From positions 608,001 to 672,000 of the forward strand of contig OX638340.1 in assembly GCA_951812955.1 (NCBI GenBank): a stretch of 64,000 nucleotides of DNA. Direction: 5' to 3'. Under the pieces are notes generated by a model. The model was given only the letters and a program-made list of their open reading frames with translations, was not told the DNA's origin and searched no databases. Shown here piece after piece: positions 1-64,000 of the stretch. This DNA is from an uncultured Gemmatimonadota bacterium (GTDB lineage: Bacteria > JAAXHH01). The position numbers and the translations under genes were made by a program. Positions within the stretch are counted from its first letter, which is position 1; each line of letters begins with the position of its first letter.

Positions 1-1
1 T

Positions 2-1033
2 GGGGATACGCACGTCACGCTGCTGTCCGGCGACACGAACCTTGTGGAGGTGGATGTGGCCGTGCAGTACAAGATAGACAACCTGCGAAACTATCTCTTT
101 GCGGTTTCGGACCCGACGATGTTGATGACCATGATCGTACGGGAAGAAATGGTCAATATCGTGGGGCAGAATTTCATCGACCTTATACTCACGTCTAACC
201 GGAACATCATCGAACGTCATCTCCACGACTTCCTCGCCGGACGTCTCGAAACGATTGACATCGGTATCGAACTCGTCGACCTGAACATCCTGGACATCCG
301 CCCCATCGAAGAGACCGTAGAGGCCTTCCGGGACGTCAACGATGCCATTTCCGAGCGCATGCAGTCCATCAGCAACGCCAACCTGCGCAGGGAGAAACTG
401 GTCGCCCGCACGAAGGGCCAGACGGAAGCGATTGTCATGGATGCGAAAGCCACGGCGAGAGAACGCGTTCTGCAGGCCGAAAGCAGTGCCGGCGCATTCT
501 CGAAACTGCTAGACGAATACGCCAAGCAACCGGCCCAGGTGGGCATTACCCGTTACTGGCAGCGGATGCGAACGATTTTCGCCGAAGCGAACCTGGCCGC
601 GGTTAATCCCGGCAACGACGCGAATATCGAAGTCAACCTGGTAGACAGCGGCACGGCGTTGACGCCGGTGGAAATGGCTTTCGATTCGCCGGAAGCGTTG
701 TCGGCCGCCGGCCCCGATTCGCTGGACAGGCCGGTTTATTCGACCTTGCCCCCGGATATTCATCGATATGAGAACATCGACAGGGACGGTTTCCTGATCG
801 AAGGCAGATTCCATAGCAGGAACACCGAACGGGATCACCTTCCCGTCGCCAGGCCTCGATCGCTCATTTTCGACACGCCTTCCATCTTCAGCCATGGACA
901 CGTGGCGACAAGCAGCACGGACACGGCGAATCAATCAGGCGAGAAGGCCATGGTCGATACCATGCACGACGAAGAAAGCGAAGAAGAATCTAAAGAGGGC
1001 ACGGAAGGGAGCCAAAGTGATCCGAAGCAATAA
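2..1033 (+). CDS. SPFH/band-7 (HflK/HflC-family) membrane protease modulator, 5'-truncated by the window edge. It has an acidic C-terminal tail (DEESEEESKEGTEGSQSDPKQ).
   Basis: The frame is open from nt 2. The translation shows the band-7 core (NLVEVDVAVQYKIDNLRNYLF...IRPIEETVEAFRDVNDAISERM...) followed by a coiled-coil C-terminus. The stop is at 1031-1033. Confidence 0.7.
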   Translation, partial: GDTHVTLLSGDTNLVEVDVAVQYKIDNLRNYLFAVSDPTMLMTMIVREEMVNIVGQNFIDLILTSNRNIIERHLHDFLAGRLETIDIGIELVDLNILDIRPIEETVEAFRDVNDAISERMQSISNANLRREKLVARTKGQTEAIVMDAKATARERVLQAESSAGAFSKLLDEYAKQPAQVGITRYWQRMRTIFAEANLAAVNPGNDANIEVNLVDSGTALTPVEMAFDSPEALSAAGPDSLDRPVYSTLPPDIHRYENIDRDGFLIEGRFHSRNTERDHLPVARPRSLIFDTPSIFSHGHVATSSTDTANQSGEKAMVDTMHDEESEEESKEGTEGSQSDPKQ

Positions 1034-2180
1034 ATCGCCCGGTCTTGCCTCGCTGGCAGCCGCCATTTTCATCACATTGCTGGCACACCCCTTGCCGGCC
1101 AGGGCGGAAACAGGCATATCCTCGGATGCCATCGTATTCGGTCAAAGCGCATGCTTTACGGGTCCCAACCGGAATCTGGGACTGTACTACAGGGCAGGCA
1201 TTCTTTCCGCATTCGAGGAACGGAACCGAGAGGGCGGGATCAACGGAAGGACGTTAAGGCTGCTTTCGCTGGATGATGGATATGAGCCGGAACAGGCCGC
1301 AGCGAACGCGGAGCGGTTTGCGGCGGAAAATGACGTCTTCGCGGTAATCGGCGGCGTGGGGACGCCGACTGCAAAGCGCATCGCCCCCGTTCTCCGCTCA
1401 GCCGACATACCCTTCGTCGGTCCTTTCACTGGCGCGGATTTCCTGCGTAATTTCGACCGGTTCCCCAACGTCATCAACCTCCGGGCCGCGTACCTGGATG
1501 AAGTCGTGACCATGGTTGATTATATCGTAAATGATCTGGGAAAGAACCGGTTCGGCGTCATCTACCAGGACGACGCCTTTGGACGCTCTGTACTTCGAGA
1601 CTTCCAGATTGCGCTCAACGCCCATGACCTGCCAATCCTTGCAAAGACCGCCCATTCCCGGAACACCCACGCGGTACACGCGGGGTTGTTTATGATCTCC
1701 AAGGCGGACCTCGATGCCATTCTGATTGTGGGATCGTATGCCGCAAACTCTGAGATCATCAACCTGTCCCACTCCCTGGGTCATGACTACATCGTTGCGA
1801 ATCTTTCTTTTGTCCTTTCCCACGAACTGAAGAAGCTGGTCGAAAACCATTCGAACAAAATCCTGGTGACCGAGGTAATACCGGATCCGAACAGCACTTC
1901 CAGCCTGGTAGTCCAGCGTTTCCTGGACGCGTTGCGGCCGGAATACGGAGAGGCCGAGACTGTCACGGCCCTGGTGAACGAAGTGGCCCTGGAAGGCTAC
2001 ATCCTCGGACGTTTCGTAATTGATGTGCTGGAGCGCATGGAAGGCGTTTTGACACGGGAACAATTCATGAACGTCGCGCTGTCTCCCGATAAAGTCATGA
2101 TCGACGACTGGACCCTGGAGTTCGCGCCCGGTACGAATACGGGGTCAAGATACATCCGGCTTACCAATCTGGGCGAATAG
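1017..2180 (+). CDS. Periplasmic binding protein type 1 (Leu/Ile/Val-binding LivJ-like ABC substrate-binding fold). Orphan: no permease or ATPase genes nearby. Paralog of the gene at 8113-9327.
   Basis: A GTG at 1017 sits in frame just before a signal peptide (VIRSNKSPGLASLAAAIFITLLAHPLPARA). PBP1 motifs are present (FGQSACFTGP, GINGRTL, DDGYEP, VIGGVGTPT). The start overlaps the 3' end of the upstream gene by 17 nt. Confidence 0.75.
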   Translation: MIRSNKSPGLASLAAAIFITLLAHPLPARAETGISSDAIVFGQSACFTGPNRNLGLYYRAGILSAFEERNREGGINGRTLRLLSLDDGYEPEQAAANAERFAAENDVFAVIGGVGTPTAKRIAPVLRSADIPFVGPFTGADFLRNFDRFPNVINLRAAYLDEVVTMVDYIVNDLGKNRFGVIYQDDAFGRSVLRDFQIALNAHDLPILAKTAHSRNTHAVHAGLFMISKADLDAILIVGSYAANSEIINLSHSLGHDYIVANLSFVLSHELKKLVENHSNKILVTEVIPDPNSTSSLVVQRFLDALRPEYGEAETVTALVNEVALEGYILGRFVIDVLERMEGVLTREQFMNVALSPDKVMIDDWTLEFAPGTNTGSRYIRLTNLGE

Positions 2181-2204
2181 CAACCTTTACACGAGGACTG
2201 ACCT

Positions 2205-2693
2205 GTGAAGAAGGTGGATGAGTTTACGGTCGAGGAAATCGGCGAGGAGTGGTTGCGCGAGCTTTACAAGGTCGTCGCGCTCCGGCGCGGTACCATGTTC
2301 AGGATGATTACTGAATCGACCCGTCTTCTCTTGTTCGGTAACGCGGGTGGCGCGGCGCTGATCATCGGCTTCATGAGCGCGGCAACGGGCGACCAGGCGT
2401 CCTCCTACCACTGGTTCAGCTTGTTTTCACTGCTCTCGTTCGCGCTAGGCACCCTTGCCTCCGCCCTGACGATGATCCTGGTGGCCGTAGTCTCGGTAAA
2501 AGAAGCCCACGGCGCCGAGAACGCGCTGAAACGTTTCGTCGATGGAGAAATCAACCGGTCACAGGTCATGTTCACCGTTGAAGAGCAAACCTTCCGTCTC
2601 GCCGATTCGGCCACCGTATCGGGTATTGTGAGTGCACTGGGGTTCATGGTGGGCGGGTTGGTCACGATAGCACTGCTTACGATTTTCTTCTAA
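2205..2693 (+). CDS. Hypothetical small integral membrane protein with about 3 TM segments. It is the first gene of a putative operon with the ZIP and CopA genes.
   Basis: GTG start at 2205, 162 aa, three hydrophobic helices. It is co-directional with the ZIP gene 74 nt downstream. No recognisable family. Confidence 0.4.
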   Translation: MKKVDEFTVEEIGEEWLRELYKVVALRRGTMFRMITESTRLLLFGNAGGAALIIGFMSAATGDQASSYHWFSLFSLLSFALGTLASALTMILVAVVSVKEAHGAENALKRFVDGEINRSQVMFTVEEQTFRLADSATVSGIVSALGFMVGGLVTIALLTIFF

Positions 2694-2766
2694 ATCGGCA
2701 CGCCGCAGTATAGCATACGTCCTCGCAGGAACATACACGCACATAGATGGTTAGGACGCTTCCGCT

Positions 2767-3642
2767 GTGTTGAATGATATTGTATTGCTTCTCCTGACCT
2801 ACTCGGCGGCGATCTTTGCCGTATCCCTTCTGGGCGGCAAACTTTCGGCCATCGTCACCATGACCCATTTCCGCACGCAACTGGTCATGAGTCTCGTGGC
2901 GGGGTTTCTGCTGGGCGTCGCCATGTACCACCTCCTGTTGCACAGCCTGGAGGATATCCCCGGACCGTATGCCGGTGAAATCGCCGTGGGGTGTGCGGTA
3001 CTTGGCGTCATCATGATTATCGTGCTGCTGCGAATATTCCGGTTTCATCAACACGAATTCGATCACGAAGCAGTGGAGACGCCGGACCAGCATGGCCACC
3101 ACGATCATCATGGTTCGGTAAACGTCAACCCCCGCAGCGTGTTCGGTGTCGCCACGGGTCTCGGGCTGCACACGGTAACCGAAGGTATCGCCCTCGGCGC
3201 GAGCATGCGTATCGGTTTGATTCATGAAGGGGAAACGATTCTTGTCGGCCTGGGGGTATTTCTGGCGATCATGCTGCATAAGCCGTTGGACGCGTACTCC
3301 ATTATAGGATTGATGAGAGTGTCGGGCTACGGCGACCGGGCTTGTACGTTGACTAACGTCGGTTTCGCCCTGTTGTGTCCGCTCATTACGATATTGACCT
3401 ACCTTGGCGTCGGCGTGTTGAGTGAACTCAACGAGCTGCATGTCGTGGGATACATCATGGCCTTCGCCGCCGGAGTCTTTCTGTGCATCTCCCTGAGCGA
3501 TCTGCTGCCCGAGATACAGTTTCACACTCACGACCGCGGAATACTCGCCGTCGCCTTCCTCATCGGGATCGGTCTCGCCTACGCCCTGTTCTATTTCGAA
3601 TCCGACACCATGCATGGGCTGGAGACGCTGGACACCCATTAG
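2767..3642 (+). CDS. ZIP-family divalent metal (zinc) transporter, ZupT-like, with a His-rich cytoplasmic loop.
   Basis: ZIP signature HTVTEGIALGAS. His-rich loop HQHEFDHEAVETPDQHGHHDHHGS. About 8 TM helices. 291 aa. Confidence 0.8.
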   Translation: MLNDIVLLLLTYSAAIFAVSLLGGKLSAIVTMTHFRTQLVMSLVAGFLLGVAMYHLLLHSLEDIPGPYAGEIAVGCAVLGVIMIIVLLRIFRFHQHEFDHEAVETPDQHGHHDHHGSVNVNPRSVFGVATGLGLHTVTEGIALGASMRIGLIHEGETILVGLGVFLAIMLHKPLDAYSIIGLMRVSGYGDRACTLTNVGFALLCPLITILTYLGVGVLSELNELHVVGYIMAFAAGVFLCISLSDLLPEIQFHTHDRGILAVAFLIGIGLAYALFYFESDTMHGLETLDTH

Positions 3643-3669
3643 CGTTCCCCCGCACTGCGAGTACTGGAG

Positions 3670-5898
3670 ATGACGACAAACTCCACGCAAGCGCAGCACT
3701 TCGACGTGGATACCGAAACCCGCGTATTCCACGTAGAGGGCATGACCTGCAGCGCGTGTTCCGCGCGGGTTGAGAAAATCCTTTCCGATGTCCCGGGTGT
3801 CGCCGCCGCCCACGTAAACCTTGCCCTTGAACGTGCGACACTTACAGTCAGGCCAACCCTGGATGTTGACACGCTGGCCGGGCCCGTGGCCGATGCCGGA
3901 TACAGGCTGACTCCCGTACAGGATGATCGATACGAACCTGAAATGGCACGCGGTCAGGCAAGCCGGGATCGTGTCGCCATGATCACCGCGATCATCGTGA
4001 CCTCCCCCTTTCTTCTGCAGATGCTGAGCAGACTGCTGCAAAGCTGGACCGGCATCGAATGGCATATGCCGGTCTACGCGGAAGCGCTGGCGGCTACTGT
4101 TCTGCAGATCGGTATCGGCGCCCGTTATTACCGGAGCGCTTTTCACGCGTTGCGCGGCGGCGGCGCGAACATGGACGTCCTGGTGGCCCTGGGCACGTCG
4201 TCCGCCTTCGCATACAGCTGGTACCTGGTGATCAGTCAGGGTTCCGGCGCGTCGGGGCAACTCTACTTCGAAGCCTCGGCGATCATCATTACTCTCGTGC
4301 TCGTCGGCAAGCACATCGAAACCCGTGCGCGGCGAAGCGCGGGCCGTGCGATACGCGAGCTGCTCGCCATCCGGCCGGTTACCGCGCAGATACGAACGGC
4401 GGACGGTACGGAGTGGGAAATGCCGGTGCACGCTTTGAAGGTGGGTGACGTCGTGATCTGCCGCCCCGGCGACCGGGTAGCCGTGGACGGCGTCGTGCTG
4501 CGGGGAGAGGCCGAAGTCGACGAGGCCCTCATCACCGGCGAGAGCGTACCCGTTCCGAAAAGCCCTGCCGACACCGCGATTGCCGGATCGTTGAATATCA
4601 ACGGCTTCATGGAAATCGAGGCCCGAGCCGTCGGAAGTGATTCGACCCTGGGCCGGGTGATCCGCCTGGTCGAAAACGCCCAGGCCGCCAAACCAGCCAT
4701 CCAGCGCCTGGTGGATCGAATCAGCGGCGTATTCGTACCTGTTGTCGTAGGCCTGGCCGTGATCACTTTTGCCGGGTGGATCCTCGCAGGGGGCGATCTT
4801 GAAACTGCTTTGATAAATGCCGTTTCCGTCCTCGTCATCGCCTGTCCCTGCGCGCTGGGACTGGCGACACCGACGGCGATCGTGGCCGGCGCCGGAGCGG
4901 CGGCCCGGGCAGGTATCCTGGTTAAGGACATCGAATCCCTGGAACAGGCTCACGGGCTGACTCACATCGTATTCGACAAGACGGGAACGCTGACCGAAGG
5001 CAGGTCAGTCCTCGCGTCCCTGGTTCCCCTGGCCGACCGAGGCGAAGAGGAGTTGCTTTCAATCGCCGCGGGGCTGCAGCAGGGCAGTGAGCATCCCTTC
5101 GCCAGGGCATTCAAGTTGGCCGCGGCCGGACGGAGCGTGTCACCCGCCGGGGTTGAACGATTCAGAAGCGTGGTGGCGCGCGGCGTCGAGGGCGAAGTCG
5201 AAGGGACGCGTTACCTGCTCGGCAACCGAAGACTCTTCCACGAGGCCTGCGGGGATACGCCACCGCCAGATTCCCCGCAATCCGGCGGCGTGTCCGCGGT
5301 CTGGCTGGCCGCCCGAGGAGATGCCGGATGCGAATACCTGGCTCGCTTCGATCTCGTCGATGCATTACGCGCCGACGCGGCTGAAGTGGTTGACAGGCTC
5401 AGGAAGCTCGGGGTAAGGATCTTGCTCGTATCGGGCGATGCGGAATCCGTAGTGGCGCAGATCGGCAGCGCGGCGGGTGTCGACGAATCGTACGGCGGCG
5501 CCACGCCGGAAGACAAGGAGCGTATCGTCGGACGATTGACGGAGAGCGGGGCGAAGGTCTGCATGGTCGGCGACGGGATCAACGACGCGCCGGCCCTCGC
5601 CCGCGCAACCGTGGGTATCGCCATGGGTTCCGGTACGGACGTGGCGATGGAAACGGCAGCGATCACGCTGATGAGACCCGAACCGGTCCTGGTGGCCGGC
5701 GCCATCGACGTGAGTCGAAGGACAATCCGGAAAATAAAGCAGAATCTGTTCTGGGCGTTTATCTACAACGTAATCGGACTTCCGCTGGCCGCAACGGGAT
5801 TCCTCTTCCCGGCGCTCGCCGCGGCCATGATGGCCTGCTCCAGCATCAGCGTCGTGCTCAACTCTATGACGCTCCGCGCATGGCGGCCCGATTCGTAA
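3670..5898 (+). CDS. copA: Copper-translocating P1B-type ATPase.
   Basis: N-terminal HMA domain (GMTCSACSARVEKIL). CPC metal-binding motif in a TM helix (IACPCALGLATP). DKTGTLT phosphorylation site. GDGINDAPAL hinge. 742 aa. Confidence 0.9.
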   Translation: MTTNSTQAQHFDVDTETRVFHVEGMTCSACSARVEKILSDVPGVAAAHVNLALERATLTVRPTLDVDTLAGPVADAGYRLTPVQDDRYEPEMARGQASRDRVAMITAIIVTSPFLLQMLSRLLQSWTGIEWHMPVYAEALAATVLQIGIGARYYRSAFHALRGGGANMDVLVALGTSSAFAYSWYLVISQGSGASGQLYFEASAIIITLVLVGKHIETRARRSAGRAIRELLAIRPVTAQIRTADGTEWEMPVHALKVGDVVICRPGDRVAVDGVVLRGEAEVDEALITGESVPVPKSPADTAIAGSLNINGFMEIEARAVGSDSTLGRVIRLVENAQAAKPAIQRLVDRISGVFVPVVVGLAVITFAGWILAGGDLETALINAVSVLVIACPCALGLATPTAIVAGAGAAARAGILVKDIESLEQAHGLTHIVFDKTGTLTEGRSVLASLVPLADRGEEELLSIAAGLQQGSEHPFARAFKLAAAGRSVSPAGVERFRSVVARGVEGEVEGTRYLLGNRRLFHEACGDTPPPDSPQSGGVSAVWLAARGDAGCEYLARFDLVDALRADAAEVVDRLRKLGVRILLVSGDAESVVAQIGSAAGVDESYGGATPEDKERIVGRLTESGAKVCMVGDGINDAPALARATVGIAMGSGTDVAMETAAITLMRPEPVLVAGAIDVSRRTIRKIKQNLFWAFIYNVIGLPLAATGFLFPALAAAMMACSSISVVLNSMTLRAWRPDS

Positions 5899-5959
5899 TG
5901 GTAATACGCTGTTCCCGCGATGATCCGGTCATCCGACCGTTCGCCGTACTGATGAAACG

Positions 5960-8116
5960 CTAGGAGGATTCCTGCGGGGCTACGGCAGGTTCGAACGGAA
6001 GGCTAATGGCCATCTCGGTGTACTCCCCCGGTTCGGAATCCACCTCGATGTTACCCCCGTGCTCGCGGACGATATCGTTGGAGAGCGCCAGACCGAGGCC
6101 TGTGCCCTGGTCGGTAGGCTTGGTGGTAAAAAAGGGATTGAAGATCTTCTCCCGCACGTGGGGCGGTATCCCCTTGCCATTGTCCTTTATGCGCACGACG
6201 ATATGATCTTCCTCGCGGCGGGTGGACAGCCAGATCGCGGGTACGTATCCGCTTTCCGTATCCGGGTCTTCTCTTTTCTCGTTGGTCGCATGGCAGGCAT
6301 TGTTCACCATATTCAGAAACACACGGGCCATTTCCTGCGAAACGATCTCAATCTTTCCGAGATCGGGGTCGAAGTCCTCGTTGATTTCGAGTTGAAAATC
6401 CGGGTTGGATGCCCTGGCGGCGTGGTACGCCAGCCGGGCATGTTCTTCCAGTAACGCGTTTACGTCCGTGGACTGCTTGTCTCCCGATCCGCGCCCCATC
6501 TGCAACATGTCCCGCACGATCCGGTTGGCCCGTTCGCCGTGTTCCCTGATCCGGCGCAGATTATCCGTAAGATCACCGCCGATTTCCCGGATGAGATCGT
6601 TCTGCGCTTCGTCGAGCGAACCGCCGCCTTCAGGCAGTTCTTCATGCAGTTCCTCCAGCAGTTCTTCCGACGACTCCGCGAAGTTTTTTACGAAGTTCAG
6701 CGGGTTCTGGATTTCGTGGGCAACGCCTGCAGTTAGTTCGCCGAGGGCCGCCAGCTTTTCCCGCATGACGATCTGGTTCTGCGCCCGCTGCAGTTCGCCC
6801 AACGTTTCTTCCAGTTTGTCGTTCTTGCCCCGCAATTCCTCCGCGAGTTTTTCCACGAGGTTCAGCCGTTGCGCTTCGATCGAATGCAACCTGAACACTT
6901 CAAGCGCCGAGGCCATGTCCGCCACCTCGTCGCGGCCGTCCAGCTCCACTTTTTGTTTCAAGTCGCCCCCCGCCATGCGCCGCATGTGTTCGGACAGAAA
7001 ACCCAGGCGACGCAGCAGGACTTTTCCCACGAACAACCAGGCGATCAGCAAAGCGCCAATCAGGCTGACCGCGTTCAGAGCGAGCAGGAGCTGTCTTCCC
7101 ACCTGGATCGTCCGGGTCGACGCGACCGTCGCGGCCTGGGTGCTTGTCTGCGCCGAGTTTACGAGATTTTCCACCTCAGCAACCAGATCGACCGCGATAT
7201 TCCGATTGTTCTCTATCAGTGCTCGCTGCTGGTCAAGGAGTTCCAGATCTTCCGCACGAATCTGAAATATCTGCTCGTTTCCGCTTCCCAGTTCAAACAA
7301 TTGAGCGAATACCGGTTCGAGCCTCTGTCTCAGTGAAGACGTACCCAGGCCGGCGAGACTTCTTTCCACTCCCCCGCTGGCCGATTCGAACCGTTCCAGC
7401 AAGGGCTCTATCCTGTCGGCGTCGACGAGATTGAAGACATTCGACAGGATCCGGGTACTGACAGTCGCCTCGGTCTGCAATTCAGCGAGGTGGCGGTACC
7501 GCTGAAGTTCCAGCTCGGAAAGATACTCCGAACGGGGCGCCGCGGGCTCGTCGATGTTCCGGTAACCCGTCGTCGTGTAAAACAGCTGGTCGTCCAGGGC
7601 CGGGACAAGAATACCGGTCAGTTCGGATTGCAGCCGCCCCAGTTCCCTTCGTAACAACTGGCTTTGTTCTTCAAGGATGAAACGGCGCGCCACAGACTCC
7701 TCGATCATCCTGATGTTGGACATCAGCGTATTCCCGCTTTCGCTGATGCGTTGAAAGCGCTCGTTTTCCATGCTGTACGCGGCGATTGCCTCCAACTGAT
7801 CCGCGAAACTCTCCCGCTCGTTGGCAATACTCGCGGTCACGGCTTCGAAAGCCTCGGGGGTCTCCGCGGCCGCCAGACGAGGAGCGGCCGCCGCCAGCGT
7901 TCCGCTCCGCTGCGCCACCCCGAAGGCCGCGGCGATTTCGGGTACGGCTACCTCGTTCACTTCGCGCTGTGCTTCACCTACCTCGTTGAAGGCGAACCAC
8001 GCCACCAGACTTGCGAACATGGTGATCGCTACCGCAGTCCCGATACCCAGGTACAGCTGCCCCGAAATTCGGGACGGGCCCTTGTCGTATAACCACAGCA
8101 GCCACTTTTTGATCAT
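5960..8116 (-). CDS. Membrane sensor histidine kinase: TM1, an extracytoplasmic domain of about 300 aa, TM2, HAMP, coiled coil, HisKA, HATPase. No receiver domain.
   Basis: H-box ELTAGVAHEIQNPLNFV. G-boxes DNGKGIPPHVREKIFNPFFTTK...GTGLGLALS. HAMP segment RRLGFLSEHMRRMAGGDLKQKVEL. Its ATGA start overlaps the upstream PBP gene. Confidence 0.85.
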   Translation of the reverse strand: MIKKWLLWLYDKGPSRISGQLYLGIGTAVAITMFASLVAWFAFNEVGEAQREVNEVAVPEIAAAFGVAQRSGTLAAAAPRLAAAETPEAFEAVTASIANERESFADQLEAIAAYSMENERFQRISESGNTLMSNIRMIEESVARRFILEEQSQLLRRELGRLQSELTGILVPALDDQLFYTTTGYRNIDEPAAPRSEYLSELELQRYRHLAELQTEATVSTRILSNVFNLVDADRIEPLLERFESASGGVERSLAGLGTSSLRQRLEPVFAQLFELGSGNEQIFQIRAEDLELLDQQRALIENNRNIAVDLVAEVENLVNSAQTSTQAATVASTRTIQVGRQLLLALNAVSLIGALLIAWLFVGKVLLRRLGFLSEHMRRMAGGDLKQKVELDGRDEVADMASALEVFRLHSIEAQRLNLVEKLAEELRGKNDKLEETLGELQRAQNQIVMREKLAALGELTAGVAHEIQNPLNFVKNFAESSEELLEELHEELPEGGGSLDEAQNDLIREIGGDLTDNLRRIREHGERANRIVRDMLQMGRGSGDKQSTDVNALLEEHARLAYHAARASNPDFQLEINEDFDPDLGKIEIVSQEMARVFLNMVNNACHATNEKREDPDTESGYVPAIWLSTRREEDHIVVRIKDNGKGIPPHVREKIFNPFFTTKPTDQGTGLGLALSNDIVREHGGNIEVDSEPGEYTEMAISLPFEPAVAPQESS

Positions 8117-9327
8117 GGCATTACGTCCCGGAGGGTATTGATGGGATGGTAACGGCCATCCTTTCCGATCACCGTGAGGAAAACGGCGTCGGAACCCTGG
8201 TTGTCCCCGGCTCCGAATTCAAGACGAAGACCGCCCATATCGATGGTCCCGGCCTGGTTCAGACTTTCCACGAGACAAGTCCGCCTTACGTCGGGACCGC
8301 AGCCTTCGAGCGCGGTGATGGCCAGTCTGCCCGCCAGGTATCCTTCGAAAGAAACGAATCCGGGTGTGGAGCCGGGCGCGTGCGCGGCGAGTGCGCGGCG
8401 ATACCGCACTGCAATGGCAATATTGCCGGCTGCAGGGAAGGGTACTACCTGGGAAACCAGTACACCCTGGCCATCGGGACCCAGCTCACCGGCCAGGGCG
8501 TTGCTTCCCACGAAGGAGATCGTCGCGAACACCGGGTTGAATCCCACGTGCCGCGCCCATGAGATGAGCGTAGCGACCGGATGGTACGCGCCGATGACGA
8601 CCACGGCGTCCGGCTTGCCGGCCTGCAGATCTAGCAGCCCCGCCTTGATCGCCGTGGTGTTCCGGGGATACACGCCGATCGCCACCGGATCCAGGTTCCT
8701 TCGATCCAGCGCTCGCCGCACACCCCGGTAACCCACCCGGCCGAAGGAATCGTTCTGGTACATCACGCCTATGCGCGTGATCCCCAGATCGCGCGAAAGG
8801 CGGTCGACGATTTCCTCGGTTTCCTGGAAATAGGAGGCGCGTAGATTGATGACGCCGGTTTCCGTGTTGTCCCTTAGGAAGATCGCGCCGGTAAATGGCG
8901 CGATATAGGGCACACCGGCCTGCGACGTGATGGGAACGGCCGAACGGGAAGTCGGCGTGCCGACCGCGCCGATCAGCGCGAATACGCCTTCGTCCTCAAT
9001 CAGCTTGCGCGTGTTTGCGATGGCGGCTTCGGGTTCGTAGGCGTCGTCGAGCGTAATGAGCGCAAGCCGCCGTCCATGTACGCCGCCCCTGCGGTTTGCT
9101 TCCTGGAAGGCCGCCTCGATGCCGAGGTTCATGTTGCGGCCGAGTTCCCTGGCAGGACCGCTGAACGCCGCCGACTGTCCGAACAGAATTTGTTCGTCCG
9201 TTACGCCGGGTTCTTCGATCTGGGAGGCGTTCGCGCCGCTGTGTGCTGGAATTAAAGCGGGAGAGAACGCCGTCGCACCAAGGGCGAGTAGTATGGCGAC
9301 CGCCCAGTGGTCACGCGTTCGTCTCAT
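8113..9327 (-). CDS. Periplasmic binding protein type 1 (LivJ-like), translationally coupled to the sensor kinase. Putative ligand-sensing partner.
   Basis: Signal peptide MRRTRDHWAVAILLALGATAFSPA. About 50% identity by eye with the PBP at 1017-2180 (FGQSAAFSGPA, GVHGRRL, DDAYEPE, LIGAVGTPTS). Four-nt overlaps with both neighbouring genes. Confidence 0.75.
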   Translation of the reverse strand: MRRTRDHWAVAILLALGATAFSPALIPAHSGANASQIEEPGVTDEQILFGQSAAFSGPARELGRNMNLGIEAAFQEANRRGGVHGRRLALITLDDAYEPEAAIANTRKLIEDEGVFALIGAVGTPTSRSAVPITSQAGVPYIAPFTGAIFLRDNTETGVINLRASYFQETEEIVDRLSRDLGITRIGVMYQNDSFGRVGYRGVRRALDRRNLDPVAIGVYPRNTTAIKAGLLDLQAGKPDAVVVIGAYHPVATLISWARHVGFNPVFATISFVGSNALAGELGPDGQGVLVSQVVPFPAAGNIAIAVRYRRALAAHAPGSTPGFVSFEGYLAGRLAITALEGCGPDVRRTCLVESLNQAGTIDMGGLRLEFGAGDNQGSDAVFLTVIGKDGRYHPINTLRDVMP

Positions 9328-9749
9328 CCATTTTCCTTCCGCTTGACGATCGTCAGGACGTTCTTGTCGTTTTCCCGGCGGTAGCTCAGTTCATCCATCA
9401 TGGTCCGAACCAGATAGATGCCGAGACCGCCGACGGGCCGGTCTTCAACCCCAGACTCGATATCCGGTTCCGGGGAGTCGGTAAGCGGGTTGAACGCCGG
9501 GCCTTCGTCCCGCAACTCGATGGTCAACGTTTCGGAATCGGAGTCCAGTACCACTTCGAATTCGTGTTCCGGGTCGTTGGCGTGGCCGTGGGTAACGATG
9601 TTGACGCCCAGTTCCTCAAGGACCAGCTTGACCTGGTACACCATGCCCGGCGGCCATTCTTCCGACTCGCCAAGTTCGTCCACGGCCTCGTAAATCCGTT
9701 CGAGTTGGTCCAGTCTGGTAGGCAGGCGAAGAGAGAGTTTTCTACGCAT
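9324..9749 (-). CDS. RsbW/SpoIIAB-like anti-sigma factor serine protein kinase (HATPase_c_2).
   Basis: 141 aa. GHKL ATPase motifs (EELGVNIVTHG, DEGPAFNP, GGLGIYLVRTMMDEL), typical of partner-switching kinases. Confidence 0.7.
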   Translation of the reverse strand: MRRKLSLRLPTRLDQLERIYEAVDELGESEEWPPGMVYQVKLVLEELGVNIVTHGHANDPEHEFEVVLDSDSETLTIELRDEGPAFNPLTDSPEPDIESGVEDRPVGGLGIYLVRTMMDELSYRRENDKNVLTIVKRKENG

Positions 9750-9757
9750 GGGCGAAC

Positions 9758-10915
9758 CTAGCGTTGAAGCACGGTGACACAGGTTATATCATCCGACTGC
9801 GCCGTCTCCCCCGCGAAATCATGAACCGCTTTGAACACGGCCTTGTTCGCTTCTTCCGTGGTGGCGGGAGGGGAATCCGAGAATACCGCCTGCAGGCGAT
9901 CCATACCGAATTCCTCGCCGTCGGCGTTCATGGCTTCGGTAACTCCGTCCGTGTAGAGCACAAGCAAATCGCCGGGCGAGACCGAGATGGCAGACTGGCC
10001 AAACTCGACGCCGGGGAAGACCCCGAGGGCCATCCCGTCGGTTCCGGGGAGCAGGGTCGAAGAGCCATCGGGATGGACTACGAGCGGGGGATTGTGTCCT
10101 CCATTGGCGTAGTCGACCTGGCCGGTTTCGGGGGTGTACACCGCGTAGAACGTGGTGACGAACATAGCCGCTTCGTTTTCTTCAGTAAGGAGATCGTTGA
10201 CTTCCTTCAATACGGCGCCGGGATCCATGGCCCCGATTGCCGATCCCTTCAGCAGGGTCCGGCTCGACATCATGAACAGGGCCGCCGGCACGCCCTTGTC
10301 GGATACATCGGCGATGGCCAGGCCGATTCTACCGCCAGGCAAGGGAAAGACGTCGAAAAAATCGCCGCCGACTTCTCGGGCGGGCTCCATGTTCGCGAAG
10401 ATCGTGCAGTGATCGGAATCGGGAAACTCGGTCGGCAGAATCGACTGCTGCATCTTGCTGGCCACGTTCAGTTCGTTCTGCAGCCGAACCAGCTTATCCC
10501 GCGACTCCAGGGCTTCGCGCCATTCCTCCATGTTCTTCAGGGTGCGTTCGATGGTTACACGAAGGTCCTGGAAATCGATAGGCTTGGTAATGAAGTCGAA
10601 AGCACCCCGGTTCATGGCCGTCCGGATGTTCTTCATGTCCCCGTATGCGGATACCACGACGGCGCGGATGTCGGGGGCGATGTTCGGTATCTGCGCCAAC
10701 AGGGTCAGACCGTCCATCCTGGGCATGTTGATATCCGATAACACCATATCGATATCGGGGATCTCGCTCAGACGTTCCAGGGCTTCCACGCCGTTCTGGG
10801 CGAAAAACAGGGTGTATTGGCCGGAACGGACATCACGGCGCAATCGCTGACGCATGAGGTGTTCGAGATCCGGCTCATCGTCCACTACAAGGATTTTATA
10901 CGGTGTCTGCGTCAT
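9758..10915 (-). CDS. Response-regulator receiver fused to a PP2C/SpoIIE serine phosphatase (RsbU-like phosphatase of a partner-switching system).
   Basis: Receiver motifs ILVVDDEPD...DMVLSDINMPRMDG...TKP. PP2C motifs (GGDFFDV, AIADVSDKGVPAALFM, YTDGVTEA, ITCVTVLQ). Confidence 0.8.
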   Translation of the reverse strand: MTQTPYKILVVDDEPDLEHLMRQRLRRDVRSGQYTLFFAQNGVEALERLSEIPDIDMVLSDINMPRMDGLTLLAQIPNIAPDIRAVVVSAYGDMKNIRTAMNRGAFDFITKPIDFQDLRVTIERTLKNMEEWREALESRDKLVRLQNELNVASKMQQSILPTEFPDSDHCTIFANMEPAREVGGDFFDVFPLPGGRIGLAIADVSDKGVPAALFMMSSRTLLKGSAIGAMDPGAVLKEVNDLLTEENEAAMFVTTFYAVYTPETGQVDYANGGHNPPLVVHPDGSSTLLPGTDGMALGVFPGVEFGQSAISVSPGDLLVLYTDGVTEAMNADGEEFGMDRLQAVFSDSPPATTEEANKAVFKAVHDFAGETAQSDDITCVTVLQR

Positions 10916-11007
10916 CGCATCCCTGGACGCCGGCGCATCCGTTCGCTATCGACGCGCCCGGCATTTGAGCAGGTTTCTACCGTGAAGCGATCGGCCCGCA
11001 CGGCTAC

Positions 11008-11346
11008 TTACTGACCGATCTTATCCACGGCTTCCGCCTGGGTATCGTGGATGGAAATGATCTTGTCAAATCCGCTGATTTCGAAGACTTCACGGATCGG
11101 GTCCGACAGGGAGCACAGCGCGAAAGCGGCATTCCGCTTCTGAAGCAATCTAGCGATCAGCAGGATGACCCTCAGCCCGGCGCTGCTTATATAGGACAGC
11201 GCTCCGAAATCAAGCAACACCTTGCTGTCGTCTTCCGCAATGGCGCCGTTAAGCGCATCCTCGAATTCCCGGGCGTTCGCACCGTCGATTCGACCTTCAA
11301 CCTTCGCAATCAGTACCTCGTTTGCTCGGTCGACACTGATCTCCAT
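11008..11346 (-). CDS. STAS-domain anti-sigma-factor antagonist (SpoIIAA/RsbV-like).
   Basis: 112 aa. The conserved phosphorylatable Ser context is LDFGALSYISSAGLRVIL, matching the DSSGL motif. A strong SD (AGGGGGA) lies 9 nt before the ATG. Confidence 0.8.
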   Translation of the reverse strand: MEISVDRANEVLIAKVEGRIDGANAREFEDALNGAIAEDDSKVLLDFGALSYISSAGLRVILLIARLLQKRNAAFALCSLSDPIREVFEISGFDKIISIHDTQAEAVDKIGQ

Positions 11347-11485
11347 GAAACCATCCCCCTTTATCAGGTTTATAAAATCACCCTATTTGGCAAAAAGGCT
11401 TTATGTACTCCAATGGTAAAACTCGGTTGCGTATCCGGCAGGTGACCCATTGCCGGCCTGATCAATTCCCTGATACGGTACCTAC

Positions 11486-12277
11486 CTATCCCGAGGCGAG
11501 AATGGGATGCAACGGTCCACCGAACGGCTCGCCCGGTTTCAGTGTCTGGTCGCCTCCTGCGTCCCATCGGCCGTTGTAGTTCACGTATTCGGGAATATAG
11601 ATGATCGCCAGGGCTCTCCTGGGCGAATCGGTACGGTTCGATGTGGCGTAATGGAACGTGCATCCGTGATGAAAGGTGACGCCGCCTGCTTCCATTTCCA
11701 TTATGACGGGTTCAACCTCGTCATCGACGTCCGTACCTTCGATTTCTTTCAGTACGCTCGCACCCTCCGTACTCAAGGGCACGGGCGCCAGCCGGCCGTA
11801 TTGGTGCGAGCCTGGTATGAACTGCATGCAGCCGTTGTCTACAGTGACATCGTCCACGGCGATCCAGGCCGACAGCGCACCCACCTGCTCCATGGGCCAG
11901 TAAGGAGCGTCCTGATGCCAGTTGGTTTCCTTGCTCCGCTCGCCACCAGGCTTGATCAGTCCATGGTCATGGTAGATGACCAGGCGTTTGCACTTCGATA
12001 TCTTACGGGCGATCTCCGCCAGGCGCGCGTCAAAGGAATACTTGCGGATTACTTCGTGGTCCACCCACAGGTTGACCATCTGGTTGAATACGCGGTTGTA
12101 ATCCTCGTCCGTTTCACGCCCGCCGCCCAGTATGCGTTCCCTCTTCTCCGCTACCGTTTTGTCCAGCGCTTCTCTCAGTTCCGTCACTTCATCCTTCGAG
12201 AAGAACCTCGGAATCCGGAGATAACCATTCTCCTGAAAAAACTCAACCTCTTCGGCGCCAATGTGATTTGGATTCAT
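11486..12277 (-). CDS. PhyH-family Fe(II)/2-oxoglutarate-dependent dioxygenase (paralog 1 of 4).
   Basis: HxD facial-triad motif in WHQDAPYW and a distal His in FHHGCTFH. 263 aa. Confidence 0.7.
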   Translation of the reverse strand: MNPNHIGAEEVEFFQENGYLRIPRFFSKDEVTELREALDKTVAEKRERILGGGRETDEDYNRVFNQMVNLWVDHEVIRKYSFDARLAEIARKISKCKRLVIYHDHGLIKPGGERSKETNWHQDAPYWPMEQVGALSAWIAVDDVTVDNGCMQFIPGSHQYGRLAPVPLSTEGASVLKEIEGTDVDDEVEPVIMEMEAGGVTFHHGCTFHYATSNRTDSPRRALAIIYIPEYVNYNGRWDAGGDQTLKPGEPFGGPLHPILASG

Positions 12278-12501
12278 GTTAACGTAGAACCCGGGATTTA
12301 ATCGAATAAATCATATATAATCCTGGTCAACACAAATCAACAATAATAAACGTTTCAATGTCACAATCCGCACAAATCAAGTAATTTAACATTCGGTCTA
12401 TATTTATCAACCCTTTTCAAGTAGAAAGGGATATTTTACTTTATTGAACCGTACCGAAAACGCTTCGAATTTCGAATTCGTACCGCCGCAAGGAGCCGAC
12501 C

Positions 12502-13479
12502 ATGCCGCAAGACCGTTATCAAATCGGTGTCCAGGACTATATCGACTACCACCGGGATGGCTACCTGGTTGCCCGGGGACTCGTACCCGACACGGAAGTG
12601 GAGGAAATCCGCCGCCATACCGAGGAACTGATGCATGGCAGGATCATCATCGACGGTGTTGAGCCACCGCCGCCTGGCCTTACTCCCGAGCAGATGGGGC
12701 AGCACTGGCTGCGTATACACATGCTCCACCGGAAGCATGAACTGCATGAACGGTACCTGCTGCAACCCCGGATTCTGGATGTGCTAGAAGCCCTGATCGG
12801 TCCCGATGTGTCGGCGCTCCAGACCATGTTGTTTCTCAAGCCGCCGGGACGTGAGGGCCAGGGTTACCACCAGGACGCCTACTATATCCCCACCTATCCC
12901 GATACGCTGATCGGTTCGTGGCTGGCCGTGGATCCGGCGGATGAAGAGAATGGCTGCATGAAGGTCATACCGGGATCACACCATGAACCAATCTATCCGG
13001 ACGAAAACAAGCTGGGCCAAAACCATACCGACGGATCCATCGAGGATCTTGCCGTGATCGCGGGCGCCAGCGCGACGGATGAATCCGTGAACGGACTGAC
13101 GCCTGTCGCGGCAAAATACGGTGGCCGCGAGGTGGCTGCCTGCATGGCCCCGGGCGACGTCCTGTTCTTCCACAGCCATCTCCTGCACCGGTCGCACGCC
13201 AACCGGACGCAGACGCGTTTCCGCAGGGCCTTTGTAAGCCACTATTGTAACGCGAGGTCATTGGTGCCGTGGAACCACGGCGCCGAATTCGAGGGGACGA
13301 CCGCGAACAATCTCCATATCCTCGCCCGGGGAAATACTCACCTTGACTACGCGTTGCCGAAGTTCGGCACCCCGTGCGACGCGCTCAATCCCAGGGAGAC
13401 GGCCCGGGGTGTCCGCCCGGCGCGCATGATGGGCGGCATGCCTGCTTCGACCGTAAAGGGTGTTATGGTAACACGCTGA
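12502..13479 (+). CDS. PhyH-family Fe(II)/2-oxoglutarate-dependent dioxygenase (paralog 2), divergent from paralog 1.
   Basis: GYHQDAYY (HxD) and FHSHLLHRS (distal His). 325 aa. Confidence 0.7.
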   Translation: MPQDRYQIGVQDYIDYHRDGYLVARGLVPDTEVEEIRRHTEELMHGRIIIDGVEPPPPGLTPEQMGQHWLRIHMLHRKHELHERYLLQPRILDVLEALIGPDVSALQTMLFLKPPGREGQGYHQDAYYIPTYPDTLIGSWLAVDPADEENGCMKVIPGSHHEPIYPDENKLGQNHTDGSIEDLAVIAGASATDESVNGLTPVAAKYGGREVAACMAPGDVLFFHSHLLHRSHANRTQTRFRRAFVSHYCNARSLVPWNHGAEFEGTTANNLHILARGNTHLDYALPKFGTPCDALNPRETARGVRPARMMGGMPASTVKGVMVTR

Positions 13480-13564
13480 TCACTGGCAGGCCGGGCCGGT
13501 GATGGCTTTTAATGTAAACGGTGACCGGAAAGATCGTTTCAACGCGGTCGGAATGCCGCATGCC

Positions 13565-14845
13565 CTAAGCCCTGAAGAGATTCCGCGCCTTGTGAATGGC
13601 GGCGATCATGACATCGATCTCTTCGGAGGTGTTGTAGAAGTAGACACTTGCGCGCGCCGTAGCGCCATAGGGCGTGCCGAGTCGCCGCATCAGCGGTTGC
13701 GCGCAGTGATGACCCGCGCGGATGGCGACCCCCTGCCGATCCAGCACGGTGGACAGATCGCTGGGATGCATGTCTTCCAGGTTGAAAGAAACGGCGCCTC
13801 CCCTGCCCGGCGCGTGGCCGTAGACGGTCAGGCCGTCAATTTCCTCGAGCCGTCCGACCATGTAGTCCGTCAGCGCTCTTTCATGGGTATGAATCTGCTC
13901 CATGCCGACAGCTTCGAGGTAATCCACCACGTCTCCGAACACGATGGCATGGGCGATATTCGGGGTGCCTGCTTCGAATTTCTCTGGTATGTCCGCACAG
14001 GTAAACCCATCGAGGCGGACTTCGTCGATCATCGATCCCCCGCCCATGTACGGATCCATGGCTTCCAGCAGTTCCTCACGCCCGTAGAGTCCGCCGATAC
14101 CGGTCGGACCGCACATCTTGTGGCCGGAGAAGGCAAAGAAGTCGCAATCCAGACGCTGTACGTCCACCGGCATGTGAGGAACGCTTTGCGCGGCGTCTAA
14201 GAAGACCAGCGCGCTGGCCTGGCGGGCCCGCGTTACGATGTCGTCGATGGGGTTGACGGTACCGAGTACGTTCGACATGTGTGCGAGGGCGACGATGCGC
14301 GTCTTCTCCGAGATCAGCCGGTCCGCCTGTTCCATGTCGAGGGACCCGTCGTCTCGAATGTCGAAATACCGGATGACAGCGCCGGTTTCCTTCGCGAGCA
14401 TCTGCCAGGGCACGATATTGCTATGGTGCTCCATGACGGACAGCACGATTTCGTCCCCTGCCCGGACGTTCTTCCGGCCCCAGGCAGTGGCGACCAGGTT
14501 TATGCCTTCGGTGGTGTTGCGGACGAACACCAGGTTCCGGGCCGGCGCGTTGATGAATCGAGCCACTCGCTCCCGGGCGCCTTCGTAGGCATTGGTCGCT
14601 TCCTCGCTGAGCGTGTGGAGGCCGCGGTGTACATTGGCGTTGAGCCTGGTATAGTAATCGTCGAGGGCGTCGAGTACGACCCGGGGTTTCTGCGACGTCG
14701 CGCTGTTGTCCAGGTAGACCAGCGGTTTCCCGTGTATCCTGCGATCTAGAATTGGAAAATCACCGCGGTACCGCAGGGCGTGTTCGTCCGACCGGCGTAC
14801 CGCTTCATCCAGTTCTCGTGGCGTCTCAACCAGCGTTTCCGACAT
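13565..14845 (-). CDS. sufS: Cysteine desulfurase SufS (class V aminotransferase, group II).
   Basis: PLP-Lys context FSGHKMCGPTGIGGLYG. SufS active-site signature RAGHHCAQP. The ORF extends to 14890, but the ATG at 14845 (MSETLV) avoids overlap with the upstream gene. Confidence 0.9.
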   Translation of the reverse strand: MSETLVETPRELDEAVRRSDEHALRYRGDFPILDRRIHGKPLVYLDNSATSQKPRVVLDALDDYYTRLNANVHRGLHTLSEEATNAYEGARERVARFINAPARNLVFVRNTTEGINLVATAWGRKNVRAGDEIVLSVMEHHSNIVPWQMLAKETGAVIRYFDIRDDGSLDMEQADRLISEKTRIVALAHMSNVLGTVNPIDDIVTRARQASALVFLDAAQSVPHMPVDVQRLDCDFFAFSGHKMCGPTGIGGLYGREELLEAMDPYMGGGSMIDEVRLDGFTCADIPEKFEAGTPNIAHAIVFGDVVDYLEAVGMEQIHTHERALTDYMVGRLEEIDGLTVYGHAPGRGGAVSFNLEDMHPSDLSTVLDRQGVAIRAGHHCAQPLMRRLGTPYGATARASVYFYNTSEEIDVMIAAIHKARNLFRA

Positions 14846-14867
14846 AGATCCCTTACCAGCCAGGTGT

Positions 14868-15182
14868 TCAGTAGTCGATGCCAAGTTCAAGCTTGGCGTC
14901 TTCGGTCATCATGTCGATATGCCAGGTCGGTTCCCAGACGATCTCGATCAGCGCGTCCGAGACCTGTTCCAGGTCCTTCACCTTGGTCTCCACCTCGGCG
15001 GGGAGCGACTGGGCCGCCGGACAGTTCGGCGAGGTGAGCGTCATCTTGATGTTCGTCATACCGTCCTGTTGCACGTCGATCTCGTAGATCAGTCCCATTT
15101 CGTAGATGTTGACCGGGATCTCGGGATCGTAACACGACTTCAATACGTCCACGATCTGCTCTTTAACGGCATCCGTATCCAT
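14868..15182 (-). CDS. DUF59 / MIP18-family Fe-S assembly protein (SufT-like).
   Basis: 104 aa. DUF59 motifs (VLKSCYDPEIPVNIYEMGLIY...TLTSPNCPAAQSL). Embedded between sufD and sufS. Confidence 0.7.
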   Translation of the reverse strand: MDTDAVKEQIVDVLKSCYDPEIPVNIYEMGLIYEIDVQQDGMTNIKMTLTSPNCPAAQSLPAEVETKVKDLEQVSDALIEIVWEPTWHIDMMTEDAKLELGIDY

Positions 15183-15213
15183 CCATAGACTCCTGTAAGC
15201 GTGAATGCGCCGG

Positions 15214-16584
15214 TTATCTTCCCGCCTTGTCCCTGGCCAACGAAAGATCCCGGATCGTGGTCTCGAAAAGCGTATCCAGCGAGGACCTGACCGCGTCGAT
15301 CCTGAGACGCCGTATCAGGTCCGCCGCAAACCCGTAGGTGAGTAGACTGCATGCGCTGTCGTGTGACAGACCGCGGGTTCGCAGGTAGAAAATCTGGTCT
15401 TCGTCGAGCTGGCCCACGGTGGCGCCATGGGTGCATTTCACCTGGTCCGCGTAGATTTCGAGCTGCGGCTTGGTGTGTATCATCGCATCGGGCGACAGCA
15501 TCAGATTCTTGTTCAGTTGCTTGGCATCCGTTTCCTGGGCGTCCTGGTGGACGAACACTTTGCCGTTGAATACTCCGCGCGACCGGCCTTCAAGGATGCC
15601 CTTGTAAACCTCGTAGCTATCGCAGTTGGGTACGGCATGATCAATCGCGGTGTGATTGTCCACATGCTGATTTCCCGTAACCAGGAACAGTCCGTTCATG
15701 CGAACCACCGCGTGCTCGCCGTCAAGTCGGGCATTGGTGTCGTTGCGGGTCAACGCGCCGCCCATGCACATGTTGAAGGTTGAGATCCGGCCGTTCCCTT
15801 CCAGGTGCAGTTGTGTGGTGGAAAGGTGCGCGGCTCCGGCGCCTTCCCGGTTGATCCGGTAGTGATCCACGTTGCCGTCCCGGCCCACGGCGATCTCAGT
15901 CACCGCGTTGGTCAGGTAAGCCTGTTCGGTGAGCCCGGTATAGCTTTCGACCACTTTGAGGCTCGCGCCGTCGCCCGCCGCGATGAGCGTACGCGGCTGC
16001 GTGGCCAATGGCGTATCATGACCGGCGGTGACGTAGTGGACGTGCACGGGCGTTTCAAGGTGCCCGCCACGGGGTACATAAACGAACAGCCCATTCTCGA
16101 AGAGTGCCGAGTTCAAGGCCGTCAGGCCGGTTCGTTCAAACTCGGCATATCGTGCAAGGTGAGGACGAACCAACTCCGGGTGTTCGACCAGCGCTTCGGC
16201 AAGGGTGCTCACCACGGCGCCACCGGGCAGGCCGTCTACACGCGACAACGCGGGCGAGAACACACCGTTCACAAAAACCAGCCGGTGCCAGTCGTCCTGA
16301 CCGAATTCGTAAGGCGCAAGCGCGGCCTCATCGAGTCGAGCTTCTACCGGCCCTGCGTGATAGGATGTTTCCGCGATGCCTCGAAGATCGGTGTATACCC
16401 AGTCTTCCCTGAGCGGGAAGGCAATCTCACGTGCGACCGGCATCCCCAGTTCCCTGAAGTGCGCCATGGCATCCGAGCGAAGCCGGTGCAGCCACAACGG
16501 CGCGTCCTGGGACAGGACACGGTCGAAAGCATCATAGAACGTGGTGTAACGAGCCGTCTCTGCCTGTTTTATTGCTTCTGTCAT
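15214..16584 (-). CDS. sufD: Fe-S cluster assembly protein SufD.
   Basis: SufBD beta-helix domain. Start chosen at the internal ATG (MTEAIKQ), which gives a 28-nt gap to sufC. The longer ORF would overlap sufC. Confidence 0.8.
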   Translation of the reverse strand: MTEAIKQAETARYTTFYDAFDRVLSQDAPLWLHRLRSDAMAHFRELGMPVAREIAFPLREDWVYTDLRGIAETSYHAGPVEARLDEAALAPYEFGQDDWHRLVFVNGVFSPALSRVDGLPGGAVVSTLAEALVEHPELVRPHLARYAEFERTGLTALNSALFENGLFVYVPRGGHLETPVHVHYVTAGHDTPLATQPRTLIAAGDGASLKVVESYTGLTEQAYLTNAVTEIAVGRDGNVDHYRINREGAGAAHLSTTQLHLEGNGRISTFNMCMGGALTRNDTNARLDGEHAVVRMNGLFLVTGNQHVDNHTAIDHAVPNCDSYEVYKGILEGRSRGVFNGKVFVHQDAQETDAKQLNKNLMLSPDAMIHTKPQLEIYADQVKCTHGATVGQLDEDQIFYLRTRGLSHDSACSLLTYGFAADLIRRLRIDAVRSSLDTLFETTIRDLSLARDKAGR

Positions 16585-16612
16585 TTCGTGTTCCCGTTCT
16601 CCCTGTGATCGC

Positions 16613-17377
16613 TTAACCGGCTGCTTCCACTTCCTCCCGAATCCACTCGTAACCTCGTTCTTCCAGCTGGAGAGCGAGGTCTTTTTCACCAGACTTGACG
16701 ATCCGGCCCTCGTACATGACGTGCACGTAGTCCGGCACCACGTAATCCAGCAGTCGCTGGTAGTGGGTGATGACGATCATCGCATTGTCGGCTGATCGCT
16801 GCTGGTTGATCCCGCGCGCCACGATCCGCATGGCATCGATGTCCAGGCCGGAATCGGTCTCGTCCAGTATGGACAGAGTCGGCTCGAGCACGGCCATGTG
16901 GAAGATCTCGTTGCGTTTCTTCTCGCCGCCGGAGAAGTCCTCGTTCACCGGCCGCCTCGCCAGATCGGGGTCCATGTCGACCTGCTTCATCTTTTCGTTC
17001 ATCAACCGGCGGAACGCACCAGCGCTCATCTCCGACTCGCCCCGGTACTTCAGGCGCTCGTTCAGCGCGGCCCGCAGGAAGTAGGCATTGCTTACGCCGG
17101 GAATCTCGACGGGATACTGAAAGGCCAGGAACATGCCCTCGTTAGCCCGCTCCTCGGGTGTCAGCTCGAAGAGGTCCTTGCCATGGAACCGTACCGTGCC
17201 ACCGGTCTCCGCGTATTCCTCGTGGCCGGCCAGGATTTTGCCCAGGGTACTTTTGCCGGATCCGTTGGGACCCATGATCGCGTGCACCTCGCCCCGGTTG
17301 ACCGTCAGGTCGATCCCGTTTATGATGTCCAGGTCCTTGATGCCGCCGCGCAGATTTCTGATTTCCAGTAATGCCAT
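16613..17377 (-). CDS. sufC: Fe-S cluster assembly ATPase SufC.
   Basis: Walker A GPNGSGKST. ABC signature FSGGEKKR. 254 aa. Confidence 0.9.
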   Translation of the reverse strand: MALLEIRNLRGGIKDLDIINGIDLTVNRGEVHAIMGPNGSGKSTLGKILAGHEEYAETGGTVRFHGKDLFELTPEERANEGMFLAFQYPVEIPGVSNAYFLRAALNERLKYRGESEMSAGAFRRLMNEKMKQVDMDPDLARRPVNEDFSGGEKKRNEIFHMAVLEPTLSILDETDSGLDIDAMRIVARGINQQRSADNAMIVITHYQRLLDYVVPDYVHVMYEGRIVKSGEKDLALQLEERGYEWIREEVEAAG

Positions 17378-17434
17378 GTTACGTTCCGTCTCCCGTTAAT
17401 GTATTGAACAGATTCCCGACTGCCGTCCGCTCCG

Positions 17435-18868
17435 TTAGCCTACGCTGCCTTCCAAGCTGATCCCCAGCAGCTTCTTCGCCTCCACGGCGAATTCCATGGG
17501 CAGTTCCTGAAACACTTCCTTGCAGAACCCGTTGATAATCATGGAAATGGCGTCTTCCGTGGATATGCCCCGGGTCTTGCAGTAGAATAACTGGTCTTCG
17601 CTGATCCGCGCCGTAGACGCTTCGTGTTCCACGCTCGCGGTGTTATTGCCCACGTCGATATAGGGGAAGGTGTGGGCACCGCAGCGGTCGCCGATGAGCA
17701 TCGAATCGCACTGGGTATAGTTCTTGGCTCCATCGGCCTTCTTCAGTACCTGGATCCGGCCCCGGTATACGTTCTGGCCGTTTCCGGCGGATATCCCTTT
17801 CGATACCACCGTGCTGCGCGTGTCCTTTCCCACGTGGATCATCTTGGTTCCCGTATCGGCCACCTGCTTGTTGCGGGTCAGCGCCACGGAATAGAACTCG
17901 CCGATCGAATGGTCGCCCTGCAGGATCACGCTGGGGTACTTCCAGGTGATGGCGGACCCCGTTTCCACCTGCGTCCAGGAGATCTTGGCGTTGTCCCCCT
18001 TGCAGATTCCGCGCTTGGTCACGAAGTTGTATACGCCGCCCTTTCCCTCTTCATTGCCGGGATACCAGTTCTGCACCGTGGAGTACTTGATCTGGGCGTC
18101 CTTCAGCGCAACCAGTTCCACGACGGCCGCGTGCAGTTGATTCTCGTCGCGCATCGGCGCGGTACAACCCTCGAGGTAGCTGACGTAGGAGCCCTCGTCG
18201 GCAATGATCAGCGTACGCTCGAATTGTCCCGTTCCGGCCGTGTTGATCCGGAAATAGGTGGACAGTTCCATGGGACACCGTACGCCGGGAGGGATGTAGC
18301 AGAAGGAACCGTCGCTGAAGACGGCCGAGTTCAGCGATGCAAAGTAGTTGTCCCTGTAGGGCACCACGGTACCCAGGTACTTCTCCACCAGGTCGGGATG
18401 TTCCTGCGCCGCTTCCGAGAAGGAACAGAAGATGATGCCCAGTTCTGCCAGCTTGTCCTTGAAGGTCGTGTGGACCGACACGCTGTCGAAAACCGCGTCC
18501 ACGGCCACGCCCGCTAGCATCTTCTGTTCCTCCAGCGGTATACCGAGCTTGTTGTAGGTTTCCAGCAGCTCGGGATCCACCTCGTCAAGGCTGTTGAATT
18601 CCGGCGTGTTCTTCGGCGCGGCGTAATAGACGATGTTCTGGTAATCGACCGGCGGATAGGCCATGTACTGCCAGTTGGGCTCCTTCATCTTGAGCCAGTG
18701 GCGATACGCCTTCAGACGCCATTCCAGCAGGAACCCGGGCTCATTCTTCTTTGCGGATATGAACCGGACTATATCCTCGTTGAGTCCCGGCGGCGCCGTT
18801 TCCATCTCGATATCGGTAACCCAGCCTTCTTTGTATTCCTGTTGGGCCAGGGTCTCAATGGCTTCCAT
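17435..18868 (-). CDS. sufB: Fe-S cluster assembly scaffold SufB.
   Basis: 477 aa. Characteristic SufB N-terminus ([28 protein letters not shown]) and the C-terminal SufBD domain. Confidence 0.9.
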
Positions 18869-18901
18869 TTTCTCTCCTTGAAACGAATGTAACCCGCCGC
18901 G

Positions 18902-19420
18902 CTAGCGGCCTATCTTGATCGTACTGCCCATCGCCTGGTCCCGCGAGGTATCCTGGGAGACCTGCTCCACCACCTCGAGTACCTGGAATTCCGTCTGCAG
19001 CAGGTCCGACAGGGATATGTGATCGAGCACACCGGACAGGTACCGGGCCAGCACCGTCCAGACGGGACGGATGGCGCATGCGTTCAGGTGCGTGCACGCT
19101 TCCAGGTGACCGGAGAAATGTTCGCACATGTGGCTGTCCGGGCTGGTGAGCACAACCCCGTCTTCCGAACTCAGGGCGCGCATGACTTCGCCCAGCGAAA
19201 TGGTGTGCGGTTCCTTCTCCAGTGCGTAGCCACCCCTGATACCCCTTACGCTTCGTACAAGACCTGACCGCCTGAGGATCATCAGCAGTTTCGAGACGTA
19301 GTCCAGGGAAATGCCTTCCGATTCTGCGATTTGACGGCCCGTGACCGGGTCACGGGAATGGTGCCGTGCCAGCTGCAGAATGCAACGAAGGCCATATTCT
19401 TCCTGGGCGGTCACTTTCAT
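18902..19420 (-). CDS. Rrf2-family Fe-S-binding transcriptional regulator (IscR/SufR-like). First gene of the suf operon.
   Basis: N-terminal wHTH (EEYGLRCILQLARH...GRQIAESEGISLDYVSKLL). Three-Cys cluster CEHFSGHLEACTHLNAC. Confidence 0.8.
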   Translation of the reverse strand: MKVTAQEEYGLRCILQLARHHSRDPVTGRQIAESEGISLDYVSKLLMILRRSGLVRSVRGIRGGYALEKEPHTISLGEVMRALSSEDGVVLTSPDSHMCEHFSGHLEACTHLNACAIRPVWTVLARYLSGVLDHISLSDLLQTEFQVLEVVEQVSQDTSRDQAMGSTIKIGR

Positions 19421-19460
19421 GCCTTTGTCTCCTCTTTCCGTTCAATTTGCCTAACTGAAT

Positions 19461-19489
19461 ATAGCAAACCGGACTTTTATGTCAAGTAT
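19461..19489. promoter_or_regulatory. Candidate Rrf2/IscR-type operator in the AT-rich divergent promoter upstream of the Rrf2 gene.
   Basis: ATAGCAAACCGGACTTTTATGTCAAGTAT starts ATAG and ends AGTAT with internal GAC...GTC. This is reminiscent of the IscR type-1 site. Judged by eye only. Confidence 0.25.
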
Positions 19490-19675
19490 TAAATCCGCAG
19501 CAGTCGGCTGGGTATCCCGTGCGTGATTTGCCTGTAACGTGTGACGACGAAGCCGGATCTGCAACGGCATGCGGAATGACCTGTTCTATCTCCTTGACAT
19601 GGGGGACATCAGAAGTTACCGTCGATCCCAATCCACTTTAATCCCACTAAGCTACTAAAAGGACATTCTCATCAA

Positions 19676-20758
19676 ATGCCCAAGAAACTGGATGTACGCA
19701 TGATACCCGGCACCCGTTCCGTCGACGCGCTGACTGGCGAAGGCTATTTCCCTGTCATCACCTGTCTGGGTGGCAATGAACTGCTCCTGGCCTACCGGGC
19801 CGGCGCAGCGCACATGGGCCTGGGCGGCCGGCTGGACGTGAGACGGTCGGTCGACGGGGGCCTTAACTGGACTGCGCCTGTGACCGTGGCCGACAGCGAA
19901 AGGGACGACCGTAACCCCGCGCTGGGTCTGGCGCCGGACGGTACGCTTGTACTGGCCTATCACTGGCAGGGGTCCTACGATGACGAAGGCGCATGGAAAC
20001 TGGAATTGGGCAGGGCCGATACTCGGGTCGTATTCTCCGAGGATGGCGGCCATACCTGGACCGGTGACGAGCTCATCGATTTCACTCCGATCAACGGCGC
20101 CTCGCCCTTCGGCAAGATCTTCACGGTAGACGGCGTCATGCACATGCTGATCTATGGCGGTTCGCCCTGCTGCGAGGCCGGATCTGGAACGGTCAGGGTC
20201 GGGCCGGCTTCGACGCCGACGTACATCCTCAGATCCAGGGACAACGGGCGATCCTGGGGGGATCCCACGCTGGTCGCACTGGGACTCAACGAATCGGACG
20301 CAGCCATCCTACCCGACGGCCGCTGGCTCTTCGTCGCCCGTTCCGAGGACCGCGCCGAACAGGCGCTTTATGCCTGCGTTTCTGAGGACGGCGGGTACAC
20401 ATGGCGCAACGTGGGACGGGTCACGGACGCAAAGGAACATCCGCCGGACATCACCCTGATGTCCAACGGATGGCTGCTGCTGCTCTTCGGGCGACGGCAT
20501 CCTCCCTTCGGCGTGGAGGGCCTGATCAGCCGGGACGGCGGGATGACCTGGGATGATCGAAGACTGGTTCTGGACGACTCCCTGCCCGGCGGCGACATCG
20601 GTTATCCCTCCACTGCCCGCCTCGAAGACGGTCGTCTGGTTACCGCCTATTACACCGCGGGAACAGCGGAGAGAAAGTGGGAGATGTTCCGTGCCGCAGA
20701 CGTAGCATGCAAGGTCGTGTCTTACGACGAGTCCAGCCTTATTGATCACTGGAGCTAA
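19676..20758 (+). CDS. BNR/Asp-box repeat sialidase-fold (six-bladed beta-propeller) glycoside hydrolase-like protein with no signal peptide.
   Basis: Five Asp-box SxDxGxTW repeats (SVDGGLNWT, SEDGGHTWT, SRDNGRSWG, SEDGGYTWR, SRDGGMTWD). 360 aa. The N-terminus is not hydrophobic. Confidence 0.65.
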   Translation: MPKKLDVRMIPGTRSVDALTGEGYFPVITCLGGNELLLAYRAGAAHMGLGGRLDVRRSVDGGLNWTAPVTVADSERDDRNPALGLAPDGTLVLAYHWQGSYDDEGAWKLELGRADTRVVFSEDGGHTWTGDELIDFTPINGASPFGKIFTVDGVMHMLIYGGSPCCEAGSGTVRVGPASTPTYILRSRDNGRSWGDPTLVALGLNESDAAILPDGRWLFVARSEDRAEQALYACVSEDGGYTWRNVGRVTDAKEHPPDITLMSNGWLLLLFGRRHPPFGVEGLISRDGGMTWDDRRLVLDDSLPGGDIGYPSTARLEDGRLVTAYYTAGTAERKWEMFRAADVACKVVSYDESSLIDHWS

Positions 20759-20806
20759 ATATCGTAATGCGCTGTCCAAGAGCAGGTTACGTATCAGGAA
20801 CCTTGT

Positions 20807-21937
20807 GTGAGACTCGTTGATTCCGGTGAAATCCGCGACGGCCGTGCCATCCCGGATCACCGCAGGAACTGCGCCTTCACCACCATCAACAGGCTGAACG
20901 ACGGCACGATCCTCGTTTCAGGCCGGTGGGGAACGGCGCGGGATTCGGTGGACGGGCACGCCTGCATCTGGGCCACGTCGGACACCGGCCGTACCTGGCG
21001 CCTTCGATATGACGGAAACGGGAAGGGGACTTGGGACGGAACAGCGGGTGAAGTCAAGGGACTGACGAGTACGGAGCTGTCCCCAGGCACGCTCACGGCG
21101 ACGGCCCTGTGGGTCGACCGTTCCAATCCGGATCTTCCTTTCATCCATCCGGAAACGCAGGGCCTGCTGCCCATGCGCATCATGCACGTCGACTCGGGGG
21201 ACGGTGGCCGCACATGGGGTCCGCCGCGCCGAATGGACACAACGCCCCACCTCGCCGCTTCCCCCTGTTCACACCATATCATCCGGTTGTCCGGCGGTAC
21301 CCTTGTCCAGCCCTACGAACAGTGGAAGGAATACGGGGACACGTCGCCGGGCCGGCCCGCCGCGAGGCTGCGGTTATCACGGGACGGTGGGCGTAGCTGG
21401 CCGGATTTCGTCACCGTGGCCCGGCATCCGGACAACAAGCTCGCCTACTGGGACCAGCGGCTGGCTGTCCATCCCGTTGACGGCCGCCTGGCCGCCACCT
21501 TCTGGACCCACGATTTCGATGCGGGCGTCGACATCGACATCCATATCGCCTACGGGTCGCCGGACGGCCGTGCGTGGACGATCCCCCGCGGCACCGGACT
21601 TCCCGGCCAGCACTGCCAGCCCCTCGCCCTTGGTGGGGATCGCCTGCTGGCCGCTTATCCGCGACGCGGGGATCCTCCCGGCATCGTGCTTTCCATCAGC
21701 GAGGATTTCGGCGAAAGCTGGGACCGGAGCCGGGATCTCCTAGTCTACGACAGCATCGCCGGCAATGAGTCCGGATCCCGCGGCAGCCGTACGCAGTCCG
21801 AATTGTGGGGTGACATGGAGCGCTGGCGCTTCGGACATCCCCGGATGGTGCGATTGCCGGACGACGAGGTGTTCGTCGTCTACTACGCGGGAGATGATGC
21901 CGTCAAGACCGCGCGGTGGGCGAGGGTCCGCGTTTAG
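20807..21937 (+). CDS. Second BNR/Asp-box sialidase-fold protein, tandem to the first, also without a signal peptide. GTG start.
   Basis: Asp boxes SDTGRTW, SGDGGRTWG, SRDGGRSWP, SPDGRAWT, SEDFGESWD. 376 aa. Confidence 0.65.
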   Translation: MRLVDSGEIRDGRAIPDHRRNCAFTTINRLNDGTILVSGRWGTARDSVDGHACIWATSDTGRTWRLRYDGNGKGTWDGTAGEVKGLTSTELSPGTLTATALWVDRSNPDLPFIHPETQGLLPMRIMHVDSGDGGRTWGPPRRMDTTPHLAASPCSHHIIRLSGGTLVQPYEQWKEYGDTSPGRPAARLRLSRDGGRSWPDFVTVARHPDNKLAYWDQRLAVHPVDGRLAATFWTHDFDAGVDIDIHIAYGSPDGRAWTIPRGTGLPGQHCQPLALGGDRLLAAYPRRGDPPGIVLSISEDFGESWDRSRDLLVYDSIAGNESGSRGSRTQSELWGDMERWRFGHPRMVRLPDDEVFVVYYAGDDAVKTARWARVRV

Positions 21938-22009
21938 CCCGGCTTCGACACTGTCTGCAGGGCAGTGCCGCTGAGGATACGGTCCGACGATCAGTGCAGC
22001 GCCTGGGGT

Positions 22010-22083
22010 GAACGACTCTGGCTCAGCCTCGCACATCCCGCCAGAGCCGCGCTTGCGGCGTTCGATCCGGGCTCAGCCCCTCA
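22010..22083. repeat. Two copies of an imperfect 25-bp direct repeat 49 bp apart. Copy 2 is the 3' end, including the stop codon, of the enolase-superfamily gene. Copy 1 is intergenic.
   Basis: ggctcagcctcgcacatcccgccag (22010-22034) versus ggctcagcccctcacatcccgccag (22059-22083). A small hairpin (gccgcgcttgcggc) lies between them. Confidence 0.6.
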
Positions 22084-23263
22084 CATCCCGCCAGGGACGA
22101 ACCATAATCCGCTCGAAACCTGCCGGATCGATGTCCACGCCGAGTCCCGGGCCCGGTGGTACCGCCACGCAGCCGTCCTCATCCAACACAAAAGGCTCGG
22201 CGAAATAACCCTTGCCGATGAACGTCCGCCCATCCTCGCGCCAGCAATTCACTTCATTGTGTTCCTGGACCAGGAAGTTCGACGCGCAGGCGTCGATCTG
22301 AATGGATGCGGCGAGGGCCAGCGGGCTTAAGGGGCAGTGCAGGGCGAGTTTCGCATAGGCGCTTTCACCCATCACCGCGATCTTGTGACACTCGGTGATG
22401 CCGCCGGCGTGGCACAGGTCCGGCTGCATCACGGACAGGGCGTTCTTGCGCAGGGCGTCGTAGAAGATCCACTTGCCCATCCAACGTTCGCCGGCTGCGA
22501 TAGGGATTTCGCTGTTGCGCGCGATGTCCGCGAGCACGTCGACCCGTTCCACGGGCATGGGTTCCTCGATGAACAGGGGCCGGTGCGGCGTCAGGGCCGA
22601 TATCATCTGTTTGGCCATCACGGGGTGTGGATTATGGATATCCACGGCCACTTCCACATCGGGCCCGGCGCCCCTGCGCACGGCGGCGAAGGCTTCGGCG
22701 ATCCGCTCCACCTCCGAGGTGGGTTCCAGTCCGGTGCCCATGCCCACGTGCAGCTTCATGCACCGGAAGCCCCACTCCTCGACAATGACCCTGGCCGCCT
22801 CCTCATGCGCCCCGGGAAAATCCACGTCCGGGTCATACGAAGGATGATAACCCGCGTCGTAGGGCTGCCCGGGTTCCACGTACCAGGGCAGTTGTCCCCC
22901 CACAGCGCGGTACATGCGTATCCGGTCGCGGCAGGCTCCGCCAAGCATGGCATGGACCGGAAGCCCTGCGGCTTTGCCGGCAAGGTCCCAGAGCGCCATG
23001 TCGATTCCGCTGATCGCGCTCATCTTCACCGGTCCGCCGACATATCCCGAACCGCCCTCGTACATGGTATGCCAGAGCGACTCGACGCGGCAGGGGTCTT
23101 TCCCGACAAGCAACGGCTCCAGGCGCCGCACCTCGGCGATGACGCTTTCCGGGTGGTTTTCCAGGTAGGGTTCGCCCCAGCCGAACAGTTCGGTGTCCGT
23201 GTGGATCTTCAGCCATACCCAACTCGGCGGAACGCGCAGGATTTCGAAGTGAGTGATTCGCAT
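22073..23263 (-). CDS. Enolase-superfamily (mandelate racemase/muconate lactonizing enzyme) sugar-acid dehydratase, D-mannonate/D-galactonate dehydratase-like.
   Basis: 396 aa. MR/MLE N- and C-domain motifs (GWGEPYLENH, MKLHVGMG, VDIHNPH, FIEEP, MQPDLCHAGGITE). Confidence 0.75.
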   Translation of the reverse strand: MRITHFEILRVPPSWVWLKIHTDTELFGWGEPYLENHPESVIAEVRRLEPLLVGKDPCRVESLWHTMYEGGSGYVGGPVKMSAISGIDMALWDLAGKAAGLPVHAMLGGACRDRIRMYRAVGGQLPWYVEPGQPYDAGYHPSYDPDVDFPGAHEEAARVIVEEWGFRCMKLHVGMGTGLEPTSEVERIAEAFAAVRRGAGPDVEVAVDIHNPHPVMAKQMISALTPHRPLFIEEPMPVERVDVLADIARNSEIPIAAGERWMGKWIFYDALRKNALSVMQPDLCHAGGITECHKIAVMGESAYAKLALHCPLSPLALAASIQIDACASNFLVQEHNEVNCWREDGRTFIGKGYFAEPFVLDEDGCVAVPPGPGLGVDIDPAGFERIMVRPWRDVRG

Positions 23264-23340
23264 GCTCGGCTTTGCTCCCTGTTCTTGATGGCATCATGTT
23301 CTGACGGTATCACAAATCGTGCAATGGCCAGGACGCCTAC

Positions 23341-24318
23341 CTATCGGCCATAGACCGTCTGGATCATCGCACGGATGTAGCCGTTCGCGTAGGCCTTGCC
23401 TGCCGGACCAGCCATTGATTGGGGGAAGCCCGGTGTGTGGTCCATGCCGAAGGGGCCGCTGTACCCGTTATCGCGGTAGGTTTCCATGGCCCGGCGCATA
23501 TCCACTTCGCCCTCGTCGATGAAAACCTCCGCGAACCTCGGCAGCCGGCCTCTGACGTTCCGGAAATGGACCAGGGCGATCTTTTTCCGGGAGGCCATCT
23601 CGGCGATGATATGGTAGACGTCCTGTGGACCCGCCAGTTCGGTCATGCAACCCTGGCAGAAGAGCATCCTGTGATATGCGCTGGGTACCGCGTCGAAAAT
23701 CCGGCGGAAATGCTCCACCGTGGAGCAGATCTGCGCGACGCCGCCCAGAGGCTCCGGTATGGGCGGGTCGTCCGGGTGGAGCGCCAGGTTTACCCCGGCC
23801 TTTTCGGCCGCCGGGACCGCGGCGCGCATGAAGGCGACCATGTTGTCCCACATCACCTCGGCCGAGACGGGCGGCTCGTGGGGCTGCGGGCGGCTCCGGT
23901 CGAATTCGGCATAATCGAAGGTACTGTACACCGCGCCGCCGCGGCCGATGTCGGAAATGGTGCGGAAGTTGCCCATGGGCTTGAAATTCCAGGCCAGGGT
24001 CGGTATCCCTGCCTTGCCCAGGCATTCGATAAGCCGGACGAAAGCGCCCAGTTCTTCGTCCCGTTCCGCCGTGGCCAGCGTGATCCCCTCCAGGACCGGC
24101 ATGAAGACGGTCTGCAGTTTCAGCCCATGGGACTCGGTCTTTTCCCGGGCCTGTTCGAAAAGCTCGGTACTGTCTTTGCCCGCACGAACGTGCCGTTCCG
24201 CTTCGACCTTCCCTCCGGTCCTCAGGTCCAGCTGGATCATGTCCACGCTGATCGCGCGATAGAAACTAAGGGTCTCGTCGTTGAAATCGGACCAGTTTAC
24301 GACATCATGCAGGTACAT
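23341..24318 (-). CDS. uxuA: D-mannonate dehydratase (UxuA family, xylose-isomerase-like TIM barrel).
   Basis: Matches UxuA blocks: FMPVLEG (cf. FMPVLDW), LALHPDDPPIPEPLGGVAQICSTVEH (cf. [24 protein letters not shown]), HFRNVRG, GMDHTPG. Confidence 0.7.
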   Translation of the reverse strand: MYLHDVVNWSDFNDETLSFYRAISVDMIQLDLRTGGKVEAERHVRAGKDSTELFEQAREKTESHGLKLQTVFMPVLEGITLATAERDEELGAFVRLIECLGKAGIPTLAWNFKPMGNFRTISDIGRGGAVYSTFDYAEFDRSRPQPHEPPVSAEVMWDNMVAFMRAAVPAAEKAGVNLALHPDDPPIPEPLGGVAQICSTVEHFRRIFDAVPSAYHRMLFCQGCMTELAGPQDVYHIIAEMASRKKIALVHFRNVRGRLPRFAEVFIDEGEVDMRRAMETYRDNGYSGPFGMDHTPGFPQSMAGPAGKAYANGYIRAMIQTVYGR

Positions 24319-24380
24319 CGATCGCCTCCAATGCTGGCGCTACGGGTTGGACGACTTCCGCTTCGACCTGACCTACGGGA

Positions 24381-24428
24381 TGGTGATCTGGTGATCTGGT
24401 GATCTGGTGATCTGGTGATCTGGTGATA
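24381..24428. repeat. Perfect 8-bp microsatellite (TGGTGATC)x5 plus one variant copy (TGGTGATA). It lies in the divergent promoter between uxuA (-) and the HpcH aldolase gene (+). Every full unit contains GATC.
   Basis: Read directly from the sequence: tggtgatctggtgatctggtgatctggtgatctggtgatctggtgata. Confidence 0.9.
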
Positions 24429-24518
24429 AGATAACCCCCCGGGCCAGTGCAGCAATTCGAAAATCGATCAGACACCACGTATATCCATATTGGGCTAACG
24501 CAAAGCGGAATCATGTAT

Positions 24519-24524
24519 TATAAT
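24519..24524 (+). promoter_or_regulatory. Candidate sigma70 -10 hexamer TATAAT, preceded by TG-T, oriented toward the HpcH aldolase gene.
   Basis: catgTATTATAATcgg in a locally AT-rich stretch. The best -35 candidate (TTGGGC at 24490-24495) has poor spacing, so confidence is low. Confidence 0.3.
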
Positions 24525-24550
24525 CGGTAGTCCGGCGCACCCGTAGGCAT

Positions 24551-24618
24551 AGCGCATCCATAGGCTAAGCGCATCCGTAGACTGAGCGCATCCGTAAGCC
24601 GGCGCATCCGAATATCGC
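24551..24618. repeat. Four tandem degenerate 17-bp direct repeats (core AGCGCATCCGTA) between the putative promoter and the HpcH aldolase start.
   Basis: agcgcatccataggcta / agcgcatccgtagactg / agcgcatccgtaagccg / gcgcatccgaatatcgc. Confidence 0.8.
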
Positions 24619-24687
24619 GTACGGAAACACGGAGTCAATCCCATCCCATTTCAATCTCGGCAGGCAAACGACACAGGAGCCCTTCCA

Positions 24688-25413
24688 ATGGCGGAACGCA
24701 ACTTGAAACAGCGCATCGGCGCGGGAGAACAGGTCATCGGCGCTAACGTCGGCATGTCCCATACAAGGGAACAGCTTAAAAAGGTAGTAGAGTCAGGTGA
24801 GTACGACTTTCTCTGGGTAGACGGACAGCACAGCGCTTTCAGCGAAGACTCCCTGGTGGAATTCTGCGACAGGGCCGATGCGCTGGATGCCGACGTCATG
24901 TTCCGCATCAAGCACACGTTTCACAGCTACCTGGTCGGTAACCTGCTCGACCTTGGGCCCGCCGGGATCGAAGTGCCCCAGGTCGAATTGGAATCAACGG
25001 TGGATGAGGCGGTCGACTTCTTCTACTATCCTCAGCAGGGCATGCGGAGCTGGGGAGGCGGAGCGCGGCGTAAAGTGGATGAACAGGGCGGCGACCGGCT
25101 GGGCTATGCCGAGTGGTGGAACAACTACGGCGTGCTGATGATGCAGCTTGAATCGATACCCGCGGTGACAGGTGCGCGGAGACTGGCCAAAGCGGGGGTA
25201 GACTGCCTGTCCTTCGGTCCAAACGATCTCATGTACAGTATCGAGGCCCATCCGCACCATCCGTTCCGCGACGTGGACGATTGCGTTCGCCACGTGGTCG
25301 AACAGCTCGCCGGTTCCGGTACGAGGGTGTGTTTCCGGAACCACCCGGCCAGCATGCGGCAGCGGTACGTTGACATGGGTGTAACGGTGTTTCTGGAGAG
25401 TCCGTCGCTGTAG
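24688..25413 (+). CDS. HpcH/HpaI-family 2-keto-3-deoxy-sugar-acid aldolase.
   Basis: 241 aa. Family blocks GANVGMSHTRE, DFLWVDGQHSAFSE, MFRIKHT, ESIPAVTGA, CLSFGPNDL. Confidence 0.7.
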   Translation: MAERNLKQRIGAGEQVIGANVGMSHTREQLKKVVESGEYDFLWVDGQHSAFSEDSLVEFCDRADALDADVMFRIKHTFHSYLVGNLLDLGPAGIEVPQVELESTVDEAVDFFYYPQQGMRSWGGGARRKVDEQGGDRLGYAEWWNNYGVLMMQLESIPAVTGARRLAKAGVDCLSFGPNDLMYSIEAHPHHPFRDVDDCVRHVVEQLAGSGTRVCFRNHPASMRQRYVDMGVTVFLESPSL

Positions 25414-25486
25414 AGGCTGCCGCCAGATAGAATTTGCCGATGCCGGCGGAGTTTTTCCCATTGCGGACGCGGTCCCCACGAATCTG

Positions 25487-27316
25487 TTATGCGCCGGGAC
25501 GCCCTCCGGCAATGTCGGATTTCGCATCGAAATCCAAAGACTGAGCCTCGTACATCTTCGCGAATAGACCACCCTGTTCTACCAGTTCCTTCGGCGTACC
25601 CGATTCGGCCAGTCGGCCCTCACTGATAACCAGGATGCGATCCGCGTGCCGGATCGTCGAGAGTCTGTGGGCGATGACCATGATGGTTCGGCCGGTCCTT
25701 GCCCGTTCGACGGCGATTCGGATCTCTTCTTCGGCCAGTGCATCCAGGGCCGAAGTGGCCTCGTCAAGCACGAGAATACAGGTCGAGGTCCGCATGAGCG
25801 CACGGGCCATGGCGATGCGTTGCTTTTCACCACCGGATAGCAGGATACCGTCTTCTCCCGCCTCGGTAGCGTACCCTTCCGGCAGATTCTCAACGAATTC
25901 GTGCAGTGCGGAAGAACGCGCGGCTCGCTCCACCGCCTCAATTTCATAGTCCGCAACGGGGTAAGCGATGTTGTCGGCAAGCGAAGCGTTCCACATGAAA
26001 ACATCCTGGGGCACGACGGCGATTCGCGACCTGAGAGAGGCCAGCGTCATCTCGCGTACATCCGTTCCGCCAATGGAAATGCTTCCGCTTTCTGGTTCCT
26101 GCATACGGGTCAGCAGGTCGATGATCGTGGTCTTCCCGCCGCCGCTCGGCCCCACGATGCCGACGAACTCACCCCCGTTGACCGTGAAGGAGAGATCTTT
26201 CACCTCGTATCCCCGTTCATAACTGAACCAAATGTCGGAAAACTCGATAGTCGGAGGCGTGATGTCGATCCGTTCCACCGGGCGTCCACGGCCGAATCCT
26301 TCCTCAGCGGGAAGCGCGAATAATCCGTCCAGGCTCTTCACGGAGACGTCGATGAGTTTTGTGCCGGTATAGGTCGCAATTACGGACCGCAACGCGGCGG
26401 AGGCTCTCGGCGTATAGGCCATGACGGCCACGAGACTGCCGATGGTGATATCACCGGCCATGGCCTGGAAAGCGCCATATCCGAGGAGGACGCCCAGGAC
26501 CAGTCCGCTGATCACTTCGTTCGGAAAGTTGAGCACGATATCGTGGAGGGCCGCACCACGCATCTTAACCCGGGCGTGTTTTTCTAATAGCCCCCCACAT
26601 CGCTTCCTGGTATGCGTTTCCCCATTGAACAGGCGTATCGTACGAAACGCGCCGACCATCTCGTAGAGGAAGCTCTCGACGGCCTTGCTCTGTTCGTTCG
26701 AACGGCGGTCCATTTCCTTCGAGTACCTGGACAGGAACCGGGTGGCCAGGTACGTCGCCGGCATCGCGACACAGAAAATCACCGCGAGTTCGACATTTAG
26801 CAGGAACACCATGATCAGCGTCCCCGCCAGCATGATCGAGCTTGTAAAGACGGGGAGCAGTTCCTGCGCGATGTACATCTCGCCGATCCGGCCGGTATCC
26901 CGCGTAACGCGAAAGACGATGTTCCCCCTGGGGATCTTTTCCAGGGCGTCCAGCCTGACATGCAGAAGGTGGTTCAGGACCGCCTTGCGCAGGGCAAGGG
27001 TAACCGACGCACCGATGCGGACCCGCAGATGTCCCTGTACGTAGGAGAAAGCGATCGCCACCAGCGGCGTGGCGACCATGGCCACCAGCAGTCTCCACGC
27101 CAGTGTTGTATCCGACTCCGGGATCGCCGTGTCGAAGAGCATTTTGAAGAACAGGGGCTGGATCAGCATGACCGCTGATCCAGCGAGCATCATGATAACC
27201 GCGGCGCCAATAGTATACTTATGTTGATACAGCGTCTGCCGAACGACTTTGGCGGCATGTGCCACCGGTTCTTTGTTCCTGTGGACTCGATTGGCTTTCC
27301 GATCGTCTGATGGCAT
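25487..27316 (-). CDS. ABC exporter, fused permease and ATPase (MsbA/type-I exporter-like).
   Basis: 609 aa. Six N-terminal TM helices. Walker A GPSGGGKTT. Signature LSGGEKQRIAMARA. Walker B ILVLDEATSALD. Confidence 0.85.
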   Translation of the reverse strand: MPSDDRKANRVHRNKEPVAHAAKVVRQTLYQHKYTIGAAVIMMLAGSAVMLIQPLFFKMLFDTAIPESDTTLAWRLLVAMVATPLVAIAFSYVQGHLRVRIGASVTLALRKAVLNHLLHVRLDALEKIPRGNIVFRVTRDTGRIGEMYIAQELLPVFTSSIMLAGTLIMVFLLNVELAVIFCVAMPATYLATRFLSRYSKEMDRRSNEQSKAVESFLYEMVGAFRTIRLFNGETHTRKRCGGLLEKHARVKMRGAALHDIVLNFPNEVISGLVLGVLLGYGAFQAMAGDITIGSLVAVMAYTPRASAALRSVIATYTGTKLIDVSVKSLDGLFALPAEEGFGRGRPVERIDITPPTIEFSDIWFSYERGYEVKDLSFTVNGGEFVGIVGPSGGGKTTIIDLLTRMQEPESGSISIGGTDVREMTLASLRSRIAVVPQDVFMWNASLADNIAYPVADYEIEAVERAARSSALHEFVENLPEGYATEAGEDGILLSGGEKQRIAMARALMRTSTCILVLDEATSALDALAEEEIRIAVERARTGRTIMVIAHRLSTIRHADRILVISEGRLAESGTPKELVEQGGLFAKMYEAQSLDFDAKSDIAGGRPGA

Positions 27317-27470
27317 GCCCTCGCTCTCCTATGGTCGTCGATTCTCACCAGTAGAGTACGAAATCGTACACGGACAGGGATCGTTCCGGCAGATTCCACA
27401 AAAAGGCAAAGCCCCCGGCGGCATTTACCACCGGGGGCCTGGATCTGCATACCTCTGGAGCGACCTGCGT

Positions 27471-28742
27471 CTATCCCTGCCCCGATCCGCCGAGGACGTC
27501 TTCCAACTCGTTCACGAACACCTCGAGTTCGTCCGGCTTCCCGATGGTTACCCGCAGGTGATTGCTCAGGAGATTGATCTCCCTCGTCCGGTACCCGGAA
27601 CCGCCCCGTACCATCACGCCGCGTTCCATAAGCGCGGAGCCCATGCGGCGGCTGTCCCGCTTGACGTCCACGATCATGTAATTGCCGTGGCTCGGTGTGT
27701 ATGCCAGTCCCAGACGGTCGAATTCGGCGGACAGGTAGTCCTTGCCGTCGCTCACGACCTCTTTCGTACGGGCTACGAATTCGTGATCGTCCAGGGCCGC
27801 GAGGGCCGCGTGCATGCCCAGGGTGCTCAGTCCGCCGCCGAAGAACCCCATGTGCGCCATCAGCATATCCATCATGCGCTGGCTGCCGATCGCGTACCCG
27901 ATTCGCATGCCGGCCAAGCCGTAGATCTTGGAAAAAGTACGGGCGACGACCACATTGTCTCGCTCCAGGGCGAGTTTCGCGGCATCCCGGTAGTCCGGAT
28001 CCCGGACGAAGTGGATGTAGGCCTCGTCGATGAGGACGATGGCCTGCGCTGGCGCCGCGTCTACGAGGGACACCAGGTCCTCGTAGGGCACGATCGTTCC
28101 CGTGGGATTGTTGGGATTGGTGACGACGATCAGGGATGTTCTTGGAGTGATTGCCGCCTTCATGGCGTCGAGGTCGTGAACGAAGTCAGCCGTCGTGGGA
28201 ACGCGGACGGTACTGACGTCCTTGCCCATCATCTGATAGGTTTGAAAACCACGCGCGACCGATCCATAACCCGGGACCGCCTCGATGCACTCCCCGCCAT
28301 TGCTCGCGGCTATTACGGCCAGCGCCTGTAGTATCGGACCGGAACCAGGCGTGACCATTACCCGGTTCAACTCCCTGAAACGCATGAATGACCGCATGTC
28401 GCTAAAGCTCAGTTCGAAATCCTCGACACCCGGAACGCCGTGTAATTTGTTGAGACGAACGGGCAGATCGACACCGAAATCGTACCGGTTGATCTTGTGC
28501 AGGTTTTCGGCAATGGCCGCAACGGCGCGTGGCGAAGCGCCCAGGGGATTCTCGTTGGCTCCAATCTGGACCCGGCCCGGTTCCACGCCGTATCCGCGGA
28601 CGTCGCCGGCCTTCTTACCGGTCGCCATGGCCTGCGCGATCTCCCAGGCCGAACCTGAGGCGAGGGCGCCGGCACCCAGCAGGGCGCCTTTCATGAATCG
28701 ACGCCGCGTAAACCCGTTTTTTAATACACTCCCGAAACCCAT
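27471..28742 (-). CDS. Class I/II PLP-dependent aminotransferase (histidinol-phosphate/aromatic aminotransferase-like) with an N-terminal twin-arginine (Tat) signal peptide. Putatively periplasmic.
   Basis: Tat motif TRRRFMKGALLGAGALASGSAWE. Aminotransferase blocks GANENPLGASP, NPNNPTG. PLP-Lys context TFSKIYGLAGMRIGY. Confidence 0.75.
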   Translation of the reverse strand: MGFGSVLKNGFTRRRFMKGALLGAGALASGSAWEIAQAMATGKKAGDVRGYGVEPGRVQIGANENPLGASPRAVAAIAENLHKINRYDFGVDLPVRLNKLHGVPGVEDFELSFSDMRSFMRFRELNRVMVTPGSGPILQALAVIAASNGGECIEAVPGYGSVARGFQTYQMMGKDVSTVRVPTTADFVHDLDAMKAAITPRTSLIVVTNPNNPTGTIVPYEDLVSLVDAAPAQAIVLIDEAYIHFVRDPDYRDAAKLALERDNVVVARTFSKIYGLAGMRIGYAIGSQRMMDMLMAHMGFFGGGLSTLGMHAALAALDDHEFVARTKEVVSDGKDYLSAEFDRLGLAYTPSHGNYMIVDVKRDSRRMGSALMERGVMVRGGSGYRTREINLLSNHLRVTIGKPDELEVFVNELEDVLGGSGQG

Positions 28743-28903
28743 GGTATGAACCTCCATTCAATGATTACTCGTAAATTGCATCGTATCTACAAAGTGTACA
28801 CCACCTAAGAGTCTGAACCTCCAACTAAAGATTGCCTGCGGATTTCCCACCATCCAAATGTGTAACGCCTGAATTCGAAACCTTATTTCGCTACCTTATT
28901 TCG

Positions 28904-30568
28904 TTACCTGATGTTGAGCCTTGCCATTTGCGTGACGATGTAGTCGGCGCAGCGGAACGCGAGCGCCTGTATGGTTAGCGTCGGGTTGCTCTTGCCGCTG
29001 GTGACGAAGGACGAACCGTCGACGATGAACAGGTTGTCCACGTCGTGGGCCTGGTTGAACTTGTTCACGACCGACGTCGCCGGATCGTTGCCCATTCGGC
29101 AAGTGCCCATGAGATGGGCGTCGCCATGGGGCACGAAATTCGGAGAGGCCACGATCCCATGGGCGCCGGCGGTGTCCAGCAGTTCGCGTGCGCGGTCCCG
29201 AAAGAAGTCGCCGAGTTTGTGCTCGTTCGGATGCACGTTGTACGTCACACGCGGTACCGGCAGGCCCCACTTGTCGTTTACGTCCGGGTCCAGGTCGATC
29301 ATGTTGGATTCCTGGGACATGGACTGCATGCTGGTAAGGGCGACCATGTACCGGGTGTAATTGTCCATGATCCATTTCTTGCGGCGGGCGCCCCACCTGC
29401 GGAGCCGGGGCATGTTCAGGTTGGCGAAGGAAATGGTTTCGCCGTCACCCCGCGGTTCCAGCACGCCTCCGCCGAAGAAACCGTACTTGTCCGGATCCGG
29501 GTCGTAGAAATCCTGGATAATGCGTGAATCCATGACGCCTTTGTACTCGTTGAGATCCTTTTCGTAGAATCCCCGGGCGGACTGGTAGTAGTTGAACATC
29601 AGGTGCCTTCCCACCTTGCCGCTGCTGTTGGCGAGGCCGTCCGGAAAGAGATTGGACTTCGACATGAGCAGCAGGCGCGGCGTATGGACGCCGTTACAGC
29701 AAACGATTACCGCGCGGGCTTCCAACCGGTGTTCACGCAGGTCTTTATCCAGATAGATCACTCCCTCGGCCCGGCCATCCTCGTCGACCACGATCTCCCG
29801 AACGCAGGCATCGGCCCGTATCTGGCAGTTGCCCGTCCTCAGCGCCTGGGGAATCATGGTAACCAGCATGCTGGACCGCGCGCCGATGGTACAGACGTAA
29901 CTTTCGCAGAAACCGCAATTCATGACCGGCGGCCGGCCTCCGTATTCCCGCGAGTTGATTGCCAGCGGCGCCGGATACGAGTGCCATCCCAGCTTCTGGG
30001 CGGCCATGTCTGCCAGGGCGCCCGAACTGGTTCGCGGCACCGGCGGCATGGGGTAGGGACGGCGTCGCGGCGGATCGAAGGGATTGGCGCCCGCCAGGCC
30101 GGATATCCCGACTTCGTATTCGGCCTTCTCGTAGTAATGTTCCAGGTCCCAGTAGTCGATGGGCCAGTCCTGCACGTCCGCGCCGTCCAGGTCGCCGAAA
30201 AGGCTTCTTTCCTTGAAATCGTTCTCGTGCAGCCGCCAGGAAATACCGGTGTAATGGAGCGTGCTGCCGCCCACCGTGCTTTGCATGTGAATCCCGTGAT
30301 CTTCAACGGCCTGATCGTCCGACGACTGCCGGTACGTATTGGGCTGATCGTGGCGATAGATGTTGGGATGGTCATGGTTATTGCTGGCGGGATGCATCGC
30401 CTGGAGTTCGTCCTGGTCGAAGTGGCGCGTCTTTTGAAATGATCCCATTTCCATGGCGACCACCTGCAGGCCCTTCGTGCTCAGTTCCTTGGCCATGACC
30501 GCGCCGGCGGCGCCTGTGCCGATGACGATGACGTCCGGTCGTCGAATCGTGGGATTGGGCAGGGACAT
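28904..30568 (-). CDS. GMC-family FAD-dependent oxidoreductase, large subunit (gluconate 2-dehydrogenase / glycoside 3-dehydrogenase-like).
   Basis: Rossmann FAD motif [22 protein letters not shown]-terminal blocks ([33 protein letters not shown]). 554 aa. Confidence 0.8.
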
Positions 30569-30581
30569 GGGGACTCCGAAA

Positions 30582-31262
30582 CTACGCTTCGCCGACGATT
30601 CTACTCTTCATCGGACCGTCATATGGCTTCCATTCGGGGTATTCGATCTCCGGAATGGTCATGTCGAATTCACTGAAAGGGGGATCGTAGCCAAAAGCCG
30701 CGCGACCTGGAAATCGGATCAGCTTCCATCCGGTCTCGCGATAGTTTCCGCCATAGGAGGGATCACTGAACATGCCCTCCATGGTATGCGTGACCAGCAT
30801 GCGCAGGAAATCCCTGGCGCCCATGGGGGCGTCGTCCGGCCAGTTCCGCGGGGACCTTGCACGGTCGATACCCATCAGGGCCCTGCGCTGATTTCTTGTA
30901 TCGAGATCCAGGAAGCCGGCTTCGTGCGAGAGCTGACAGTACCGGTCGAAAGCGGCCAGGCCGGAGACATAGGACTCCTTGTATTCGGCCCGGTGGCTGC
31001 CGAGGGCCCGGTCGATGTATACGATCACGCGGGCTTCCGCCGCACCGGGGTCGTTGTCGTCGGACGGCATGATCATCCGGGTCAGCGCGTCCACGGTACG
31101 GCCCTGGCGGGCGTCCAGGTTCTGCCAGGTGTATTCGAAGGGAGGTGTTTCCTGGGCGTCGATCGCACCGGTACGGGACAGCACGCCAAGTGTTATCACT
31201 CCACCGGTCGCCCGTGCGGTATTGGAAAGAAACGATCGGCGGGAAAACGGCTTTGACGTCAT
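30582..31262 (-). CDS. Small (gamma) subunit of a gluconate-2-dehydrogenase-type GMC oxidoreductase, with a Tat signal peptide.
   Basis: Tat motif SRRSFLSNTARATGGVITLGVLS after the Met at 31262. Lies 13 nt upstream of the GMC large-subunit gene. Confidence 0.6.
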   Translation of the reverse strand: MTSKPFSRRSFLSNTARATGGVITLGVLSRTGAIDAQETPPFEYTWQNLDARQGRTVDALTRMIMPSDDNDPGAAEARVIVYIDRALGSHRAEYKESYVSGLAAFDRYCQLSHEAGFLDLDTRNQRRALMGIDRARSPRNWPDDAPMGARDFLRMLVTHTMEGMFSDPSYGGNYRETGWKLIRFPGRAAFGYDPPFSEFDMTIPEIEYPEWKPYDGPMKSRIVGEA

Positions 31263-31460
31263 GGATTCCAGGCTCCCGACTCTATAGTTTCCATCGTTCG
31301 AATGCACATCAGGACTGTATACACATATCGCGTTGATTTATTCAATCTATCCGCTTCGAAAATACGGTTGAAAACCGGGTTGACAATAGAATTCGGCAGG
31401 GTTCTGATCGCGCGGGCAAAGAGGTTGACGGCAATACCCGCGAATCTATATTCATAAAGC

Positions 31461-32417
31461 ATGAACATTCTGAAGCCGCAGGCCCTCAAACCAGGTGATA
31501 CAATCGGGATCGTCGCACCGGCCAGCCATTCCGCGCTCCCGAGCGCGCTGCTGAACGGCCGCCGTTCACTCGAAGCCCTCGGATTCCACACGGTGACCGC
31601 ACCGCACCTGGCGGACAGGCACGGTTTTCTGGCCGGCCGGGACGCCGACCGCCTGGCCGACCTGGAAGGCATGTTCACCGATCCAGATATCCATGGAATC
31701 GTTTGCCTTCGCGGCGGATACGGGTCCGTCCGCATGCTGCAGCGCATGGATTTCGATATCGTCCGCACCAACCCCAAGGTCTTCGTCGGATACAGCGACA
31801 TAACCGCCCTCCATGGGGCAATCCATCAACGTACCGGCCTGGTCACCTTTTGGGGTCCCATGGTTGCCTCGGATATGAGTCCGGGTTTCCACCCATACAA
31901 CCGGGATGCCTTCATGAAGGCGGTTACAGGAGCCGATTCCATAGGCAGCATCGTGCATCCCGAGGACATGCCTCCCGTGCAGACCATTCATGGCGGCATG
32001 GCCGCGGGCCCTCTGATCGGTGGCACGCTTTCGTTACTCGCGGCCGCGGTCGGAACACCTTACGAATTCGAGTACGACGGTGCGATCCTGTTTTTCGAGG
32101 ACGTAGGCGAGGAGCCCCACCGGATCGACCGGATGCTGACGCAACTGCTTCAGTCCGGCAGGCTGGATTGCCTGTCCGGGATCGTAATCGGAGAATGTGC
32201 CGGGTGTGGCAGCGCGCCTGACAATCCCGCTTTCCCCTATGGCAACTTCAGTATAGAAGAAGTGTTCCTGGACCGGCTTCAACCGCTCGGAATCCCGGTA
32301 ATCTATGGCCTGGGCATCGGTCACGGGACGTTCAAGGCGACCCTGCCTCTGGGGGTACGGGCTACGCTGGACGGGGATGCACGCACCCTCGCAATCGACG
32401 AACCCGGTGTCATTTAG
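31461..32417 (+). CDS. LD-carboxypeptidase (peptidase S66, LdcA/MccF-like).
   Basis: 318 aa. S66 blocks GDTIGIVAPAS, LRGGYGS, GYSDITALH, GIGHGT. Confidence 0.7.
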   Translation: MNILKPQALKPGDTIGIVAPASHSALPSALLNGRRSLEALGFHTVTAPHLADRHGFLAGRDADRLADLEGMFTDPDIHGIVCLRGGYGSVRMLQRMDFDIVRTNPKVFVGYSDITALHGAIHQRTGLVTFWGPMVASDMSPGFHPYNRDAFMKAVTGADSIGSIVHPEDMPPVQTIHGGMAAGPLIGGTLSLLAAAVGTPYEFEYDGAILFFEDVGEEPHRIDRMLTQLLQSGRLDCLSGIVIGECAGCGSAPDNPAFPYGNFSIEEVFLDRLQPLGIPVIYGLGIGHGTFKATLPLGVRATLDGDARTLAIDEPGVI

Positions 32418-32475
32418 TCTCGACGTTCCGCATCGCCTCCCGCGCGGCAAACGGAATGTATGACAGGGAAAACCT

Positions 32476-33417
32476 ATGGTCAGTCACATCTTGCTGGATG
32501 TACCATTGCCGCCCGCCGTGCTGGACCTGTTCGAGCCCGGGGATACATTCCTTCTGCTTGACGATCTGTCCGACGGAGACGACCGGTGGGGTCTCGTCGA
32601 AGCCTATCTTACCTATGGCCATCCTCCGACGGATGGGGAAACAATGGACCGCATGCCGAACCTGAAGGTCATCAGCAACTTCGGGGTTGGTGTCGACCAC
32701 ATCGATACCGAGGCGGCCCGGGGGCGGGGCATTCCCGTAGGCAATACGCCGAACCTGCTCGACGGCGCAACGGCGGACATGACCTTTACCCTCCTGATGG
32801 CGGCGGCACGGCGGGTCGTCATAGGGGACCGGTTCGCCCGCAGCCCCGAATTCATCCATTACGATCCCAGCATTCTGCACGGATTTGAGGTGCACGGCAG
32901 CACCATCGGCATTATCGGCATGGGCAGCATCGGGAAGCAGGTCGCCAGGCGGGCCGCCGGATTCGACATGGAGATCGTTTACCACAATCGCAGGCGGGAT
33001 CCTGACGACCACATCTACCAGGCCCGGTACGTCGCGCTGGAATCGTTGCTCGATGTATCGGACTTCGTGACGTTGAACTGTCCGCTCACCGATCAGACAC
33101 GTGGACTGATCGACGAAGACGCCTTAAAACGCATGAAGAGAACCGCCGTCCTGGTCAACCTGGCGCGGGGCGGCGTAGTGGACCATGACGCCCTTTACAA
33201 CGCACTGAGCAACGACTGGATCGCTGCGGCGGCGCTGGACGTCACCGAACCCGAACCGTTGCCGAGACATCACCCGCTGCTTGGGCTGGACAACCTGGTG
33301 ATCGCACCCCACCTGGGCAGCGCGACTACGCGCACGCGCCACGCGATGGCCCGCTTGACCGTGGACAATCTCAAGGCGGGACTGGCCGGCCGGACACTGC
33401 CCAGCCGCGTCGTCTGA
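32476..33417 (+). CDS. D-isomer-specific 2-hydroxyacid dehydrogenase (glyoxylate/hydroxypyruvate reductase-like).
   Basis: NAD-binding GIIGMGSIGKQVARRA. Catalytic region LVNLARGGVVDHDAL...APHLGSAT. Confidence 0.85.
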   Translation: MVSHILLDVPLPPAVLDLFEPGDTFLLLDDLSDGDDRWGLVEAYLTYGHPPTDGETMDRMPNLKVISNFGVGVDHIDTEAARGRGIPVGNTPNLLDGATADMTFTLLMAAARRVVIGDRFARSPEFIHYDPSILHGFEVHGSTIGIIGMGSIGKQVARRAAGFDMEIVYHNRRRDPDDHIYQARYVALESLLDVSDFVTLNCPLTDQTRGLIDEDALKRMKRTAVLVNLARGGVVDHDALYNALSNDWIAAAALDVTEPEPLPRHHPLLGLDNLVIAPHLGSATTRTRHAMARLTVDNLKAGLAGRTLPSRVV

Positions 33418-33433
33418 GGTTGGTTTTATTCCG

Positions 33434-34183
33434 TTGCGGCCCGAGAGGGATGATATGGTGTTGGACTCCTCGCAGAAAAGATTCTTCATCGATTTCGGTT
33501 ACCTCGTCCTGCCCGGTCTCATGCGTGAGGAGGCACCGTGGATCATCGAAGAATTCGAGCGCGTGTTTGCCCGGGCCGGTGTCGTACATGACGGCAGCAA
33601 GCGGTCGAGCCTGGGACCCTTCATCGAACGCAGCGCCCGCCTGTGTTCGATGCTGGACAACCCGAAGGTCAACGGACTGCTCGCAGGCCTCCTGGGAGAG
33701 GACTTTAACTACCTGGGCAGCGGCGGCGAGTTGTACGTCGGCGACGGCATGTGGCATCCGGACTGTCATGGAGACCCGATACGCCAGCTCAAGTGGGCAA
33801 TGTATCTCGATCATCTGACCCAGAATACGGGCGCCCTGAGACTCGTCCCGGGTTCCCACCGGCACGGATGGCAGGGTAATCTCGACACCCAGGCGCTCTG
33901 GGGCATCGGCATGGAGGATGTCCCCTGCGTCGCCCCCGACAATGCGCCGGGCGACGTGATCGTGTTCAACCAGATGACCCTGCACAATGCCCTTGGCGGC
34001 GGTAATCGCCGGCGCATGTTGAACCTATTGGCCTGCTCATCGTGCCGTACGGAAGCCGAACTGGATTTTCTCAAGCGCAGACTTCCGGCTTCCCGCGCGG
34101 AACTGCATTGGGAGATCATGCGCGGTACCGCGACGGCCGAACGCATGCGCCACCTGGAGCAACCATGGACCCTGCTGAGCTGA
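33434..34183 (+). CDS. PhyH-family Fe(II)/2-oxoglutarate dioxygenase (paralog 3). Its 3' end overlaps the IlvD/EDD dehydratase start by 19 nt.
   Basis: WHPDCHGD (HxD), LRLVPGSHRHGW and a distal His (TLHNALGG). The Met at 33455 is an alternative start. Confidence 0.65.
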   Translation: MRPERDDMVLDSSQKRFFIDFGYLVLPGLMREEAPWIIEEFERVFARAGVVHDGSKRSSLGPFIERSARLCSMLDNPKVNGLLAGLLGEDFNYLGSGGELYVGDGMWHPDCHGDPIRQLKWAMYLDHLTQNTGALRLVPGSHRHGWQGNLDTQALWGIGMEDVPCVAPDNAPGDVIVFNQMTLHNALGGGNRRRMLNLLACSSCRTEAELDFLKRRLPASRAELHWEIMRGTATAERMRHLEQPWTLLS

Positions 34184-35853
34184 CCGGAGTTGACAAGAAC
34201 CTGACCCGGTACGGAGATACGGAGTTCAGCCGGTACATGCGCAGGGCCTTCCTGTCCTCCGCGGGCTACGACGCCGATGATCTCAACCGGCCGATCATCG
34301 GCATCGCCGATACCTCATCGGATTATACGACCTGCCATCGGGACATGCCCGCGCTGTTGGAGGGCGTCCGGAGAGGAATCACCCAGGCGGGCGGACTCGC
34401 CCTCGCATTTCCCACGATCTCGCTGGCCGAAACCCAGTTGTCCCCCACGTCCATGCTGTTCCGCAACCTGATGGCCATGGGCACGGAGGAAATGATCCGG
34501 TCACAGCCAATGGACGGCGTCGTGCTGCTCGGGGGTTGCGACAAAACCGTACCTGCCCAGCTCATGGCCGCCGTCTCCGCCGGTGTCCCCGCGATCTCGC
34601 TCGTAACCGGCGCCATGCGCACGGGCAGCTGGCATGGCGATCGCCTCGGCGCCTGTACGGATTGCCGGCGTTACTGGCTGCGGCATCGCGCCGGCGAGAT
34701 CGACCGGGAGGAAATCGGTGAAATCGAACAGGCCCTGTGCCCAACGGGCGGAACGTGCATGGTCATGGGCACGGCCTCCACCATGGCCTGCATAACGGCC
34801 ACCCTGGGCCTGATGCTGCCCGGAGGAGCCACGCCGCTTTCCGGATCGGCGGACCGACTCAGGCAGGCGGTGATGACGGGGAGACGCATAGTCGAATTGG
34901 CAAGAGACGGCCAGTCACCGGACAGGTTTCTGACCGGGGCTTCTTTCAACAACGCGGCCATCGTACTCGCCGCGCTGGGAGGCTCCACCAACGCCGTGAT
35001 ACATCTCATCGCCATCGCACGGCGGGCGGGGGTCGAACTTACGCTGGAAGACCTTCACGACGCAGCGCGTGAAACCCCGGTGCTGGTGAACTGCAAGCCC
35101 GTGGGTACGGGATACATGGAAGACTTTCACAAGGCGGGCGGCCTGCCCGTACTGTGGAAGGCCTTGCAGTCCAGGCTGAACCTGGATGCGATGAACGTGA
35201 ATGGCTTGGCACTGGGAGAGATGCTGAAGGATACGCCGGCGCCGGCCGGGTGGCAGGATAACATCGGCACGCTGGAACACCCCATCGGCCCGCCCGGTGC
35301 GCTGGTCGTCCTGCGCGGTACACTCGCACCCGACGGTGCGCTGATCAAACGGGCCGCGGCTGCTTCGGACCTGCAGCGGCACCGGGGTCCGGCGGCCGTA
35401 TTCGAGTCACCCGACGACGTTGCGGCCCGGATCGACGACCCGGTATTGGGATTGACCCCCGATCACGTCCTCGTGATGCGGAATGCCGGTCCCGTGGCCA
35501 TGGGCATGCCGGAGGCCGGTTCGCTTCCCATACCGGCCTACCTGGCGAAAAAGGACGTCGTGGACATGGTGCGCGTTTCCGATGCGAGGATGAGCGGCAC
35601 GGCCTACGGCACGGTCGTGTTGCACTGCTGCCCTGAAGCCGCCGTGGGCGGTCCGCTGGCGCTCGTAAGAGACGGAGACCTCATCGAACTAGACGTGGCG
35701 CAACGGCGCCTGGACCTGTGCGTATCCGAGGAAGAATTGACCCGGCGAAAAACCAGTCACGTACCTCCCCCTTCGCCCGAAAGAGGGTGGCGCAGGCTAT
35801 ACGCCGAACATGTCCTTCCCGCGCACCTGGGCGCCGACCTGGATTTTCTCTAG
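34165..35853 (+). CDS. IlvD/EDD-family dehydratase (sugar-acid / dihydroxy-acid dehydratase, e.g. arabinonate/xylonate/gluconate dehydratase-like).
   Basis: Family blocks IGIADTSSDYTTCH, GGCDKTVPAQLMA, CPTGGTCMVMGTASTMA, SDARMSGTAYGTVVLHCCPEAAVGGPLAL. The ATG at 34165 is preferred over the longer ORF. Confidence 0.85.
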   Translation: MDPAELTGVDKNLTRYGDTEFSRYMRRAFLSSAGYDADDLNRPIIGIADTSSDYTTCHRDMPALLEGVRRGITQAGGLALAFPTISLAETQLSPTSMLFRNLMAMGTEEMIRSQPMDGVVLLGGCDKTVPAQLMAAVSAGVPAISLVTGAMRTGSWHGDRLGACTDCRRYWLRHRAGEIDREEIGEIEQALCPTGGTCMVMGTASTMACITATLGLMLPGGATPLSGSADRLRQAVMTGRRIVELARDGQSPDRFLTGASFNNAAIVLAALGGSTNAVIHLIAIARRAGVELTLEDLHDAARETPVLVNCKPVGTGYMEDFHKAGGLPVLWKALQSRLNLDAMNVNGLALGEMLKDTPAPAGWQDNIGTLEHPIGPPGALVVLRGTLAPDGALIKRAAAASDLQRHRGPAAVFESPDDVAARIDDPVLGLTPDHVLVMRNAGPVAMGMPEAGSLPIPAYLAKKDVVDMVRVSDARMSGTAYGTVVLHCCPEAAVGGPLALVRDGDLIELDVAQRRLDLCVSEEELTRRKTSHVPPPSPERGWRRLYAEHVLPAHLGADLDFL

Positions 35854-35949
35854 CATATACAGGAACAGTAAGTTGAATGAGTTAGTTGAGACATTAAATG
35901 CCGGTCTCTTAATGCACACGAACGACGCAATCAGCAAAGGAATACCACC

Positions 35950-36696
35950 ATGGCTGAAAACCGATTTGATCTGAAACTGCGCCGAGATGAACTGGCGCGG
36001 GAAAACGGCTTCGCCGTGTGGAGAACCATCATCACAGATACGACCTGGGACCCGTCACAGACCGCCCTTGTGTTGTGCGACATATGGGATTCGCACTGGT
36101 GCCGCGGAGCAGTCGAGCGGCTGAACGCCATGACCCCTCGGATGAACGACGTGGTGACCGCCTGCCGAGACCGGGGCATTCTGATTGTTCACGCCCCATC
36201 CGACACGCTGGAATTCTACAGGGATGCCCCGGCAAGAAAAAGGGCCGAGTCGGTGCCGGTCGTGCATCCACCGCCGGACCGCGATCTGCCGGATCCCCCG
36301 CTCCCGGTCGATGCATCCGACGAAGGTGCGGATACGGGCGAGACGAAAACCTTCAGCGCATGGTCCCGCCAGCATCCGGATATCTTCATCGACCAGGACA
36401 AAGATCTCATGTCCGACAACGGTCCGCAGATCTATGCCTGCTTCCAGCACTACGGAATACGCAACATGCTGATGATGGGCGTACACACAAACATGTGCAT
36501 CCTCCATCGATCCTTTGGGATAAAGCAAATGGTCCGCTGGGGCGTTCCCGTGGCGCTGGTACGCGACCTCACCGATATCATGTACAATCCCGCGATGCCG
36601 CCCTACGTCAGTCATGAAGAAGGCACGCGCCTGGTGGTATCTTTCATCGAGAAGCACTGGTGCCCCACCGTACACAGTTTGGAAATCCTGCCGTAA
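35950..36696 (+). CDS. Isochorismatase-family (cysteine hydrolase) protein.
   Basis: ALVLCDIWDSHW resembles the LLVIDMQNDF block. GVHTNMCIL resembles the catalytic-Cys block GVxTNxCV. Assignment by eye only. Confidence 0.5.
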   Translation: MAENRFDLKLRRDELARENGFAVWRTIITDTTWDPSQTALVLCDIWDSHWCRGAVERLNAMTPRMNDVVTACRDRGILIVHAPSDTLEFYRDAPARKRAESVPVVHPPPDRDLPDPPLPVDASDEGADTGETKTFSAWSRQHPDIFIDQDKDLMSDNGPQIYACFQHYGIRNMLMMGVHTNMCILHRSFGIKQMVRWGVPVALVRDLTDIMYNPAMPPYVSHEEGTRLVVSFIEKHWCPTVHSLEILP

Positions 36697-36768
36697 TCAT
36701 ACAGCGAGAGACGGGATACGACCTTCCTGTCGCGTTCGTATCCCCGGATCGGATTCAAAGGTGAATCG

Positions 36769-37728
36769 ATGAAGCGCAGGCTGGACCTACTGTCCGTGGG
36801 GGACGGAAATCTTGACGTCTGGATGCGCGTGCCGCGCCATACCGGCGGTCTCACGGGAGGCGTGCGGGAAACCGGCATTGTCGGCGACGCCTGCCGGATC
36901 GGACCTGGGGGAGCGGCCGCGAACGTGGCCATAGGGATGGCGCGGCTCGGCGCGCGCACGGCCTTTGTCGGCGCGATCGGCGACGACACGCCCGGTGCGC
37001 AGTTCGCGGATAACATGCGGGAACACGGCGTTGATGTATCCCATCTCCACGTCATGGCCGGCCAGGCGACTTCCCTGGCCTGCATGTTCGAGACGCCCGA
37101 CCGGGAGTACGCGTTCTACGTGTGCCCGGGTCCCAGGTCCATTCCTTCCCACCGCCTCCCAAGCGGTTTCGTCCGGTCGGCACGTATCCTTTACGTAACC
37201 GGCCATGTGCTTACCGAAGAAGAAGCGACCTGCGATGTCATAATCGACGCGATGGCAACGGCACGCGATGCCGGCGTGACGGTAGCGCTGGACCCTGGAA
37301 AGTACTGGCTCAATCCCTCGCTGGAATCCCGTGTGCATGAGGCTGTGAAGCTGACGGACATCATCCTGCCCAACCGCATGGAAGCGGAGCGACTCACGGG
37401 CCGGCGCACTCCCCGTGACGCCGCCGGCGACCTGCTGGCGGCGGGTGTCGGCATTGTAGCCGTGACGATGGGTGACGGGGGCTGCCTGGCGGCGTGTGCA
37501 GACCGCATGATCGAGCGGTCCGCATACCGAACCGGGATCGTTTCCACGGTAGGCGCCGGCGACGCATTCGCCAGCGGGATGCTCTACAGTTTCCTCGCGA
37601 AGGAGAGCCTGGAGGACATGGCGTCTTTTGCGAATGCCGCGGCGGCCATCAAGATAGGCACACCCGGTGCGGCGGAAGGGATGCCCGGCGCGGATGAGGT
37701 CAGGTCGTTTCTGCGGGTAAACGCTTAA
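36769..37728 (+). CDS. PfkB-family sugar kinase (2-dehydro-3-deoxygluconokinase / ribokinase-like).
   Basis: N-terminal GG motif (IGPGGAAANVA). C-terminal anion-hole motif VSTVGAGDAFASG. Confidence 0.8.
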   Translation: MKRRLDLLSVGDGNLDVWMRVPRHTGGLTGGVRETGIVGDACRIGPGGAAANVAIGMARLGARTAFVGAIGDDTPGAQFADNMREHGVDVSHLHVMAGQATSLACMFETPDREYAFYVCPGPRSIPSHRLPSGFVRSARILYVTGHVLTEEEATCDVIIDAMATARDAGVTVALDPGKYWLNPSLESRVHEAVKLTDIILPNRMEAERLTGRRTPRDAAGDLLAAGVGIVAVTMGDGGCLAACADRMIERSAYRTGIVSTVGAGDAFASGMLYSFLAKESLEDMASFANAAAAIKIGTPGAAEGMPGADEVRSFLRVNA

Positions 37729-37747
37729 CCGGCTTACGTGTTCCGAA

Positions 37748-38845
37748 CTACTTCCTGCTTCCCGCGTAAAAAGGCAGATTCACCACCTCGGCCGGGATGT
37801 GCCTGCCCCTTATAGTCACCGCCAGGACCGTGCCGGGTTCCGCCCGATCAACGGACACGAACCCCGTCCCGATTCCATGTCCCAGCGTGGGCGAAATCGC
37901 GCCGCTGACGACTTGCCCCACCGGGCTTCCGTCGTGAACGATCTCATATCCCTGCCTGGGTATTCCCCTTTCCTGCATCCTCAGCCCGACCAGTTTTCGT
38001 TTCACGCCTGCTCGTTTGAGACGCTTGAGGGCATCCCGTCCGGTAAACGCTGGTTTCTTCAGCCTGACCGTCCATCCCAGACCGGCTTCGAACGGATTGA
38101 TCGATTCGTCGATCTCGTGTCCGTACAGCGCGAGTCCGGCTTCCAGTCGAAGGGTATCTCTTGCCCCCAGGCCGCACGGCTGCAATCCTGCCGAAGCACC
38201 GGAATCCATCAGGAGGTCCCATAGCGCGGCGGCATGCTCGGCCGGATACCAGATTTCGAAACCGTCCTCGCCCGTGTATCCGGTCCGAAACACCCTGGCT
38301 TCAATTCCCCCTATGCGGGTTACAACGAATTCCTGAAACCTTAGCGCGTCCAATCCGGCCTCCGTCAGCGGATCGAGTATTTCCTCGCTGCGGGGTCCCT
38401 GCAACGCGATGAGCATACTCTCCTCGCTCAGATCGCGTATTTCGACGTTGTACGCGGAGACGGACCGGCGAAACCAGGCAAGGTCCTTTTCCCTGTTGCC
38501 CGCGTTGGGAATGACCAGCAGACGGTCCGGCATCCGGTAAACCAGGAAATCATCGATTACGCCGCCGTCGTCAGCGCAGGCCAGGGTATACTGTGACCGA
38601 AAGGGCTTGAGCCGTTCGACGTCGTTTACCGTAATGCGATTCACGAAGTCCACGGCGTCCGGCCCGCATATCTCGACGCGGCCCATGTGGGAAACGTCGA
38701 ACAGGCCGGCCCGGGTGCGAACCGCGTGATGTTCAGTCAGAATCCCCTCGTACTGAACCGGCATCTCCCAGCCGCTGAACGGCACCAGTTTCGCACCCAG
38801 GTCCATGTGGCGCCCATACAGCGCGGTTCTGCGTAGTTCCGACAT
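37748..38845 (-). CDS. gcvT: Glycine cleavage system T protein (aminomethyltransferase). No gcvH or gcvP is adjacent.
   Basis: GcvT blocks GWEMPVQYEGILTEHHAVRTRAGLFDVSHMGRVEI and FRTGYTGEDGFEIW. 365 aa. Confidence 0.85.
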   Translation of the reverse strand: MSELRRTALYGRHMDLGAKLVPFSGWEMPVQYEGILTEHHAVRTRAGLFDVSHMGRVEICGPDAVDFVNRITVNDVERLKPFRSQYTLACADDGGVIDDFLVYRMPDRLLVIPNAGNREKDLAWFRRSVSAYNVEIRDLSEESMLIALQGPRSEEILDPLTEAGLDALRFQEFVVTRIGGIEARVFRTGYTGEDGFEIWYPAEHAAALWDLLMDSGASAGLQPCGLGARDTLRLEAGLALYGHEIDESINPFEAGLGWTVRLKKPAFTGRDALKRLKRAGVKRKLVGLRMQERGIPRQGYEIVHDGSPVGQVVSGAISPTLGHGIGTGFVSVDRAEPGTVLAVTIRGRHIPAEVVNLPFYAGSRK

Positions 38846-38897
38846 GAGATGCTCCCGGCGTCTGAGATGCTCCCGGCGATTGAGATGCTCCCGGCGT
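38844..38897. repeat. Perfect 18-bp tandem repeat x3 (TGAGATGCTCCCGGCG + 2 nt). It directly abuts, and includes, the gcvT ribosome-binding site and start codon.
   Basis: Plus strand: tgagatgctcccggcgtc tgagatgctcccggcgat tgagatgctcccggcgtt. On the gcvT mRNA this gives three copies of CGCCGGGAGCAUCUCA, the last immediately followed by the AUG. Confidence 0.9.
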
Positions 38898-39053
38898 TAA
38901 TACACAACGTTCACCCCTCGCATTTAACGCACGGTCCTTTGACGGTGTCAATACAAAAACGAGATTCGTGATGCGTTTCCGACTGATTGGGACAGACGGA
39001 TATCGCAGGTCAACGAACACGCGTCATCTATCATCAGAAGGAATAACCCGATC

Positions 39054-40841
39054 ATGATAAGAAAACACCATTTTGCCGTCACTGCACTATGCCTGTGTCT
39101 CACCGGAAAAGCCGCGGGTTCGGATGTCGTTATATCGGAGGTCCTGGCCGATCCTCATACAGAATCAAAAGGCGAGTTTGTCGAACTCTACAACGCGGGA
39201 GACGAACCGGTTGATCTCGACGGATGGCCCCTCGGTGATTCAAGGGATGTGAACGATACGATCATGGACTTCACCGGCCCACATGACATCGGCCTCGCAG
39301 GTACCGTACTGGCGCCGGGTGCATACGCGCTCGTCGTGGATCCTGATTACGAAGGAGCATACAACGTCCGGGTCGGCGTGGAAGGCGATCCCGCGAGCCT
39401 CCTTATGCTGACGGTCAAGGGCGACCGTACCCTTGGCAATGGGCTCGGCAACAGCCAGGACCTGGTCTTCATAAAGAAAGACGATATCACGATCGACCAG
39501 TTCGCATGGACCGAATCGGCGGGCGGTAACGGCATCTCCTGGGAGCGGACGCGATTGGACTTGCCCGTGGATGCAGCCAATCTCTTGTCGTCCGAACATC
39601 CCGATGGTTCGACTCCGGGGTTCAGAAACAGCACGTCGAACGATCCGCCTGCCGCACCGGAGCCGGAGGAACCCGGGGAACCGATCGTTCCAGAAGAACC
39701 GCATGAACCTGGCGGACCGGAGGACCCCGCCGAACCGACGGAGCCGGAAACGCCCACCGGGCCTGTTGATCCCGCCGAACCGGACGAGCCTGTCGAGCCC
39801 GGGGAGCCCGACCAGCCTGCTGAACCGACGGAACCCGGGGTGCCCGGGGATCCGGACGAGCCTGTCGAGCCCGGTGAGCCCGACGAACCGAACGAGCCTG
39901 TCGAGCCCGACGAGCCTGCTGAACCGCAGGAGCCCATGGACCCCGAAAAAACCGACGGGCCGACGGAGCCGGAAACGCCCACCGGGCCCGTTGATCCGTC
40001 GGAACCGATGCCTCCTCAGAACGCCGACCGGTCCTTGGAAAACGTGTTTATCAATGAAATCATGTTCAACCCGGGTCCGAACCGAACAGAATGGATTGAA
40101 TTACACAACAGGGGAAGGACCGAGATTGATCTTGCCGGCAGTATGCTGAGGCTGGATCACGTTGACCGGACGCGGCTCATTTCCTCGGATCGCCTCGTGA
40201 TCGAAGGCCAGGGGTTTCTCGTCATTGCGCACGACGCGGTCCTGTTCCATGAGACGTATCCCGGATTCGCAGGAATCGCGGTGGAAGCGGTGGGCGGTTG
40301 GGAGCGACTCCGAAACAGCGGTGCAAGGTTGTTGCTCCTGGATGCAGGTGGCAAAACCATACACGATGCGGAGTACGACGAGGAATCAAATCCCGATCCA
40401 GGCCGTTCCGTGGAACTGGTAAACCCGGACTTCGAGCCACAGATCTGGGGGCCTTCTGCCGATCCCGAAGGGAGCACTCCGGGCCGGAGGAACGCGCTGA
40501 ATGTAACTCATATCCCCGACGGAGTTTCGCTCCACGTCGCCAACAATCCATTCTCCCCGGATGGCGACAATTATGAGGACATTTGCCTGGTGACTGTTGA
40601 ACTGCCCGCATCCCACGGCATTCTGCATGCCATGGTTTTCGATATCAGCGGTCGATTTCTCAAAACGCTCATTAATCAGACTGCCGTAGCCAGCCGGCAT
40701 GTATTCTCCTGGGACGGAACGGATCAACACGGACGCAGCCTGCCCGTCGGTCCGTACATTCTATACGTGGAACAGATGCTGCCCACACTCGACAGGCTGA
40801 CGGCTTCCAAGCACGTGGTTGTGATCGCATCTTCGCCATGA
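39054..40841 (+). CDS. Secreted multidomain protein: signal peptide, lamin-tail domain (LTD), Pro/Glu-rich (EPxEP) repetitive linker, second LTD, and a C-terminal FlgD-Ig-like / T9SS-type (Por) sorting domain.
   Basis: Signal peptide MIRKHHFAVTALCLCLTGKAAG. LTD motifs VVISEVLADP...EFVELYN and VFINEIMFNPG...EWIELHN. A linker of about 110 aa built of PEP/EPT repeats, with a duplicated segment PTEPETPTGPVDP. C-terminus NPFSPDGDNYEDICLVTVELP...VFDISGRFLKTLIN...WDGTDQHGRSLPVGPYILYV. Confidence 0.7.
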   Translation: MIRKHHFAVTALCLCLTGKAAGSDVVISEVLADPHTESKGEFVELYNAGDEPVDLDGWPLGDSRDVNDTIMDFTGPHDIGLAGTVLAPGAYALVVDPDYEGAYNVRVGVEGDPASLLMLTVKGDRTLGNGLGNSQDLVFIKKDDITIDQFAWTESAGGNGISWERTRLDLPVDAANLLSSEHPDGSTPGFRNSTSNDPPAAPEPEEPGEPIVPEEPHEPGGPEDPAEPTEPETPTGPVDPAEPDEPVEPGEPDQPAEPTEPGVPGDPDEPVEPGEPDEPNEPVEPDEPAEPQEPMDPEKTDGPTEPETPTGPVDPSEPMPPQNADRSLENVFINEIMFNPGPNRTEWIELHNRGRTEIDLAGSMLRLDHVDRTRLISSDRLVIEGQGFLVIAHDAVLFHETYPGFAGIAVEAVGGWERLRNSGARLLLLDAGGKTIHDAEYDEESNPDPGRSVELVNPDFEPQIWGPSADPEGSTPGRRNALNVTHIPDGVSLHVANNPFSPDGDNYEDICLVTVELPASHGILHAMVFDISGRFLKTLINQTAVASRHVFSWDGTDQHGRSLPVGPYILYVEQMLPTLDRLTASKHVVVIASSP

Positions 40842-40957
40842 ACAGCCGGATATTCTACTTGACACGGGCTATCAGTGTCCCTTGATTTACAGTGGCTCCA
40901 CGCAAAAATGCTGCTGAACGCCAAGAGCTGAATCGGGTCGCGTACAGAGATAGCTAC

Positions 40958-41905
40958 ATGAACAATATCGTGGTTTTCAGCGGCTCTTCCCATCCTGCTC
41001 TTTCGGAAGAGGTATGCCACTGCCTGAACGTGCCGCTGAGAGCCAGTACCCTGACACGGTTCAGCAATGATTGCCTCCAGGTCCAGTTGAATGCGAACTG
41101 CCGCGAAGGTGATGTTTACATCATCCAGCCGCTGGGTCCCCCCGTGCAGGAAAACCTGGTTGAGCTGCTGTTGATGCTGGATGCCGCGCGCGGTGCGTCA
41201 GCGGCTCGCACCACCGCCGTCCTTCCTTATTACTCCTACTCGAGATCCGACAAGAAGGATGCGCCCCGAATTTCCATCGCTGGACGCCTGGTGGCCGATC
41301 TGCTGGGCACGGCTGGAGCCAATCGCATACTCACGCTGCAAATGCATCAACCGCAGGTACACGGTTTTTTCAGTATACCGGTGGATCATTTGAACGCGAT
41401 CAAAGTCCTTGCCCAACATTTCCAGCAGCGGGATCTGAGCAATACGGTCGTGGTGTCGCCGGACCTGGGTAACGCAAAGAACGCTGCCCATTTCGCGCGG
41501 CAACTGATGCTGCCGGTTGCGGCGGGCAACAAGCGCCGCATATCGGACGAAAAGGTCGTGATCGACATGATTGTGGGCGATGTTACCGGCAAAAACGCGA
41601 TCATCATGGACGATGAGGTCGCGACCGGCGGCAGCATCATCGAGCTGATCCAACGGCTGGAGGAACGCGACGTACAAAAGGTGTCCGTCGCATGTACACA
41701 CGGTGTGTTCAGCGGAAAGGCTATAGAGAGATTCGCAAACTGTTCCCGGATCGATGAGATTGTCACGACCAACACGGTTCCAATAGGCGAAGACAAGCGA
41801 CTTCCCAATATGGTGATTCTATCCGTCGCTTCATTATTGGCCGAGACGATTCGAAGAATCCATAACGGAGAATCGGTGAGCAGCCTGTTTGCCGATACGA
41901 TGTAG
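40958..41905 (+). CDS. prs: Ribose-phosphate pyrophosphokinase (PRPP synthetase).
   Basis: Prs blocks NIVVFSGSSHP, PYYSYSRSDKK, DLGNAKNA, IIMDDEVATGGS. Start at the internal ATG (MNNIVVF). Confidence 0.9.
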   Translation: MNNIVVFSGSSHPALSEEVCHCLNVPLRASTLTRFSNDCLQVQLNANCREGDVYIIQPLGPPVQENLVELLLMLDAARGASAARTTAVLPYYSYSRSDKKDAPRISIAGRLVADLLGTAGANRILTLQMHQPQVHGFFSIPVDHLNAIKVLAQHFQQRDLSNTVVVSPDLGNAKNAAHFARQLMLPVAAGNKRRISDEKVVIDMIVGDVTGKNAIIMDDEVATGGSIIELIQRLEERDVQKVSVACTHGVFSGKAIERFANCSRIDEIVTTNTVPIGEDKRLPNMVILSVASLLAETIRRIHNGESVSSLFADTM

Positions 41906-42001
41906 TTTCCGGCCGGAGGGGTTTCTCCCGGATTGCCGCCCAACGCGGAAAACCGGTCGGAATACCGAACGCGGGATTAACCAGTTTCATGGAGGAAAAG
42001 G

Positions 42002-43120
42002 ATGGATAAGATCAAACGGCGCGAGTTTCTGAAGACGGCATCAACGGCTGGATTGGCCGGTGGTGCCGCGCTTGTTGCTGGTTGCGGGTCCGGACAGGAA
42101 AACAGCGGTCCCGCCATCCGCACGGATAAGAACTACGAATGGAAGATGGTCACTACCTGGACGCCGAATTTACCCATATTGCAGGAGAGTGCGCGGCTGT
42201 TTGCAGAATGGGTGGAGGAAATGTCCGAGGGACGAATGAAGATTACGGTGTATGCGGGTGGCGAGTTGATTCCAGCCCTTGAAGGATTCGAAGCGGTGAG
42301 CCAGGGGGTGGCGGAGTTGGGACACGGCGCCTCGTACTACTGGGCGGGGAAAGCGCCTGCCACCCAGTTCTTCTCGTCGGTACCCTTCGGTATGAACGCG
42401 CAACAGGTTACGGCCTGGCTTTACAGTGGAGGCGGTTTGAAGCTGTGGGAGGAAATCTACGCCCCCTTCAACCTGATACCCATGCCCGCGGGCAATACCG
42501 GATTCCAGATGGGCGGCTGGTTCAGGAAGGAAATCAACACGGCCGACGATCTGCGCGGACTGAAAATGCGCATACCAGGCCTTGGAGGAGACGTGATCAA
42601 GCGGGCGGGTGGTTCTGCCATTTTATCACCCGTTGGAGAGATCTACACCAACCTCGAACGCGGCGTAATCGACGCGACCGAATGGATCGGTCCCTACCAC
42701 GATTACCTCATGGGTTTTTACAGAGCGGCGCAGTACTACTACTATCCGGGATGGCACGAGCCGGGAACCGTGACGGAACTCATGGTCAATAAAAGCGCCT
42801 TCGAGGAACTTCCCGCATATCTGCAGACGGTGATCCGGACCGCGGCGGCCCGCTCGACGCACTGGGTGCTTTCCGAATTCGATGCCAGGAACAACGAATA
42901 CCTTCAGAAACTGATCAACGAAGAAGGGGTACAGCTTCGGCGCTTTCCGGATGCCGTACTAACGACACTCAAGGGTTACTCGGAGGAAGTCATCGCCCAG
43001 TTGATCGAAACCGACGAAGACAGCAAGAAGGTGTACGAATCCTTCACGACTTTTCGGAAGACAGTCAGCGGCTGGACGGACCTTGGGGAGAAGATCTACT
43101 ACTCGGGAGCGATGGGATAG
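42002..43120 (+). CDS. DctP-type TRAP transporter solute-binding protein with a Tat/lipoprotein signal. Orphan: no dctQ or dctM adjacent.
   Basis: RREFLKTASTAGLAGGAALVAGCGS (Tat motif plus lipobox Cys). DctP-type fold blocks. 372 aa. Confidence 0.75.
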   Translation: MDKIKRREFLKTASTAGLAGGAALVAGCGSGQENSGPAIRTDKNYEWKMVTTWTPNLPILQESARLFAEWVEEMSEGRMKITVYAGGELIPALEGFEAVSQGVAELGHGASYYWAGKAPATQFFSSVPFGMNAQQVTAWLYSGGGLKLWEEIYAPFNLIPMPAGNTGFQMGGWFRKEINTADDLRGLKMRIPGLGGDVIKRAGGSAILSPVGEIYTNLERGVIDATEWIGPYHDYLMGFYRAAQYYYYPGWHEPGTVTELMVNKSAFEELPAYLQTVIRTAAARSTHWVLSEFDARNNEYLQKLINEEGVQLRRFPDAVLTTLKGYSEEVIAQLIETDEDSKKVYESFTTFRKTVSGWTDLGEKIYYSGAMG

Positions 43121-43173
43121 GCTGGGACCATAAGCGGAAACGGTAACGTCCGCTGGGACATCTTCCGGCCGAA

Positions 43174-43887
43174 TCATTCGAAGACGCCTGCAATTCGGGC
43201 TATCCACCCGGTCGATGCGTCACAGTACAACAGGTCGTTGCCGCATCGCGCCAAACCGTGCGGTTCCGGAAGGTCCGGAGCGATTTGTATCTCGTCGCGC
43301 ACATCACCGGTTTCGATGTCCAGTTTGGCAACGACACGGTCCATCTTGAAGACCATCCACAGGGCATCGTCCTCGGTCCTTACGACACCGTGACCGGCGT
43401 CGTAAGGCAGTGGGATGACCCTTTTTACCGACCAGTCCGGGATACGGACCTGGGTGAGTGTTTTTTCCTTGAGCGTGCTCAGCCAGATCGTGCCCGTTTC
43501 CACTGAATCATAATCCAGGCCATGGGTGCCGCCAGGCGCGGGAAGCGATCGGCGAAGCAGCGTTGCTCCTGTCAGGGGATCGACCTTGAGGATCTCGCCC
43601 GTACCGGACGGGGCATCCGTATGCTTCGGGAAGCGCCACCGTTCGCCCGGTCCGTTCGCGGCCAGCCAGAGACCGCCCTCGCCAAACGACATACCGCTTG
43701 TATTGGAAGATTCCGTAGGCAACTCGCGGATTATCCTGGAGACTCCGTACTCGTGGGGGGCTTCAAGGGCCAGTAGCGCTACTCGATCGGTTAATTGATC
43801 CACGACCCACAGGCCTTCATCGGTGACCTGCAGTCCATTGGGCGCTCCGTAAGGCGCGCGCATGTAACGGGTGATTTCGGGATTCAT
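43174..43887 (-). CDS. Small beta-propeller protein (SMP-30/gluconolactonase-like or NHL-repeat-like). Function unknown.
   Basis: 237 aa. PNGLQVTDEGLWVVDQ and repeated Gly/Asp-rich strands. No signal peptide. Weak assignment. Confidence 0.35.
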   Translation of the reverse strand: MNPEITRYMRAPYGAPNGLQVTDEGLWVVDQLTDRVALLALEAPHEYGVSRIIRELPTESSNTSGMSFGEGGLWLAANGPGERWRFPKHTDAPSGTGEILKVDPLTGATLLRRSLPAPGGTHGLDYDSVETGTIWLSTLKEKTLTQVRIPDWSVKRVIPLPYDAGHGVVRTEDDALWMVFKMDRVVAKLDIETGDVRDEIQIAPDLPEPHGLARCGNDLLYCDASTGWIARIAGVFE

Positions 43888-43979
43888 GGAATGTTCCGTG
43901 GTTATTGACGCTCGACATTAGATTCCAGGTGCTTCATACGCCCGGATGCCCGACCTGATATTGCACTCGTATGTCCTGG

Positions 43980-44948
43980 TTACTTTCGATCCTTGAGACG
44001 GGTCCAGCCTCTACCCGGGTTATATGGCTTCGCTTCGTGAAAACGGTCTCGTAATTCCTTGAAAGCGTCGGGCGTTCTGACCTCCCGTTCGGGATGACTC
44101 GAATCCCTGATTACGAAGTCCGCCTCGCTCGGATAGCAGGCCATGGTTACCGGGTCCCGTTCCGGAGTATAGGATTCCGGATCCTCCTCCGCGTTATTCG
44201 GCGCATCCATGGACTGATATCTAAGGTCCACGCTCCAGCGTACGATATCGGACCGGTTCACGAAGGAGGCATGAGGCGTCAGATTAGTCATGAACAGGAC
44301 GTCGCCCAGTTTCATCTGCAAAGGTACGGGATCGCGCCCGGGCAATTCGTCGGCCGGGATTTCCAGGTAGCCGCCGTGCCCACCGGTGTAATGTTTGAAT
44401 ACACCATTTTCATGGGCGCGCGGAATCACGTACAGACAGCCGTTTTCTACCGTCGTATCAACCAGCGGGATCCAACAGGTCACGATAAGGTACCGGTCGC
44501 AGTGGGGCAGGAAATAACCCGAGTCCTGGTGCCAGGGTACTTCCGTTCTCGTGTATTCCGGGATCTTCGGACGAATTCTGTACGCGGAAGCGCCCACGAT
44601 GTCCGGCCCGACCAGGTCGTTAACACAATCTACCAGGTTGTCGTTCCGCAACAGACCGAGCATCTCTTCCCCGCTGAATCCGCCCCCTCCCCGTCCCATG
44701 ATCATCTTCATGATCTCCTGCCCGGCTTCTTCGGATTCTTCGTATACACGCGCGAGACGGGTCTCGAATCCTGATGCTTCGTACAGATCGGACAACTTTC
44801 CTTCGCGGTGCAGACGGTGCGCTCCGTCTGCCACTATTTCGCCCAACGCGGCAATCAACGGCCGCAGTTCATCCCGCTCCAGCAGTCCTTCTTTGACCAG
44901 ATATCCCTGCGTGTTGAAATGTGCGATTTCCGTTTGTGCAAGTCCCAT
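43980..44948 (-). CDS. PhyH-family Fe(II)/2-oxoglutarate dioxygenase (paralog 4).
   Basis: WHQDSGYF (HxD), distal LTPHASF. 322 aa. Confidence 0.7.
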   Translation of the reverse strand: MGLAQTEIAHFNTQGYLVKEGLLERDELRPLIAALGEIVADGAHRLHREGKLSDLYEASGFETRLARVYEESEEAGQEIMKMIMGRGGGGFSGEEMLGLLRNDNLVDCVNDLVGPDIVGASAYRIRPKIPEYTRTEVPWHQDSGYFLPHCDRYLIVTCWIPLVDTTVENGCLYVIPRAHENGVFKHYTGGHGGYLEIPADELPGRDPVPLQMKLGDVLFMTNLTPHASFVNRSDIVRWSVDLRYQSMDAPNNAEEDPESYTPERDPVTMACYPSEADFVIRDSSHPEREVRTPDAFKELRDRFHEAKPYNPGRGWTRLKDRK

Positions 44949-45025
44949 GGTGCCTCTCGCTTCTCAAATGTACAGCGCGCGGTGCGCCAGGAAACCCGTC
45001 CGGCGGCTTACTGGCGTACCGAGCT

Positions 45026-46786
45026 TCAGATTCGCATCAGGTCAGAAACGTCCAATTCAGTTCTGGGCTGGTAGGGTTTGAGAAAACGCATGATCTCTTC
45101 CGACGTGGGCAGGTCCAGGGCTTCGCGGGTTATGGTCTTGAGCTCCTCATAGTCCGCCGAACGGATAAGGCTCTTGATCTCGGGGATATCGATCGGACTC
45201 ATTGAAAGCTCGTCAACGCCTAAACCCAACAGTATGCAGGCTGCAAGCGGATGAGCCGCCATGGCGCCGCAGACACCTACCCAGATATCGTTGTCGTGTG
45301 CGGCATCGATAATCGATGCGACCAGGCGGAGAACCGCCGGGTGGCATGGATTATACAGGGAGGCGATGCTCGGATTGCCCCGATCGGCCGCTACCGTGTA
45401 CTGGATCAGGTCGTTCGTGCCGATGCTGAAAAAGTCCACTTCCTTCGCCAGATCCTGGGCCGTCAGCGCGGCCGAAGGGATTTCGACCATGATCCCGATC
45501 GACATCGATTGATCGACAGGCACACCCGCCTCCAGCAACTCGTCCCTCGCTTCGTTAAAAAGTACCTTTGCCCTTCGGAGTTCATTTAATCCGGATATCA
45601 TTGGAAACATCAGACTTACGTTACCCTCTACACTGGCCCTCAGGATGGCTCGTAACTGTACCTTGAACATTTCCGGCCGATCAAGGCAGAGCCGGATGCC
45701 CCGTTGTCCAAGGGCGGGATTGGCTTCGTCAGGCATCTGTTTGGGCATCTTGTCCGCACCGAGATCCAGCGTGCGTATAATCACGGCATGCGGGGCCATG
45801 CGCTGGGCGATTTTCAGATAAGTCCGGGTCTGTTCATCTTCGGAAGGCAATTCGTTACCCACCAGGTACAGGAATTCGGTACGATACAGGCCGATCCCGT
45901 CCGCACCGTGATTCAAGACGTCTTCCAATTCAGCCGGCAGCTCGATATTGGCCGAAAGCTCGATGCGCCTGCCGTCCCGCGTCTCTGCCGGCAGGTCATG
46001 GAGCTCCTGCAGTTCATGCTCCAAAACTGATAACTGGGATTTCGTTTCCCTGTACCGGCTGATCGTTTCCGGATCCGGATCGAGATGGACCAGCCCGCTG
46101 TTGCCGTCGATAATGATCGTCATTCCGTCTGAAATTTCCTGCGTGGCGATGTTCGCGCCTACCACCGCCGGCACGGCCAGACCGCGGGCGACGATCGCCG
46201 TATGGGACGTCTGGCCTCCGGCGTCGGTGATGAAGCCGCACACCGCGTCGCGATCGATTTCCGCGGTGTCCGAAGGGGACAGGCTGTGGGCTACGAGCAC
46301 AGTCTCTCCCTTCATGTTCTCGATCTCCGTGTGCGCGCTACCCGTGAGCTTGGCCAACACCCGGTAGTGAACGTCTTCGAAATCTGCGGTCCGTTCTCGG
46401 AAGAATGGATTCGCAATGGAGGAGTAGCTGGCAATCCATCCTCGCATCACATCGTCGAAAACATACTCCGCGTTGGCCTTCTCCCGACGAATACGCACGA
46501 TGGTGACATCGACGACCTCCGGATCTTCAAGCACGGCCTGGTGGGTACGGAAGATCTTCAGGATGTCCTGGTCGATATCTACCGCGATGCGGCGCTGCAG
46601 TTGGGTCAGGTCGTCCAGGGCCTCATCGACCGCGGTCTTGAAGCGCTTGATTTCCGCTTCAACTTTGTCAGAGGAAATCTGACGCTGGTGAATGGCGGCG
46701 AAGCGGCGATTGTAAACTAAAGCGCGGCCGATGGCTATGCCTGGTGATGCCGGAATGCCTTTCAGCACGCGGTGCTCATCGCTCAT
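45026..46786 (-). CDS. ptsI: PTS Enzyme I (phosphoenolpyruvate-protein phosphotransferase).
   Basis: GGQTSHTAIVARGLAVPAVVG (phospho-His region) and the PEP-utilising TIM-barrel blocks. 586 aa. Confidence 0.9.
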   Translation of the reverse strand: MSDEHRVLKGIPASPGIAIGRALVYNRRFAAIHQRQISSDKVEAEIKRFKTAVDEALDDLTQLQRRIAVDIDQDILKIFRTHQAVLEDPEVVDVTIVRIRREKANAEYVFDDVMRGWIASYSSIANPFFRERTADFEDVHYRVLAKLTGSAHTEIENMKGETVLVAHSLSPSDTAEIDRDAVCGFITDAGGQTSHTAIVARGLAVPAVVGANIATQEISDGMTIIIDGNSGLVHLDPDPETISRYRETKSQLSVLEHELQELHDLPAETRDGRRIELSANIELPAELEDVLNHGADGIGLYRTEFLYLVGNELPSEDEQTRTYLKIAQRMAPHAVIIRTLDLGADKMPKQMPDEANPALGQRGIRLCLDRPEMFKVQLRAILRASVEGNVSLMFPMISGLNELRRAKVLFNEARDELLEAGVPVDQSMSIGIMVEIPSAALTAQDLAKEVDFFSIGTNDLIQYTVAADRGNPSIASLYNPCHPAVLRLVASIIDAAHDNDIWVGVCGAMAAHPLAACILLGLGVDELSMSPIDIPEIKSLIRSADYEELKTITREALDLPTSEEIMRFLKPYQPRTELDVSDLMRI

Positions 46787-47051
46787 TACACGCCTCCCGG
46801 TCCCTGTCGAACATATCGGTTATCGCCTCTATCGCAGCCGTTTCGTCCGGGCCTTCGATTTCCACCGTAATGGAACAGCCGTGTTCTGCAGCCAGCATCA
46901 TTACACCCATGATGCTCTTTCCATTAACCGGCACTTCGTCCTTGACCAGCGTGATATCCGATTCGAATCGGGAAGCCAAGCGGACCAGTTGTTCGGCGGG
47001 TCGCATGTGCAACCCTTTTCTATTCTTAACGGTAACGGTTTTCCGTACCAA
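46776..47051 (-). CDS. ptsH: Phosphocarrier protein HPr with both His15 and Ser46 contexts.
   Basis: GLHMRPA (His15) and NGKSIMGVM (Ser46). 91 aa. Overlaps the ptsI start. Confidence 0.85.
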   Translation of the reverse strand: MVRKTVTVKNRKGLHMRPAEQLVRLASRFESDITLVKDEVPVNGKSIMGVMMLAAEHGCSITVEIEGPDETAAIEAITDMFDRDREACNER

Positions 47052-47089
47052 GGCGCTGCCCGATTCATTCAGACGTAGGTGAGATGCTT

Positions 47090-48073
47090 CTATTCGTAAT
47101 CTTCCCTGCGGTACCTGACACGCTTGCCTTCCTTCATGACCTCCAGCACACGCTGATTCAGTGCCGACGCCGGGTTAATTCCCACTACCTTCAGGAGGTA
47201 CCTGAGCGCGATCACCTCGGATACGACAGTCAGATTCTTACCGGGATTGATAGGTATACGGACAAAGGGAAGTTCCGCGTCGAGTAACGTAGTGGTCTTC
47301 TCATCAAGCGCCGTACGTTCATAGTCGCCGTCGTTGTTCCAGTCTTCCAGATTCACCACCACTTCGATCCGCTTGCGCAAGCGGATGCTCCGGATGCCGA
47401 ACATGCGCGTTACGTCGATAATCCCGACACCGCGAATCTCCATGAAATGTTGCGTGACCGTGTTGCTCGTACCCATGACGATGCCGCGCCGGATTCGGTA
47501 CGCGGTGACCACATCGTCCGCAACCAGCCTGTGACCCCGTTCGACGAGATCGAGGGCCGTCTCGCTTTTGCCGATTCCGCTGCGTCCCGTGAACAGCAGG
47601 CCTACCCCATACACGTCGACCAGGGCGCCGTGTATGGTCGACATCGGCGCGAAATAGGGTTCCAGGTACTCGACCAGGGAATGTACGAAGGCGTCCGTAC
47701 TCAGCGTGGTCCCGAGGACGGCGGTCTCGAATCGCTCGGCGGTTTCGGTCAGTTCCCGAGGCGGATCCATGCCCTTCGTTATGACCATGCAGGGGACGCC
47801 CAGTTCGAACATTCTGTCCAGCGACGTGGACCGCTGTTTCCCGGACAGACTCTTCAGGTAGGTTAATTCGGTTTCTCCCAGGATTTGAATCCTGTTATTG
47901 GAAAACCGCTCGACATATCCCGCCAGCGCGAGTCCCGGCCGGTTCGTCTCCGCGTTTGTGATCTTCCTGGAAAGTCCCGTTTCACCCGTGAGCGGGGACA
48001 GTTTCAGATCGACCTGTTCTACCAGGGTCTTGATCAGCAAGGCGCGCGATTTCAAGGGCGATACCGTGGCCAT
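47090..48073 (-). CDS. hprK: HPr kinase/phosphorylase.
   Basis: P-loop GRSGIGKSE, LVADDVV, EIRGVGIIDV. 327 aa. Confidence 0.85.
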   Translation of the reverse strand: MATVSPLKSRALLIKTLVEQVDLKLSPLTGETGLSRKITNAETNRPGLALAGYVERFSNNRIQILGETELTYLKSLSGKQRSTSLDRMFELGVPCMVITKGMDPPRELTETAERFETAVLGTTLSTDAFVHSLVEYLEPYFAPMSTIHGALVDVYGVGLLFTGRSGIGKSETALDLVERGHRLVADDVVTAYRIRRGIVMGTSNTVTQHFMEIRGVGIIDVTRMFGIRSIRLRKRIEVVVNLEDWNNDGDYERTALDEKTTTLLDAELPFVRIPINPGKNLTVVSEVIALRYLLKVVGINPASALNQRVLEVMKEGKRVRYRREDYE

Positions 48074-48155
48074 CGTTATTTATCAAGGGGAAAGGTATGT
48101 ACCTGGTCCGGCATGGCAAATCCGGCTATATCGATACCGGCGCATGCCTGTCCGC

Positions 48156-48461
48156 TTACTGATTACGCCTAGTCCTGTGATCGTGCAACTTGCCATTGTG
48201 TTTTTTTATCTGGCTTTCCATCTTGTTGACCGCCTGATCGAGTGCGGTGTAGGCTTCGGCGTTCTCCTCCTTGCTGGTCAGGATGTGTCCCCCGACGTGT
48301 ACGTTCAGCTCAACCATATACCGGTATTTTTCCTGTGAGACGATAAGATCCGCACTCAGGATATTGTCGCTGTAACGGTTTAAACGGTCGATCTCTCTAT
48401 CCGCGTGCTGCTTGTATTCCTCTGCCAATTCGCAGTGGCGGGCCGTCATGGTTTTCTGCAC
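48156..48461 (-). CDS. hpf: Ribosome hibernation-promoting factor / sigma-54 modulation protein (short HPF/RaiA type).
   Basis: 101 aa with the HPF fold pattern. Sits immediately downstream of rpoN, as in the canonical locus. Confidence 0.8.
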   Translation of the reverse strand: MQKTMTARHCELAEEYKQHADREIDRLNRYSDNILSADLIVSQEKYRYMVELNVHVGGHILTSKEENAEAYTALDQAVNKMESQIKKHNGKLHDHRTRRNQ

Positions 48462-48493
48462 GTTCGCCTCCCTTCCCTGTGTTGCCGATCCGG

Positions 48494-49951
48494 TCAGATC
48501 CTTCTGCGCATTCGCGCAATGGGTATTCCCAGGTTCTCGCGGTACTTCGCCACCGTTCGCCGCTTGATCTGCACGCCCTCCTTCGATCGCAGGATGTCCT
48601 CGATAGCCTGATCACTCAGTGGCGCGTGCGCGTCTTCTTCATCGATGATCTGTGCGATCCGGTCCTTGACAGTCTTTGTTGCCAGTTGGCCGTCCGGGAC
48701 GTCTTCGGCGTTATTCGACGTTTTTTTCTTCAATCGACCATCGAAGAAAAACCTCAGCGCGTAAATCCCTCGGGGAGTCTGTACGTACTTGCCTTGCGTC
48801 GCCCGGCTGACGGTCGTTACATGCAGGCCTGCCTCGTCTGCCACCTCCTGAAGAATCATCGGTCTGAGAAAGGACAGGCCCGCATCCAGGAACTCGCGCT
48901 GGGCTTTAACGATGCAGTTCGTCACTTTCAACAAGGTAGACCGACGTTGTTCAATGGAGCTCACGAAGTGATTCGCTTCGGTCAACTTTCGCCTCACGTA
49001 CCGCCGATCCTCTTCTGTGGAATGCTCATGACGGCTCAGGATGACCTGGTACGCACGGCTGACTCGCACCCGGGGGAGGTTGCGGTCGTTGAGATACGCG
49101 ATGTATTCTCCCTCCACTTTTTCAACAATCAGGTCGGGGTGAATGGCAATTACGGATGAATCCCCGTAGGCAAGCCCGGGGTGGGGATTGAGTCCCGCGA
49201 CCACATTCAAGGCATCCCCGATTTCTTTCTCGGATGCCCCCATCTTCTTGCGAATCGAAGCGATGCGCCGCAATTTGACGTCGCGCCAGTTTTCGGAAAT
49301 CATCCGGAACGCGAGCGTATCATGCAAGTCCAGTGCATCCAACTGAAGCATGAGACACTCTCGCAGGTCTCGCGCGCCCACACCGGTAGGTTCGAGGGTC
49401 TGTACGATCTTCAGGACCCGTTCCGCCTCGTCGAACGGTAAGCCAGACTCCAGCGCCAGGTCAAGCAACGGAACATCGAACAGGCCGCTGTCGTTCAGAT
49501 TTCCGATCAGGTATTCACCGATCTCAAGATCCCGTGTGGACAGATCCAGGAGACGCAATTGCTCGACGAGGTACTGTGTGAGCGTTGCCCCCGACTTCCC
49601 CTCGCGTTCAAGGATGTTTTGATCTTCCCGTTTTTCAGACTCTTCGCGGGAATCCATCTGGTTGTGCATGCCGTCTTGTATATAGGCATCCCAGTCGATT
49701 TTATCCCGATCGGACGTCATTTCTCCAGGGTCGTCCTCACGCGTCGCATCCGGTTCCTCCGCCAGAGATTCGCCCGCTGAATCTTCCTCCGCCTCACGTG
49801 TCTCGTCTTCAAGTTCCAGCAGCGGATTCTCCTCGATTTTCGCCTTGATCTCCTGTTCGAGTTCCACCGTGGTGTACTGCAGCAGTTTGAGCGAGTACAT
49901 CAACTGTGGAGAAAACTGCTGTCTTGTCTGCGGCTGAAGCTGGAATTCCAT
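48494..49951 (-). CDS. rpoN: RNA polymerase sigma-54 factor.
   Basis: N-terminal Gln/Leu-rich activator-interacting region (MEFQLQPQTRQQFSPQLMYSLKLLQ). C-terminal RpoN box ARRTVAKYRE. 485 aa. Confidence 0.9.
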   Translation of the reverse strand: MEFQLQPQTRQQFSPQLMYSLKLLQYTTVELEQEIKAKIEENPLLELEDETREAEEDSAGESLAEEPDATREDDPGEMTSDRDKIDWDAYIQDGMHNQMDSREESEKREDQNILEREGKSGATLTQYLVEQLRLLDLSTRDLEIGEYLIGNLNDSGLFDVPLLDLALESGLPFDEAERVLKIVQTLEPTGVGARDLRECLMLQLDALDLHDTLAFRMISENWRDVKLRRIASIRKKMGASEKEIGDALNVVAGLNPHPGLAYGDSSVIAIHPDLIVEKVEGEYIAYLNDRNLPRVRVSRAYQVILSRHEHSTEEDRRYVRRKLTEANHFVSSIEQRRSTLLKVTNCIVKAQREFLDAGLSFLRPMILQEVADEAGLHVTTVSRATQGKYVQTPRGIYALRFFFDGRLKKKTSNNAEDVPDGQLATKTVKDRIAQIIDEEDAHAPLSDQAIEDILRSKEGVQIKRRTVAKYRENLGIPIARMRRRI

Positions 49952-49966
49952 GGTCTTGCCTTCCGG

Positions 49967-50740
49967 TTACTCCAGGCGGAACCGCTCGCCGAGATAAATA
50001 CGGCGCGCTTCTGGGTCATCGGCCAGGTGTTCGGCCGTTCCGGACACGTAAATCCGCCCTTCGGCCATGATATAGGACCGGTCCGTGATCTGTAACGTTT
50101 CCCGGACCATGTGATCCGTGACCAGTATGCCCAGGTTTCTTTTCTTCAGGCGCCCGATGATCTCCTGTATATCCTCCACGGCAATGGGATCGATGCCGGC
50201 AAATGGCTCATCGAGCAGTATGAATTTCGGTTCGGTTACCAGTACCCGGCTGATTTCGGTTCTACGCCGTTCGCCCCCCGATAGGGTGTAAGCCTTGTGC
50301 TTGGCCAGGTGCGCAATGCCGAAATCCTCCAGTAATGCCTCCATCTTCTGTCGCCTGGCCTTGCGGGACATGGGCAGGGTCTCGAGAATGGACATCAGGT
50401 TCTGTTCCACCGTCATCCGGCGAAAGATCGAGGGTTCCTGGGCCAGATACCCAATCCCGACGCGGGCCCTGCGGTACATGGGCCAACGTGTGATTTCCCT
50501 GCTCTTCCCGGTTTCCAGGTCATCGATCAGTACCCGTCCCGATCCCGGCTTGATCATGCCTACGATCATGTAAAACGAGGTGGTCTTCCCTGCTCCGTTG
50601 GGCCCGAGCAGTCCGACCACCTCGCCCTGGTCTACACGTAAGCTCACATCGTCGACCACGCGGTGATTCTGATAGGATTTGACCAGGCTCTCAGCTCGCA
50701 GGCACCGCACGAACCCTCCGTTTTCAACGGCTTCCGTCAT
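49967..50740 (-). CDS. lptB: LPS export ABC transporter ATPase LptB.
   Basis: Walker [10 protein letters not shown]. Signature LSGGERRR. Position within lptC-lptA-lptB-rpoN. Confidence 0.9.
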
Positions 50741-52037
50741 CGTCTTCCGGTGTGAGATAGGTCCCGTCGACCCCGCCGTCCGCGTTCACCTTGACCGGCT
50801 CGCCGCCATCCAGTTCAATCACGATTTCTTTCGCCCGGACCACGTTGTGGCCGGACGGCCCGCTTTCGAGCGTAGACGGATTGTAGTTGCTCACCGCATT
50901 CCCGTTCGCAGTTATGGTCCTGACCGCTTCGTCGTCGAAATCCACGATCATGCTACGGCCTTCAATAGTGCTGCGGTCCGTTCCTTCCGTCTTCTCCACG
51001 GCATAGGTACCCTTGGCGTTCCCGGTTACCAACGCTTTTGTAACCTTGCCGTCTTCCATTTCGAGGACGATTTCATCCCCGGCGATCTCGCTGTGGACGC
51101 TCCGAATCACCGGATTCCCGATCAGATCGATCTTCAGGCCTTCGCCGTCGAAGCGCAAGGTATCGCAAATCCCTTCCAGCGTACCCTTCACGACTTTGAC
51201 CGAATCGAACACATCGGCAGTTCGATCTTCGAATCCATAGGTCATTCCGTTCCCCGTCACCTCGATTTCGCCTTCGTCGCTTCCCAGACTCCTTACCATT
51301 CGGGGCGAGCCACTGAATCGCGCGTTTTGCGTGGCTTTGTAGTACTCCGCGTGGTCGCAGTAAATTGTCACCCCTTCCCCTTCGTCCACCACCACGACGG
51401 AATCCTCAGCCAGCGCTTTCAGCAGGGTGTTGGATTCGGTGAAATAGTACTCGAGACGAAAGCCCTCGATGTTTATCCTGCTGCTGCCCTGTTGCCAGGT
51501 CATAGCCGGCTTGCCCGTCGCGACAGCGCGATGCGGTTCCTGGGTAAATACCATTCTGTGGCCGGTCAGCACCACGCCGTCCAACTCGTCGTCGAGCTTG
51601 ACCCGCCCCGCTCCGATAGCCCGTTGATCCTGTTCGTAGTATACCGCGGCTTCGGCGCTGAACGTACTGGTCTCGCGTACCATGCGCACGTTTCCGGCGA
51701 GATGCACGATTCCGTTCAGGCGGTCATAACGTACCCTGTCACTGGTCAGCACGGTATTTCCGTGCGACAGTCGCACGGAACCGGCCAGGTCGAAAACCTC
51801 ATCGACACCGGTAGCCCGGAGGACGCCCGCTTCTTCGATTTGCACCGGCTCGCGCCGCTCCTGGCCCGCCGCCCGCGGAGTAAATAACGCAGCGAGACAG
51901 CAGACTGAAACCAGCCACGCGACATGCCTGTTTACAAGGTAGAATATACCTGAATTCCGGCTGGACGTCAAGGGTGTCTCCCCGGCGTGACGGCTATGGA
52001 AGCGATCCGAGTCGACGGGGTCATCGCGACTGCGCAT
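50724..52037 (-). CDS. lptA: LptA/OstA-family periplasmic LPS-transport protein. Unusually long, with tandem OstA-like repeats. Start uncertain.
   Basis: Repeated OstA-like beta-jellyroll segments (e.g. [10 protein letters not shown]...GNVRM; GHRMVF). Hydrophobic segment [20 protein letters not shown]. The ATG at 52037 overlaps lptC by 17 nt. The alternative ATG at 52133 would overlap it by 113 nt. Confidence 0.65.
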
Positions 52038-52632
52038 CCGGTAAAAGCTGGCCTTTAATGTTGCGTCGTATAGTCCATTGGTGCATGCCCGGATCGGCTT
52101 CAAAGCCGTCGCCTGATATGATATCCCGGTCACTGGTCAAACGAACCGCGGCATCCGTTTCAATCACGTTCGCCGCGTTTATCCAGGTCAGGGAATCGGT
52201 TTCCAGGGTGCCTCGCTCCAAACTGTAGACGTTTACATCACCCCAGACACGCAGGTCGTGGGTCTGTCCGTCGATTTCACCCCGCTCGGCTTCCAGCGTC
52301 GAGGCCATTCCGCCGTCTTCTTCGAAGAATTCAACGAAAACGCCCTCGTCGATGACGGTTACGTTGGTTTCGGAGTAATACAGCCGGTGTCCGGCCCTGA
52401 TCGTGGCTTCCTGCCTTCCATCCCGGCTAAGGTAGATCGTCGTGTTCCACGCTTCCTGGTCCGGCGACACATCCTCCGTGCCGTTCTCCGGAGCCAGCTG
52501 ATCGACGGGCCGGCAGGCAGTTGAACATATGATCGCAACCACGACCAGACTTGCCAGAAAAAAGCGGGAAAGCCTTTCCGGTGCAGGGAGATTCAGGCGG
52601 GGCCAAACTTGTGAGAGATGCGAATTCGACAT
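52021..52632 (-). CDS. lptC: LptC-like membrane-anchored LPS export protein.
   Basis: 203 aa. Single N-terminal TM anchor (FFLASLVVVAIICSTAC) followed by a beta-jellyroll. Located upstream of lptA and lptB. Confidence 0.6.
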   Translation of the reverse strand: MSNSHLSQVWPRLNLPAPERLSRFFLASLVVVAIICSTACRPVDQLAPENGTEDVSPDQEAWNTTIYLSRDGRQEATIRAGHRLYYSETNVTVIDEGVFVEFFEEDGGMASTLEAERGEIDGQTHDLRVWGDVNVYSLERGTLETDSLTWINAANVIETDAAVRLTSDRDIISGDGFEADPGMHQWTIRRNIKGQLLPDAQSR

Positions 52633-52668
52633 GACGGATTATACGCGATATCATCCGGCCAGGCAAGA

Positions 52669-53622
52669 TCAAGTTGGGCGGTCAGCAACTTGCCCGGCCT
52701 GCCTGGACGCCTTCCACCTGTCGTGCATCCATACCCACTGCGCCGGCGTTCTCCTGATGAACCGTTCCAATTCCGCGGTATACTCGCACGTCGTCCTTTC
52801 TACGTCATCCGGATTTCCTCCGGCGGGCCGGATCGGCGGGCGGACCGTTACGAGATGCGTATCGTCCGGGAGACGATGTATGGCCATGGGAACGATTGGC
52901 GCGCCCGACCGGTAGGCCAGCACCGCGGGGCCGGTGGGGGTTCTCGCGGGCCAGCCGAAAAACGGTACCGTGATGCCGGTTCCCCGTGTATCCTGATCCA
53001 CCAGCAACCCAACAACATGACCCTTCTTCAGCGCGCGAAACACGGCGGTGGCTGCCCTGTCGCGGCTCACGACGTTCAATCCGCCGCGCATCCTGTTTTG
53101 CATCAGGAGCGCGTCCAGCCTGGCATCGTACAGCGGCGCGGCCACCACGGTAACGGCAAATCCCTTGAGCGCCAGGTACGTACCCATCAGTTCGAAGTTC
53201 CCCAGGTGGGCGCTCACCGCCACGACACCTCTCCCCTCGCCAAAGGCCGATTCCAGGTACGGAAGTCCGTCGGCCCTGACCAGGTCGTCCACGTTTTCCG
53301 ACGTGACCCGCGGTATACGGGCGACATCCACGACGTTCCGTCCCAGTTCCCGGAAGACGCTCCGGCCCAGTTGCCTGATCTGCCTGCGGGACTTTTCGTC
53401 ACCGTAGGCCAATGTGAGATTGTCAAGGGTCAGGCGCCTGGACCCGCGGGCGGCCAGGTACGCCACGGCACCGGTCCAGCCGCTGACCGTCAAGGCCCAC
53501 CGTCTTGGAACCGCATTCATCAGGGCGATGAACGCACGCACCGCGTGATAGATGGCAACATTGCGCAGGCGTTTGATCAGGGAGGCCACGGCCGCACCCC
53601 AATGAAATTCAAAAGGCCGCAT
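52669..53622 (-). CDS. Lipid A biosynthesis lauroyl/myristoyl acyltransferase (LpxL/HtrB family).
   Basis: LpxL-family blocks (SAHLGNFEL, LVDQD). Internal ATG (MRPFEF) chosen to avoid overlap with kdsA. Confidence 0.7.
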   Translation of the reverse strand: MRPFEFHWGAAVASLIKRLRNVAIYHAVRAFIALMNAVPRRWALTVSGWTGAVAYLAARGSRRLTLDNLTLAYGDEKSRRQIRQLGRSVFRELGRNVVDVARIPRVTSENVDDLVRADGLPYLESAFGEGRGVVAVSAHLGNFELMGTYLALKGFAVTVVAAPLYDARLDALLMQNRMRGGLNVVSRDRAATAVFRALKKGHVVGLLVDQDTRGTGITVPFFGWPARTPTGPAVLAYRSGAPIVPMAIHRLPDDTHLVTVRPPIRPAGGNPDDVERTTCEYTAELERFIRRTPAQWVWMHDRWKASRQAGQVADRPT

Positions 53623-54439
53623 GGGGCCGCACGACTTCGTCGATCGCCTGCAACCGTTCCAGAAGAGGTTCCAGACGGTCGAGAGGCAACATGCTCGCGG
53701 CGTCGCATAGTGCCTCGGAGACACGGGGATGTGTTTCTATAAAAACGGCGTCACAGCCCGTGGCCACGGCCGCACGGGCGAGTGGCTCGATAAACTCGGG
53801 CGTCCCTCCACTCGGTTCGCTGCTCGGGCGCCCATACAGCCTTACGACATGGGTGGCGTCGAATACCACGGGATATCCGATCCGCCGCATGATGGGCAGC
53901 GACCGCATATCGGCGACGAGATCGTGATATCCGAAAGAGACCCCGCGATCCGTCAGAAGGATTTTCCTGTTACCTGTACTCTCGATTTTTGACACGACCG
54001 AAGCCATGTCTCCCGGGGCAAGAAACTGCCCCTTTTTCACGTTGACGGGTTTCCCGGTGCGGGCCAGGGCAAGGGTCAGTTCCGTCTGCATGGACAGATG
54101 CGCGGGAAGCTGCAGTATATCGAGAACTTCCGCGGCCGCGTCTACTTCCTGGAGACTGTGCACATCCGAGAGCACCGGAACGCCCAGGTCACGCACTTTT
54201 TGCAGCACGCGCAACCCCTCCTGCAGACCGGGGCCCGCGTAATAGTCCACGGAGGAGCGATTCGCCTTCGCGTAAGATGATTTGAAAACGAGCGGCATGC
54301 CCAGGCGGCCGGCTACCGCCATCAGGCGTTCAGCGGTCTCCATGACCACGGCTTCGCTTTCGATTACGCAGGGACCGGCAATCAAGGCCAGTCGCCTTCC
54401 GCCGCCGATGGCCGCGTCTCCGACGAGGATCTCCTTCAT
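53609..54439 (-). CDS. kdsA: 3-deoxy-8-phosphooctulonate synthase (KDO-8-P synthase).
   Basis: KdsA blocks LIAGPCVIES, FKSSYAKANRSS, VHDATH, GLD. 276 aa. Confidence 0.9.
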   Translation of the reverse strand: MKEILVGDAAIGGGRRLALIAGPCVIESEAVVMETAERLMAVAGRLGMPLVFKSSYAKANRSSVDYYAGPGLQEGLRVLQKVRDLGVPVLSDVHSLQEVDAAAEVLDILQLPAHLSMQTELTLALARTGKPVNVKKGQFLAPGDMASVVSKIESTGNRKILLTDRGVSFGYHDLVADMRSLPIMRRIGYPVVFDATHVVRLYGRPSSEPSGGTPEFIEPLARAAVATGCDAVFIETHPRVSEALCDAASMLPLDRLEPLLERLQAIDEVVRPHAAF

Positions 54440-55206
54440 GATGGTCCTTCCTCGGCGGCCAGCCTGCGCTCCGCCTTTTCGAGGTCCCCGGGCACGTCCA
54501 CTCCGAGCGGGGCGTATCCGGTCGGTTTCACCGCGATCCGGTATCCGTTTTCCAGGGCCCGCAATTGTTCCAGTCGTTCGATGCGCTCCAGCGGCGTCGG
54601 TTCCAGCTCGGCGAACGTGAGCAGGAAATCCCGCCGGTATCCATAGAGCCCCACGGTATTGTAGTACCGGTGTTCGCGCAGGTATTCCCCGTCCGGATGC
54701 TCACCCGGCCAGGGCAGCGGTGAGCGGGAAAAGTACAGCGCCAGGCCCTGTCCGTCGAACACCACTTTGCCCATGTGGGGATTGAGCAGGTCCTCCGGCC
54801 TGGTGATCCGGTGTGCGAGGGTCGTCATGGGCACTTCCGGATCATCGACCAGGGGCCTTACCACCGTTTCGATCGCTTCGGGTGTGATCAACGGTTCATC
54901 TCCCTGTATGTTCACGATCACGTCCGAATCCAGACCCCGGACCGCCTCGGCCAGCCTGTCCGTTCCGCTGGGATGGTCGCGCGAAGTCATGATCGGTTCG
55001 CCGCCGAACCCGCGGACCGCGTCAGCGATACGCCGGTCGTCGGTGACGACATATAGATCGGTAAGGCAGCGCGCCCGGACGGACCGCTCATACGTGTGTT
55101 GTATCATCGGTTTGCCCAGCAAGGGGACCAGCGCCTTGCCGGGGAAACGCGTAGAAGCGTAGCGGGCCGGTATGAGACCCGTTATTCTCCGGATTTCGGA
55201 TCCCAT
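54436..55206 (-). CDS. kdsB: 3-deoxy-manno-octulosonate cytidylyltransferase (CMP-KDO synthetase).
   Basis: LIPARYASTRFPGKAL, NIQGDEP. 256 aa. ATGA overlap with kdsA. Confidence 0.85.
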   Translation of the reverse strand: MGSEIRRITGLIPARYASTRFPGKALVPLLGKPMIQHTYERSVRARCLTDLYVVTDDRRIADAVRGFGGEPIMTSRDHPSGTDRLAEAVRGLDSDVIVNIQGDEPLITPEAIETVVRPLVDDPEVPMTTLAHRITRPEDLLNPHMGKVVFDGQGLALYFSRSPLPWPGEHPDGEYLREHRYYNTVGLYGYRRDFLLTFAELEPTPLERIERLEQLRALENGYRIAVKPTGYAPLGVDVPGDLEKAERRLAAEEGPS

Positions 55207-55213
55207 AACACCT

Positions 55214-55498
55214 TCAGATGACCTTGGGTACCGTGAAATGGCCGCGATCGGACGCAGGAGCGTTCCGTAACGCTTCCTCCTGGGTCAGCGACGCCCCGAC
55301 TTCGTCTTCGCGGAATACGTTCTTGAGATGCAATACGTGCGAAGTCGGACCTGCGCCTTTCGTGTCGAGCGTATTCAGCTTCGCCATGTACGCGAGAATG
55401 GCGTTCAGCTGGTCCACCAGCTGTTCCCGGTCTTCATCCGAGAACTTCAGGTGCGCCAGCGTCGCGACATGGTCCACATCCTTGACTGTTACCGTCAT
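55214..55498 (-). CDS. gatC: Asp-tRNA(Asn)/Glu-tRNA(Gln) amidotransferase subunit C.
   Basis: About 95 aa. GatC pattern (VAHLAKLKFSDEE...L...M). Internal Met (MTVTVKDV) chosen as the start. Confidence 0.65.
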   Translation of the reverse strand: MTVTVKDVDHVATLAHLKFSDEDREQLVDQLNAILAYMAKLNTLDTKGAGPTSHVLHLKNVFREDEVGASLTQEEALRNAPASDRGHFTVPKVI

Positions 55499-55540
55499 GG
55501 CATACCTCGTTTCCGGGCATCGTTTCACGAATGACCCGTG

Positions 55541-57751
55541 CTAAATCTTTTCTAACGCCGCGTACTTGACGATTACCTTCTTGGTCGTGTCGGAAAACCG
55601 GATCGTCGCCCTCAGGTCGTCCCCGCTTCCCGCGACCTGTAAGATACGCCCCTTGCCCCAGACGGGGTGTTTTACATCCTGTCCCCGGGATATCCGTATA
55701 CTGCCCGTCGGCGTCTGCACGGTACGGGGCGACGCGATATCGTCTTCGAACGGGGTATCGGAAGCCTTTTCGTCCTGCTGCCACGATGACCGCGTATAAA
55801 ACCGGCCCGTGCTCTCCCGGGTAACGAGCTCTTCGGGAATCTCGTCGATGAAACGGGACCTCAGCGAGGTCGTGGCACCTCCATATCTCCGCCGCAGATT
55901 GGCATGGGTTAGGAACAGTTGCTCCTGCGCGCGGGTGATGCCCACATAGCACAACCGCCGTTCCTCTTCCAGGTCGGCCGGGCTTTCCATCGCGCGCGAG
56001 ATGGGAAACAGGCCATCTTCCAAACCCGTGATGAAGACGATGGGGAACTCCAGCCCTTTGGCGTTGTGCAGGGTCATCAGGGTGACGCATTCAACGGATT
56101 CGTCCCAGCGGTCAATATCGGTTACCAGGGCTACTTCTTCAAGAAATTCGATCAGGCCGGTGACCGGCTGACCCTCTTCGGGCCTTTCGGTCGCCTCTTC
56201 AAGCGCGGCCATCAACTCGTTTATGTTCTGGACACGGGCCTCGGCCTCAACGTTTTTTGCTGCCTCCAGTTCCAGTTCACGAAGGTAGCCGGTCTTCTCG
56301 AGCAGGCTCCTTGCCGCTTCGGCGCCGGATATCTCATCCAGCCGCGACCTGAGGCGTAGCAGAAATTCCCCGAGATCCGCGGCGGCGCGGGCGGCCTTGC
56401 CTGAAAGCTCCTCCTCACCGGCGCGGTACAGCGCCTCCACATAGTCCATGTCCCGTTCAACGGCCAGGCGCTCCACGCGTCCCACGCTGACGGCTCCAAG
56501 GCCCCTGGCGGGTATGTTGACCATGCGACGGAAACTGATGACGTCTCTGCCGTTTACCAGGATCTTGAGATAGGCCAGGACGTCCTTGACTTCTTTCCGT
56601 TCGAAAAATCTCACGCCGCCTACAATCACGTAGGGCATGCCGGCGCGGCGCAATTCGTCCTCCAGCGTCCGCGACTGGGCGTTGGTTCGATAGAGCAGGG
56701 TGAAGTCTCTCAGAGACCTGCCGGCCCCGTTGCGCATCTCCTGGATCTTCCGGGAAATCCACCTTGCCTCGTCCCGTTCGTCCAGCGTCTCCACAAGGCC
56801 GATCTTCTCCCCGGTCGGGTTATCCGTCCACAGCTCTTTGCCCTTGCGGTCCTTGTTGTTTCTGATGACCTCGTTCCCCGCCTTCAGAATCAGCCCGGTG
56901 GATCGGTAGTTCTGTTCCAGGCGGACGACCCGCGCTTCGGGATAGTCTTTTTCAAATTCGAGGATGTTGCGGATATCCGCGCCCCGCCAGGCGTAGATGG
57001 ACTGGTCGTCATCCCCCACCACGCAGAGGTTCCTGTACTTTTTAGCCAATCGGTTGATCCATTCGTACTGGGCGCGGTTGGTATCCTGGTACTCATCCAC
57101 CAGAATGTACTGGAATCGTTCCTGATACCGGCTCAACAGGTCCGGATGCGTCGCGTATCCTTCGGCCAGCCGCATGATCAGATCGTCGAAATCCAGCGCG
57201 TTGCAGTCTTCCAGCGCTAGCTGATACGCATCGTAAACTCGGGAAACCACCTGCTGTTCGAAGAAATCACCGTGCTGATCCTTGTATTCGCCAGGCGGTA
57301 TGAGCCGATCTTTCGCTCCGCTGATATGGTTGCGCACCGCCTCCGGCGCAAAGCGTTTATCGGATATTTCCAGGTCCTTCATCAATCTGCGGATCAGCGT
57401 AAGCTGATCATCGCCGTCATAAATCACGAAATCCCGGCGGAAGCCCAGGGTCTCCGCCTCGCGGCGAAGTATCCGCGCGGAGAGCGAATGGAACGTGCCC
57501 ACCCACTGGGGGACGTCCCCCTGGACGAGCATGCGTTCTATCCGGTCCTTCATCTCCGCGGCCGCCTTGTTCGTGAACGTGACGGCCAGGATGTGATAGG
57601 GATCGATGCCGAGATTTTCGACGAGGTGGGCGATCCGGGAGGTCAACACCCGGGTCTTGCCGCTTCCGGCGCCGGCGAGCACAAGCAGCGGTCCATCGAG
57701 ATGGGACGCGGCCTTGAGTTGAGCGGGATTCAGTTCGCCAGCGAGGTTCAT
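55541..57751 (-). CDS. uvrD: UvrD/PcrA/Rep-family ATP-dependent DNA helicase (superfamily 1A).
   Basis: Walker A AGAGSGKT. Motifs II (VDEYQDT), III and VI. 736 aa. Confidence 0.9.
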   Translation of the reverse strand: MNLAGELNPAQLKAASHLDGPLLVLAGAGSGKTRVLTSRIAHLVENLGIDPYHILAVTFTNKAAAEMKDRIERMLVQGDVPQWVGTFHSLSARILRREAETLGFRRDFVIYDGDDQLTLIRRLMKDLEISDKRFAPEAVRNHISGAKDRLIPPGEYKDQHGDFFEQQVVSRVYDAYQLALEDCNALDFDDLIMRLAEGYATHPDLLSRYQERFQYILVDEYQDTNRAQYEWINRLAKKYRNLCVVGDDDQSIYAWRGADIRNILEFEKDYPEARVVRLEQNYRSTGLILKAGNEVIRNNKDRKGKELWTDNPTGEKIGLVETLDERDEARWISRKIQEMRNGAGRSLRDFTLLYRTNAQSRTLEDELRRAGMPYVIVGGVRFFERKEVKDVLAYLKILVNGRDVISFRRMVNIPARGLGAVSVGRVERLAVERDMDYVEALYRAGEEELSGKAARAAADLGEFLLRLRSRLDEISGAEAARSLLEKTGYLRELELEAAKNVEAEARVQNINELMAALEEATERPEEGQPVTGLIEFLEEVALVTDIDRWDESVECVTLMTLHNAKGLEFPIVFITGLEDGLFPISRAMESPADLEEERRLCYVGITRAQEQLFLTHANLRRRYGGATTSLRSRFIDEIPEELVTRESTGRFYTRSSWQQDEKASDTPFEDDIASPRTVQTPTGSIRISRGQDVKHPVWGKGRILQVAGSGDDLRATIRFSDTTKKVIVKYAALEKI

Positions 57752-58010
57752 TCACCGATCCCAAACGGCCGTGTGAAGGGACAGTAGATCCGGACTTGGG
57801 CTTGCGCCATCCATCTGGAAACCAAGGTGAGTAGCGCGGAAACATAATACACCCCTGTAAGAGACACTGTCAACAGAATCGTGGAACGGAAAGAGGCCGT
57901 CCGCAGTCGTTCCAATCAAAGATTCGTTGAATATACGGGCCAGCCCGGTATATTATGGCGGATCGATTTAAACCCGTATATCCGGAGCAAGAGGCGCAGG
58001 AACTCTGTCT

Positions 58011-59468
58011 ATGCTGGACTGTCTGACGGAACGCGGAACCGTGTCCGCCGACGTTGAAGCCTTCGAAAACGCACTGGCGTGCTCGCCAGAGAGCCCCTAC
58101 GGCCCGCTGGGAGCGCGATTCTCCGTCAAAAAACCGATTTATGTGGTCAGGGCTCCAGCGCGGCTGGACTGCATGGGTGGCATAGCGGACTACAGTGGTT
58201 CACTGGTTTGCGAGATGACACTCGACCAGGCCGTTTTGTTGGGCATCCAGGCACGGGACGACCGGAAGGTGGTCATACACAGCGCGGGCGTCGACGTACT
58301 CGGCATGTCGCCGGACGTTACGCTGGCCCTCGACGACCTGGCACCCGGTGGAAGTACCGTAGACTACGATACCGTAAAACGTAGTTTCTCCCGGACGCCG
58401 GAATCGGCCTGGGCAGCGTACGTGGCCGGGGCTTTCAGCGTGTTGCAGGGGGAAAGGCACGTGGATCGTTTCCCCCACGGCGCCACCATCGTGCTCGTGA
58501 GCGACATCCCGCTTCGGGTGGGCGTCTCTTCCTCAGCCGCGCTGGAAATCGCCGCCATGCAGGGACTGAACCTGCTCTACGGGACCGACCTTGACGGGAT
58601 GACGCTGGCCGTCCTTTCCCAGAAGGTGGAAAACCACGTGGTCGGCGCGGCCTGCGGCATCATGGACCAGGTCACCTGCGCCATGGGGACCCGGGACTGC
58701 CTGCTTTCCCTGTTCTGCCAGCCCCATACCGTACAGGAACAGATTCCCTTGCCGGAAGGGGTTCGTTTTATCGGTATAAACTCCGGCGTCCGTCGGGAGA
58801 TCAAGAGCTCGCGGTATACAAACAGCCGAATCGGCGCGTTCATGGGCCTTGCGATCATACGGGATAACCTGCGTTCCGGCAACGGAACGGCCTCAAATCC
58901 CCGCCTTGGTTACCTGTGCAATCTGTCCACCAGAGAATACGTGGATTTCTACCGATCCCTGCTGCCATCAAGCATCCTGGGGCGGGAGTTTACGCGGCGG
59001 TACGTAACCACGCCCGACCCGGTGACGACCGTTGACCCGGCGGTACGGTATATGGTGCGCAGCCGCGTGGAACACCCGGTTTACGAACACCGCAGGGTGA
59101 AAGAATTCACCGAATGTATCCGTTCGGCAGGAACCACGGACAAACCGGGACTTCTCGAGCGGGCAGGCAGGTTGATGTATGCCTCCGACTGGAGTTACAC
59201 GCACCGCTGCGGACTCGGCTGCGCCGAGACGTCCTGGATCGTCCGCGAGATCAGGAAACTGGGCGTTGAAGCGGGATTCTATGGCGCCAAGATAACGGGA
59301 GGCGGCGCTGGGGGAACGGTCGCCGTAGCCGGAGACGATCGCATGTTCGGCCACCTGGACAACCTGCTCGAGCGCTACGGTGAATCCACCGGTATCGAGG
59401 CACGGCTCTTTAACGGGACTTCGTCGGGCGCACTGGAATTCGGGCACCGAGTCTACCGAATAACCTGA
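58011..59468 (+). CDS. GHMP-family sugar 1-kinase (galactokinase-like). Substrate unknown.
   Basis: Galactokinase-type N-terminal motif APARLDCMGGIADYSG. GHMP ATP-binding motif PLRVGVSSSAALEIAAM. 485 aa. Confidence 0.75.
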   Translation: MLDCLTERGTVSADVEAFENALACSPESPYGPLGARFSVKKPIYVVRAPARLDCMGGIADYSGSLVCEMTLDQAVLLGIQARDDRKVVIHSAGVDVLGMSPDVTLALDDLAPGGSTVDYDTVKRSFSRTPESAWAAYVAGAFSVLQGERHVDRFPHGATIVLVSDIPLRVGVSSSAALEIAAMQGLNLLYGTDLDGMTLAVLSQKVENHVVGAACGIMDQVTCAMGTRDCLLSLFCQPHTVQEQIPLPEGVRFIGINSGVRREIKSSRYTNSRIGAFMGLAIIRDNLRSGNGTASNPRLGYLCNLSTREYVDFYRSLLPSSILGREFTRRYVTTPDPVTTVDPAVRYMVRSRVEHPVYEHRRVKEFTECIRSAGTTDKPGLLERAGRLMYASDWSYTHRCGLGCAETSWIVREIRKLGVEAGFYGAKITGGGAGGTVAVAGDDRMFGHLDNLLERYGESTGIEARLFNGTSSGALEFGHRVYRIT

Positions 59469-59493
59469 GCGGGTTGCACCGGATTCGAGGGAG

Positions 59494-60420
59494 TTGCAGG
59501 CATTGAATCGTATTCGAAAAGCGGTCATACCCATTGCGGGACACGGCATCCGCATGATGCCGGCGACCCGTGCGGTACGCAAAGCGCTGTTTCCCATCGT
59601 GGACGACCGCGGACGGGTACGTCCCGTACTTCAGTTGATCATCGAGGAAGCGCTCAACGCGGAAATCGAGGAAATCGGCCTGGTGATCGCACCGGAAGAC
59701 AAGGCCCATATTGGCGCCTACTTCTCGCGGTTGCCCGGCCCGTTAAAAAAAGTAATTGGAAATCACGAAGAATTGCTGGAAGCGGCCGAGTTGCCGGGTC
59801 GTATTGCGGATAAACTGACCATAATCACCCAGGATCGCCCCAACGGACTCGGCGATGCCGTACTCCGAGCGGCGCCCTGGATCGGCGGCGACCCTTTCCT
59901 GGTCATGCTCGGTGACCACCTGTACCTCAGCCATGAAAAAAGATGCTGTGCGCGCCAGTTGCTGGACGCCTACGCGGATCTGCAGGCCCCGGTATCGGGT
60001 TTGATCCGCAAGCCCGTAGATGCCATCGGACATTTCGGCACGGTTTCAGGTCGACCCGAACCCCGCTCGAAAGGGCTTTATGCCCTTGACGCCGTGGTGG
60101 AAAAACCGGATATAAACCTTGCGCGTGACCGGTTGCGCGTGGAGGGGCTGCCGAAAGATACGTATTACTGCTGGTTTGGCCTGCACGCCATGAAGCCTGA
60201 CATCTTCGACTGCCTGGCGCGGATGGAAAGGGACGGCGCCGCGGATGGCGGAGAACTGCAGCTGACCGGGGCGCAGGCCATGTTATCGAAGCAGCGAACA
60301 ACCTACGGACTGGAAATCAACGGCGAGCACTTCGACACAGGCTCGCCGCGTGGATACGTCGATGCCGTCACGGCTTTCGCCGATCCCGCCGGTTTTTCCG
60401 GGAATCCTGACAACCGGTAA
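59494..60420 (+). CDS. Sugar-1-phosphate nucleotidyltransferase (UTP-glucose-1-phosphate uridylyltransferase / GalU-like fold).
   Basis: N-terminal KAVIPIAGHGIRMMPATRAVRKALFPI (G-x-G-T-R-x-x-P-x-T-like) and the nucleotide-sugar pyrophosphorylase core. Immediately downstream of the GHMP kinase. Confidence 0.75.
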   Translation: MQALNRIRKAVIPIAGHGIRMMPATRAVRKALFPIVDDRGRVRPVLQLIIEEALNAEIEEIGLVIAPEDKAHIGAYFSRLPGPLKKVIGNHEELLEAAELPGRIADKLTIITQDRPNGLGDAVLRAAPWIGGDPFLVMLGDHLYLSHEKRCCARQLLDAYADLQAPVSGLIRKPVDAIGHFGTVSGRPEPRSKGLYALDAVVEKPDINLARDRLRVEGLPKDTYYCWFGLHAMKPDIFDCLARMERDGAADGGELQLTGAQAMLSKQRTTYGLEINGEHFDTGSPRGYVDAVTAFADPAGFSGNPDNR

Positions 60421-60533
60421 AACACCGGAACGTGCGCGACCGATCGCCGACCCTGAATCATTCGAACAGTTAACCCCAAGGCGGCACAGTTCGCCTTTCA
60501 TTTCGTTCAAAACACGAAAAGGAATCCTAGACC

Positions 60534-61250
60534 ATGTCTGTACCGGAAGCTCCATCACGAGAAACGCTCGAATCCCTGCTCATACCGAGCACCGCTACGC
60601 TGACTTCCGTGCTCACGGAGTACGGGCTGTATAACACCTTCATGCACGACGTCACACCGCTCGAACCCGGCGCGCGCATGGCGGGACCGGCATTTACCCT
60701 GCGGTACATACCCGGCCGGGAAGACATCACGCACGTGCCCGTGGACAATCTGACGGATATGCAGCGCATCGGCATCGAAAGCATTCAGCAGGGCGAGGTG
60801 CTCGTGATCGACGCACGGGGTGATACCCGAGCCGGCGTCATGGGCGACATCCTCGCCACGAGAATCCAGCAGCGCGGGGCCGCGGGGGTCGTCAGCGACG
60901 GCGCATTCCGGGATACTCCGGCCATCGTGGAGACCGGAATGGCCGCGTACGCCCGGACCATGAACGCCCATAACAGCAAAAGCGTACATTATCCGAGTGA
61001 CATTCAGCGTCCCATCGCCTGCGGCGGTGTAGCGGTTTTCCCTGGAGATATCGTCGTGGGAGATACAGAAGGCGTGGTGGTCATTCCGCGCCACCTGGCC
61101 GAAGAAGTGGCGGCCAAGGCCGTCGCGCAGGAAGACCGGGAAGTGTTCATCCTGGAGAAAATCCAGCAGGGACACAGCATCATCGGCGTATACCCGCCCG
61201 ATGAGCAAACCCTCGCGGAATACGAGGCGTGGAAGGCTAAAAGGGGCTGA
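60534..61250 (+). CDS. RraA-family protein (RNase E inhibitor RraA / 4-hydroxy-4-methyl-2-oxoglutarate aldolase-like).
   Basis: RraA blocks (GDIL, GAAGVVSDGAFRD, GDIVVGDTEGVVVIP). 238 aa. Confidence 0.7.
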   Translation: MSVPEAPSRETLESLLIPSTATLTSVLTEYGLYNTFMHDVTPLEPGARMAGPAFTLRYIPGREDITHVPVDNLTDMQRIGIESIQQGEVLVIDARGDTRAGVMGDILATRIQQRGAAGVVSDGAFRDTPAIVETGMAAYARTMNAHNSKSVHYPSDIQRPIACGGVAVFPGDIVVGDTEGVVVIPRHLAEEVAAKAVAQEDREVFILEKIQQGHSIIGVYPPDEQTLAEYEAWKAKRG

Positions 61251-61254
61251 ACGC

Positions 61255-63570
61255 TCAGCCGGTGGCCAAATCCGCGATTCGTTGCAGGGCCACCACCGCC
61301 AGCAGTCTCTCCTCGGCGTGCAGGGCCCTGTTCCGGCCTTCGGATTCCAGGCCCGACAGTACCCTGTACGCTAGTTCCACCCCTTCCAAACCCGCCGAAG
61401 AATCTCCCGCAGGCGCCGCATCCACGGCAGAAACGTCCGGTAAATCGGTACGCACCGTGCGAAGTACTTCCCTTGCGATTTCGACGAGTTGCTTCAGCAT
61501 CTCACCGGTTTGTTGCCGTTCGAAAGCGGCCATCGCCCGGTCGACTGCGGCCGTGTACCGATCCCTCGCATCTCGCTCGACATGTGACCAGCCGCCCAGT
61601 TGCCGGCGGACGGACCGGAATAACCGTACCGTCGACCGGTCCTGGTTCATCTCACCGGCCTGAAGCAACTGATACAGGAGATCCGGGGCGCCAAGGAGAT
61701 GCCCCGCCGACATGATCAGTACACCGCGTTCGAGACTGGTTTCGCTGGTCCTGATGAGGTCCTGAAGCCGGCTCAGTATCCCGGTATTGCCCATTCTGGC
61801 CAGCGTTTCCAGGGTAGTCTGGACGATCGCGGGGTCCCGTTCGTGTTCGAGCAGGGCTTCCAGCGCCGTCTCAACGCGCCGGTCCCCGATTCGATCGAGG
61901 GCGATTACGGCGCTTCGCCGGATGCCGGGGCGTTCATCGTGAAGCAGGGTCACCAGGATGTTGAGGCTGAGCGACGACGGCACCGAGCCCAGGGCCTCCA
62001 CGGCCTCCTCGGCGATGTCAGACGATGGGTTTCCCACGCATTCGAGCAGTGGGTTCACGGCCTCTTCCGCGCCGATCCTGCTCAGGGACTGCACTGCTTC
62101 CCGCCGCACGTTGCGATCGCTGTCATCCAGCAACGCGATCAACTCGTCCACAGCCAGGTGACTTCCGGTTTCGCCCAGTTCACGGGCCGCCCGGGCCCGG
62201 ACCGTTGGATTGCTGGATTTTCCCATGCGCACCAGGTGCCAGAGGGTCGCAATGGGATTCCCCTTGCGCACCCGGTTGATCACGTCACGGGGGGAGACCT
62301 GCGAATCGGAGACCAGGCGGGCCAGCAGGCCCATGTAGGATATTCGAAGCACCCCGTTGGCGAGGAAGAGGTATTGCAGTCCCGCGAAGGTGTAGCCGAA
62401 GAAGGATACGGCAGGTATGGAGGTACACAGTTCGGCGGCTATTCCACCGATTATGGCGCCGCACGCCGCGCATCCTCTCGATACCGCGGAGTAGCATCCC
62501 AGGAATGCGGAGCGGTTGGCCGCCGGGGCCGTTTTGACGATGAGATTGAACCGGGCCGTACCCCATCCCGCGCTCATGCTGCCGCCCCAGATCTGCACCA
62601 GCGGCACCATGACCCAGTAGTTGTCCAGCGTTACGAATCCCCATCCCAGCGGGAAAATGGCCAGTCCCGTGGCGGTAAGCGACATGACCGGCTTGTAACC
62701 GTACTTGTCCGCCAGGTAGCCCCAGAATGGATTCATGATGATCGTCGCGATAGTTTGTATTGCCGAGAAAACCGCGATCTGGGCGTAGGATACTTCGAGC
62801 GTCCGCAGCATGTAGACCGTGAAGAATGGCGCGGCGATCTGGGCGATGACGAGCCGCCCTGAAACCAGGAACATCAATTTGCGAAAAGGAGCGTGCCGGA
62901 AGGGGAGACGAAGCAGCTGGTTCGGCGGGACGCGCTCGCCCCTGCTCTTTCGCGGTTCGGGAATGCACGACCAGGCCCAGATCCCGAATCCTGAAAAGAC
63001 CACGGCCACGATGAATATGATACTGAAACCCTCCTGCGAGTCGCCCGCGGCGTATGTACTCAGGAAGAATCCCGCGCACACCGACGTGATCAGGCCGGCG
63101 GACGCCGTCAGGCTGCGCTGGCGCGCGACGAAGCGGCCGCGGATCTCGTCGGGAATCAGGTCGGTCAGCCAGGACTGACGCGCCGGAGAAACCAGGGACA
63201 TGGCGGCTTTCGATAAAGCGATGCAGGCTATGAGCGCCAGTAGTTGGTTCCCTTCGAAGAAGAGAAAGGGAATGAAGGCGATGGGCAGCCAGAGGGATGT
63301 GCTGACGCCATTGGCAAGCAGGCACAGCGTTTTGCGCCGGGGCAGGCGTTCGATAAGTAGCGGAGAGAAAGCCTGTAACAACTGACCGATGGAAATGGAG
63401 GCGGAAATAAAGCCGATCATGGCGGTGGATGCACCGAGATGCAGGGCGTAACCGGTGGTGTAAACGCCGGTGGTTATCGCGGAATGGACCGACTCGAGCA
63501 TGCCGTTCACGTTCCACATGCGCATTCCGCGCGCCGTCTGCAACCGGGTCAGTTTTCTCTCTTGTTGCAC
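61255..63570 (-). CDS. Fusion protein: an N-terminal MFS transporter (about 12 TM helices, about 430 aa) plus a C-terminal HEAT/PBS-lyase-type alpha-solenoid domain of about 330 aa.
   Basis: MFS-like loop motif (GYLADKYGYKP). Repeated HEAT units NPTVRARAARELGETGSHLAVDELIALLDDSDRNVRREAVQSLSRIG, ...DIAEEAVEALG..., ...HDERPGIRRSAVIALDRIGD. Confidence 0.65.
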   Translation of the reverse strand: MQQERKLTRLQTARGMRMWNVNGMLESVHSAITTGVYTTGYALHLGASTAMIGFISASISIGQLLQAFSPLLIERLPRRKTLCLLANGVSTSLWLPIAFIPFLFFEGNQLLALIACIALSKAAMSLVSPARQSWLTDLIPDEIRGRFVARQRSLTASAGLITSVCAGFFLSTYAAGDSQEGFSIIFIVAVVFSGFGIWAWSCIPEPRKSRGERVPPNQLLRLPFRHAPFRKLMFLVSGRLVIAQIAAPFFTVYMLRTLEVSYAQIAVFSAIQTIATIIMNPFWGYLADKYGYKPVMSLTATGLAIFPLGWGFVTLDNYWVMVPLVQIWGGSMSAGWGTARFNLIVKTAPAANRSAFLGCYSAVSRGCAACGAIIGGIAAELCTSIPAVSFFGYTFAGLQYLFLANGVLRISYMGLLARLVSDSQVSPRDVINRVRKGNPIATLWHLVRMGKSSNPTVRARAARELGETGSHLAVDELIALLDDSDRNVRREAVQSLSRIGAEEAVNPLLECVGNPSSDIAEEAVEALGSVPSSLSLNILVTLLHDERPGIRRSAVIALDRIGDRRVETALEALLEHERDPAIVQTTLETLARMGNTGILSRLQDLIRTSETSLERGVLIMSAGHLLGAPDLLYQLLQAGEMNQDRSTVRLFRSVRRQLGGWSHVERDARDRYTAAVDRAMAAFERQQTGEMLKQLVEIAREVLRTVRTDLPDVSAVDAAPAGDSSAGLEGVELAYRVLSGLESEGRNRALHAEERLLAVVALQRIADLATG

Positions 63571-63573
63571 GAT

Positions 63574-64000
63574 CTACAGTCTCCGGTTCCTGGACAGTAT
63601 CCAGCTTACCGCCGTACCGACGGCAAGATTCACGCCCAATGCCATCGGACTGATCCACATGAAGCTGACTGGGTCGCTCCCATCGGGCAGCATGCCGAAC
63701 AGCGGCCCGGAGAAGGCGATCAGCGAAGCGGTGAGGATGCCGCACACGGCGCCCGCGACGACGCCGGCCGGGCGGGCGAACGGCACGAACAACGCGAAGA
63801 CGAACAGGGCGAAAATGGGCGTCGTCAGCAGGTTCGAAGTCTTGTTGGTTACCGCCGTGATGTTGCCGGGCACCAGTTCCATCAGCGAGCTCGCGCCCAC
63901 GACAATGGCGCCGATGACGAATGCGAGCGATTTCGCCGTCCGCGTCAGCTGTTTCTCGGTCGCCGGGGATTTTCTGAACCGGCCGATGAAATCCGTCGAA
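63574..64000 (-). CDS. 3' portion of a polytopic membrane transporter (sodium:solute symporter-like C-terminus). The 5' part lies beyond the window edge.
   Basis: The frame is open to the window end. Hydrophobic helices (TTPIFALFVFALFVPFARPAGVVAGAVCGILTASLIAF...). The family call is tentative. Confidence 0.4.
   Translation of the reverse strand, partial: STDFIGRFRKSPATEKQLTRTAKSLAFVIGAIVVGASSLMELVPGNITAVTNKTSNLLTTPIFALFVFALFVPFARPAGVVAGAVCGILTASLIAFSGPLFGMLPDGSDPVSFMWISPMALGVNLAVGTAVSWILSRNRRL

What the first reader, a model, noticed from the sequence alone, without database searches (positions are those of the whole stretch)
24381..24428. 8-bp GATC-containing microsatellite in a divergent catabolic promoter: candidate phase-variation or methylation switch
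Five perfect TGGTGATC units plus one variant copy (TGGTGATA) sit 63 nt upstream of the uxuA start, between it and the divergent HpcH promoter. The unit length is not a multiple of 3, and the array is intergenic. Slipped-strand copy-number change would alter promoter spacing. Each full unit carries GATC, giving five regularly spaced (8-bp) potential Dam-type methylation sites. This resembles pap- or agn43-style epigenetic switches, though more compact.
Basis: seen in the sequence. Interest (0 to 1): 0.55.

Follow-up and report, generated by a model that had tools for sequence, protein, structure and literature searches.

The report
Variable 8-bp repeat in uxuA leader
A perfect 8-base repeat upstream of a sugar-acid catabolic operon in an uncultured Gemmatimonadota genome does change copy number between near-identical genomes (2, 4 or 6 units), but it is a young slippage product in the gene's leader, with no sign of a promoter-spacing or methylation switch.

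Summary
Window 24381-24427 is (TGGTGATC)x5 plus TGGTGAT, with five GATC sites. It lies 62 nt upstream of a UxuA-like gene, which is divergent from an HpcH aldolase gene.

An independent contig (ENA ptg002375l) differs from the window by 3 SNPs over 13 kb and by exactly two repeat units (4 vs 6 copies). Five closer relatives carry 2 copies, and others carry only an imperfect proto-repeat (AACACCAG-ATCACCAT). So this is a true, lineage-specific, slippage-prone repeat.

Footprinting across four divergent groups conserves TTGCnn-N16-TAT(C/T)TT, and this motif ends exactly where the array begins. By this prediction the array lies at the transcription start, in the 5' leader of uxuA. It is not between -35 and -10, and it is outside the core shared by the two divergent promoters. 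Copy number changes leader length in 8-nt steps, as with the 7-bp repeat at H. influenzae hmw1A P2.

The methylation reading has no support. GATC is not conserved at the site (0-1 in relatives), its frequency in the window is as expected, and the window encodes no DNA methyltransferase. Whether the rest of the genome encodes a Dam could not be checked.

RNA folding predicts no effect of copy number on ribosome-binding-site access. Any effect on expression is untested.

Verdict: a new member of a known kind, of modest interest.

The parts
24381..24427 (-). Octanucleotide repeat array. In uxuA sense it reads (ATCACCAG)x5 + ATCACCA. On the + strand it reads (TGGTGATC)x5 + TGGTGAT and carries five GATC sites.
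   Evidence: Copy number is 6 here, 4 in L001/L139, and 2 in L133/L134/L136/L138/L140.
24428..24433 (-). Predicted -10 hexamer TATCTT of the uxuA promoter. It directly abuts the array.
   Evidence: TAT(C/T)TT is present in all 15 related loci aligned, while the flanking sequence diverges. This is a prediction; no transcription start data exist.
24450..24455 (-). Predicted -35 hexamer TTGCTG of the uxuA promoter.
   Evidence: TTGC is invariant. The 16-nt spacing to the -10 is conserved although the spacer sequence is not (window, L006, L148, L152). The consensus scanner did not report it because it matches only 3 of 6 positions of TTGACA.
24325..24329 (-). Shine-Dalgarno GGAGG of uxuA, within the extended GGAGGCGAUC.
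   Evidence: GGAG is conserved in all relatives except L152, which has AGAGG.
23341..24318 (-). UxuA-like mannonate dehydratase / TIM-barrel gene, 325 aa.
   Evidence: PF03786 at 1.2e-38 and PF01261. Cluster members are named mannonate dehydratase [Gemmatimonadota].
22073..23263 (-). Enolase-superfamily (MR_MLE) gene 77 nt downstream of uxuA on the same strand. Probably in the same operon.
   Evidence: PF13378 and PF02746. Synteny is kept in most relatives; the gene is absent at this position in L152.
24428..24524 (.). Conserved core of the divergent promoter region. In uxuA sense it contains the blocks CGATTATAAT, CGTTAGCCnAATnTGG, ATTTTCGnATTGC and TATCTT.
   Evidence: These blocks are invariant or nearly so across four divergent groups (UxuA identity 86-97%), whereas the two leaders are not alignable.
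24519..24524 (+). Predicted -10 TATAAT of the HpcH promoter, inside the palindrome ATTATAAT (24517-24524). A -35-like CTAACG lies at 24495-24500.
   Evidence: GGCTAACG-N16-ATTATAAT keeps its spacing with a variable spacer sequence in all groups. This is a prediction only.
24535..24610 (+). A second variable tandem repeat, with a 17-bp unit and about 4.5 copies. It lies in the predicted HpcH leader.
   Evidence: Copy number among relatives ranges from none detected to 6.5.
24688..25413 (+). Divergently transcribed HpcH/HpaI-family aldolase gene.
   Evidence: PF03328 at 6.4e-14.

Best explanation
The array is a young, lineage-specific octanucleotide microsatellite created by slipped-strand mispairing from an older direct repeat, CACCA-N3-CACCA. 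That older repeat sits immediately downstream of the predicted -10 box of the uxuA promoter.

Shown: a substitution made the two proto-units identical (AACACCAG-ATCACCAT became ATCACCAG-ATCACCAT). The tract then expanded to 4 and 6 units in the window's lineage only. It has changed length within a segment that otherwise differs by 3 SNPs in 13 kb.

Inferred: the array is transcribed as the 5' end of the uxuA / enolase-superfamily operon leader. Unit gain or loss lengthens or shortens the 5' UTR in 8-nt steps (about 71, 87 or 103 nt). The -35/-10 spacing and the divergent HpcH promoter are left untouched.

Inferred, weakly: the effect on expression is at most graded, a 'rheostat' as at hmw1A P2, and may be close to neutral. 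The five GATC sites are a by-product of the unit junction (..CAG|ATC..). They are not the basis of a methylation switch.
For: - Perfect array.
- Copy-number difference: L001/L139 (ENA ERZ18545484 ptg002375l) is identical to window 18300-31556 except for 3 SNPs and one 16-bp gap of exactly two units.
- Graded series at the same site:
  - AACTCCAG-ATCACCAT in L135/L137
  - AACAACAA-ATCACCAT in L003
  - AACACCAG-ATCACCAT in L004/L005
  - ATCACCAG-ATCACC(A/G)T, 2 units, in L133/L134/L136/L138/L140
  - 4 units in L001
  - 6 units in the window
  - TACACCAGACCACCAT in L148-L151
- No foreign flanks: relatives are colinear on both sides of the array.
- Promoter footprint: TTGCnn-N16-TAT(C/T)TT is kept with a variable spacer in groups with 86-97% UxuA identity, and it ends at the array.
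- Not coding: the 16- and 32-bp length differences break the only ORF that crosses the array, 24305-24514.
- No Rfam match.
- Known precedent: a short repeat that overlaps a -10 box, lies in the 5' UTR and lowers expression as it lengthens, at hmw1A P2 (PMC8262952, PMC2424069).
Against: - The transcription start is predicted only from conservation and weak hexamer matches. TTGCTG matches 3 of 6 and TATCTT 4 of 6, and the consensus scan did not list the site.
- Only two genomes carry an expanded tract, so the evidence for hypermutability rests on one event (or two single-unit events).
- No expression data exist.
- ViennaRNA predicts no copy-number effect on Shine-Dalgarno accessibility (probability unpaired 0.34-0.37 for 1-11 copies). 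A leader-length effect therefore has no computed mechanism.
- The block just after the -10 (ACACCAGAyCACCATCCC) is conserved in distant relatives. It could be an operator, in which case expansion might have a stronger effect than assumed.
Confidence: 0.6

Rival explanations
1. True contingency locus. The repeat is maintained by selection as a stochastic expression switch or rheostat for the uxuA sugar-acid catabolic operon. This would give the population subclones with different catabolic capacity, mechanistically like the hmw1A/hmw2A 7-bp repeats.
For: - Copy number differs between near-identical genomes.
- The tract abuts the predicted -10 and lies in the leader, the same layout as hmw1A P2.
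- A second variable repeat sits in the opposite leader.
Against: - The expanded tract exists only in the window's lineage.
- Five close relatives have a stable 2-unit state, and other relatives have no perfect repeat. So the repeat is not a conserved feature of the locus.
- The target is a housekeeping catabolic operon, not a surface or restriction-modification gene.
- No predicted effect on ribosome-binding-site access.
Confidence: 0.25
2. Operator multiplication. The conserved CACCA-N3-CACCA block just downstream of the -10 is the binding site of a regulator. Expansion multiplies its half-sites and so changes repression of uxuA.
For: ACACCAGAyCACCATCCC is conserved next to the -10 in groups whose remaining leader cannot be aligned.
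Against: - No GntR, IclR or LacI-type regulator was found in the Pfam-annotated ORFs of the window. An Rrf2 regulator is present but belongs to the suf cluster.
- The motif does not recur upstream of other genes in the window. Its only other near-match is inside a coding region.
- An 8-bp spacing puts successive sites on different faces of the helix.
- The L006 group lacks the motif.
Confidence: 0.08
3. Dam-type epigenetic switch. The five GATC sites at 8-bp spacing are differentially methylated in competition with a DNA-binding protein, giving heritable ON/OFF states as at pap or agn43.
For: Five GATC sites within 40 bp next to a promoter. GATC is not avoided in the window, which is compatible with protective or orphan methylation.
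Against: - GATC is not conserved at the site. There are 0 in L003, L006 and L148, and 1 in the other relatives compared. No ancestral methylation-dependent control is therefore likely.
- The GATCs arise only from unit junctions.
- No methyltransferase was found in the window.
- No Lrp- or OxyR-like site was identified.
- The same unit forms arrays in many genomes in all intergenic contexts, including convergent 3' ends.
Confidence: 0.03
4. Assembly artefact. The 4- versus 6-copy difference comes from mis-assembly or consensus error in one long-read assembly.
For: The two assemblies differ by several 1-bp indels elsewhere (window 37957-39822). At least one of them may therefore contain consensus errors.
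Against: - The gap is exactly two units, inside 13 kb that contains no other indel.
- The array is only 47 bp, far shorter than a long read.
- The contigs belong to distinct strains, with 2-5% divergence in neighbouring segments.
- The 1-bp indels are confined to the divergent segment.
Confidence: 0.03

Closest known systems
hmw1A/hmw2A heptanucleotide (ATCTTTC)n repeat of nontypeable Haemophilus influenzae
   Same: - A short tandem repeat whose unit length is not a multiple of 3.
- It abuts or overlaps the -10 box of the active promoter (P2) and lies in the 5' UTR.
- Copy number varies between isolates.
- It changes leader length, not the -35/-10 spacing (PMC8262952, PMC2424069).
   Different: - hmw tracts are long (9-28 units) and are conserved as a feature of the locus across strains.
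- They control a surface adhesin, and experiments show that expression falls as they lengthen.
- Here the tract is short (2-6 units) and confined to one lineage.
- It sits upstream of a catabolic operon, and the promoter, transcription start and effect on expression are only inferred.
Repeats in the -35/-10 spacer (H. influenzae hifA/hifB TA repeats; Neisseria opc, porA; Bordetella fim poly-C)
   Same: An intergenic repeat next to a promoter; the hif case also has divergent promoters. This comparison rests on my own knowledge of the literature.
   Different: Those tracts lie between the -35 and the -10 and switch the promoter on or off by changing the spacer length. Here the 16-nt spacer is conserved and the array lies outside it.
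Dam-dependent epigenetic switches (E. coli pap, agn43)
   Same: GATC sites clustered near a promoter.
   Different: In pap and agn43 the GATC sites are conserved, few in number, and embedded in Lrp or OxyR binding sites. Their number does not change. Here the GATCs are repeat junctions, are absent or single in relatives, and no competing binding protein or Dam enzyme was identified.
Dispersed short tandem repeats such as the cyanobacterial STRR heptamers
   Same: The same octamer (TGGTGATC)n occurs as many independent arrays per genome in some Acidobacteriota MAGs. This resembles genome-wide families of 7-bp tandem repeats. The STRR comparison is from my own knowledge.
   Different: In the window's 64 kb there is only this one array, and it arose in place from local sequence. 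It is not a copy of a dispersed element.

Membership tests
Repeat-mediated phase-variable (contingency) locus, transcriptional type | An uninterrupted tandem repeat tract in a promoter or 5' leader | tested here: met
   A perfect 47-bp tract lies between the conserved -10-like hexamer and the Shine-Dalgarno sequence. The promoter assignment is a prediction.
Repeat-mediated phase-variable (contingency) locus, transcriptional type | Tract length differs among closely related genomes | tested here: met
   6, 4 and 2 units. The 6-versus-4 difference lies within 13 kb that carries only 3 SNPs.
Repeat-mediated phase-variable (contingency) locus, transcriptional type | The repeat tract is maintained at the locus across strains or species | tested here: not met
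   Only the window and L001/L139 have more than 2 units. Thirteen other orthologous loci have 2 units, an imperfect pair or no repeat.
Repeat-mediated phase-variable (contingency) locus, transcriptional type | High-frequency, reversible length change within a clonal population | not testable with these tools
   This needs per-read repeat counts or culture experiments. Only assembled consensus sequences were available.
Repeat-mediated phase-variable (contingency) locus, transcriptional type | Tract length changes expression of the adjacent gene | not testable with these tools
   The only proxy was RNA folding, which shows no change in Shine-Dalgarno accessibility for 1-11 copies.
Repeat in the -35/-10 spacer (hif, opc, porA, fim type) | The repeat lies between the -35 and -10 hexamers, so unit changes alter spacer length | tested here: not met
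   The conserved TTGCnn-N16-TAT(C/T)TT lies wholly upstream of the array, with a fixed 16-nt spacer in all groups.
hmw1A-type 5'-UTR repeat rheostat | The repeat starts at the -10 box of the active promoter and is transcribed in the leader | tested here: inconclusive
   The layout fits the prediction, but no transcription start data are available.
hmw1A-type 5'-UTR repeat rheostat | More repeats give less transcript or protein | not testable with these tools
   Requires reporter fusions or expression data.
Dam-methylation epigenetic switch (pap / agn43 type) | GATC sites conserved within a regulator's binding sites at the promoter | tested here: not met
   0 or 1 GATC at the site in every relative. 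No recurring operator motif.
Dam-methylation epigenetic switch (pap / agn43 type) | A GATC-specific adenine methyltransferase encoded in the genome | not testable with these tools
   None was found among the window's ORFs. GATC observed/expected of 0.97 is uninformative.
Dam-methylation epigenetic switch (pap / agn43 type) | Two heritable, mutually exclusive methylation patterns | not testable with these tools
   Needs 6mA calling on single molecules.

The most novel reading that the evidence does not exclude
The octamer is not just a slippage product but a functional, copy-number-tunable element. TGGTGATC arrays recur at dozens of independent loci per genome in several Acidobacteriota MAGs, and some persist at orthologous sites with only 75-81% flank identity. 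In uxuA sense the unit carries GAUCACC, 7 nt of the canonical 16S rRNA 3' tail, and on the other strand GGUGAUC, the distal part of an extended Shine-Dalgarno sequence. Such arrays could form an undescribed class of GATC-bearing, ribosome- or methylation-interacting leader or UTR repeats. The Gemmatimonadota uxuA array would then be a newly born example whose length tunes operon expression.
Probability: 0.08. Interest if true: 0.7.

Novelty: new member of a known kind. Interest (0 to 1): 0.33.

Why it matters
Short-repeat variation next to promoters is well studied in host-adapted pathogens, where it drives phase variation of surface and restriction-modification genes. It is hardly documented in uncultured environmental or symbiotic phyla, or for catabolic operons.

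This locus offers a clean series showing how a microsatellite is born, at one orthologous site in Gemmatimonadota: imperfect pair, then perfect pair, then 4 and 6 units. The length change is demonstrated between near-identical genomes. The position mirrors the experimentally characterised hmw1A P2 layout.

If the repeat length does tune uxuA expression, stochastic expression tuning would extend to carbon-source use in an uncultured lineage. If it does not, the locus is still a useful strain-typing marker and an example of leaders as the insertion-tolerant parts of a compact divergent promoter.

Tried and rejected
- Rfam search of 24150-24850 at E<=5 found nothing. The array is not a known riboswitch or small RNA.
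- The sigma-70 consensus scan listed only two weak sites, neither in the conserved core. I relied on conservation across relatives instead.
- I inspected the conserved TTGC block by eye as a possible sigma-54 -12 element, because rpoN is in the window. The -24 GG is absent, so I rejected this.
- RNA folding of the leader with 1-11 units showed Shine-Dalgarno and AUG accessibility unchanged.
- Anti-Shine-Dalgarno mimic idea: the unit-to-RBS duplex is only -8.4 kcal/mol, against -16.1 for the 16S tail. Given the result, I rejected it as a copy-number mechanism.
- Regulon search for the proto-repeat motif in the window found no other intergenic site.
- Coding reading: the 69-aa ORF 24305-24514 crosses the array, but the 16- and 32-bp length differences break its frame, so it is spurious.
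- Mobile-element origin is rejected. Relatives are colinear on both sides, and flanks of the same unit's arrays in other genomes are mostly unrelated.
- A methyltransferase motif scan ([DNS]PP[YFWH]) hit only shadow ORFs overlapping longer genes. Pfam on about 36 ORFs found no DNA methyltransferase.
- Control scans of IMG/VR: the unit's arrays are no more common than those of two shuffled units (1 vs 5 vs 1). There is no sign of unit-specific enrichment in viruses.
- Two contig look-ups failed because my ORF starts differed from the called genes. The comparison with ptg002375l therefore stops at window 40458.
- A crude ORF-context analysis of the Acidobacteriota arrays gave no promoter-specific pattern. 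It is limited by spurious ORFs in high-GC DNA.
- No paper in the library contains the repeat sequence.

Full report
**1. Observation**

Window 24381-24427 is a perfect period-8 tract: TGGTGATC x5 followed by TGGTGAT. TRF gives 5.9 copies, 100% matches and score 94. It is the longest perfect periodic run in the 64-kb window, with 39 consecutive self-matches at lag 8. About 9e-19 such runs are expected from base composition.

Five GATC sites lie at 24385, 24393, 24401, 24409 and 24417.

23341-24318 on the minus strand is UxuA-like (PF03786 at 1.2e-38, plus PF01261). 24688-25413 on the plus strand is an HpcH/HpaI aldolase. Downstream of uxuA, on the same strand, lies an enolase-superfamily (MR_MLE) gene at 22073-23263.

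Proteins in the same 90%-identity cluster as the window's UxuA are named Gemmatimonadota. The window's own protein is recorded on a 3,813,436-bp NCBI/ENA contig.

**2. Copy number really varies**

Looking up contigs that encode exactly the window's UxuA returned ENA ERZ18545484 contig ptg002375l (L001, L139).

Over window 18300-31556 this contig differs by 3 substitutions and a single 16-bp gap. The gap removes exactly two units, giving 4 copies against 6. Adjacent segments are about 5% divergent (31556-33340) and about 2% divergent (33431-40458). The two contigs therefore belong to different strains that share a nearly identical 13-kb segment.

The substitution divergence within that segment is about 2.3e-4 per site. 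At that rate a 47-bp stretch would be expected to show about 0.01 changes. The array is therefore much more mutable than ordinary sequence. No other indel and no other tandem repeat changed in the segment.

A 16-bp difference of exactly two units in a 47-bp tract, in long-read assemblies, is unlikely to be a consensus error.

**3. Origin of the array**

Orthologous intergenic regions were retrieved through close UxuA homologues and one pattern scan and then aligned (summary). In uxuA sense, directly after a conserved TATCTT, the site reads:

| Loci | Sequence after TATCTT |
|---|---|
| L148-L151 | TACACCAG-ACCACCAT |
| L135, L137 | AACTCCAG-ATCACCAT |
| L003 | AACAACAA-ATCACCAT |
| L004, L005 | AACACCAG-ATCACCAT |
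| L133, L134, L136, L138, L140 | ATCACCAG-ATCACC(A/G)T (2 units) |
| L001/L139 | 4 units |
| window | 6 units |

The L006 group has unrelated sequence at this position.

An ancestral imperfect direct repeat (CACCA-N3-CACCA) became a perfect two-unit repeat. It then expanded only in the window's lineage. The two-unit state is stable across assemblies that differ by SNPs and by the copy number of the neighbouring 17-bp repeat. This is the usual length-threshold behaviour of microsatellites. Both flanks are colinear with the relatives, so nothing was inserted from elsewhere.

**4. Position relative to the promoters**

Across four groups (UxuA identity 86-97%) the intergenic region cannot be aligned except for a core at window 24428-24524. 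In uxuA sense the core contains:

- CGATTATAAT
- CGTTAGCCnAATnTGG
- ATTTTCGnATTGC
- TAT(C/T)TT

TTGCnn and TAT(C/T)TT are always 16 nt apart although the spacer sequence differs. That pattern is the signature of a sigma-70-type -35/-10 pair. The window coordinates are 24450-24455 and 24428-24433 on the minus strand.

In the other direction, GGCTAACG-N16-ATTATAAT likewise keeps its spacing with a variable spacer. This gives a perfect TATAAT for HpcH at 24519-24524.

The two promoters therefore appear to be back-to-back inside the core, and both tandem repeats lie outside it. The 8-bp array starts at the base after the uxuA -10. The 17-bp array (24535-24610) starts 10 nt after the HpcH -10.

On this model the uxuA transcript starts at about 24421-24424, inside the first unit. 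The array is then the 5' end of the leader, which would be about 103 nt in the window, 87 nt in L001 and 71 nt in the 2-unit relatives.

This promoter assignment is an inference from conservation. The hexamers are weak (3 of 6 and 4 of 6), and the consensus scanner did not list them.

Whichever of the conserved hexamers is used, the array is not between a -35 and a -10. It also does not change the geometry between the two core promoters.

**5. What the array probably does**

The closest experimentally characterised layout is the H. influenzae hmw1A P2 promoter. There a 7-bp repeat overlaps the -10 and lies in the 5' UTR, and it lowers expression as it lengthens. The mechanism is unresolved (PMC8262952, PMC2424069). 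By analogy, unit changes here could tune expression of the uxuA operon.

I could not find a computed mechanism:

- Partition-function folding of the leader with 1-11 units leaves Shine-Dalgarno accessibility at 0.34-0.37.
- The unit contains GAUCACC, which matches the canonical 16S 3' tail. It can pair with the extended uxuA RBS GGAGGCGAUC, but only at -8.4 kcal/mol against -16.1 for the 16S tail itself.

The expanded tract is confined to one lineage, and the target is a catabolic operon. I therefore rate a near-neutral or weakly modulating repeat as most likely, and a selected contingency switch as a real but less likely alternative.

The block ACACCAGAyCACCATCCC is conserved next to the -10 in distant relatives, so it could be an operator. 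However, no regulator gene was found among the annotated ORFs of the window and no second intergenic copy of the motif was found there.

**6. The methylation hypothesis**

- The GATCs are unit junctions (..CAG|ATC..).
- Relatives have 0 or 1 GATC at the site, so there is no conserved methylation target.
- GATC is neither avoided nor enriched in the window (497 observed, observed/expected 0.97 under a second-order model).
- No DNA methyltransferase domain or credible N6-methyltransferase motif occurs in the window (gene calls).

The remainder of the genome could not be searched. The hypothesis is therefore unsupported but not excluded, and I give it about 3%.

**7. Side observation**

These are concentrated in Acidobacteriota MAGs, with many loci per genome: 22 in MFD04850.bin.2.120, 11 in CA_2019_TPBF_99 and 9 in MFD09206.bin.1.2.

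The flanks are mostly unrelated, so the arrays are not carried by one mobile element. A few orthologous loci keep the array at 75-81% flank identity.

A crude ORF-context analysis found them in divergent, tandem and convergent intergenic regions alike. They are therefore not promoter-specific.

In IMG/VR the unit is not commoner than shuffled control units. No paper in the library contains the sequence.

This does not change the reading of the window's array, which arose in place. It does show that this particular GATC-bearing octamer recurrently forms arrays, and that deserves separate study.

**8. Verdict**

It is a new member of a known kind, a promoter-proximal / 5'-UTR short tandem repeat, found in an uncultured Gemmatimonadota lineage. 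Interest is modest (0.33).

Noticed in passing
window 24535-24610 (and L003-L005, L133-L138, L140, L006): A second variable tandem repeat (17-bp unit, CGGATGCGCTCAGCCTA in uxuA sense) lies in the predicted HpcH leader. TRF gives 4.5 copies in the window and L001, about 3.1 in L003/L004/L005, 5.4 in the L133 group, 6.5 in L140, and none in L135/L137. The L006 group has an unrelated 25-bp x3.8 repeat at the same position. Both leaders of this divergent promoter are therefore repeat-prone.
   Followed up: partly
One genome has up to 22 loci. Arrays reach 12.6 copies and are often bordered by degenerate 8-mers (nnnTGATC). Flanks are mostly unrelated, and a few orthologous sites keep the array at 75-81% flank identity. 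The arrays sit in all intergenic contexts, including convergent ones.
   Followed up: partly
window 18300-40458 vs L139: Divergence from contig ptg002375l is mosaic. There are 3 SNPs over 18300-31556, about 100 SNPs over 31556-33340 (about 5%), and about 2% divergence over 33431-40458. This suggests recent recombination between strains.
   Followed up: partly
window 37957-39822; 39054-40841: About a dozen 1-bp indels separate the two assemblies in this stretch. The LTD-domain gene is an intact 595-aa ORF in the window but is split in L139. The same gene holds a 9/18/27/36-bp coding repeat at 39761-39935. The indels are either real decay in one strain or consensus errors in one assembly.
   Followed up: no
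window 24319-24335 and 24381-24427: The uxuA RBS is an extended Shine-Dalgarno sequence, GGAGGCGAUC. In uxuA sense the repeat unit carries GAUCACC, identical to 7 nt of the canonical 16S rRNA 3' tail. The predicted unit-to-RBS duplex is -8.4 kcal/mol, but no copy-number effect on accessibility is predicted.
   Followed up: yes
window 24305-24514 (-): A 69-aa ORF runs through the array and the promoter core. The 16- and 32-bp length differences among relatives break its frame, so it is not a gene.
   Followed up: yes
window 24428-24524: Between the two predicted -35 elements lies the conserved block CGTTAGCCnAATnTGG. In HpcH sense this reads CCAnATTnGGCTAACG. It may be a shared regulator site, but no candidate regulator was identified in the window.
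   Followed up: no

Follow-up and report, generated by a model that had tools for sequence, protein, structure and literature searches.

A conserved three-gene operon of a Gemmatimonadota genome encodes a dehydrogenase and an aminotransferase that appear to be co-exported to the periplasm

In this work, we describe a conserved three-gene operon in a Gemmatimonadota genome that encodes a GMC-family dehydrogenase and a PLP-dependent aminotransferase (AT), apparently co-exported to the periplasm. It lies in a stretch of 64,000 nucleotides (contig OX638340.1 of assembly GCA_951812955.1), hereafter the window. The functional unit is made up of a small subunit, a GMC flavoprotein and the AT. As a leading but tentative reading, we propose that dehydrogenase and AT act in the periplasm on one sugar-derived metabolite, centred on a 2-oxo sugar acid, and that the ABC exporter encoded beside them is unrelated. 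The pairing of an AT with a GMC dehydrogenase of the type found in Burkholderia cepacia FAD-glucose dehydrogenase (BcGDH) or fructose dehydrogenase was not found described in the literature that we searched.

The four minus-strand open reading frames on which the initial annotation was based were all recovered at the same coordinates, with two starts corrected. The small subunit matches PF13618 (Gluconate_2-dh3, Pfam E = 4e-26) and was listed as 30582-31307, with a GTG start; a GGGAG Shine-Dalgarno sequence precedes ATG 31262, most likely the true start (MTSKPFSRRSFL..., 226 aa), which places the gene at 30582..31262. The catalytic subunit (28904..30568, minus strand, 554 aa, PF00732 and PF05199) starts 13 nt past the stop codon of the small subunit. 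For the AT, listed as 27471-28757, the start is most likely ATG 28742 (MGFGS...), with GGAGG 8 nt 5' of it and close homologues beginning at the equivalent position; the gene as re-started (27471..28742, minus strand) encodes 423 aa matching PF00155 (1.3e-47). The operon is closed by a hairpin resembling an intrinsic terminator (27409..27440, minus strand; 14-bp stem with 10 G-C pairs, followed by TTTGCCTTTTTG), 31 nt past the AT stop codon. The divergent intergenic region on the other side (31359..31452) holds one sigma-70-like site per strand (31386-31359 on the minus strand, 31425-31452 on the plus strand); each is no more than a match to the consensus, and the four matches found are close to the chance expectation of 2.9 in shuffled sequence.

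That dehydrogenase and AT are functionally linked, as first suggested from their adjacency, was borne out by comparison across genomes. The trio is adjacent in every locus with sufficient flank and an AT at least 51% identical to that of the window (the window itself, L087, L088, L001/L002, L003 (= L092), the P0022 contig, L167, L172, L174 and L089/L090), while the flanking genes vary among five types of context. The retention of the block amid changing flanks argues for a shared pathway and not for mere co-regulation. All linked ATs fall into one orthologue group, which has the private residue signature PEQRDRGL and makes up a single cluster at 50% identity. No GMC gene was found nearby at about 75 loci carrying Tat-signal ATs of 30-46% identity. 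One exception to the linkage is L168, where a GMC orthologue (67% identity) has no AT within 8 kb.

The fourth gene, an MsbA-like ABC exporter with fused TMD and NBD (25487..27316, minus strand, 609 aa, PF00664 and PF00005), had been counted as a member of the module, a claim that we reject. Besides being separated from the AT by the hairpin, the exporter is confined to the window, L087 and L091, where it follows the AT; most orthologous loci (L001, L003, L089, L167 and L172) lack it. In L001, a close relative, a remnant of the adjacent aldolase gene is retained, showing that the exporter was lost there by deletion; the trio was kept. The protein falls below all NCBIfam cut-offs, and it is probably a separate, dispensable neighbour.

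Family matches and a Tat motif identify the GMC protein and the small subunit as a genuine FAD-dependent dehydrogenase pair, predicted to be periplasmic, as had been proposed. The best PDB matches of the GMC subunit are 6a2u_B (the alpha subunit of BcGDH, 4e-62) and 7w2j_A (the large subunit of fructose dehydrogenase, 6e-59). It is equally far (about 30% identity) from FAD-GDH, which oxidises C1, and fructose dehydrogenase, which oxidises C5, so its regiochemistry cannot be read off the sequence. The covalent-FAD His and the catalytic His and Asn pair all align, and a CxxCxxxxC loop, present in 120 of 120 GMC homologues, occupies the position of the 3Fe-4S ligands, although with a different spacing (C-x2-C-x4-C in the window, C(C)-x5-C-x3-C in BcGDH-type complexes). 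The GMC N-terminus opens directly with the FAD-binding GxGxxG; neither it nor the listed N-termini of its homologues carry a signal peptide. The small subunit has the Tat motif SRRSFL, kept in all orthologues examined (L001, L003, L087, L088, L089, L167, L172, L174 and L168). The same arrangement, a signal-less GMC subunit with an RR-bearing PF13618 subunit encoded immediately upstream, is found in the complexes of BcGDH, fructose dehydrogenase and gluconate 2-dehydrogenase, and BcGDH-type complexes offer the precedent for hitchhiker export and for a 3Fe-4S cluster (PMC6719666). Unlike these complexes, to whose solved members its GMC subunit is only about 30% identical, the window operon has no tri-haem cytochrome c gene, nor any other cytochrome c subunit gene, but has a putatively Tat-exported AT, a subunit not mentioned for BcGDH-type complexes in PMC6719666. 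The relatives L089 and L168 encode multihaem cytochromes that are NapC/NirT-like and c7/c3-like.

The twin-arginine motif noted earlier in the AT, TRRRFMKGALLGAGALASGSA, is present and conserved. It is not a chance match, because RR stands at the equivalent position in 118 of the top 120 homologues (identity as low as 37%), the other two being N-terminally truncated. The h-region is only moderately hydrophobic (Kyte-Doolittle 1.4). From these signals, both dehydrogenase and AT appear to reach the periplasm; also listed in support of export are KdsA-, KdsB- and LptB-like ORFs of the window, assigned by N-terminal sequence only, and a SufB 95-96% identical to proteins of Gemmatimonadota MAGs. 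As for the statement that PLP transaminases of the periplasm are rare, it is true only of characterised enzymes (PtaA and PvdN; PMC6206403). In sequence space, Tat-signal HisC-like proteins make up dozens of clusters at 50% identity; among the best 150 representatives, each of one such cluster, about 38 have Tat-type N-termini.

The AT is a subfamily I-beta, HisC/ArAT/PtaA-like enzyme by its sequence, although it stays below every NCBIfam cut-off (PRK09105, 228 of 444 bits; HisC TIGR01141, 223 of 277; PtaA NF051461, 171 of 500), and the Pfam scan gave no match to PF01041 (DegT/DnrJ/EryC1). Its AlphaFold model (mean pLDDT 86.9) is confident apart from the disordered residues 1-36, with 3ly1 as the best Foldseek match. 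It has the fold of HisC and ArAT (Mtb Rv3772, PDB 4R2N; E. coli HisC, 1FG3; Foldseek E ~1e-28) and shares with them the PLP-binding residues (K272, D239, N212, Y242 and R280), the anchoring R397 and a second Arg, R379 (PMC4703992); the PLP residues and R397 are conserved. What sets it apart is an added N-terminal Tat signal of about 40 residues. The anchoring Arg of subfamily I-beta enzymes binds carboxylate or phosphate, and R379 corresponds to Arg322, the "arginine switch" of Mtb ArAT (PMC4703992). R379 is found in 93% of the dehydrogenase-linked clade and in 8% of other Tat-ATs; many of the latter have an Arg two positions later (T-x-R), and the second-arginine signature of the linked clade may thus be a shift instead of a gain. 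A neutral 3-keto-glycoside would fit these arginines less well than an alpha-keto acid or a phosphorylated substrate.

The genes around the operon point in the same direction. On the plus strand lie genes for an S66 LD-carboxypeptidase-like protein (31461..32417; NF008424, 168 bits, cut-off 378 not reached), a D-2-hydroxyacid dehydrogenase related to glyoxylate, hydroxypyruvate and 2-ketoaldonate reductases (32476..33417; best NCBIfam matches glyoxylate reductase at 293 bits and GhrB at 225 bits, neither reaching its cut-off) and a PhyH-family Fe(II)/2-oxoglutarate dioxygenase (33434..34183; PF05721). The S66 gene, with a 2-hydroxyacid dehydrogenase/reductase gene beside it, is likewise divergently placed beside the trio in L001, L089, L172 and L173; the PhyH gene recurs as a neighbouring gene in L172, L173 and L168 and is absent in L001. 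Besides the GhrB-like reductase, the neighbourhood encodes a galactonate dehydratase and a sugar-acid dehydratase of the IlvD/Edd family, which exceed their cut-offs (345 bits against 311 and 743 bits against 539), together with a protein like mannonate dehydratase, a PfkB kinase and an HpcH aldolase. The sugar-acid neighbours are kept only in contexts of the Gemmatimonadota type; at L003/P0022 and L167/L174 their place is taken by amidohydrolases, Nramp or DUF4153. In L167 the AT is followed by a Tat-signal D-aminoacylase-like amidohydrolase, which fits an intermediate resembling an N-acyl-amino acid. Because of the sugar-acid catabolic neighbours, the anchoring Arg and the clade-specific second Arg, 2-oxo or 2-amino sugar acids are the more likely substrates, as against neutral 3-keto-glycosides.

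An alternative that we regard as unlikely takes its model from PtaA, the periplasmic transaminase A of Pseudomonas, which tailors a side chain of pyoverdine and is exported folded with its cofactor via Tat (PMC6206403). The substrates of the AT would then be free amino acids, or the amino-acid parts of peptides or secreted metabolites, in tailoring or nitrogen scavenging, with a loosely connected dehydrogenase that supplies a 2-keto-acid acceptor (PMP to PLP) or is just co-regulated. PtaA, likewise a subfamily I-beta transaminase with a Tat signal, shares about 34% identity with the AT of the window (loci L053, L063 and L077) and is the only Tat-exported HisC-like AT characterised so far; it deaminates a glutamyl residue, and how PLP is regenerated in the periplasm is unknown (PMC6206403). 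Other Tat-AT clades adjoin an Asp/Glu racemase, amidohydrolases and secreted peptidases of families M24 and M28, genes for SBP_bac_5 and M20 peptidase proteins are seen close to L172 and the P0022 contig, the second Arg of Mtb ArAT binds dicarboxylates (Glu/2-oxoglutarate; PMC4703992), and the S66 carboxypeptidase is a conserved neighbour of the trio. Nevertheless, the S66 protein has no signal peptide and is thus cytoplasmic, and the strict retention of the block speaks against a loose connection. By its NF051461 score the window AT is not an orthologue of PtaA; it belongs to another phylum, has its own residue signature including R379, and is partnered by a GMC dehydrogenase, with no pyoverdine or NRPS context.

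Somewhat less probable still is the route originally suggested, in which a glycoside 3-(or 2-)dehydrogenase yields a neutral keto-glycoside, the AT converts it into a 3-amino sugar, and the exporter serves to deliver the substrate or to release the product, the outcome being a glycan or secreted metabolite modified outside the cytoplasm. The GMC protein here shares its enzyme group with glucoside 3-dehydrogenases of the FAD/small-subunit type, which counts in favour of this route. The two-enzyme logic is also familiar from NtdC/NtdA (kanosamine), GnnA/GnnB, NeoQ/NeoB and KdnB/KdnA, in which a dehydrogenase followed by a PLP transaminase turns C-OH into C-NH2; however, these pairs are cytoplasmic and use pseudo-oligosaccharides or sugars activated by nucleotide or phosphate, and their ATs belong to other families such as DegT/DnrJ/EryC1. 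NeoQ-type enzymes are likewise GMC flavoproteins; PDB 7dve is a weak match to the window GMC (1.6e-12). The group of FAD/small-subunit dehydrogenases as a whole has been described (PMC6719666). The linkage to the AT is real, HisC itself aminates a ketone without an alpha-carboxylate, and an exporter does follow the AT at three loci. Against this stand the hairpin and the loss of the exporter from L001 with the trio intact, the anion-binding arginines, superfluous for a neutral keto-glycoside, and neighbours that come from sugar-acid catabolism, with no glycosyltransferases or biosynthetic genes among them. Kanosamine-like chemistry, which would call for a sugar aminotransferase of the PF01041 family, is therefore less likely.

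A housekeeping role for the AT in the cytoplasm, as a histidinol-phosphate or aromatic aminotransferase with a non-functional RR motif and a fortuitous neighbour, is highly improbable: the protein has the fold and all catalytic residues of HisC/ArAT, but its TIGR01141 score misses the cut-off of 276.55, no his or aro genes were found nearby, the dehydrogenase linkage is kept in five contexts, and the N-terminal extension of about 45-60 residues, disordered in the predicted structure, bears S/T-R-R-x-F-L-K in 118 of 120 homologues and in dozens of 50%-identity clusters.

Returning to the 2-oxo sugar acid reading, the GMC subunit, with FAD and probably an Fe-S cluster, would fold in the cytoplasm and cross the membrane via Tat, piggy-backed on the signal of the small subunit as in B. 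cepacia FAD-GDH, and the PLP-loaded AT would follow through its own signal, as PtaA does. In the periplasm, the dehydrogenase would turn a hydroxyl on a sugar-derived compound into a carbonyl, passing electrons to the respiratory chain via cytochromes c encoded elsewhere or, in some relatives, via the operon-encoded multihaem cytochromes, and the AT would swap carbonyl and amine on the same metabolite. The oxidation may convert an aldonate into a 2-keto-aldonate, like gluconate 2-dehydrogenase, or an amino sugar at C1 into a 2-amino-aldonate; a class-I AT could then interconvert a 2-amino-2-deoxy-aldonate (L-configured at C2, mannosaminate-like) and a 2-keto-aldonate. In the gluconate shunt of Pseudomonas, periplasmic gluconate is turned into 2-ketogluconate, which is handled by KguK and KguD (PMC11678583). 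We infer a similar logic by analogy with Gad/KguT/KguK/KguD: a GMC/small-subunit dehydrogenase forms a 2-keto sugar acid in the periplasm for processing in the cytoplasm, and the kinase (PfkB-type), reductase (2-hydroxyacid-dehydrogenase-type) and dehydratase (Edd) families of that pathway (PMC11678583) are also neighbours in the window. On the other hand, no window protein reached a Kgu or Edd equivalog cut-off, no KguT-like transporter was found, and an aminotransferase has no part in the Pseudomonas pathway. In the bacterium studied here, the keto acid made by the operon would be imported and passed on to the 2-ketoacid reductase, the sugar-acid dehydratases, the PfkB kinase and the aldolase encoded nearby.

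The dehydrogenase and the aminotransferase of the window belong together, as the initial annotation had proposed. We gathered loci around homologues of the HisC-like aminotransferase (AT) and of the GMC flavoprotein from metagenomes and metagenome-assembled genomes (MAGs), and searched these loci with the four proteins of the proposed module. Wherever AT was at least 51% identical and the flank was long enough, the small subunit and GMC adjoined it in every locus, that is, in the window, L087 and L088, in L001/L002 (AT identity of 80%), L172 (64%), L089/L090 (63%), L003 (= L092) and the contig of the AT homologue P0022 (57-58%), and in L167/L174 (51%, from a Latescibacteria MAG). The flanks of these loci are of five unrelated types, and the trio spans at least the Gemmatimonadota, the Latescibacteria and one candidate division. 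In L089/L090 the gene order differs, being AT, a NapC-like cytochrome, small subunit, GMC and a multihaem cytochrome. The GMC-linked ATs make up one cluster at 50% identity and are marked by eight alignment positions of their own (PEQRDRGL), a signature that ends abruptly between the homologues P0026 and P0027. No GMC gene was found near AT in any of about 75 loci with Tat-signal ATs at 30-46% identity, and a profile search of genome contigs with the AT alignment returned only relatives of at most 41% identity, mostly cytoplasmic HisC and Pseudomonas PtaA, none of them with a GMC neighbor. The reverse linkage is looser: the GMC orthologue of L168 (67% identity) is accompanied by cytochromes, with no AT within 8 kb, and no AT was found beside GMC homologues at 52% identity (L170).

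All four ORFs lie on the minus strand, exactly where they had been placed, and the Pfam scan assigned them to an ABC exporter (25487-27316), a class I/II aminotransferase (listed as 27471-28757), a GMC flavoprotein (28904-30568) and a small subunit of the PF13618 'gluconate 2-dehydrogenase subunit 3' family (listed as 30582-31307). Judging from a GGAGG located 8 nt upstream and from close homologues starting there, AT most probably begins at the ATG at 28742 (MGFGS...); the small subunit most probably begins at the ATG at 31262 (MTSKPFSRRSFL...). An antisense ORF at 30453-31256 (+) with an apparent RR motif overlaps the small-subunit gene and was rejected as spurious. Only 13 nt separate the small-subunit gene from that of GMC, and about 160 nt, with no predicted terminator, separate GMC from AT. 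Downstream of the AT stop codon, on the minus strand, there is a hairpin with a 14-bp stem and a T-rich tail (27440-27409). The GMC-AT spacer (window 28743-28903) is of similar length in L087 and measures about 55 nt in L088 and L001; it opens with a 13-nt tandem unit, CGAAATMAGGTAG, in two copies in the window and three in L087. It has no Rfam match, and an Rfam scan of window 24000-32600 at E <= 1 detected no riboswitch or leader.

The initial annotation also counted an MsbA-like exporter as a fourth component, but this part of the proposal has to be abandoned. The exporter gene is located behind the terminator hairpin and, among the loci gathered, was present in the window, L087 and L091 alone. 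In L001, whose AT is 80% identical, both the exporter and the neighboring HpcH aldolase are missing (window 24688-27316 corresponds to L001 11272-11646), while a 115-nt remnant of the aldolase gene was retained (L001 11383-11495 = window 24931-24817), indicating a deletion in the L001 lineage rather than an insertion in the window. Since the trio remained intact in L001, and given the terminator and the poor conservation of the exporter, the module consists of three genes, not four. Moreover, the exporter scored well below the MsbA models (344 bits against a cut-off of 602 for TIGR02203; 298 against 867 for NF008381) and below its top NCBIfam match, MsbA_rel (353 against 780); by these scores it is a generic type-I ABC exporter. 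Setting it outside the system removes a false lead. The PhyH gene (window 33434-34183) is likewise missing from L001.

The twin-arginine signal attributed to AT was well supported. Its N-terminal TRRRFMK matches the S/T-R-R-x-F-L-K consensus and is followed by a Gly/Ala-rich h-region (Kyte-Doolittle 1.4). Of the 120 best matches in the database, which reach down to 37% identity, 118 have an RR pair at the same position and the other two are N-terminally truncated. In the AlphaFold model (mean pLDDT of 86.9), residues 1-36 fall below 50 and the remainder is a confident HisC-like structure. The SRRSFL motif of the small subunit is kept in the nine orthologous loci inspected. GMC itself has no signal, its N-terminus opening at the FAD-binding motif, as it does in the homologues with listed N-termini. 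Such an arrangement is the same as that of the FAD-glucose dehydrogenase of Burkholderia cepacia (BcGDH), in which the small gamma subunit carries the catalytic subunit, already loaded with its cofactor, through the Tat system as a 'hitchhiker' (PMC6719666). The host is a diderm, with KdsA-, KdsB- and LptB-like ORFs in the window, judged by N-terminal sequence only, and a SufB 95-96% identical to proteins of Gemmatimonadota MAGs. Contigs MKWU01 and LXNJ01, which we take to be from Aplysina sponge metagenomes, are near-identical to the window. Based on the conserved RR motifs, the signal-less GMC, the BcGDH precedent and the diderm host, export of both the dehydrogenase and AT through the Tat system is well predicted. 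A further predicted Tat substrate of the window is a DctP/TRAP-type solute-binding protein (42002-43120, +), in which an RR motif is followed by a lipobox (MDKIKRREFLK...VAGC).

GMC and the small subunit present most of the features that define an FAD-dependent dehydrogenase pair, which is what they had been taken for. GMC contains PF00732 (2.2e-14) and PF05199 (6.7e-23), with the FAD-binding GxGxxG at residues 13-24, and the small subunit matches PF13618 at 4e-26; a PDB sequence search with the latter gave zero matches. The closest solved relatives of GMC, at about 30% identity, are B. cepacia FAD-GDH (4e-62) and Gluconobacter fructose dehydrogenase (6e-59), from which it is equally distant, so that regiochemistry is not readable from them. 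In the alignment to 6a2u, the window and BcGDH read HLMGT/HITGS, SNPTLTI/VNVTLTI and TLHY/TWHW, the covalent-FAD histidine (His105) and the catalytic His and Asn pair being all aligned (PMC6719666). The 3Fe-4S cluster of BcGDH is bound by Cys212/218/222 (PMC6719666); in the same loop GMC has three cysteines, C-x2-C-x4-C, the first of them shifted by three residues and the other two matching Cys218 and Cys222 in the alignment. This motif was found in 120 of 120 GMC homologues. Complexes of this kind are encoded together with a membrane-bound tri-haem cytochrome c, whereas the window operon lacks such a subunit and no CxxCH-containing ORF was found in or beside it. In the marine relatives L089 (9914-10606 and 13275-14096) and L168 (5933-7015 and 9664-10464), multihaem cytochromes flank the small-subunit and GMC genes; they are of NapC/NirT-like tetrahaem and c7/c3-like multihaem types, the classical tri-haem beta subunit being absent, which suggests a different electron outlet.

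AT belongs to subfamily I-beta (HisC/ArAT/PtaA); in NCBIfam, none of the four proteins reached an equivalog. Its K272, D239, N212, Y242 and R280 correspond to the PLP-binding K214, D184, N157, Y187 and R222 of E. coli HisC, and R379 and R397 to the two substrate-anion arginines R322 and R335. The conserved R397 is the arginine that anchors the carboxylate or phosphate of the substrate. Class-I transaminases with an anion-anchoring arginine are suited to alpha-keto/alpha-amino acids or phosphate esters. As for R379, its position suggests, by analogy and with ArAT itself outside the alignment, equivalence to Arg322 of the Mycobacterium tuberculosis ArAT, the 'arginine switch' that pairs with the distal carboxylate of dicarboxylates (PMC4703992). 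R379 occurs in 93% of the GMC-linked clade and in 8% of the other Tat-signal ATs, a signature that should not be over-read because many of the latter carry an arginine two positions later. A Foldseek search with the AlphaFold model retrieved a generic HisC fold (3ly1 and 4r2n on top) and did not indicate a substrate.

The conservation of small subunit, GMC and AT as a block argues that dehydrogenase and transaminase share a metabolite: the first would form a carbonyl, passing electrons to the respiratory chain, and the second would interconvert carbonyl and amine. We favor a scheme centered on sugar acids, based on the chemistry of AT, on the neighboring genes and on a parallel in Pseudomonas. 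A 2-keto-aldonate, the type of product formed by gluconate 2-dehydrogenase, is an alpha-keto acid. In contexts of the Gemmatimonadota type, the trio is accompanied by a galactonate dehydratase and an IlvD/Edd-family dehydratase, both above cut-offs, and by a mannonate-dehydratase-like protein, a PfkB kinase and an HpcH aldolase; these sugar-acid neighbors are not conserved in the contexts of L003 and L167. A GhrB-like 2-hydroxyacid dehydrogenase adjoins the trio in L001, L089, L172 and L173, with an S66 carboxypeptidase and, outside L001, PhyH. This set of neighbors mirrors the Pseudomonas pathway in which a periplasmic gluconate dehydrogenase produces 2-ketogluconate, which is then imported, phosphorylated by KguK and reduced by KguD (PMC11678583). 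Along one route, the dehydrogenase would yield a 2-keto-aldonate that AT interconverts with a 2-amino-2-deoxy-aldonate; along the other, it would oxidize C1 of an amino sugar to give a 2-amino-aldonate that AT deaminates. Both would meet at an importable 2-keto acid. For an L-specific fold-type-I enzyme, C2 would have to be L-configured, making the compound mannosaminate-like and not glucosaminate-like.

Other genes around the trio deserve mention. In L167 (JACQVL010000170.1), AT is followed by an Amidohydro_3/D-aminoacylase-like protein (9383-11074) with a twin-arginine motif and a lipobox (MAWTRRMFLK...LNAGC), which may add a third periplasmic enzyme to the pathway of the Latescibacteria lineage and would fit an N-acylated, amino-acid-like intermediate. 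A tandem pair of BNR_2 (sialidase-like) paralogues, both lacking a signal peptide (window 19676-21937, +), adjoins the sugar-acid dehydratase genes and is kept in L001. The ORF of the IlvD/Edd-family dehydratase (34042-35853, +) overlaps the end of the PhyH gene; its true start is probably an internal Met near 34165 (MDPAELTG...), since the L001 orthologue has 562 aa. An inositol/inosamine substrate, raised by an IolG-like Gfo/Idh/MocA neighbor and an IolC-like top match of the PfkB protein, was discarded because the scores were far below cut-off and the AT family is unsuited.

The sole characterized Tat-exported relative of AT is PtaA of Pseudomonas, which acts in the periplasm, turning pyoverdine's glutamyl side chain into a 2-oxoglutaryl group, and which its authors already suspected of involvement in other periplasmic pathways (PMC6206403). 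Both are HisC-like PLP transaminases with a Tat signal, but AT falls outside the PtaA model (NF051461, 170.6 bits against a cut-off of 500), PRK09105 (NF006580, 227.9 against 444) and HisC (TIGR01141, 223 against 276.55); the PRK09105 match covers AT residues 14-422 and profile positions 3-371, thus including the signal region. AT might instead act as PtaA does, on free amino acids or on residues within peptides, the dehydrogenase supplying at most a keto-acid co-substrate. This reading would agree with the dicarboxylate-binding role of the second arginine and with the peptidase-rich neighborhoods of other Tat-signal AT clades; we give it a low probability, strict block conservation being less well explained by it. 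The original proposal, in which a 3-keto-glycoside becomes a 3-amino sugar and is served by the exporter, was correct in its core idea of a dehydrogenase joined to a transaminase, but we regard it as distinctly unlikely: the exporter falls outside the module, AT has no PF01041 (DegT/DnrJ/EryC1) match in the Pfam scan, which lists PF00155, PF00266 and PF04864 only, and its family is not known to act on neutral keto-sugars. That AT is a cytoplasmic housekeeping HisC is highly improbable: its conserved signal, a HisC score below threshold and a context in which no his genes were found all but exclude it.

Periplasmic PLP transaminases had been called rare, which is true of characterized enzymes, PtaA being the case in point, but not of sequences: RR-type N-termini occur in about 38 of the best 150 representatives of clusters at 50% identity, and these proteins are routinely annotated as 'histidinol-phosphate aminotransferase'. 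In a second Tat-signal clade (~40% identical), found in a conserved cluster of marine metagenome contigs (L108, L116-L118 and L120-L122), the genes run from a secreted amidohydrolase through a PQQ quinohaemoprotein dehydrogenase (PF01011 plus a cytochrome c domain) and an M24 peptidase-like protein to AT and, last, an NHL-repeat propeller. The dehydrogenase two genes upstream of this AT makes a non-homologous pairing, a hint that the combination of a periplasmic dehydrogenase with a transaminase may be more widespread. At least one further Tat-signal AT paralogue (45% identical) occurs in the Gemmatimonadota lineage of L001, in L176 (on the 1.4-Mb contig of L001) and L005/L006, with a porin, a phosphate-binding-like SBP, Gfo/Idh/MocA and a ceramidase upstream, and an alpha/beta-hydrolase, a nitroreductase, DHDPS, a DegT-type AT and a class-III AT downstream.

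Transamination is commonly regarded as cytoplasmic chemistry. The superfamily of each trio component is already known; the apparent novelty lies in the pairing of dehydrogenase and AT within a conserved operon, with an orthologous AT clade of its own. Full-text literature searches (periplasmic aminotransferase; glucoside 3-dehydrogenase + aminotransferase) retrieved only work on PtaA/PvdN and no description of the pairing. The trio is solidly real, and its mechanism is an extrapolation of known chemistry. Tentatively, and with low confidence, we see in it an extracytoplasmic device for C-N exchange, in which a periplasmic 2-keto sugar acid (or keto-sugar) would serve in situ as amino acceptor or donor for the Tat-exported AT. 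Amino-sugar acids would then be made outside the cytoplasm, or amino groups stripped from extracellular amino compounds. Such a device would answer how a periplasmic transaminase regenerates its PLP; for PtaA, the only studied periplasmic transaminase of its family, the source of the co-substrate was left open (PMC6206403). On the same tentative reading, the PQQ pairing of the second clade would make the association of a periplasmic dehydrogenase with a transaminase a general, unrecognized type of pathway. If dehydrogenase and transaminase are co-exported, the operon would offer a tractable system for periplasmic PLP chemistry. It would also provide the first functional clue to dozens of Tat-signal families automatically mislabeled 'histidinol-phosphate aminotransferase', and would point to an unrecognized route by which Gemmatimonadota, Latescibacteria and related uncultured lineages, probable sponge symbionts among them, turn over amino-sugar acids or amino sugars.

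What the first reader, a model, noticed from the sequence alone, without database searches (positions are those of the whole stretch)
38844..38897. Triplicated 18-bp repeat that duplicates the gcvT Shine-Dalgarno region
Three perfect tandem copies of an 18-bp unit end exactly at the gcvT start codon. On the mRNA this gives CGCCGGGAGCAUCUCA three times, with GGGAG 6 nt before the AUG in the last copy. The array therefore presents three SD-like sequences in a row, only the last followed by AUG, plus three antisense AUGs on the other strand. This could tune translation initiation through ribosome standby or stacking, or be a recent slippage expansion that may vary between strains. No glycine-riboswitch-like sequence (GGAGAG...ACCGAAGGGGCAA) was seen upstream, and gcvT stands alone without gcvH or gcvP. 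It may therefore be an aminomethyltransferase paralog with its own regulation.
Basis: seen in the sequence. Interest (0 to 1): 0.5.

Follow-up and report, generated by a model that had tools for sequence, protein, structure and literature searches.

The report
Strain-variable repeat of gcvT ribosome-binding site
The untranslated leader of the glycine-cleavage gene gcvT carries a short tandem repeat that copies the gene's ribosome-binding site three times; related strains of this uncultured bacterium carry three to five copies and sister species only one, so it is a real strain-variable repeat whose effect on expression is untested.

Summary
The repeat is real. A perfect 16-mer, CGCCGGGAGCATCTCA, occurs three times on the minus strand at 18-nt spacing. 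The last copy supplies the GGGAG Shine-Dalgarno (SD) sequence and the A of the gcvT start codon. The copies are not perfect 18-mers, because the 2-nt linkers differ.

The array lies in the 5' leader, downstream of a conserved TTGACA-N18-TTAAAT promoter-like block.

Nine distinct alleles were recovered from same-species assemblies (gcvT DNA 95.6-99.4% identical). They hold 3, 4 or 5 units of 16-18 nt. Relatives at 89%, 83% and 81% GcvT identity have one ribosome-binding site (RBS) and no array. Units share allele-specific variants, which indicates slippage or recombination turnover. GGAG survives in 32 of 34 units.

No array contains a start codon, and the reading frame across it is not conserved, so it is not coding.

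No glycine riboswitch is present, and the scan detected riboswitches in control loci. The protein passes the GcvT equivalog model, so the "paralog" idea is not supported.

Best reading: a slippage-generated minisatellite of the RBS, whose upstream copies are non-initiating SD sites in a weakly structured leader. A quantitative effect on ribosome loading or mRNA stability is plausible but inferred. A neutral repeat polymorphism is a strong rival. Interest is moderate.

The parts
38845..38897 (-). The tandem array. It has three units (17, 18 and 18 nt), each holding the exact 16-mer CGCCGGGAGCATCTCA. It lies in the gcvT 5' leader and ends on the A of the start codon.
   Evidence: Copy number is polymorphic in relatives.
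38881..38897 (-). Unit 1 (A + 16-mer). It carries an upstream SD-like GGGAG with no start codon at initiating distance.
38863..38880 (-). Unit 2 (AT + 16-mer). It carries an upstream SD-like GGGAG with no start codon at initiating distance.
38845..38862 (-). Unit 3 (GA + 16-mer). This is the working ribosome-binding site: GGGAG at 38856-38852, a 6-nt spacer, then the ATG.
   Evidence: Orthologues have an SD at the same place (AAGGAG in L001, GGGGGAG in L002, GGGAG in L163).
37748..38845 (-). gcvT coding sequence (365 aa), a bona fide glycine-cleavage T protein.
   Evidence: Pfam GCV_T and GCV_T_C. NCBIfam TIGR00528 at 395 bits against a cutoff of 235.85.
38898..38916 (-). Non-repeated 5' part of the inferred leader (GGGGTGAACGTTGTGTATTA). 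It holds the only GTG/TTG candidates upstream of the ATG, and a TAA (38899-38897) in frame with gcvT just before the array.
   Evidence: The transcription start is inferred from the -10 position and is not measured.
38922..38951 (-). Putative sigma-70-type promoter: TTGACA (38951-38946), an 18-nt spacer, then TTAAAT (38927-38922).
   Evidence: Read. The block is conserved in L001 (TTGACA/TTACAT), L002 (TTGACA/TTAAAT), L163 (TTGACA/TTTAAT) and all same-species loci. The consensus scanner did not call it.
39054..40841 (+). Divergent neighbour gene encoding a Lamin-tail-domain / FlgD-Ig protein. It marks the other end of the 208-bp intergenic region and is syntenic in all relatives.

Best explanation
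The feature is a species-specific minisatellite (a variable-number tandem repeat, VNTR) made by tandem duplication of the gcvT ribosome-binding region, that is, the SD sequence plus the spacer up to the start codon.

Shown:
- The array sits between a conserved promoter-like block and the ATG, so it lies in the 5' untranslated leader.
- Only the last unit abuts a start codon.
- Copy number (3-5) and unit sequence differ between strains of one species, while sister species have a single RBS.
- Units within one allele share derived variants. The array is therefore remodelled, by replication slippage or unequal recombination, faster than point mutations accumulate.
- The array holds no start codon and has no conserved reading frame.
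- The leader has no stable or conserved structure.

Inferred:
- On the mRNA, the upstream units are extra, non-initiating 30S-binding sites (GGAG) spaced 17-18 nt apart in an open leader.
- The most likely consequence is a modest, copy-number-dependent change in GcvT output. It would act through ribosome loading (standby recruitment, or at 18-nt spacing competition with and occlusion of the true RBS) and/or through STAB-SD-like protection of the 5' end.
- The sign and size of the effect are not known.
For: - Exact triple 16-mer ending at the ATG.
- Nine alleles from independent assemblies with gcvT coding DNA 95.6-99.4% identical to the window. They hold 3 units (window, L164, L162), 4 units (L165-168 and L180; L169-176; L177-179; L181; L182-183) or 5 units (L161).
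- The same allele was recovered repeatedly from different samples and assemblers, short-read and long-read. The L169 type was found 8 times and the L165 type 5 times. This rules out assembly noise.
- A single RBS in L163 (89% amino-acid identity), L001 (83%) and L002 (81%).
- Among 179 fetched loci, no tandem array abuts the gcvT start outside this clade.
- Allele-specific variants are shared between units: A before GGAG in L169, T in L181, a deleted C in L165, and CACC in L164/L162.
- GGAG is kept in 32 of 34 units and in 24 of 25 upstream units, while the base before it takes all four values.
- No ATG, GTG or TTG lies inside any array, and the frame relative to gcvT differs between alleles.
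- Leader folding z-scores range from -0.5 to +2.1, and 7 of 9 are positive, meaning less stable than shuffles.
- The organism uses SD sequences: a motif lies upstream of 30 of 51 crude ORF starts, against a 17% background.
- Published precedents: STAB-SD (Agaisse & Lereclus 1996, cited in PMC12970973); standby loading on a leader (PMC5924895, PMC5934652); occlusion of a main RBS by an upstream RBS 3-25 nt away (bioRxiv 10.64898/2026.05.12.723736); and engineered extra SDs in E. coli, which changed protein and mRNA levels non-monotonically (PMC9338883).
Against: - No expression data exist for this uncultured organism.
- A partition-function model gives the same RBS opening energy (10.9-11.9 kcal/mol) for 1-5 copies, so folding predicts no copy-number effect.
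- Conservation inside the units is not specific to GGAG. The following CA and the final CTCA are just as invariant, so recent common origin explains the pattern as well as selection does.
- Nine alleles are too few to show that fewer than 3 copies is selected against.
- The transcription start is inferred, not mapped.
Confidence: 0.5

Rival explanations
1. Selectively neutral minisatellite. The RBS region happened to duplicate by slippage in the ancestor of this species. Copy number then drifts between 3 and 5, and the upstream copies have no meaningful effect on GcvT expression.
For: - Copy number and unit sequence vary freely between closely related strains.
- Sister species do well with one copy.
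- Folding predicts no accessibility change with copy number.
- Conservation within units is not specific to the SD.
- The same locus holds another hypervariable repeat, inside the neighbouring LTD gene, so the region may simply be repeat-prone.
Against: - All nine alleles keep at least 3 units, and none has collapsed to 1-2 despite evident turnover.
- GGAG survives in 24 of 25 upstream units while adjacent positions vary.
- No substitution has created a start codon in any of the 34 units.
- Each of these signals is weak, because the sample is small and the units are not independent.
- Inserting 36-72 nt carrying SD motifs right next to an RBS usually changes expression in tested systems.
Confidence: 0.35
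2. Multi-site target for an RNA-binding repressor of the CsrA/RsmA type. Each unit offers a GGA motif, one overlapping the true SD. The 17-18 nt spacing would allow a dimer to bridge neighbouring sites and block initiation.
For: - Every unit but one contains GGA.
- Spacing is regular at 17-18 nt.
- From my own knowledge, not checked here: CsrA dimers bridge two GGA sites about 10-63 nt apart, with an optimum near 18 nt (Mercante et al. 2009).
Against: - GGA is part of any SD, so it does not discriminate.
- The base 5' of GGA takes all four values, whereas CsrA sites prefer A/R-GGA.
- The motifs are not presented in stable hairpin loops.
- No csrA gene lies in the window, although 64 kb is uninformative on this point.
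- Sister species lack the extra sites.
Confidence: 0.07
3. DNA-level element. The direct repeats are binding sites (an operator or iteron) for a transcription factor acting on gcvT or on the divergent LTD gene.
For: Regularly spaced direct repeats lie in a divergent intergenic region.
Against: - The repeats lie downstream of the conserved promoter block, next to the ATG.
- They are absent from sister species, which keep the promoter and other conserved upstream blocks.
- The number of sites and their sequence vary between strains.
- An 18-bp period is out of helical phase.
Confidence: 0.04
4. Coding sequence. The array encodes a repeated leader peptide or an N-terminal extension of GcvT (18 nt = 6 codons), or the antisense 40-aa ORF at 38849-38971 is a gene.
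For: - The 18-nt period is a multiple of 3 in the window.
- One gene caller extended gcvT through the array in L162.
- Three in-frame antisense ATGs are present.
Against: - In the window a TAA sits in frame immediately before the array, and no start codon lies inside it.
- Units are 16-18 nt long in other alleles, so the frame and the implied peptides differ (RREHL..., TPGASQ..., SPGAIQ...).
- The GcvT N-terminus MSELRRTALY aligns with orthologues from residue 1.
Confidence: 0.02

Closest known systems
Bacterial intergenic VNTRs / minisatellites (for example the loci used for MLVA typing, and mycobacterial MIRU-VNTR loci upstream of or between genes)
   Same: Head-to-tail units longer than 10 bp in a non-coding region. 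Copy number and unit sequence differ between strains of one species. The origin is slippage or unequal recombination. Alleles are stable enough to be recovered unchanged from independent samples.
   Different: Here the unit is the gene's own ribosome-binding region, and the array ends exactly on the start codon. It is a single locus, not a dispersed family: the 16-mer occurs nowhere else in the window. MIRUs are 40-100 bp and interspersed (my own knowledge).
STAB-SD (Bacillus thuringiensis cry3Aa leader; Agaisse & Lereclus 1996)
   Same: [quoted passage not shown] It is proposed to bind the 30S subunit and so protect the mRNA (PMC12970973).
   Different: STAB-SD is a single, strong site (GAAAGGAGG) near a processed 5' end, far from the start codon. 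Here there are 2-4 moderate GGAG sites in tandem, directly next to the real RBS. Stabilisation was not tested, and the RNase J dependence is unknown in this phylum.
Ribosome standby sites, and occlusion of a main RBS by an upstream RBS
   Same: An unstructured leader upstream of the RBS can hold a 30S subunit (PMC5934652, PMC5924895). Closely spaced upstream RBSs, 3-25 nt away, can lower main-ORF translation by occlusion (bioRxiv 10.64898/2026.05.12.723736). The array offers both geometries: 18 nt and 36 nt upstream.
   Different: Classical standby sites rescue a structured RBS, and here the RBS is not predicted to be strongly sequestered. The occluding upstream RBSs described so far include a start codon, and these units have none.
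Simple-sequence contingency loci (phase variation by repeats in promoters or ORFs)
   Same: A repeat tract next to a gene start whose length changes by slippage.
   Different: The unit is 17-18 nt, not 1-9 nt. The tract lies neither between -35 and -10 nor in the ORF, so length changes cannot switch the gene off. Alleles are identical across many samples, so the mutation rate is far below phase-variation rates.
Glycine riboswitch upstream of gcvT (RF00504)
   Same: It occupies the same place, the gcvT leader, in many bacteria.
   Different: No match at all in the window or in its clade.

Membership tests
Bacterial VNTR / minisatellite | Head-to-tail repeat units of about 10-100 bp | tested here: met
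   Period 18, 2.9 copies, score 92. Three exact 16-mers at 18-nt spacing.
Bacterial VNTR / minisatellite | Copy number differs between strains of the same species | tested here: met
   3, 4 or 5 units in nine alleles from loci whose gcvT coding DNA is 95.6-99.4% identical to the window.
Phase-variable contingency locus | Short unit (1-9 nt), placed so that length changes switch expression on and off | tested here: not met
   The unit is 16-18 nt. The array lies in the leader, downstream of the -10 box and upstream of the ATG.
Phase-variable contingency locus | Length heterogeneity within populations | not testable with these tools
   Only consensus assemblies are available. Identical alleles in 8 and 5 independent assemblies argue for stability.
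Glycine riboswitch (RF00504) | Match to the covariance model at or above the gathering score | tested here: not met
   No hit at E<=10 in 38000-39800 and none in the whole window. The positive control found 10 aptamer hits in Firmicutes gcvT loci.
STAB-SD-type stabiliser | SD-complementary sequence in the 5' UTR with no start codon at initiating distance | tested here: met
   GGGAG in units 1 and 2. No ATG, GTG or TTG anywhere in the array.
STAB-SD-type stabiliser | Increases mRNA half-life through 30S binding | not testable with these tools
   This needs mRNA decay measurements.
Ribosome standby site | Single-stranded region upstream of the RBS | tested here: met
   Leader folding is no more stable than shuffles: z = +0.58 for the window leader, and 7 of 9 alleles are positive.
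Ribosome standby site | It rescues an RBS that is sequestered in stable structure | tested here: inconclusive
   The predicted opening energy of the RBS window is about 11-12 kcal/mol and does not change with 1-5 copies. No conserved hairpin covers the RBS.
CsrA/RsmA-regulated leader | Several GGA motifs, one overlapping the SD, typically in hairpin loops | tested here: inconclusive
   GGA is present in 33 of 34 units, but not in stable loops, and the 5' neighbouring base is not conserved.
CsrA/RsmA-regulated leader | The genome encodes CsrA | not testable with these tools
   No hit in the 64-kb window. The rest of the genome is not available.
GcvT (glycine cleavage T protein), for the downstream gene | Score above the equivalog cutoff of TIGR00528 | tested here: met
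   395.4 bits against a cutoff of 235.85, and NF001567 at 452.7 bits against 300.
Leader peptide / uORF | A start codon and a reading frame conserved between alleles | tested here: not met
   There is no start codon in any array, and frames differ because units are 16-18 nt.

The most novel reading that the evidence does not exclude
The array is a naturally evolved, heritably adjustable 'translation rheostat'. It would be a tandem set of Shine-Dalgarno-bearing units that selection keeps at 3 or more copies in this species. The upstream units would act as a ribosome-loading (standby) and 5'-end-protecting platform. Slippage between 3, 4 and 5 units would give strains different set-points of glycine-cleavage capacity without any regulator or riboswitch.
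Probability: 0.15. Interest if true: 0.6.

Novelty: new variant of a known kind. Interest (0 to 1): 0.35.

Why it matters
If the upstream SD copies change GcvT output, this would be a natural example of tuning gene expression by changing the copy number of a ribosome-binding site. That principle is known from synthetic constructs (extra SDs, standby sites) but, as far as my full-text searches went, has not been described as a strain-variable natural array.

It would also show how a lineage that lacks the glycine riboswitch sets gcvT expression.

If the array is neutral, it is still a convenient strain marker for an uncultured FCB-group bacterium, whose MAGs are labelled Latescibacterota or Gemmatimonadota. 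Either way, the finding does not change any major concept.

Tried and rejected
- **Glycine riboswitch or any Rfam family: rejected.** There were no hits, and the positive control worked.
- **Aminomethyltransferase paralog: rejected.** The protein passes the GcvT equivalog model.
- **Stable or conserved leader structure, thermometer or sequestered SD: rejected.** Leader folding is no better than shuffles. Modelled RBS accessibility is unchanged for 1-5 copies.
- **Coding (leader peptide, N-terminal extension, antisense ORF): rejected.** There is no start codon, an in-frame TAA precedes the array, and the frame is not conserved.
- **Dispersed repeat family: rejected for this window.** The 16-mer occurs only here.
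- **Exact-protein look-up: no record.** The look-up of the window's own GcvT, and of the identical P0132, found nothing. Relatives were reached through the 90% cluster members instead.
- **csrA in the window: nothing found, and uninformative**.
- **Selection test on GGAG: not significant.** Only 2 changes fall in the 4 GGAG columns, but CA and CTCA are equally invariant and the units are not independent.
- **Consensus promoter scanner: no call.** It did not call the conserved TTGACA-N18-TTAAAT block. That promoter assignment rests on conservation only.

Full report
**1. The observation**

Read on the minus strand, 38897-38843 is A-CGCCGGGAGCATCTCA-AT-CGCCGGGAGCATCTCA-GA-CGCCGGGAGCATCTCA-TG.

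The 16-mer occurs exactly three times, at 38881-38896, 38863-38878 and 38845-38860. It occurs nowhere else in the 64 kb, even with three mismatches allowed. Tandem Repeats Finder reports period 18, 2.9 copies, 91% matches and score 92, and the repeat finder gives 18-nt spacing.

The rest of the description is right:
- GGGAG (38856-38852) lies 6 nt before the ATG (38845-38843).
- The A of the ATG is the last base of the third 16-mer.
- Three ATGs lie on the opposite strand.

**2. Context**

The downstream ORF, 37748-38845 (-), is a full-length GcvT. Pfam finds GCV_T and GCV_T_C. It scores 395 bits on the NCBIfam equivalog TIGR00528 (cutoff 235.85) and 453 bits on NF001567 (cutoff 300). The "paralog" suggestion is not supported.

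gcvT is monocistronic here. A Lamin-tail-domain / FlgD-Ig protein gene diverges from it at 39054, and a PfkB kinase gene converges on its 3' end. Six ORFs of 441-491 aa elsewhere in the window, the size expected for split gcvP subunits, turned out to be SufS/B/D, RpoN, an LptD-like protein and a GHMP kinase.

No Rfam family matches 38000-39800 at E<=10, and none matches the whole window at gathering score. The same scan found tandem glycine-riboswitch aptamers in front of gcvT in four Firmicutes loci, but none in the window's relatives. The absence is therefore real.

A block TTGACA-N18-TTAAAT (38951-38922) lies upstream of the array. It is conserved in relatives down to 81% GcvT identity, while the surrounding intergenic DNA diverges. 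I take it as the promoter. This is an inference: the consensus scanner did not call it. It places the transcription start near 38915 and puts the array in a 5' leader of about 70 nt.

The organism uses SD sequences. A GGAG/GAGG/AGGA/GGGA motif precedes 30 of 51 crude ORF starts, against a 17% background.

**3. Related sequences**

The closest species representatives in GTDB genomes are MAGs labelled Latescibacterota or simply "bacterium" (83% and 81% GcvT identity). They are syntenic and have one RBS...attaaGGAGtatctcATG and ...GGGGGAGcgttgcATG.

A protein search found a 90% cluster with 17 members that are 95.9-100% identical to the window's GcvT, plus an 89% relative. Their contigs were fetched and the leaders extracted.

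The 89% relative (L163) has a single unit, CACCGGGAGCATCTCATG.

All same-species loci (gcvT coding DNA 95.6-99.4% identical) carry an array. There are nine distinct alleles:

| Units | Alleles |
|---|---|
| 3 | window, L164, L162 |
| 4 | L165-168 and L180; L169-176; L177-179; L181; L182-183 |
| 5 | L161 |

The same allele recurs in independent samples, from both short-read and long-read assemblers. The L169 type was found eight times and the L165 type five times. The arrays are therefore not assembly artefacts, and they are stable on ecological time scales.

Among the other roughly 155 gcvT loci fetched, none has a tandem array abutting the start codon.

**4. Anatomy across alleles**

- The 34 units are 16-18 nt long.
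- GGAG is kept in 32 of 34 units and in 24 of 25 non-terminal units.
- The base before GGAG takes all four values, and the left part (linker + CGCC) carries most substitutions and 1-nt indels.
- The following CA and the final CTCA are as invariant as GGAG. Conservation is therefore not demonstrably specific to the SD.
- Derived variants are shared by several units of one allele: A-GGAG in L169, T-GGAG in L181, a deleted C in L165, and CACC in L164/L162. In the window all three 16-mers are identical, although its nearest relative by coding sequence (L164, 99.4%) has three diverged units.

This is the signature of turnover by slippage or unequal recombination (concerted evolution), running faster than point-mutation divergence.

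No ATG, GTG or TTG occurs inside any array. In the window a TAA sits in frame immediately before it. The frame across the array relative to gcvT differs between alleles. Coding readings (leader peptide, N-terminal extension, antisense ORF) are therefore rejected.

**5. RNA structure**

The window leader plus the start of the gene folds no better than shuffles (z = +1.76). Leaders of the nine alleles give z from -0.5 to +2.1, with seven positive, and show no common structure.

A partition-function estimate of the energy needed to open the RBS (-20 to +13) is 10.9-11.9 kcal/mol for constructs with 1 to 5 units. Folding alone therefore predicts no copy-number effect.

**6. Mechanism**

Shown: the array is a strain-variable minisatellite made of copies of the RBS region, located in an open leader, and only its last unit is followed by a start codon.

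Inferred: the upstream GGAG sites can bind 30S subunits without initiating. The literature gives three ways in which such sites act:
- STAB-SD-type protection of the mRNA 5' end (Agaisse & Lereclus 1996, as cited in PMC12970973).
- Standby loading of a second 30S on the leader while the start site is occupied (PMC5924895; also PMC5934652).
- Occlusion of the main RBS by a ribosome bound 3-25 nt upstream (bioRxiv 10.64898/2026.05.12.723736).

With units 18 nt apart, the nearest upstream unit is at occlusion distance and the next (36 nt) at standby distance. The net sign cannot be predicted.

In an engineered E. coli case, one added SD gave the largest rise in protein and mRNA. Two added SDs gave a smaller rise. 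Three or four were reported as detrimental in the GFP test (PMC9338883).

I therefore commit to a modest, copy-number-dependent modulation of ribosome loading and/or mRNA stability as the most likely function (about 0.5). A neutral VNTR is the main rival (about 0.35). Hints against neutrality are weak: no allele has fewer than 3 units, GGAG is retained, and no start codon has arisen.

A CsrA-type multi-GGA target (about 0.07), a DNA operator (about 0.04) and coding (about 0.02) are less likely, for the reasons given under rival explanations.

**7. Comparison with known systems, and novelty**

It qualifies as a bacterial VNTR/minisatellite; both defining features were tested and met.

It is not any of the following:
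- a simple-sequence contingency locus, because of its unit size and position;
- a riboswitch;
- a dispersed repeat family;
- a uORF.

It resembles STAB-SD and standby or occluding upstream RBSs in what it could do, but membership cannot be tested without experiments.

Full-text searches for natural tandem or duplicated SD arrays returned only engineered constructs, STAB-SD and multiple SD motifs in cry gene leaders. An RBS-unit VNTR therefore appears to be an undescribed variant of a known kind, within the limits of that library.

**8. Verdict**

This is a real, polymorphic, lineage-specific repeat of the gcvT ribosome-binding site. The paralog idea is rejected, and the translational-tuning idea remains plausible but untested. 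Interest is moderate (0.35).

Noticed in passing
window 24381-24427 and 24535-24610: Two more intergenic tandem arrays share one divergent promoter region. One is a perfect (TGGTGATC) x5.9. The other is a 17-bp unit, GCGCATCCGTAGGCTAA, at about 4.4 copies. They lie between a UxuA-like gene (23341-24318, -) and an HpcH/HpaI aldolase gene (24688-25413, +). An 8-bp perfect repeat upstream of a gene start could alter promoter geometry if its length varies.
   Followed up: no
window 39761-39971 (inside the LTD-domain gene 39054-40841, +): A coding minisatellite with periods 9/18/27/36 encodes a Pro/Glu-rich PEPxEP linker. The protein length differs between strains (571-640 aa), and the gene is called in fragments in L162 and L177. 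The gcvT-LTD locus therefore carries two independent hypervariable repeats.
   Followed up: partly
window 38990-38946 (- strand): Two sequence blocks upstream of and overlapping the putative -35 box are conserved in relatives down to 81% GcvT identity, while neighbouring intergenic bases diverge. They are CCCAATCAGTCGGAAAC and ATCTCGTTTTTGTATTGACA. They are candidate regulator or UP-element sites for gcvT or for the divergent LTD gene.
   Followed up: no
L162 1501-2406: In one long-read contig the gcvT homologue is called as a 301-aa product. It starts at a TTG upstream of the array, which is in frame there because the last unit is 2 nt shorter, and it ends prematurely. This is either a pseudogene or a sequencing frameshift.
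   Followed up: partly
window vs L164: The gcvT coding DNA of L164 is 99.4% identical to the window. The 130 nt of promoter/intergenic DNA are only 93.1% identical, and the array allele differs. The window's intergenic DNA is closer to L165 and L177 (96.2%). This suggests a recombination breakpoint near the gene start.
   Followed up: no
window 28880-28909: A 13-bp unit, ACCTTATTTCGCT, at 2.3 copies lies about 120 nt upstream of an aminotransferase gene (27471-28757, -).
   Followed up: no
window 48494-49951 (-) and 13565-18868 (-): The window encodes sigma-54 (RpoN) and a suf Fe-S cluster assembly set (SufS-like, SufB, SufD). This is context only.
   Followed up: no
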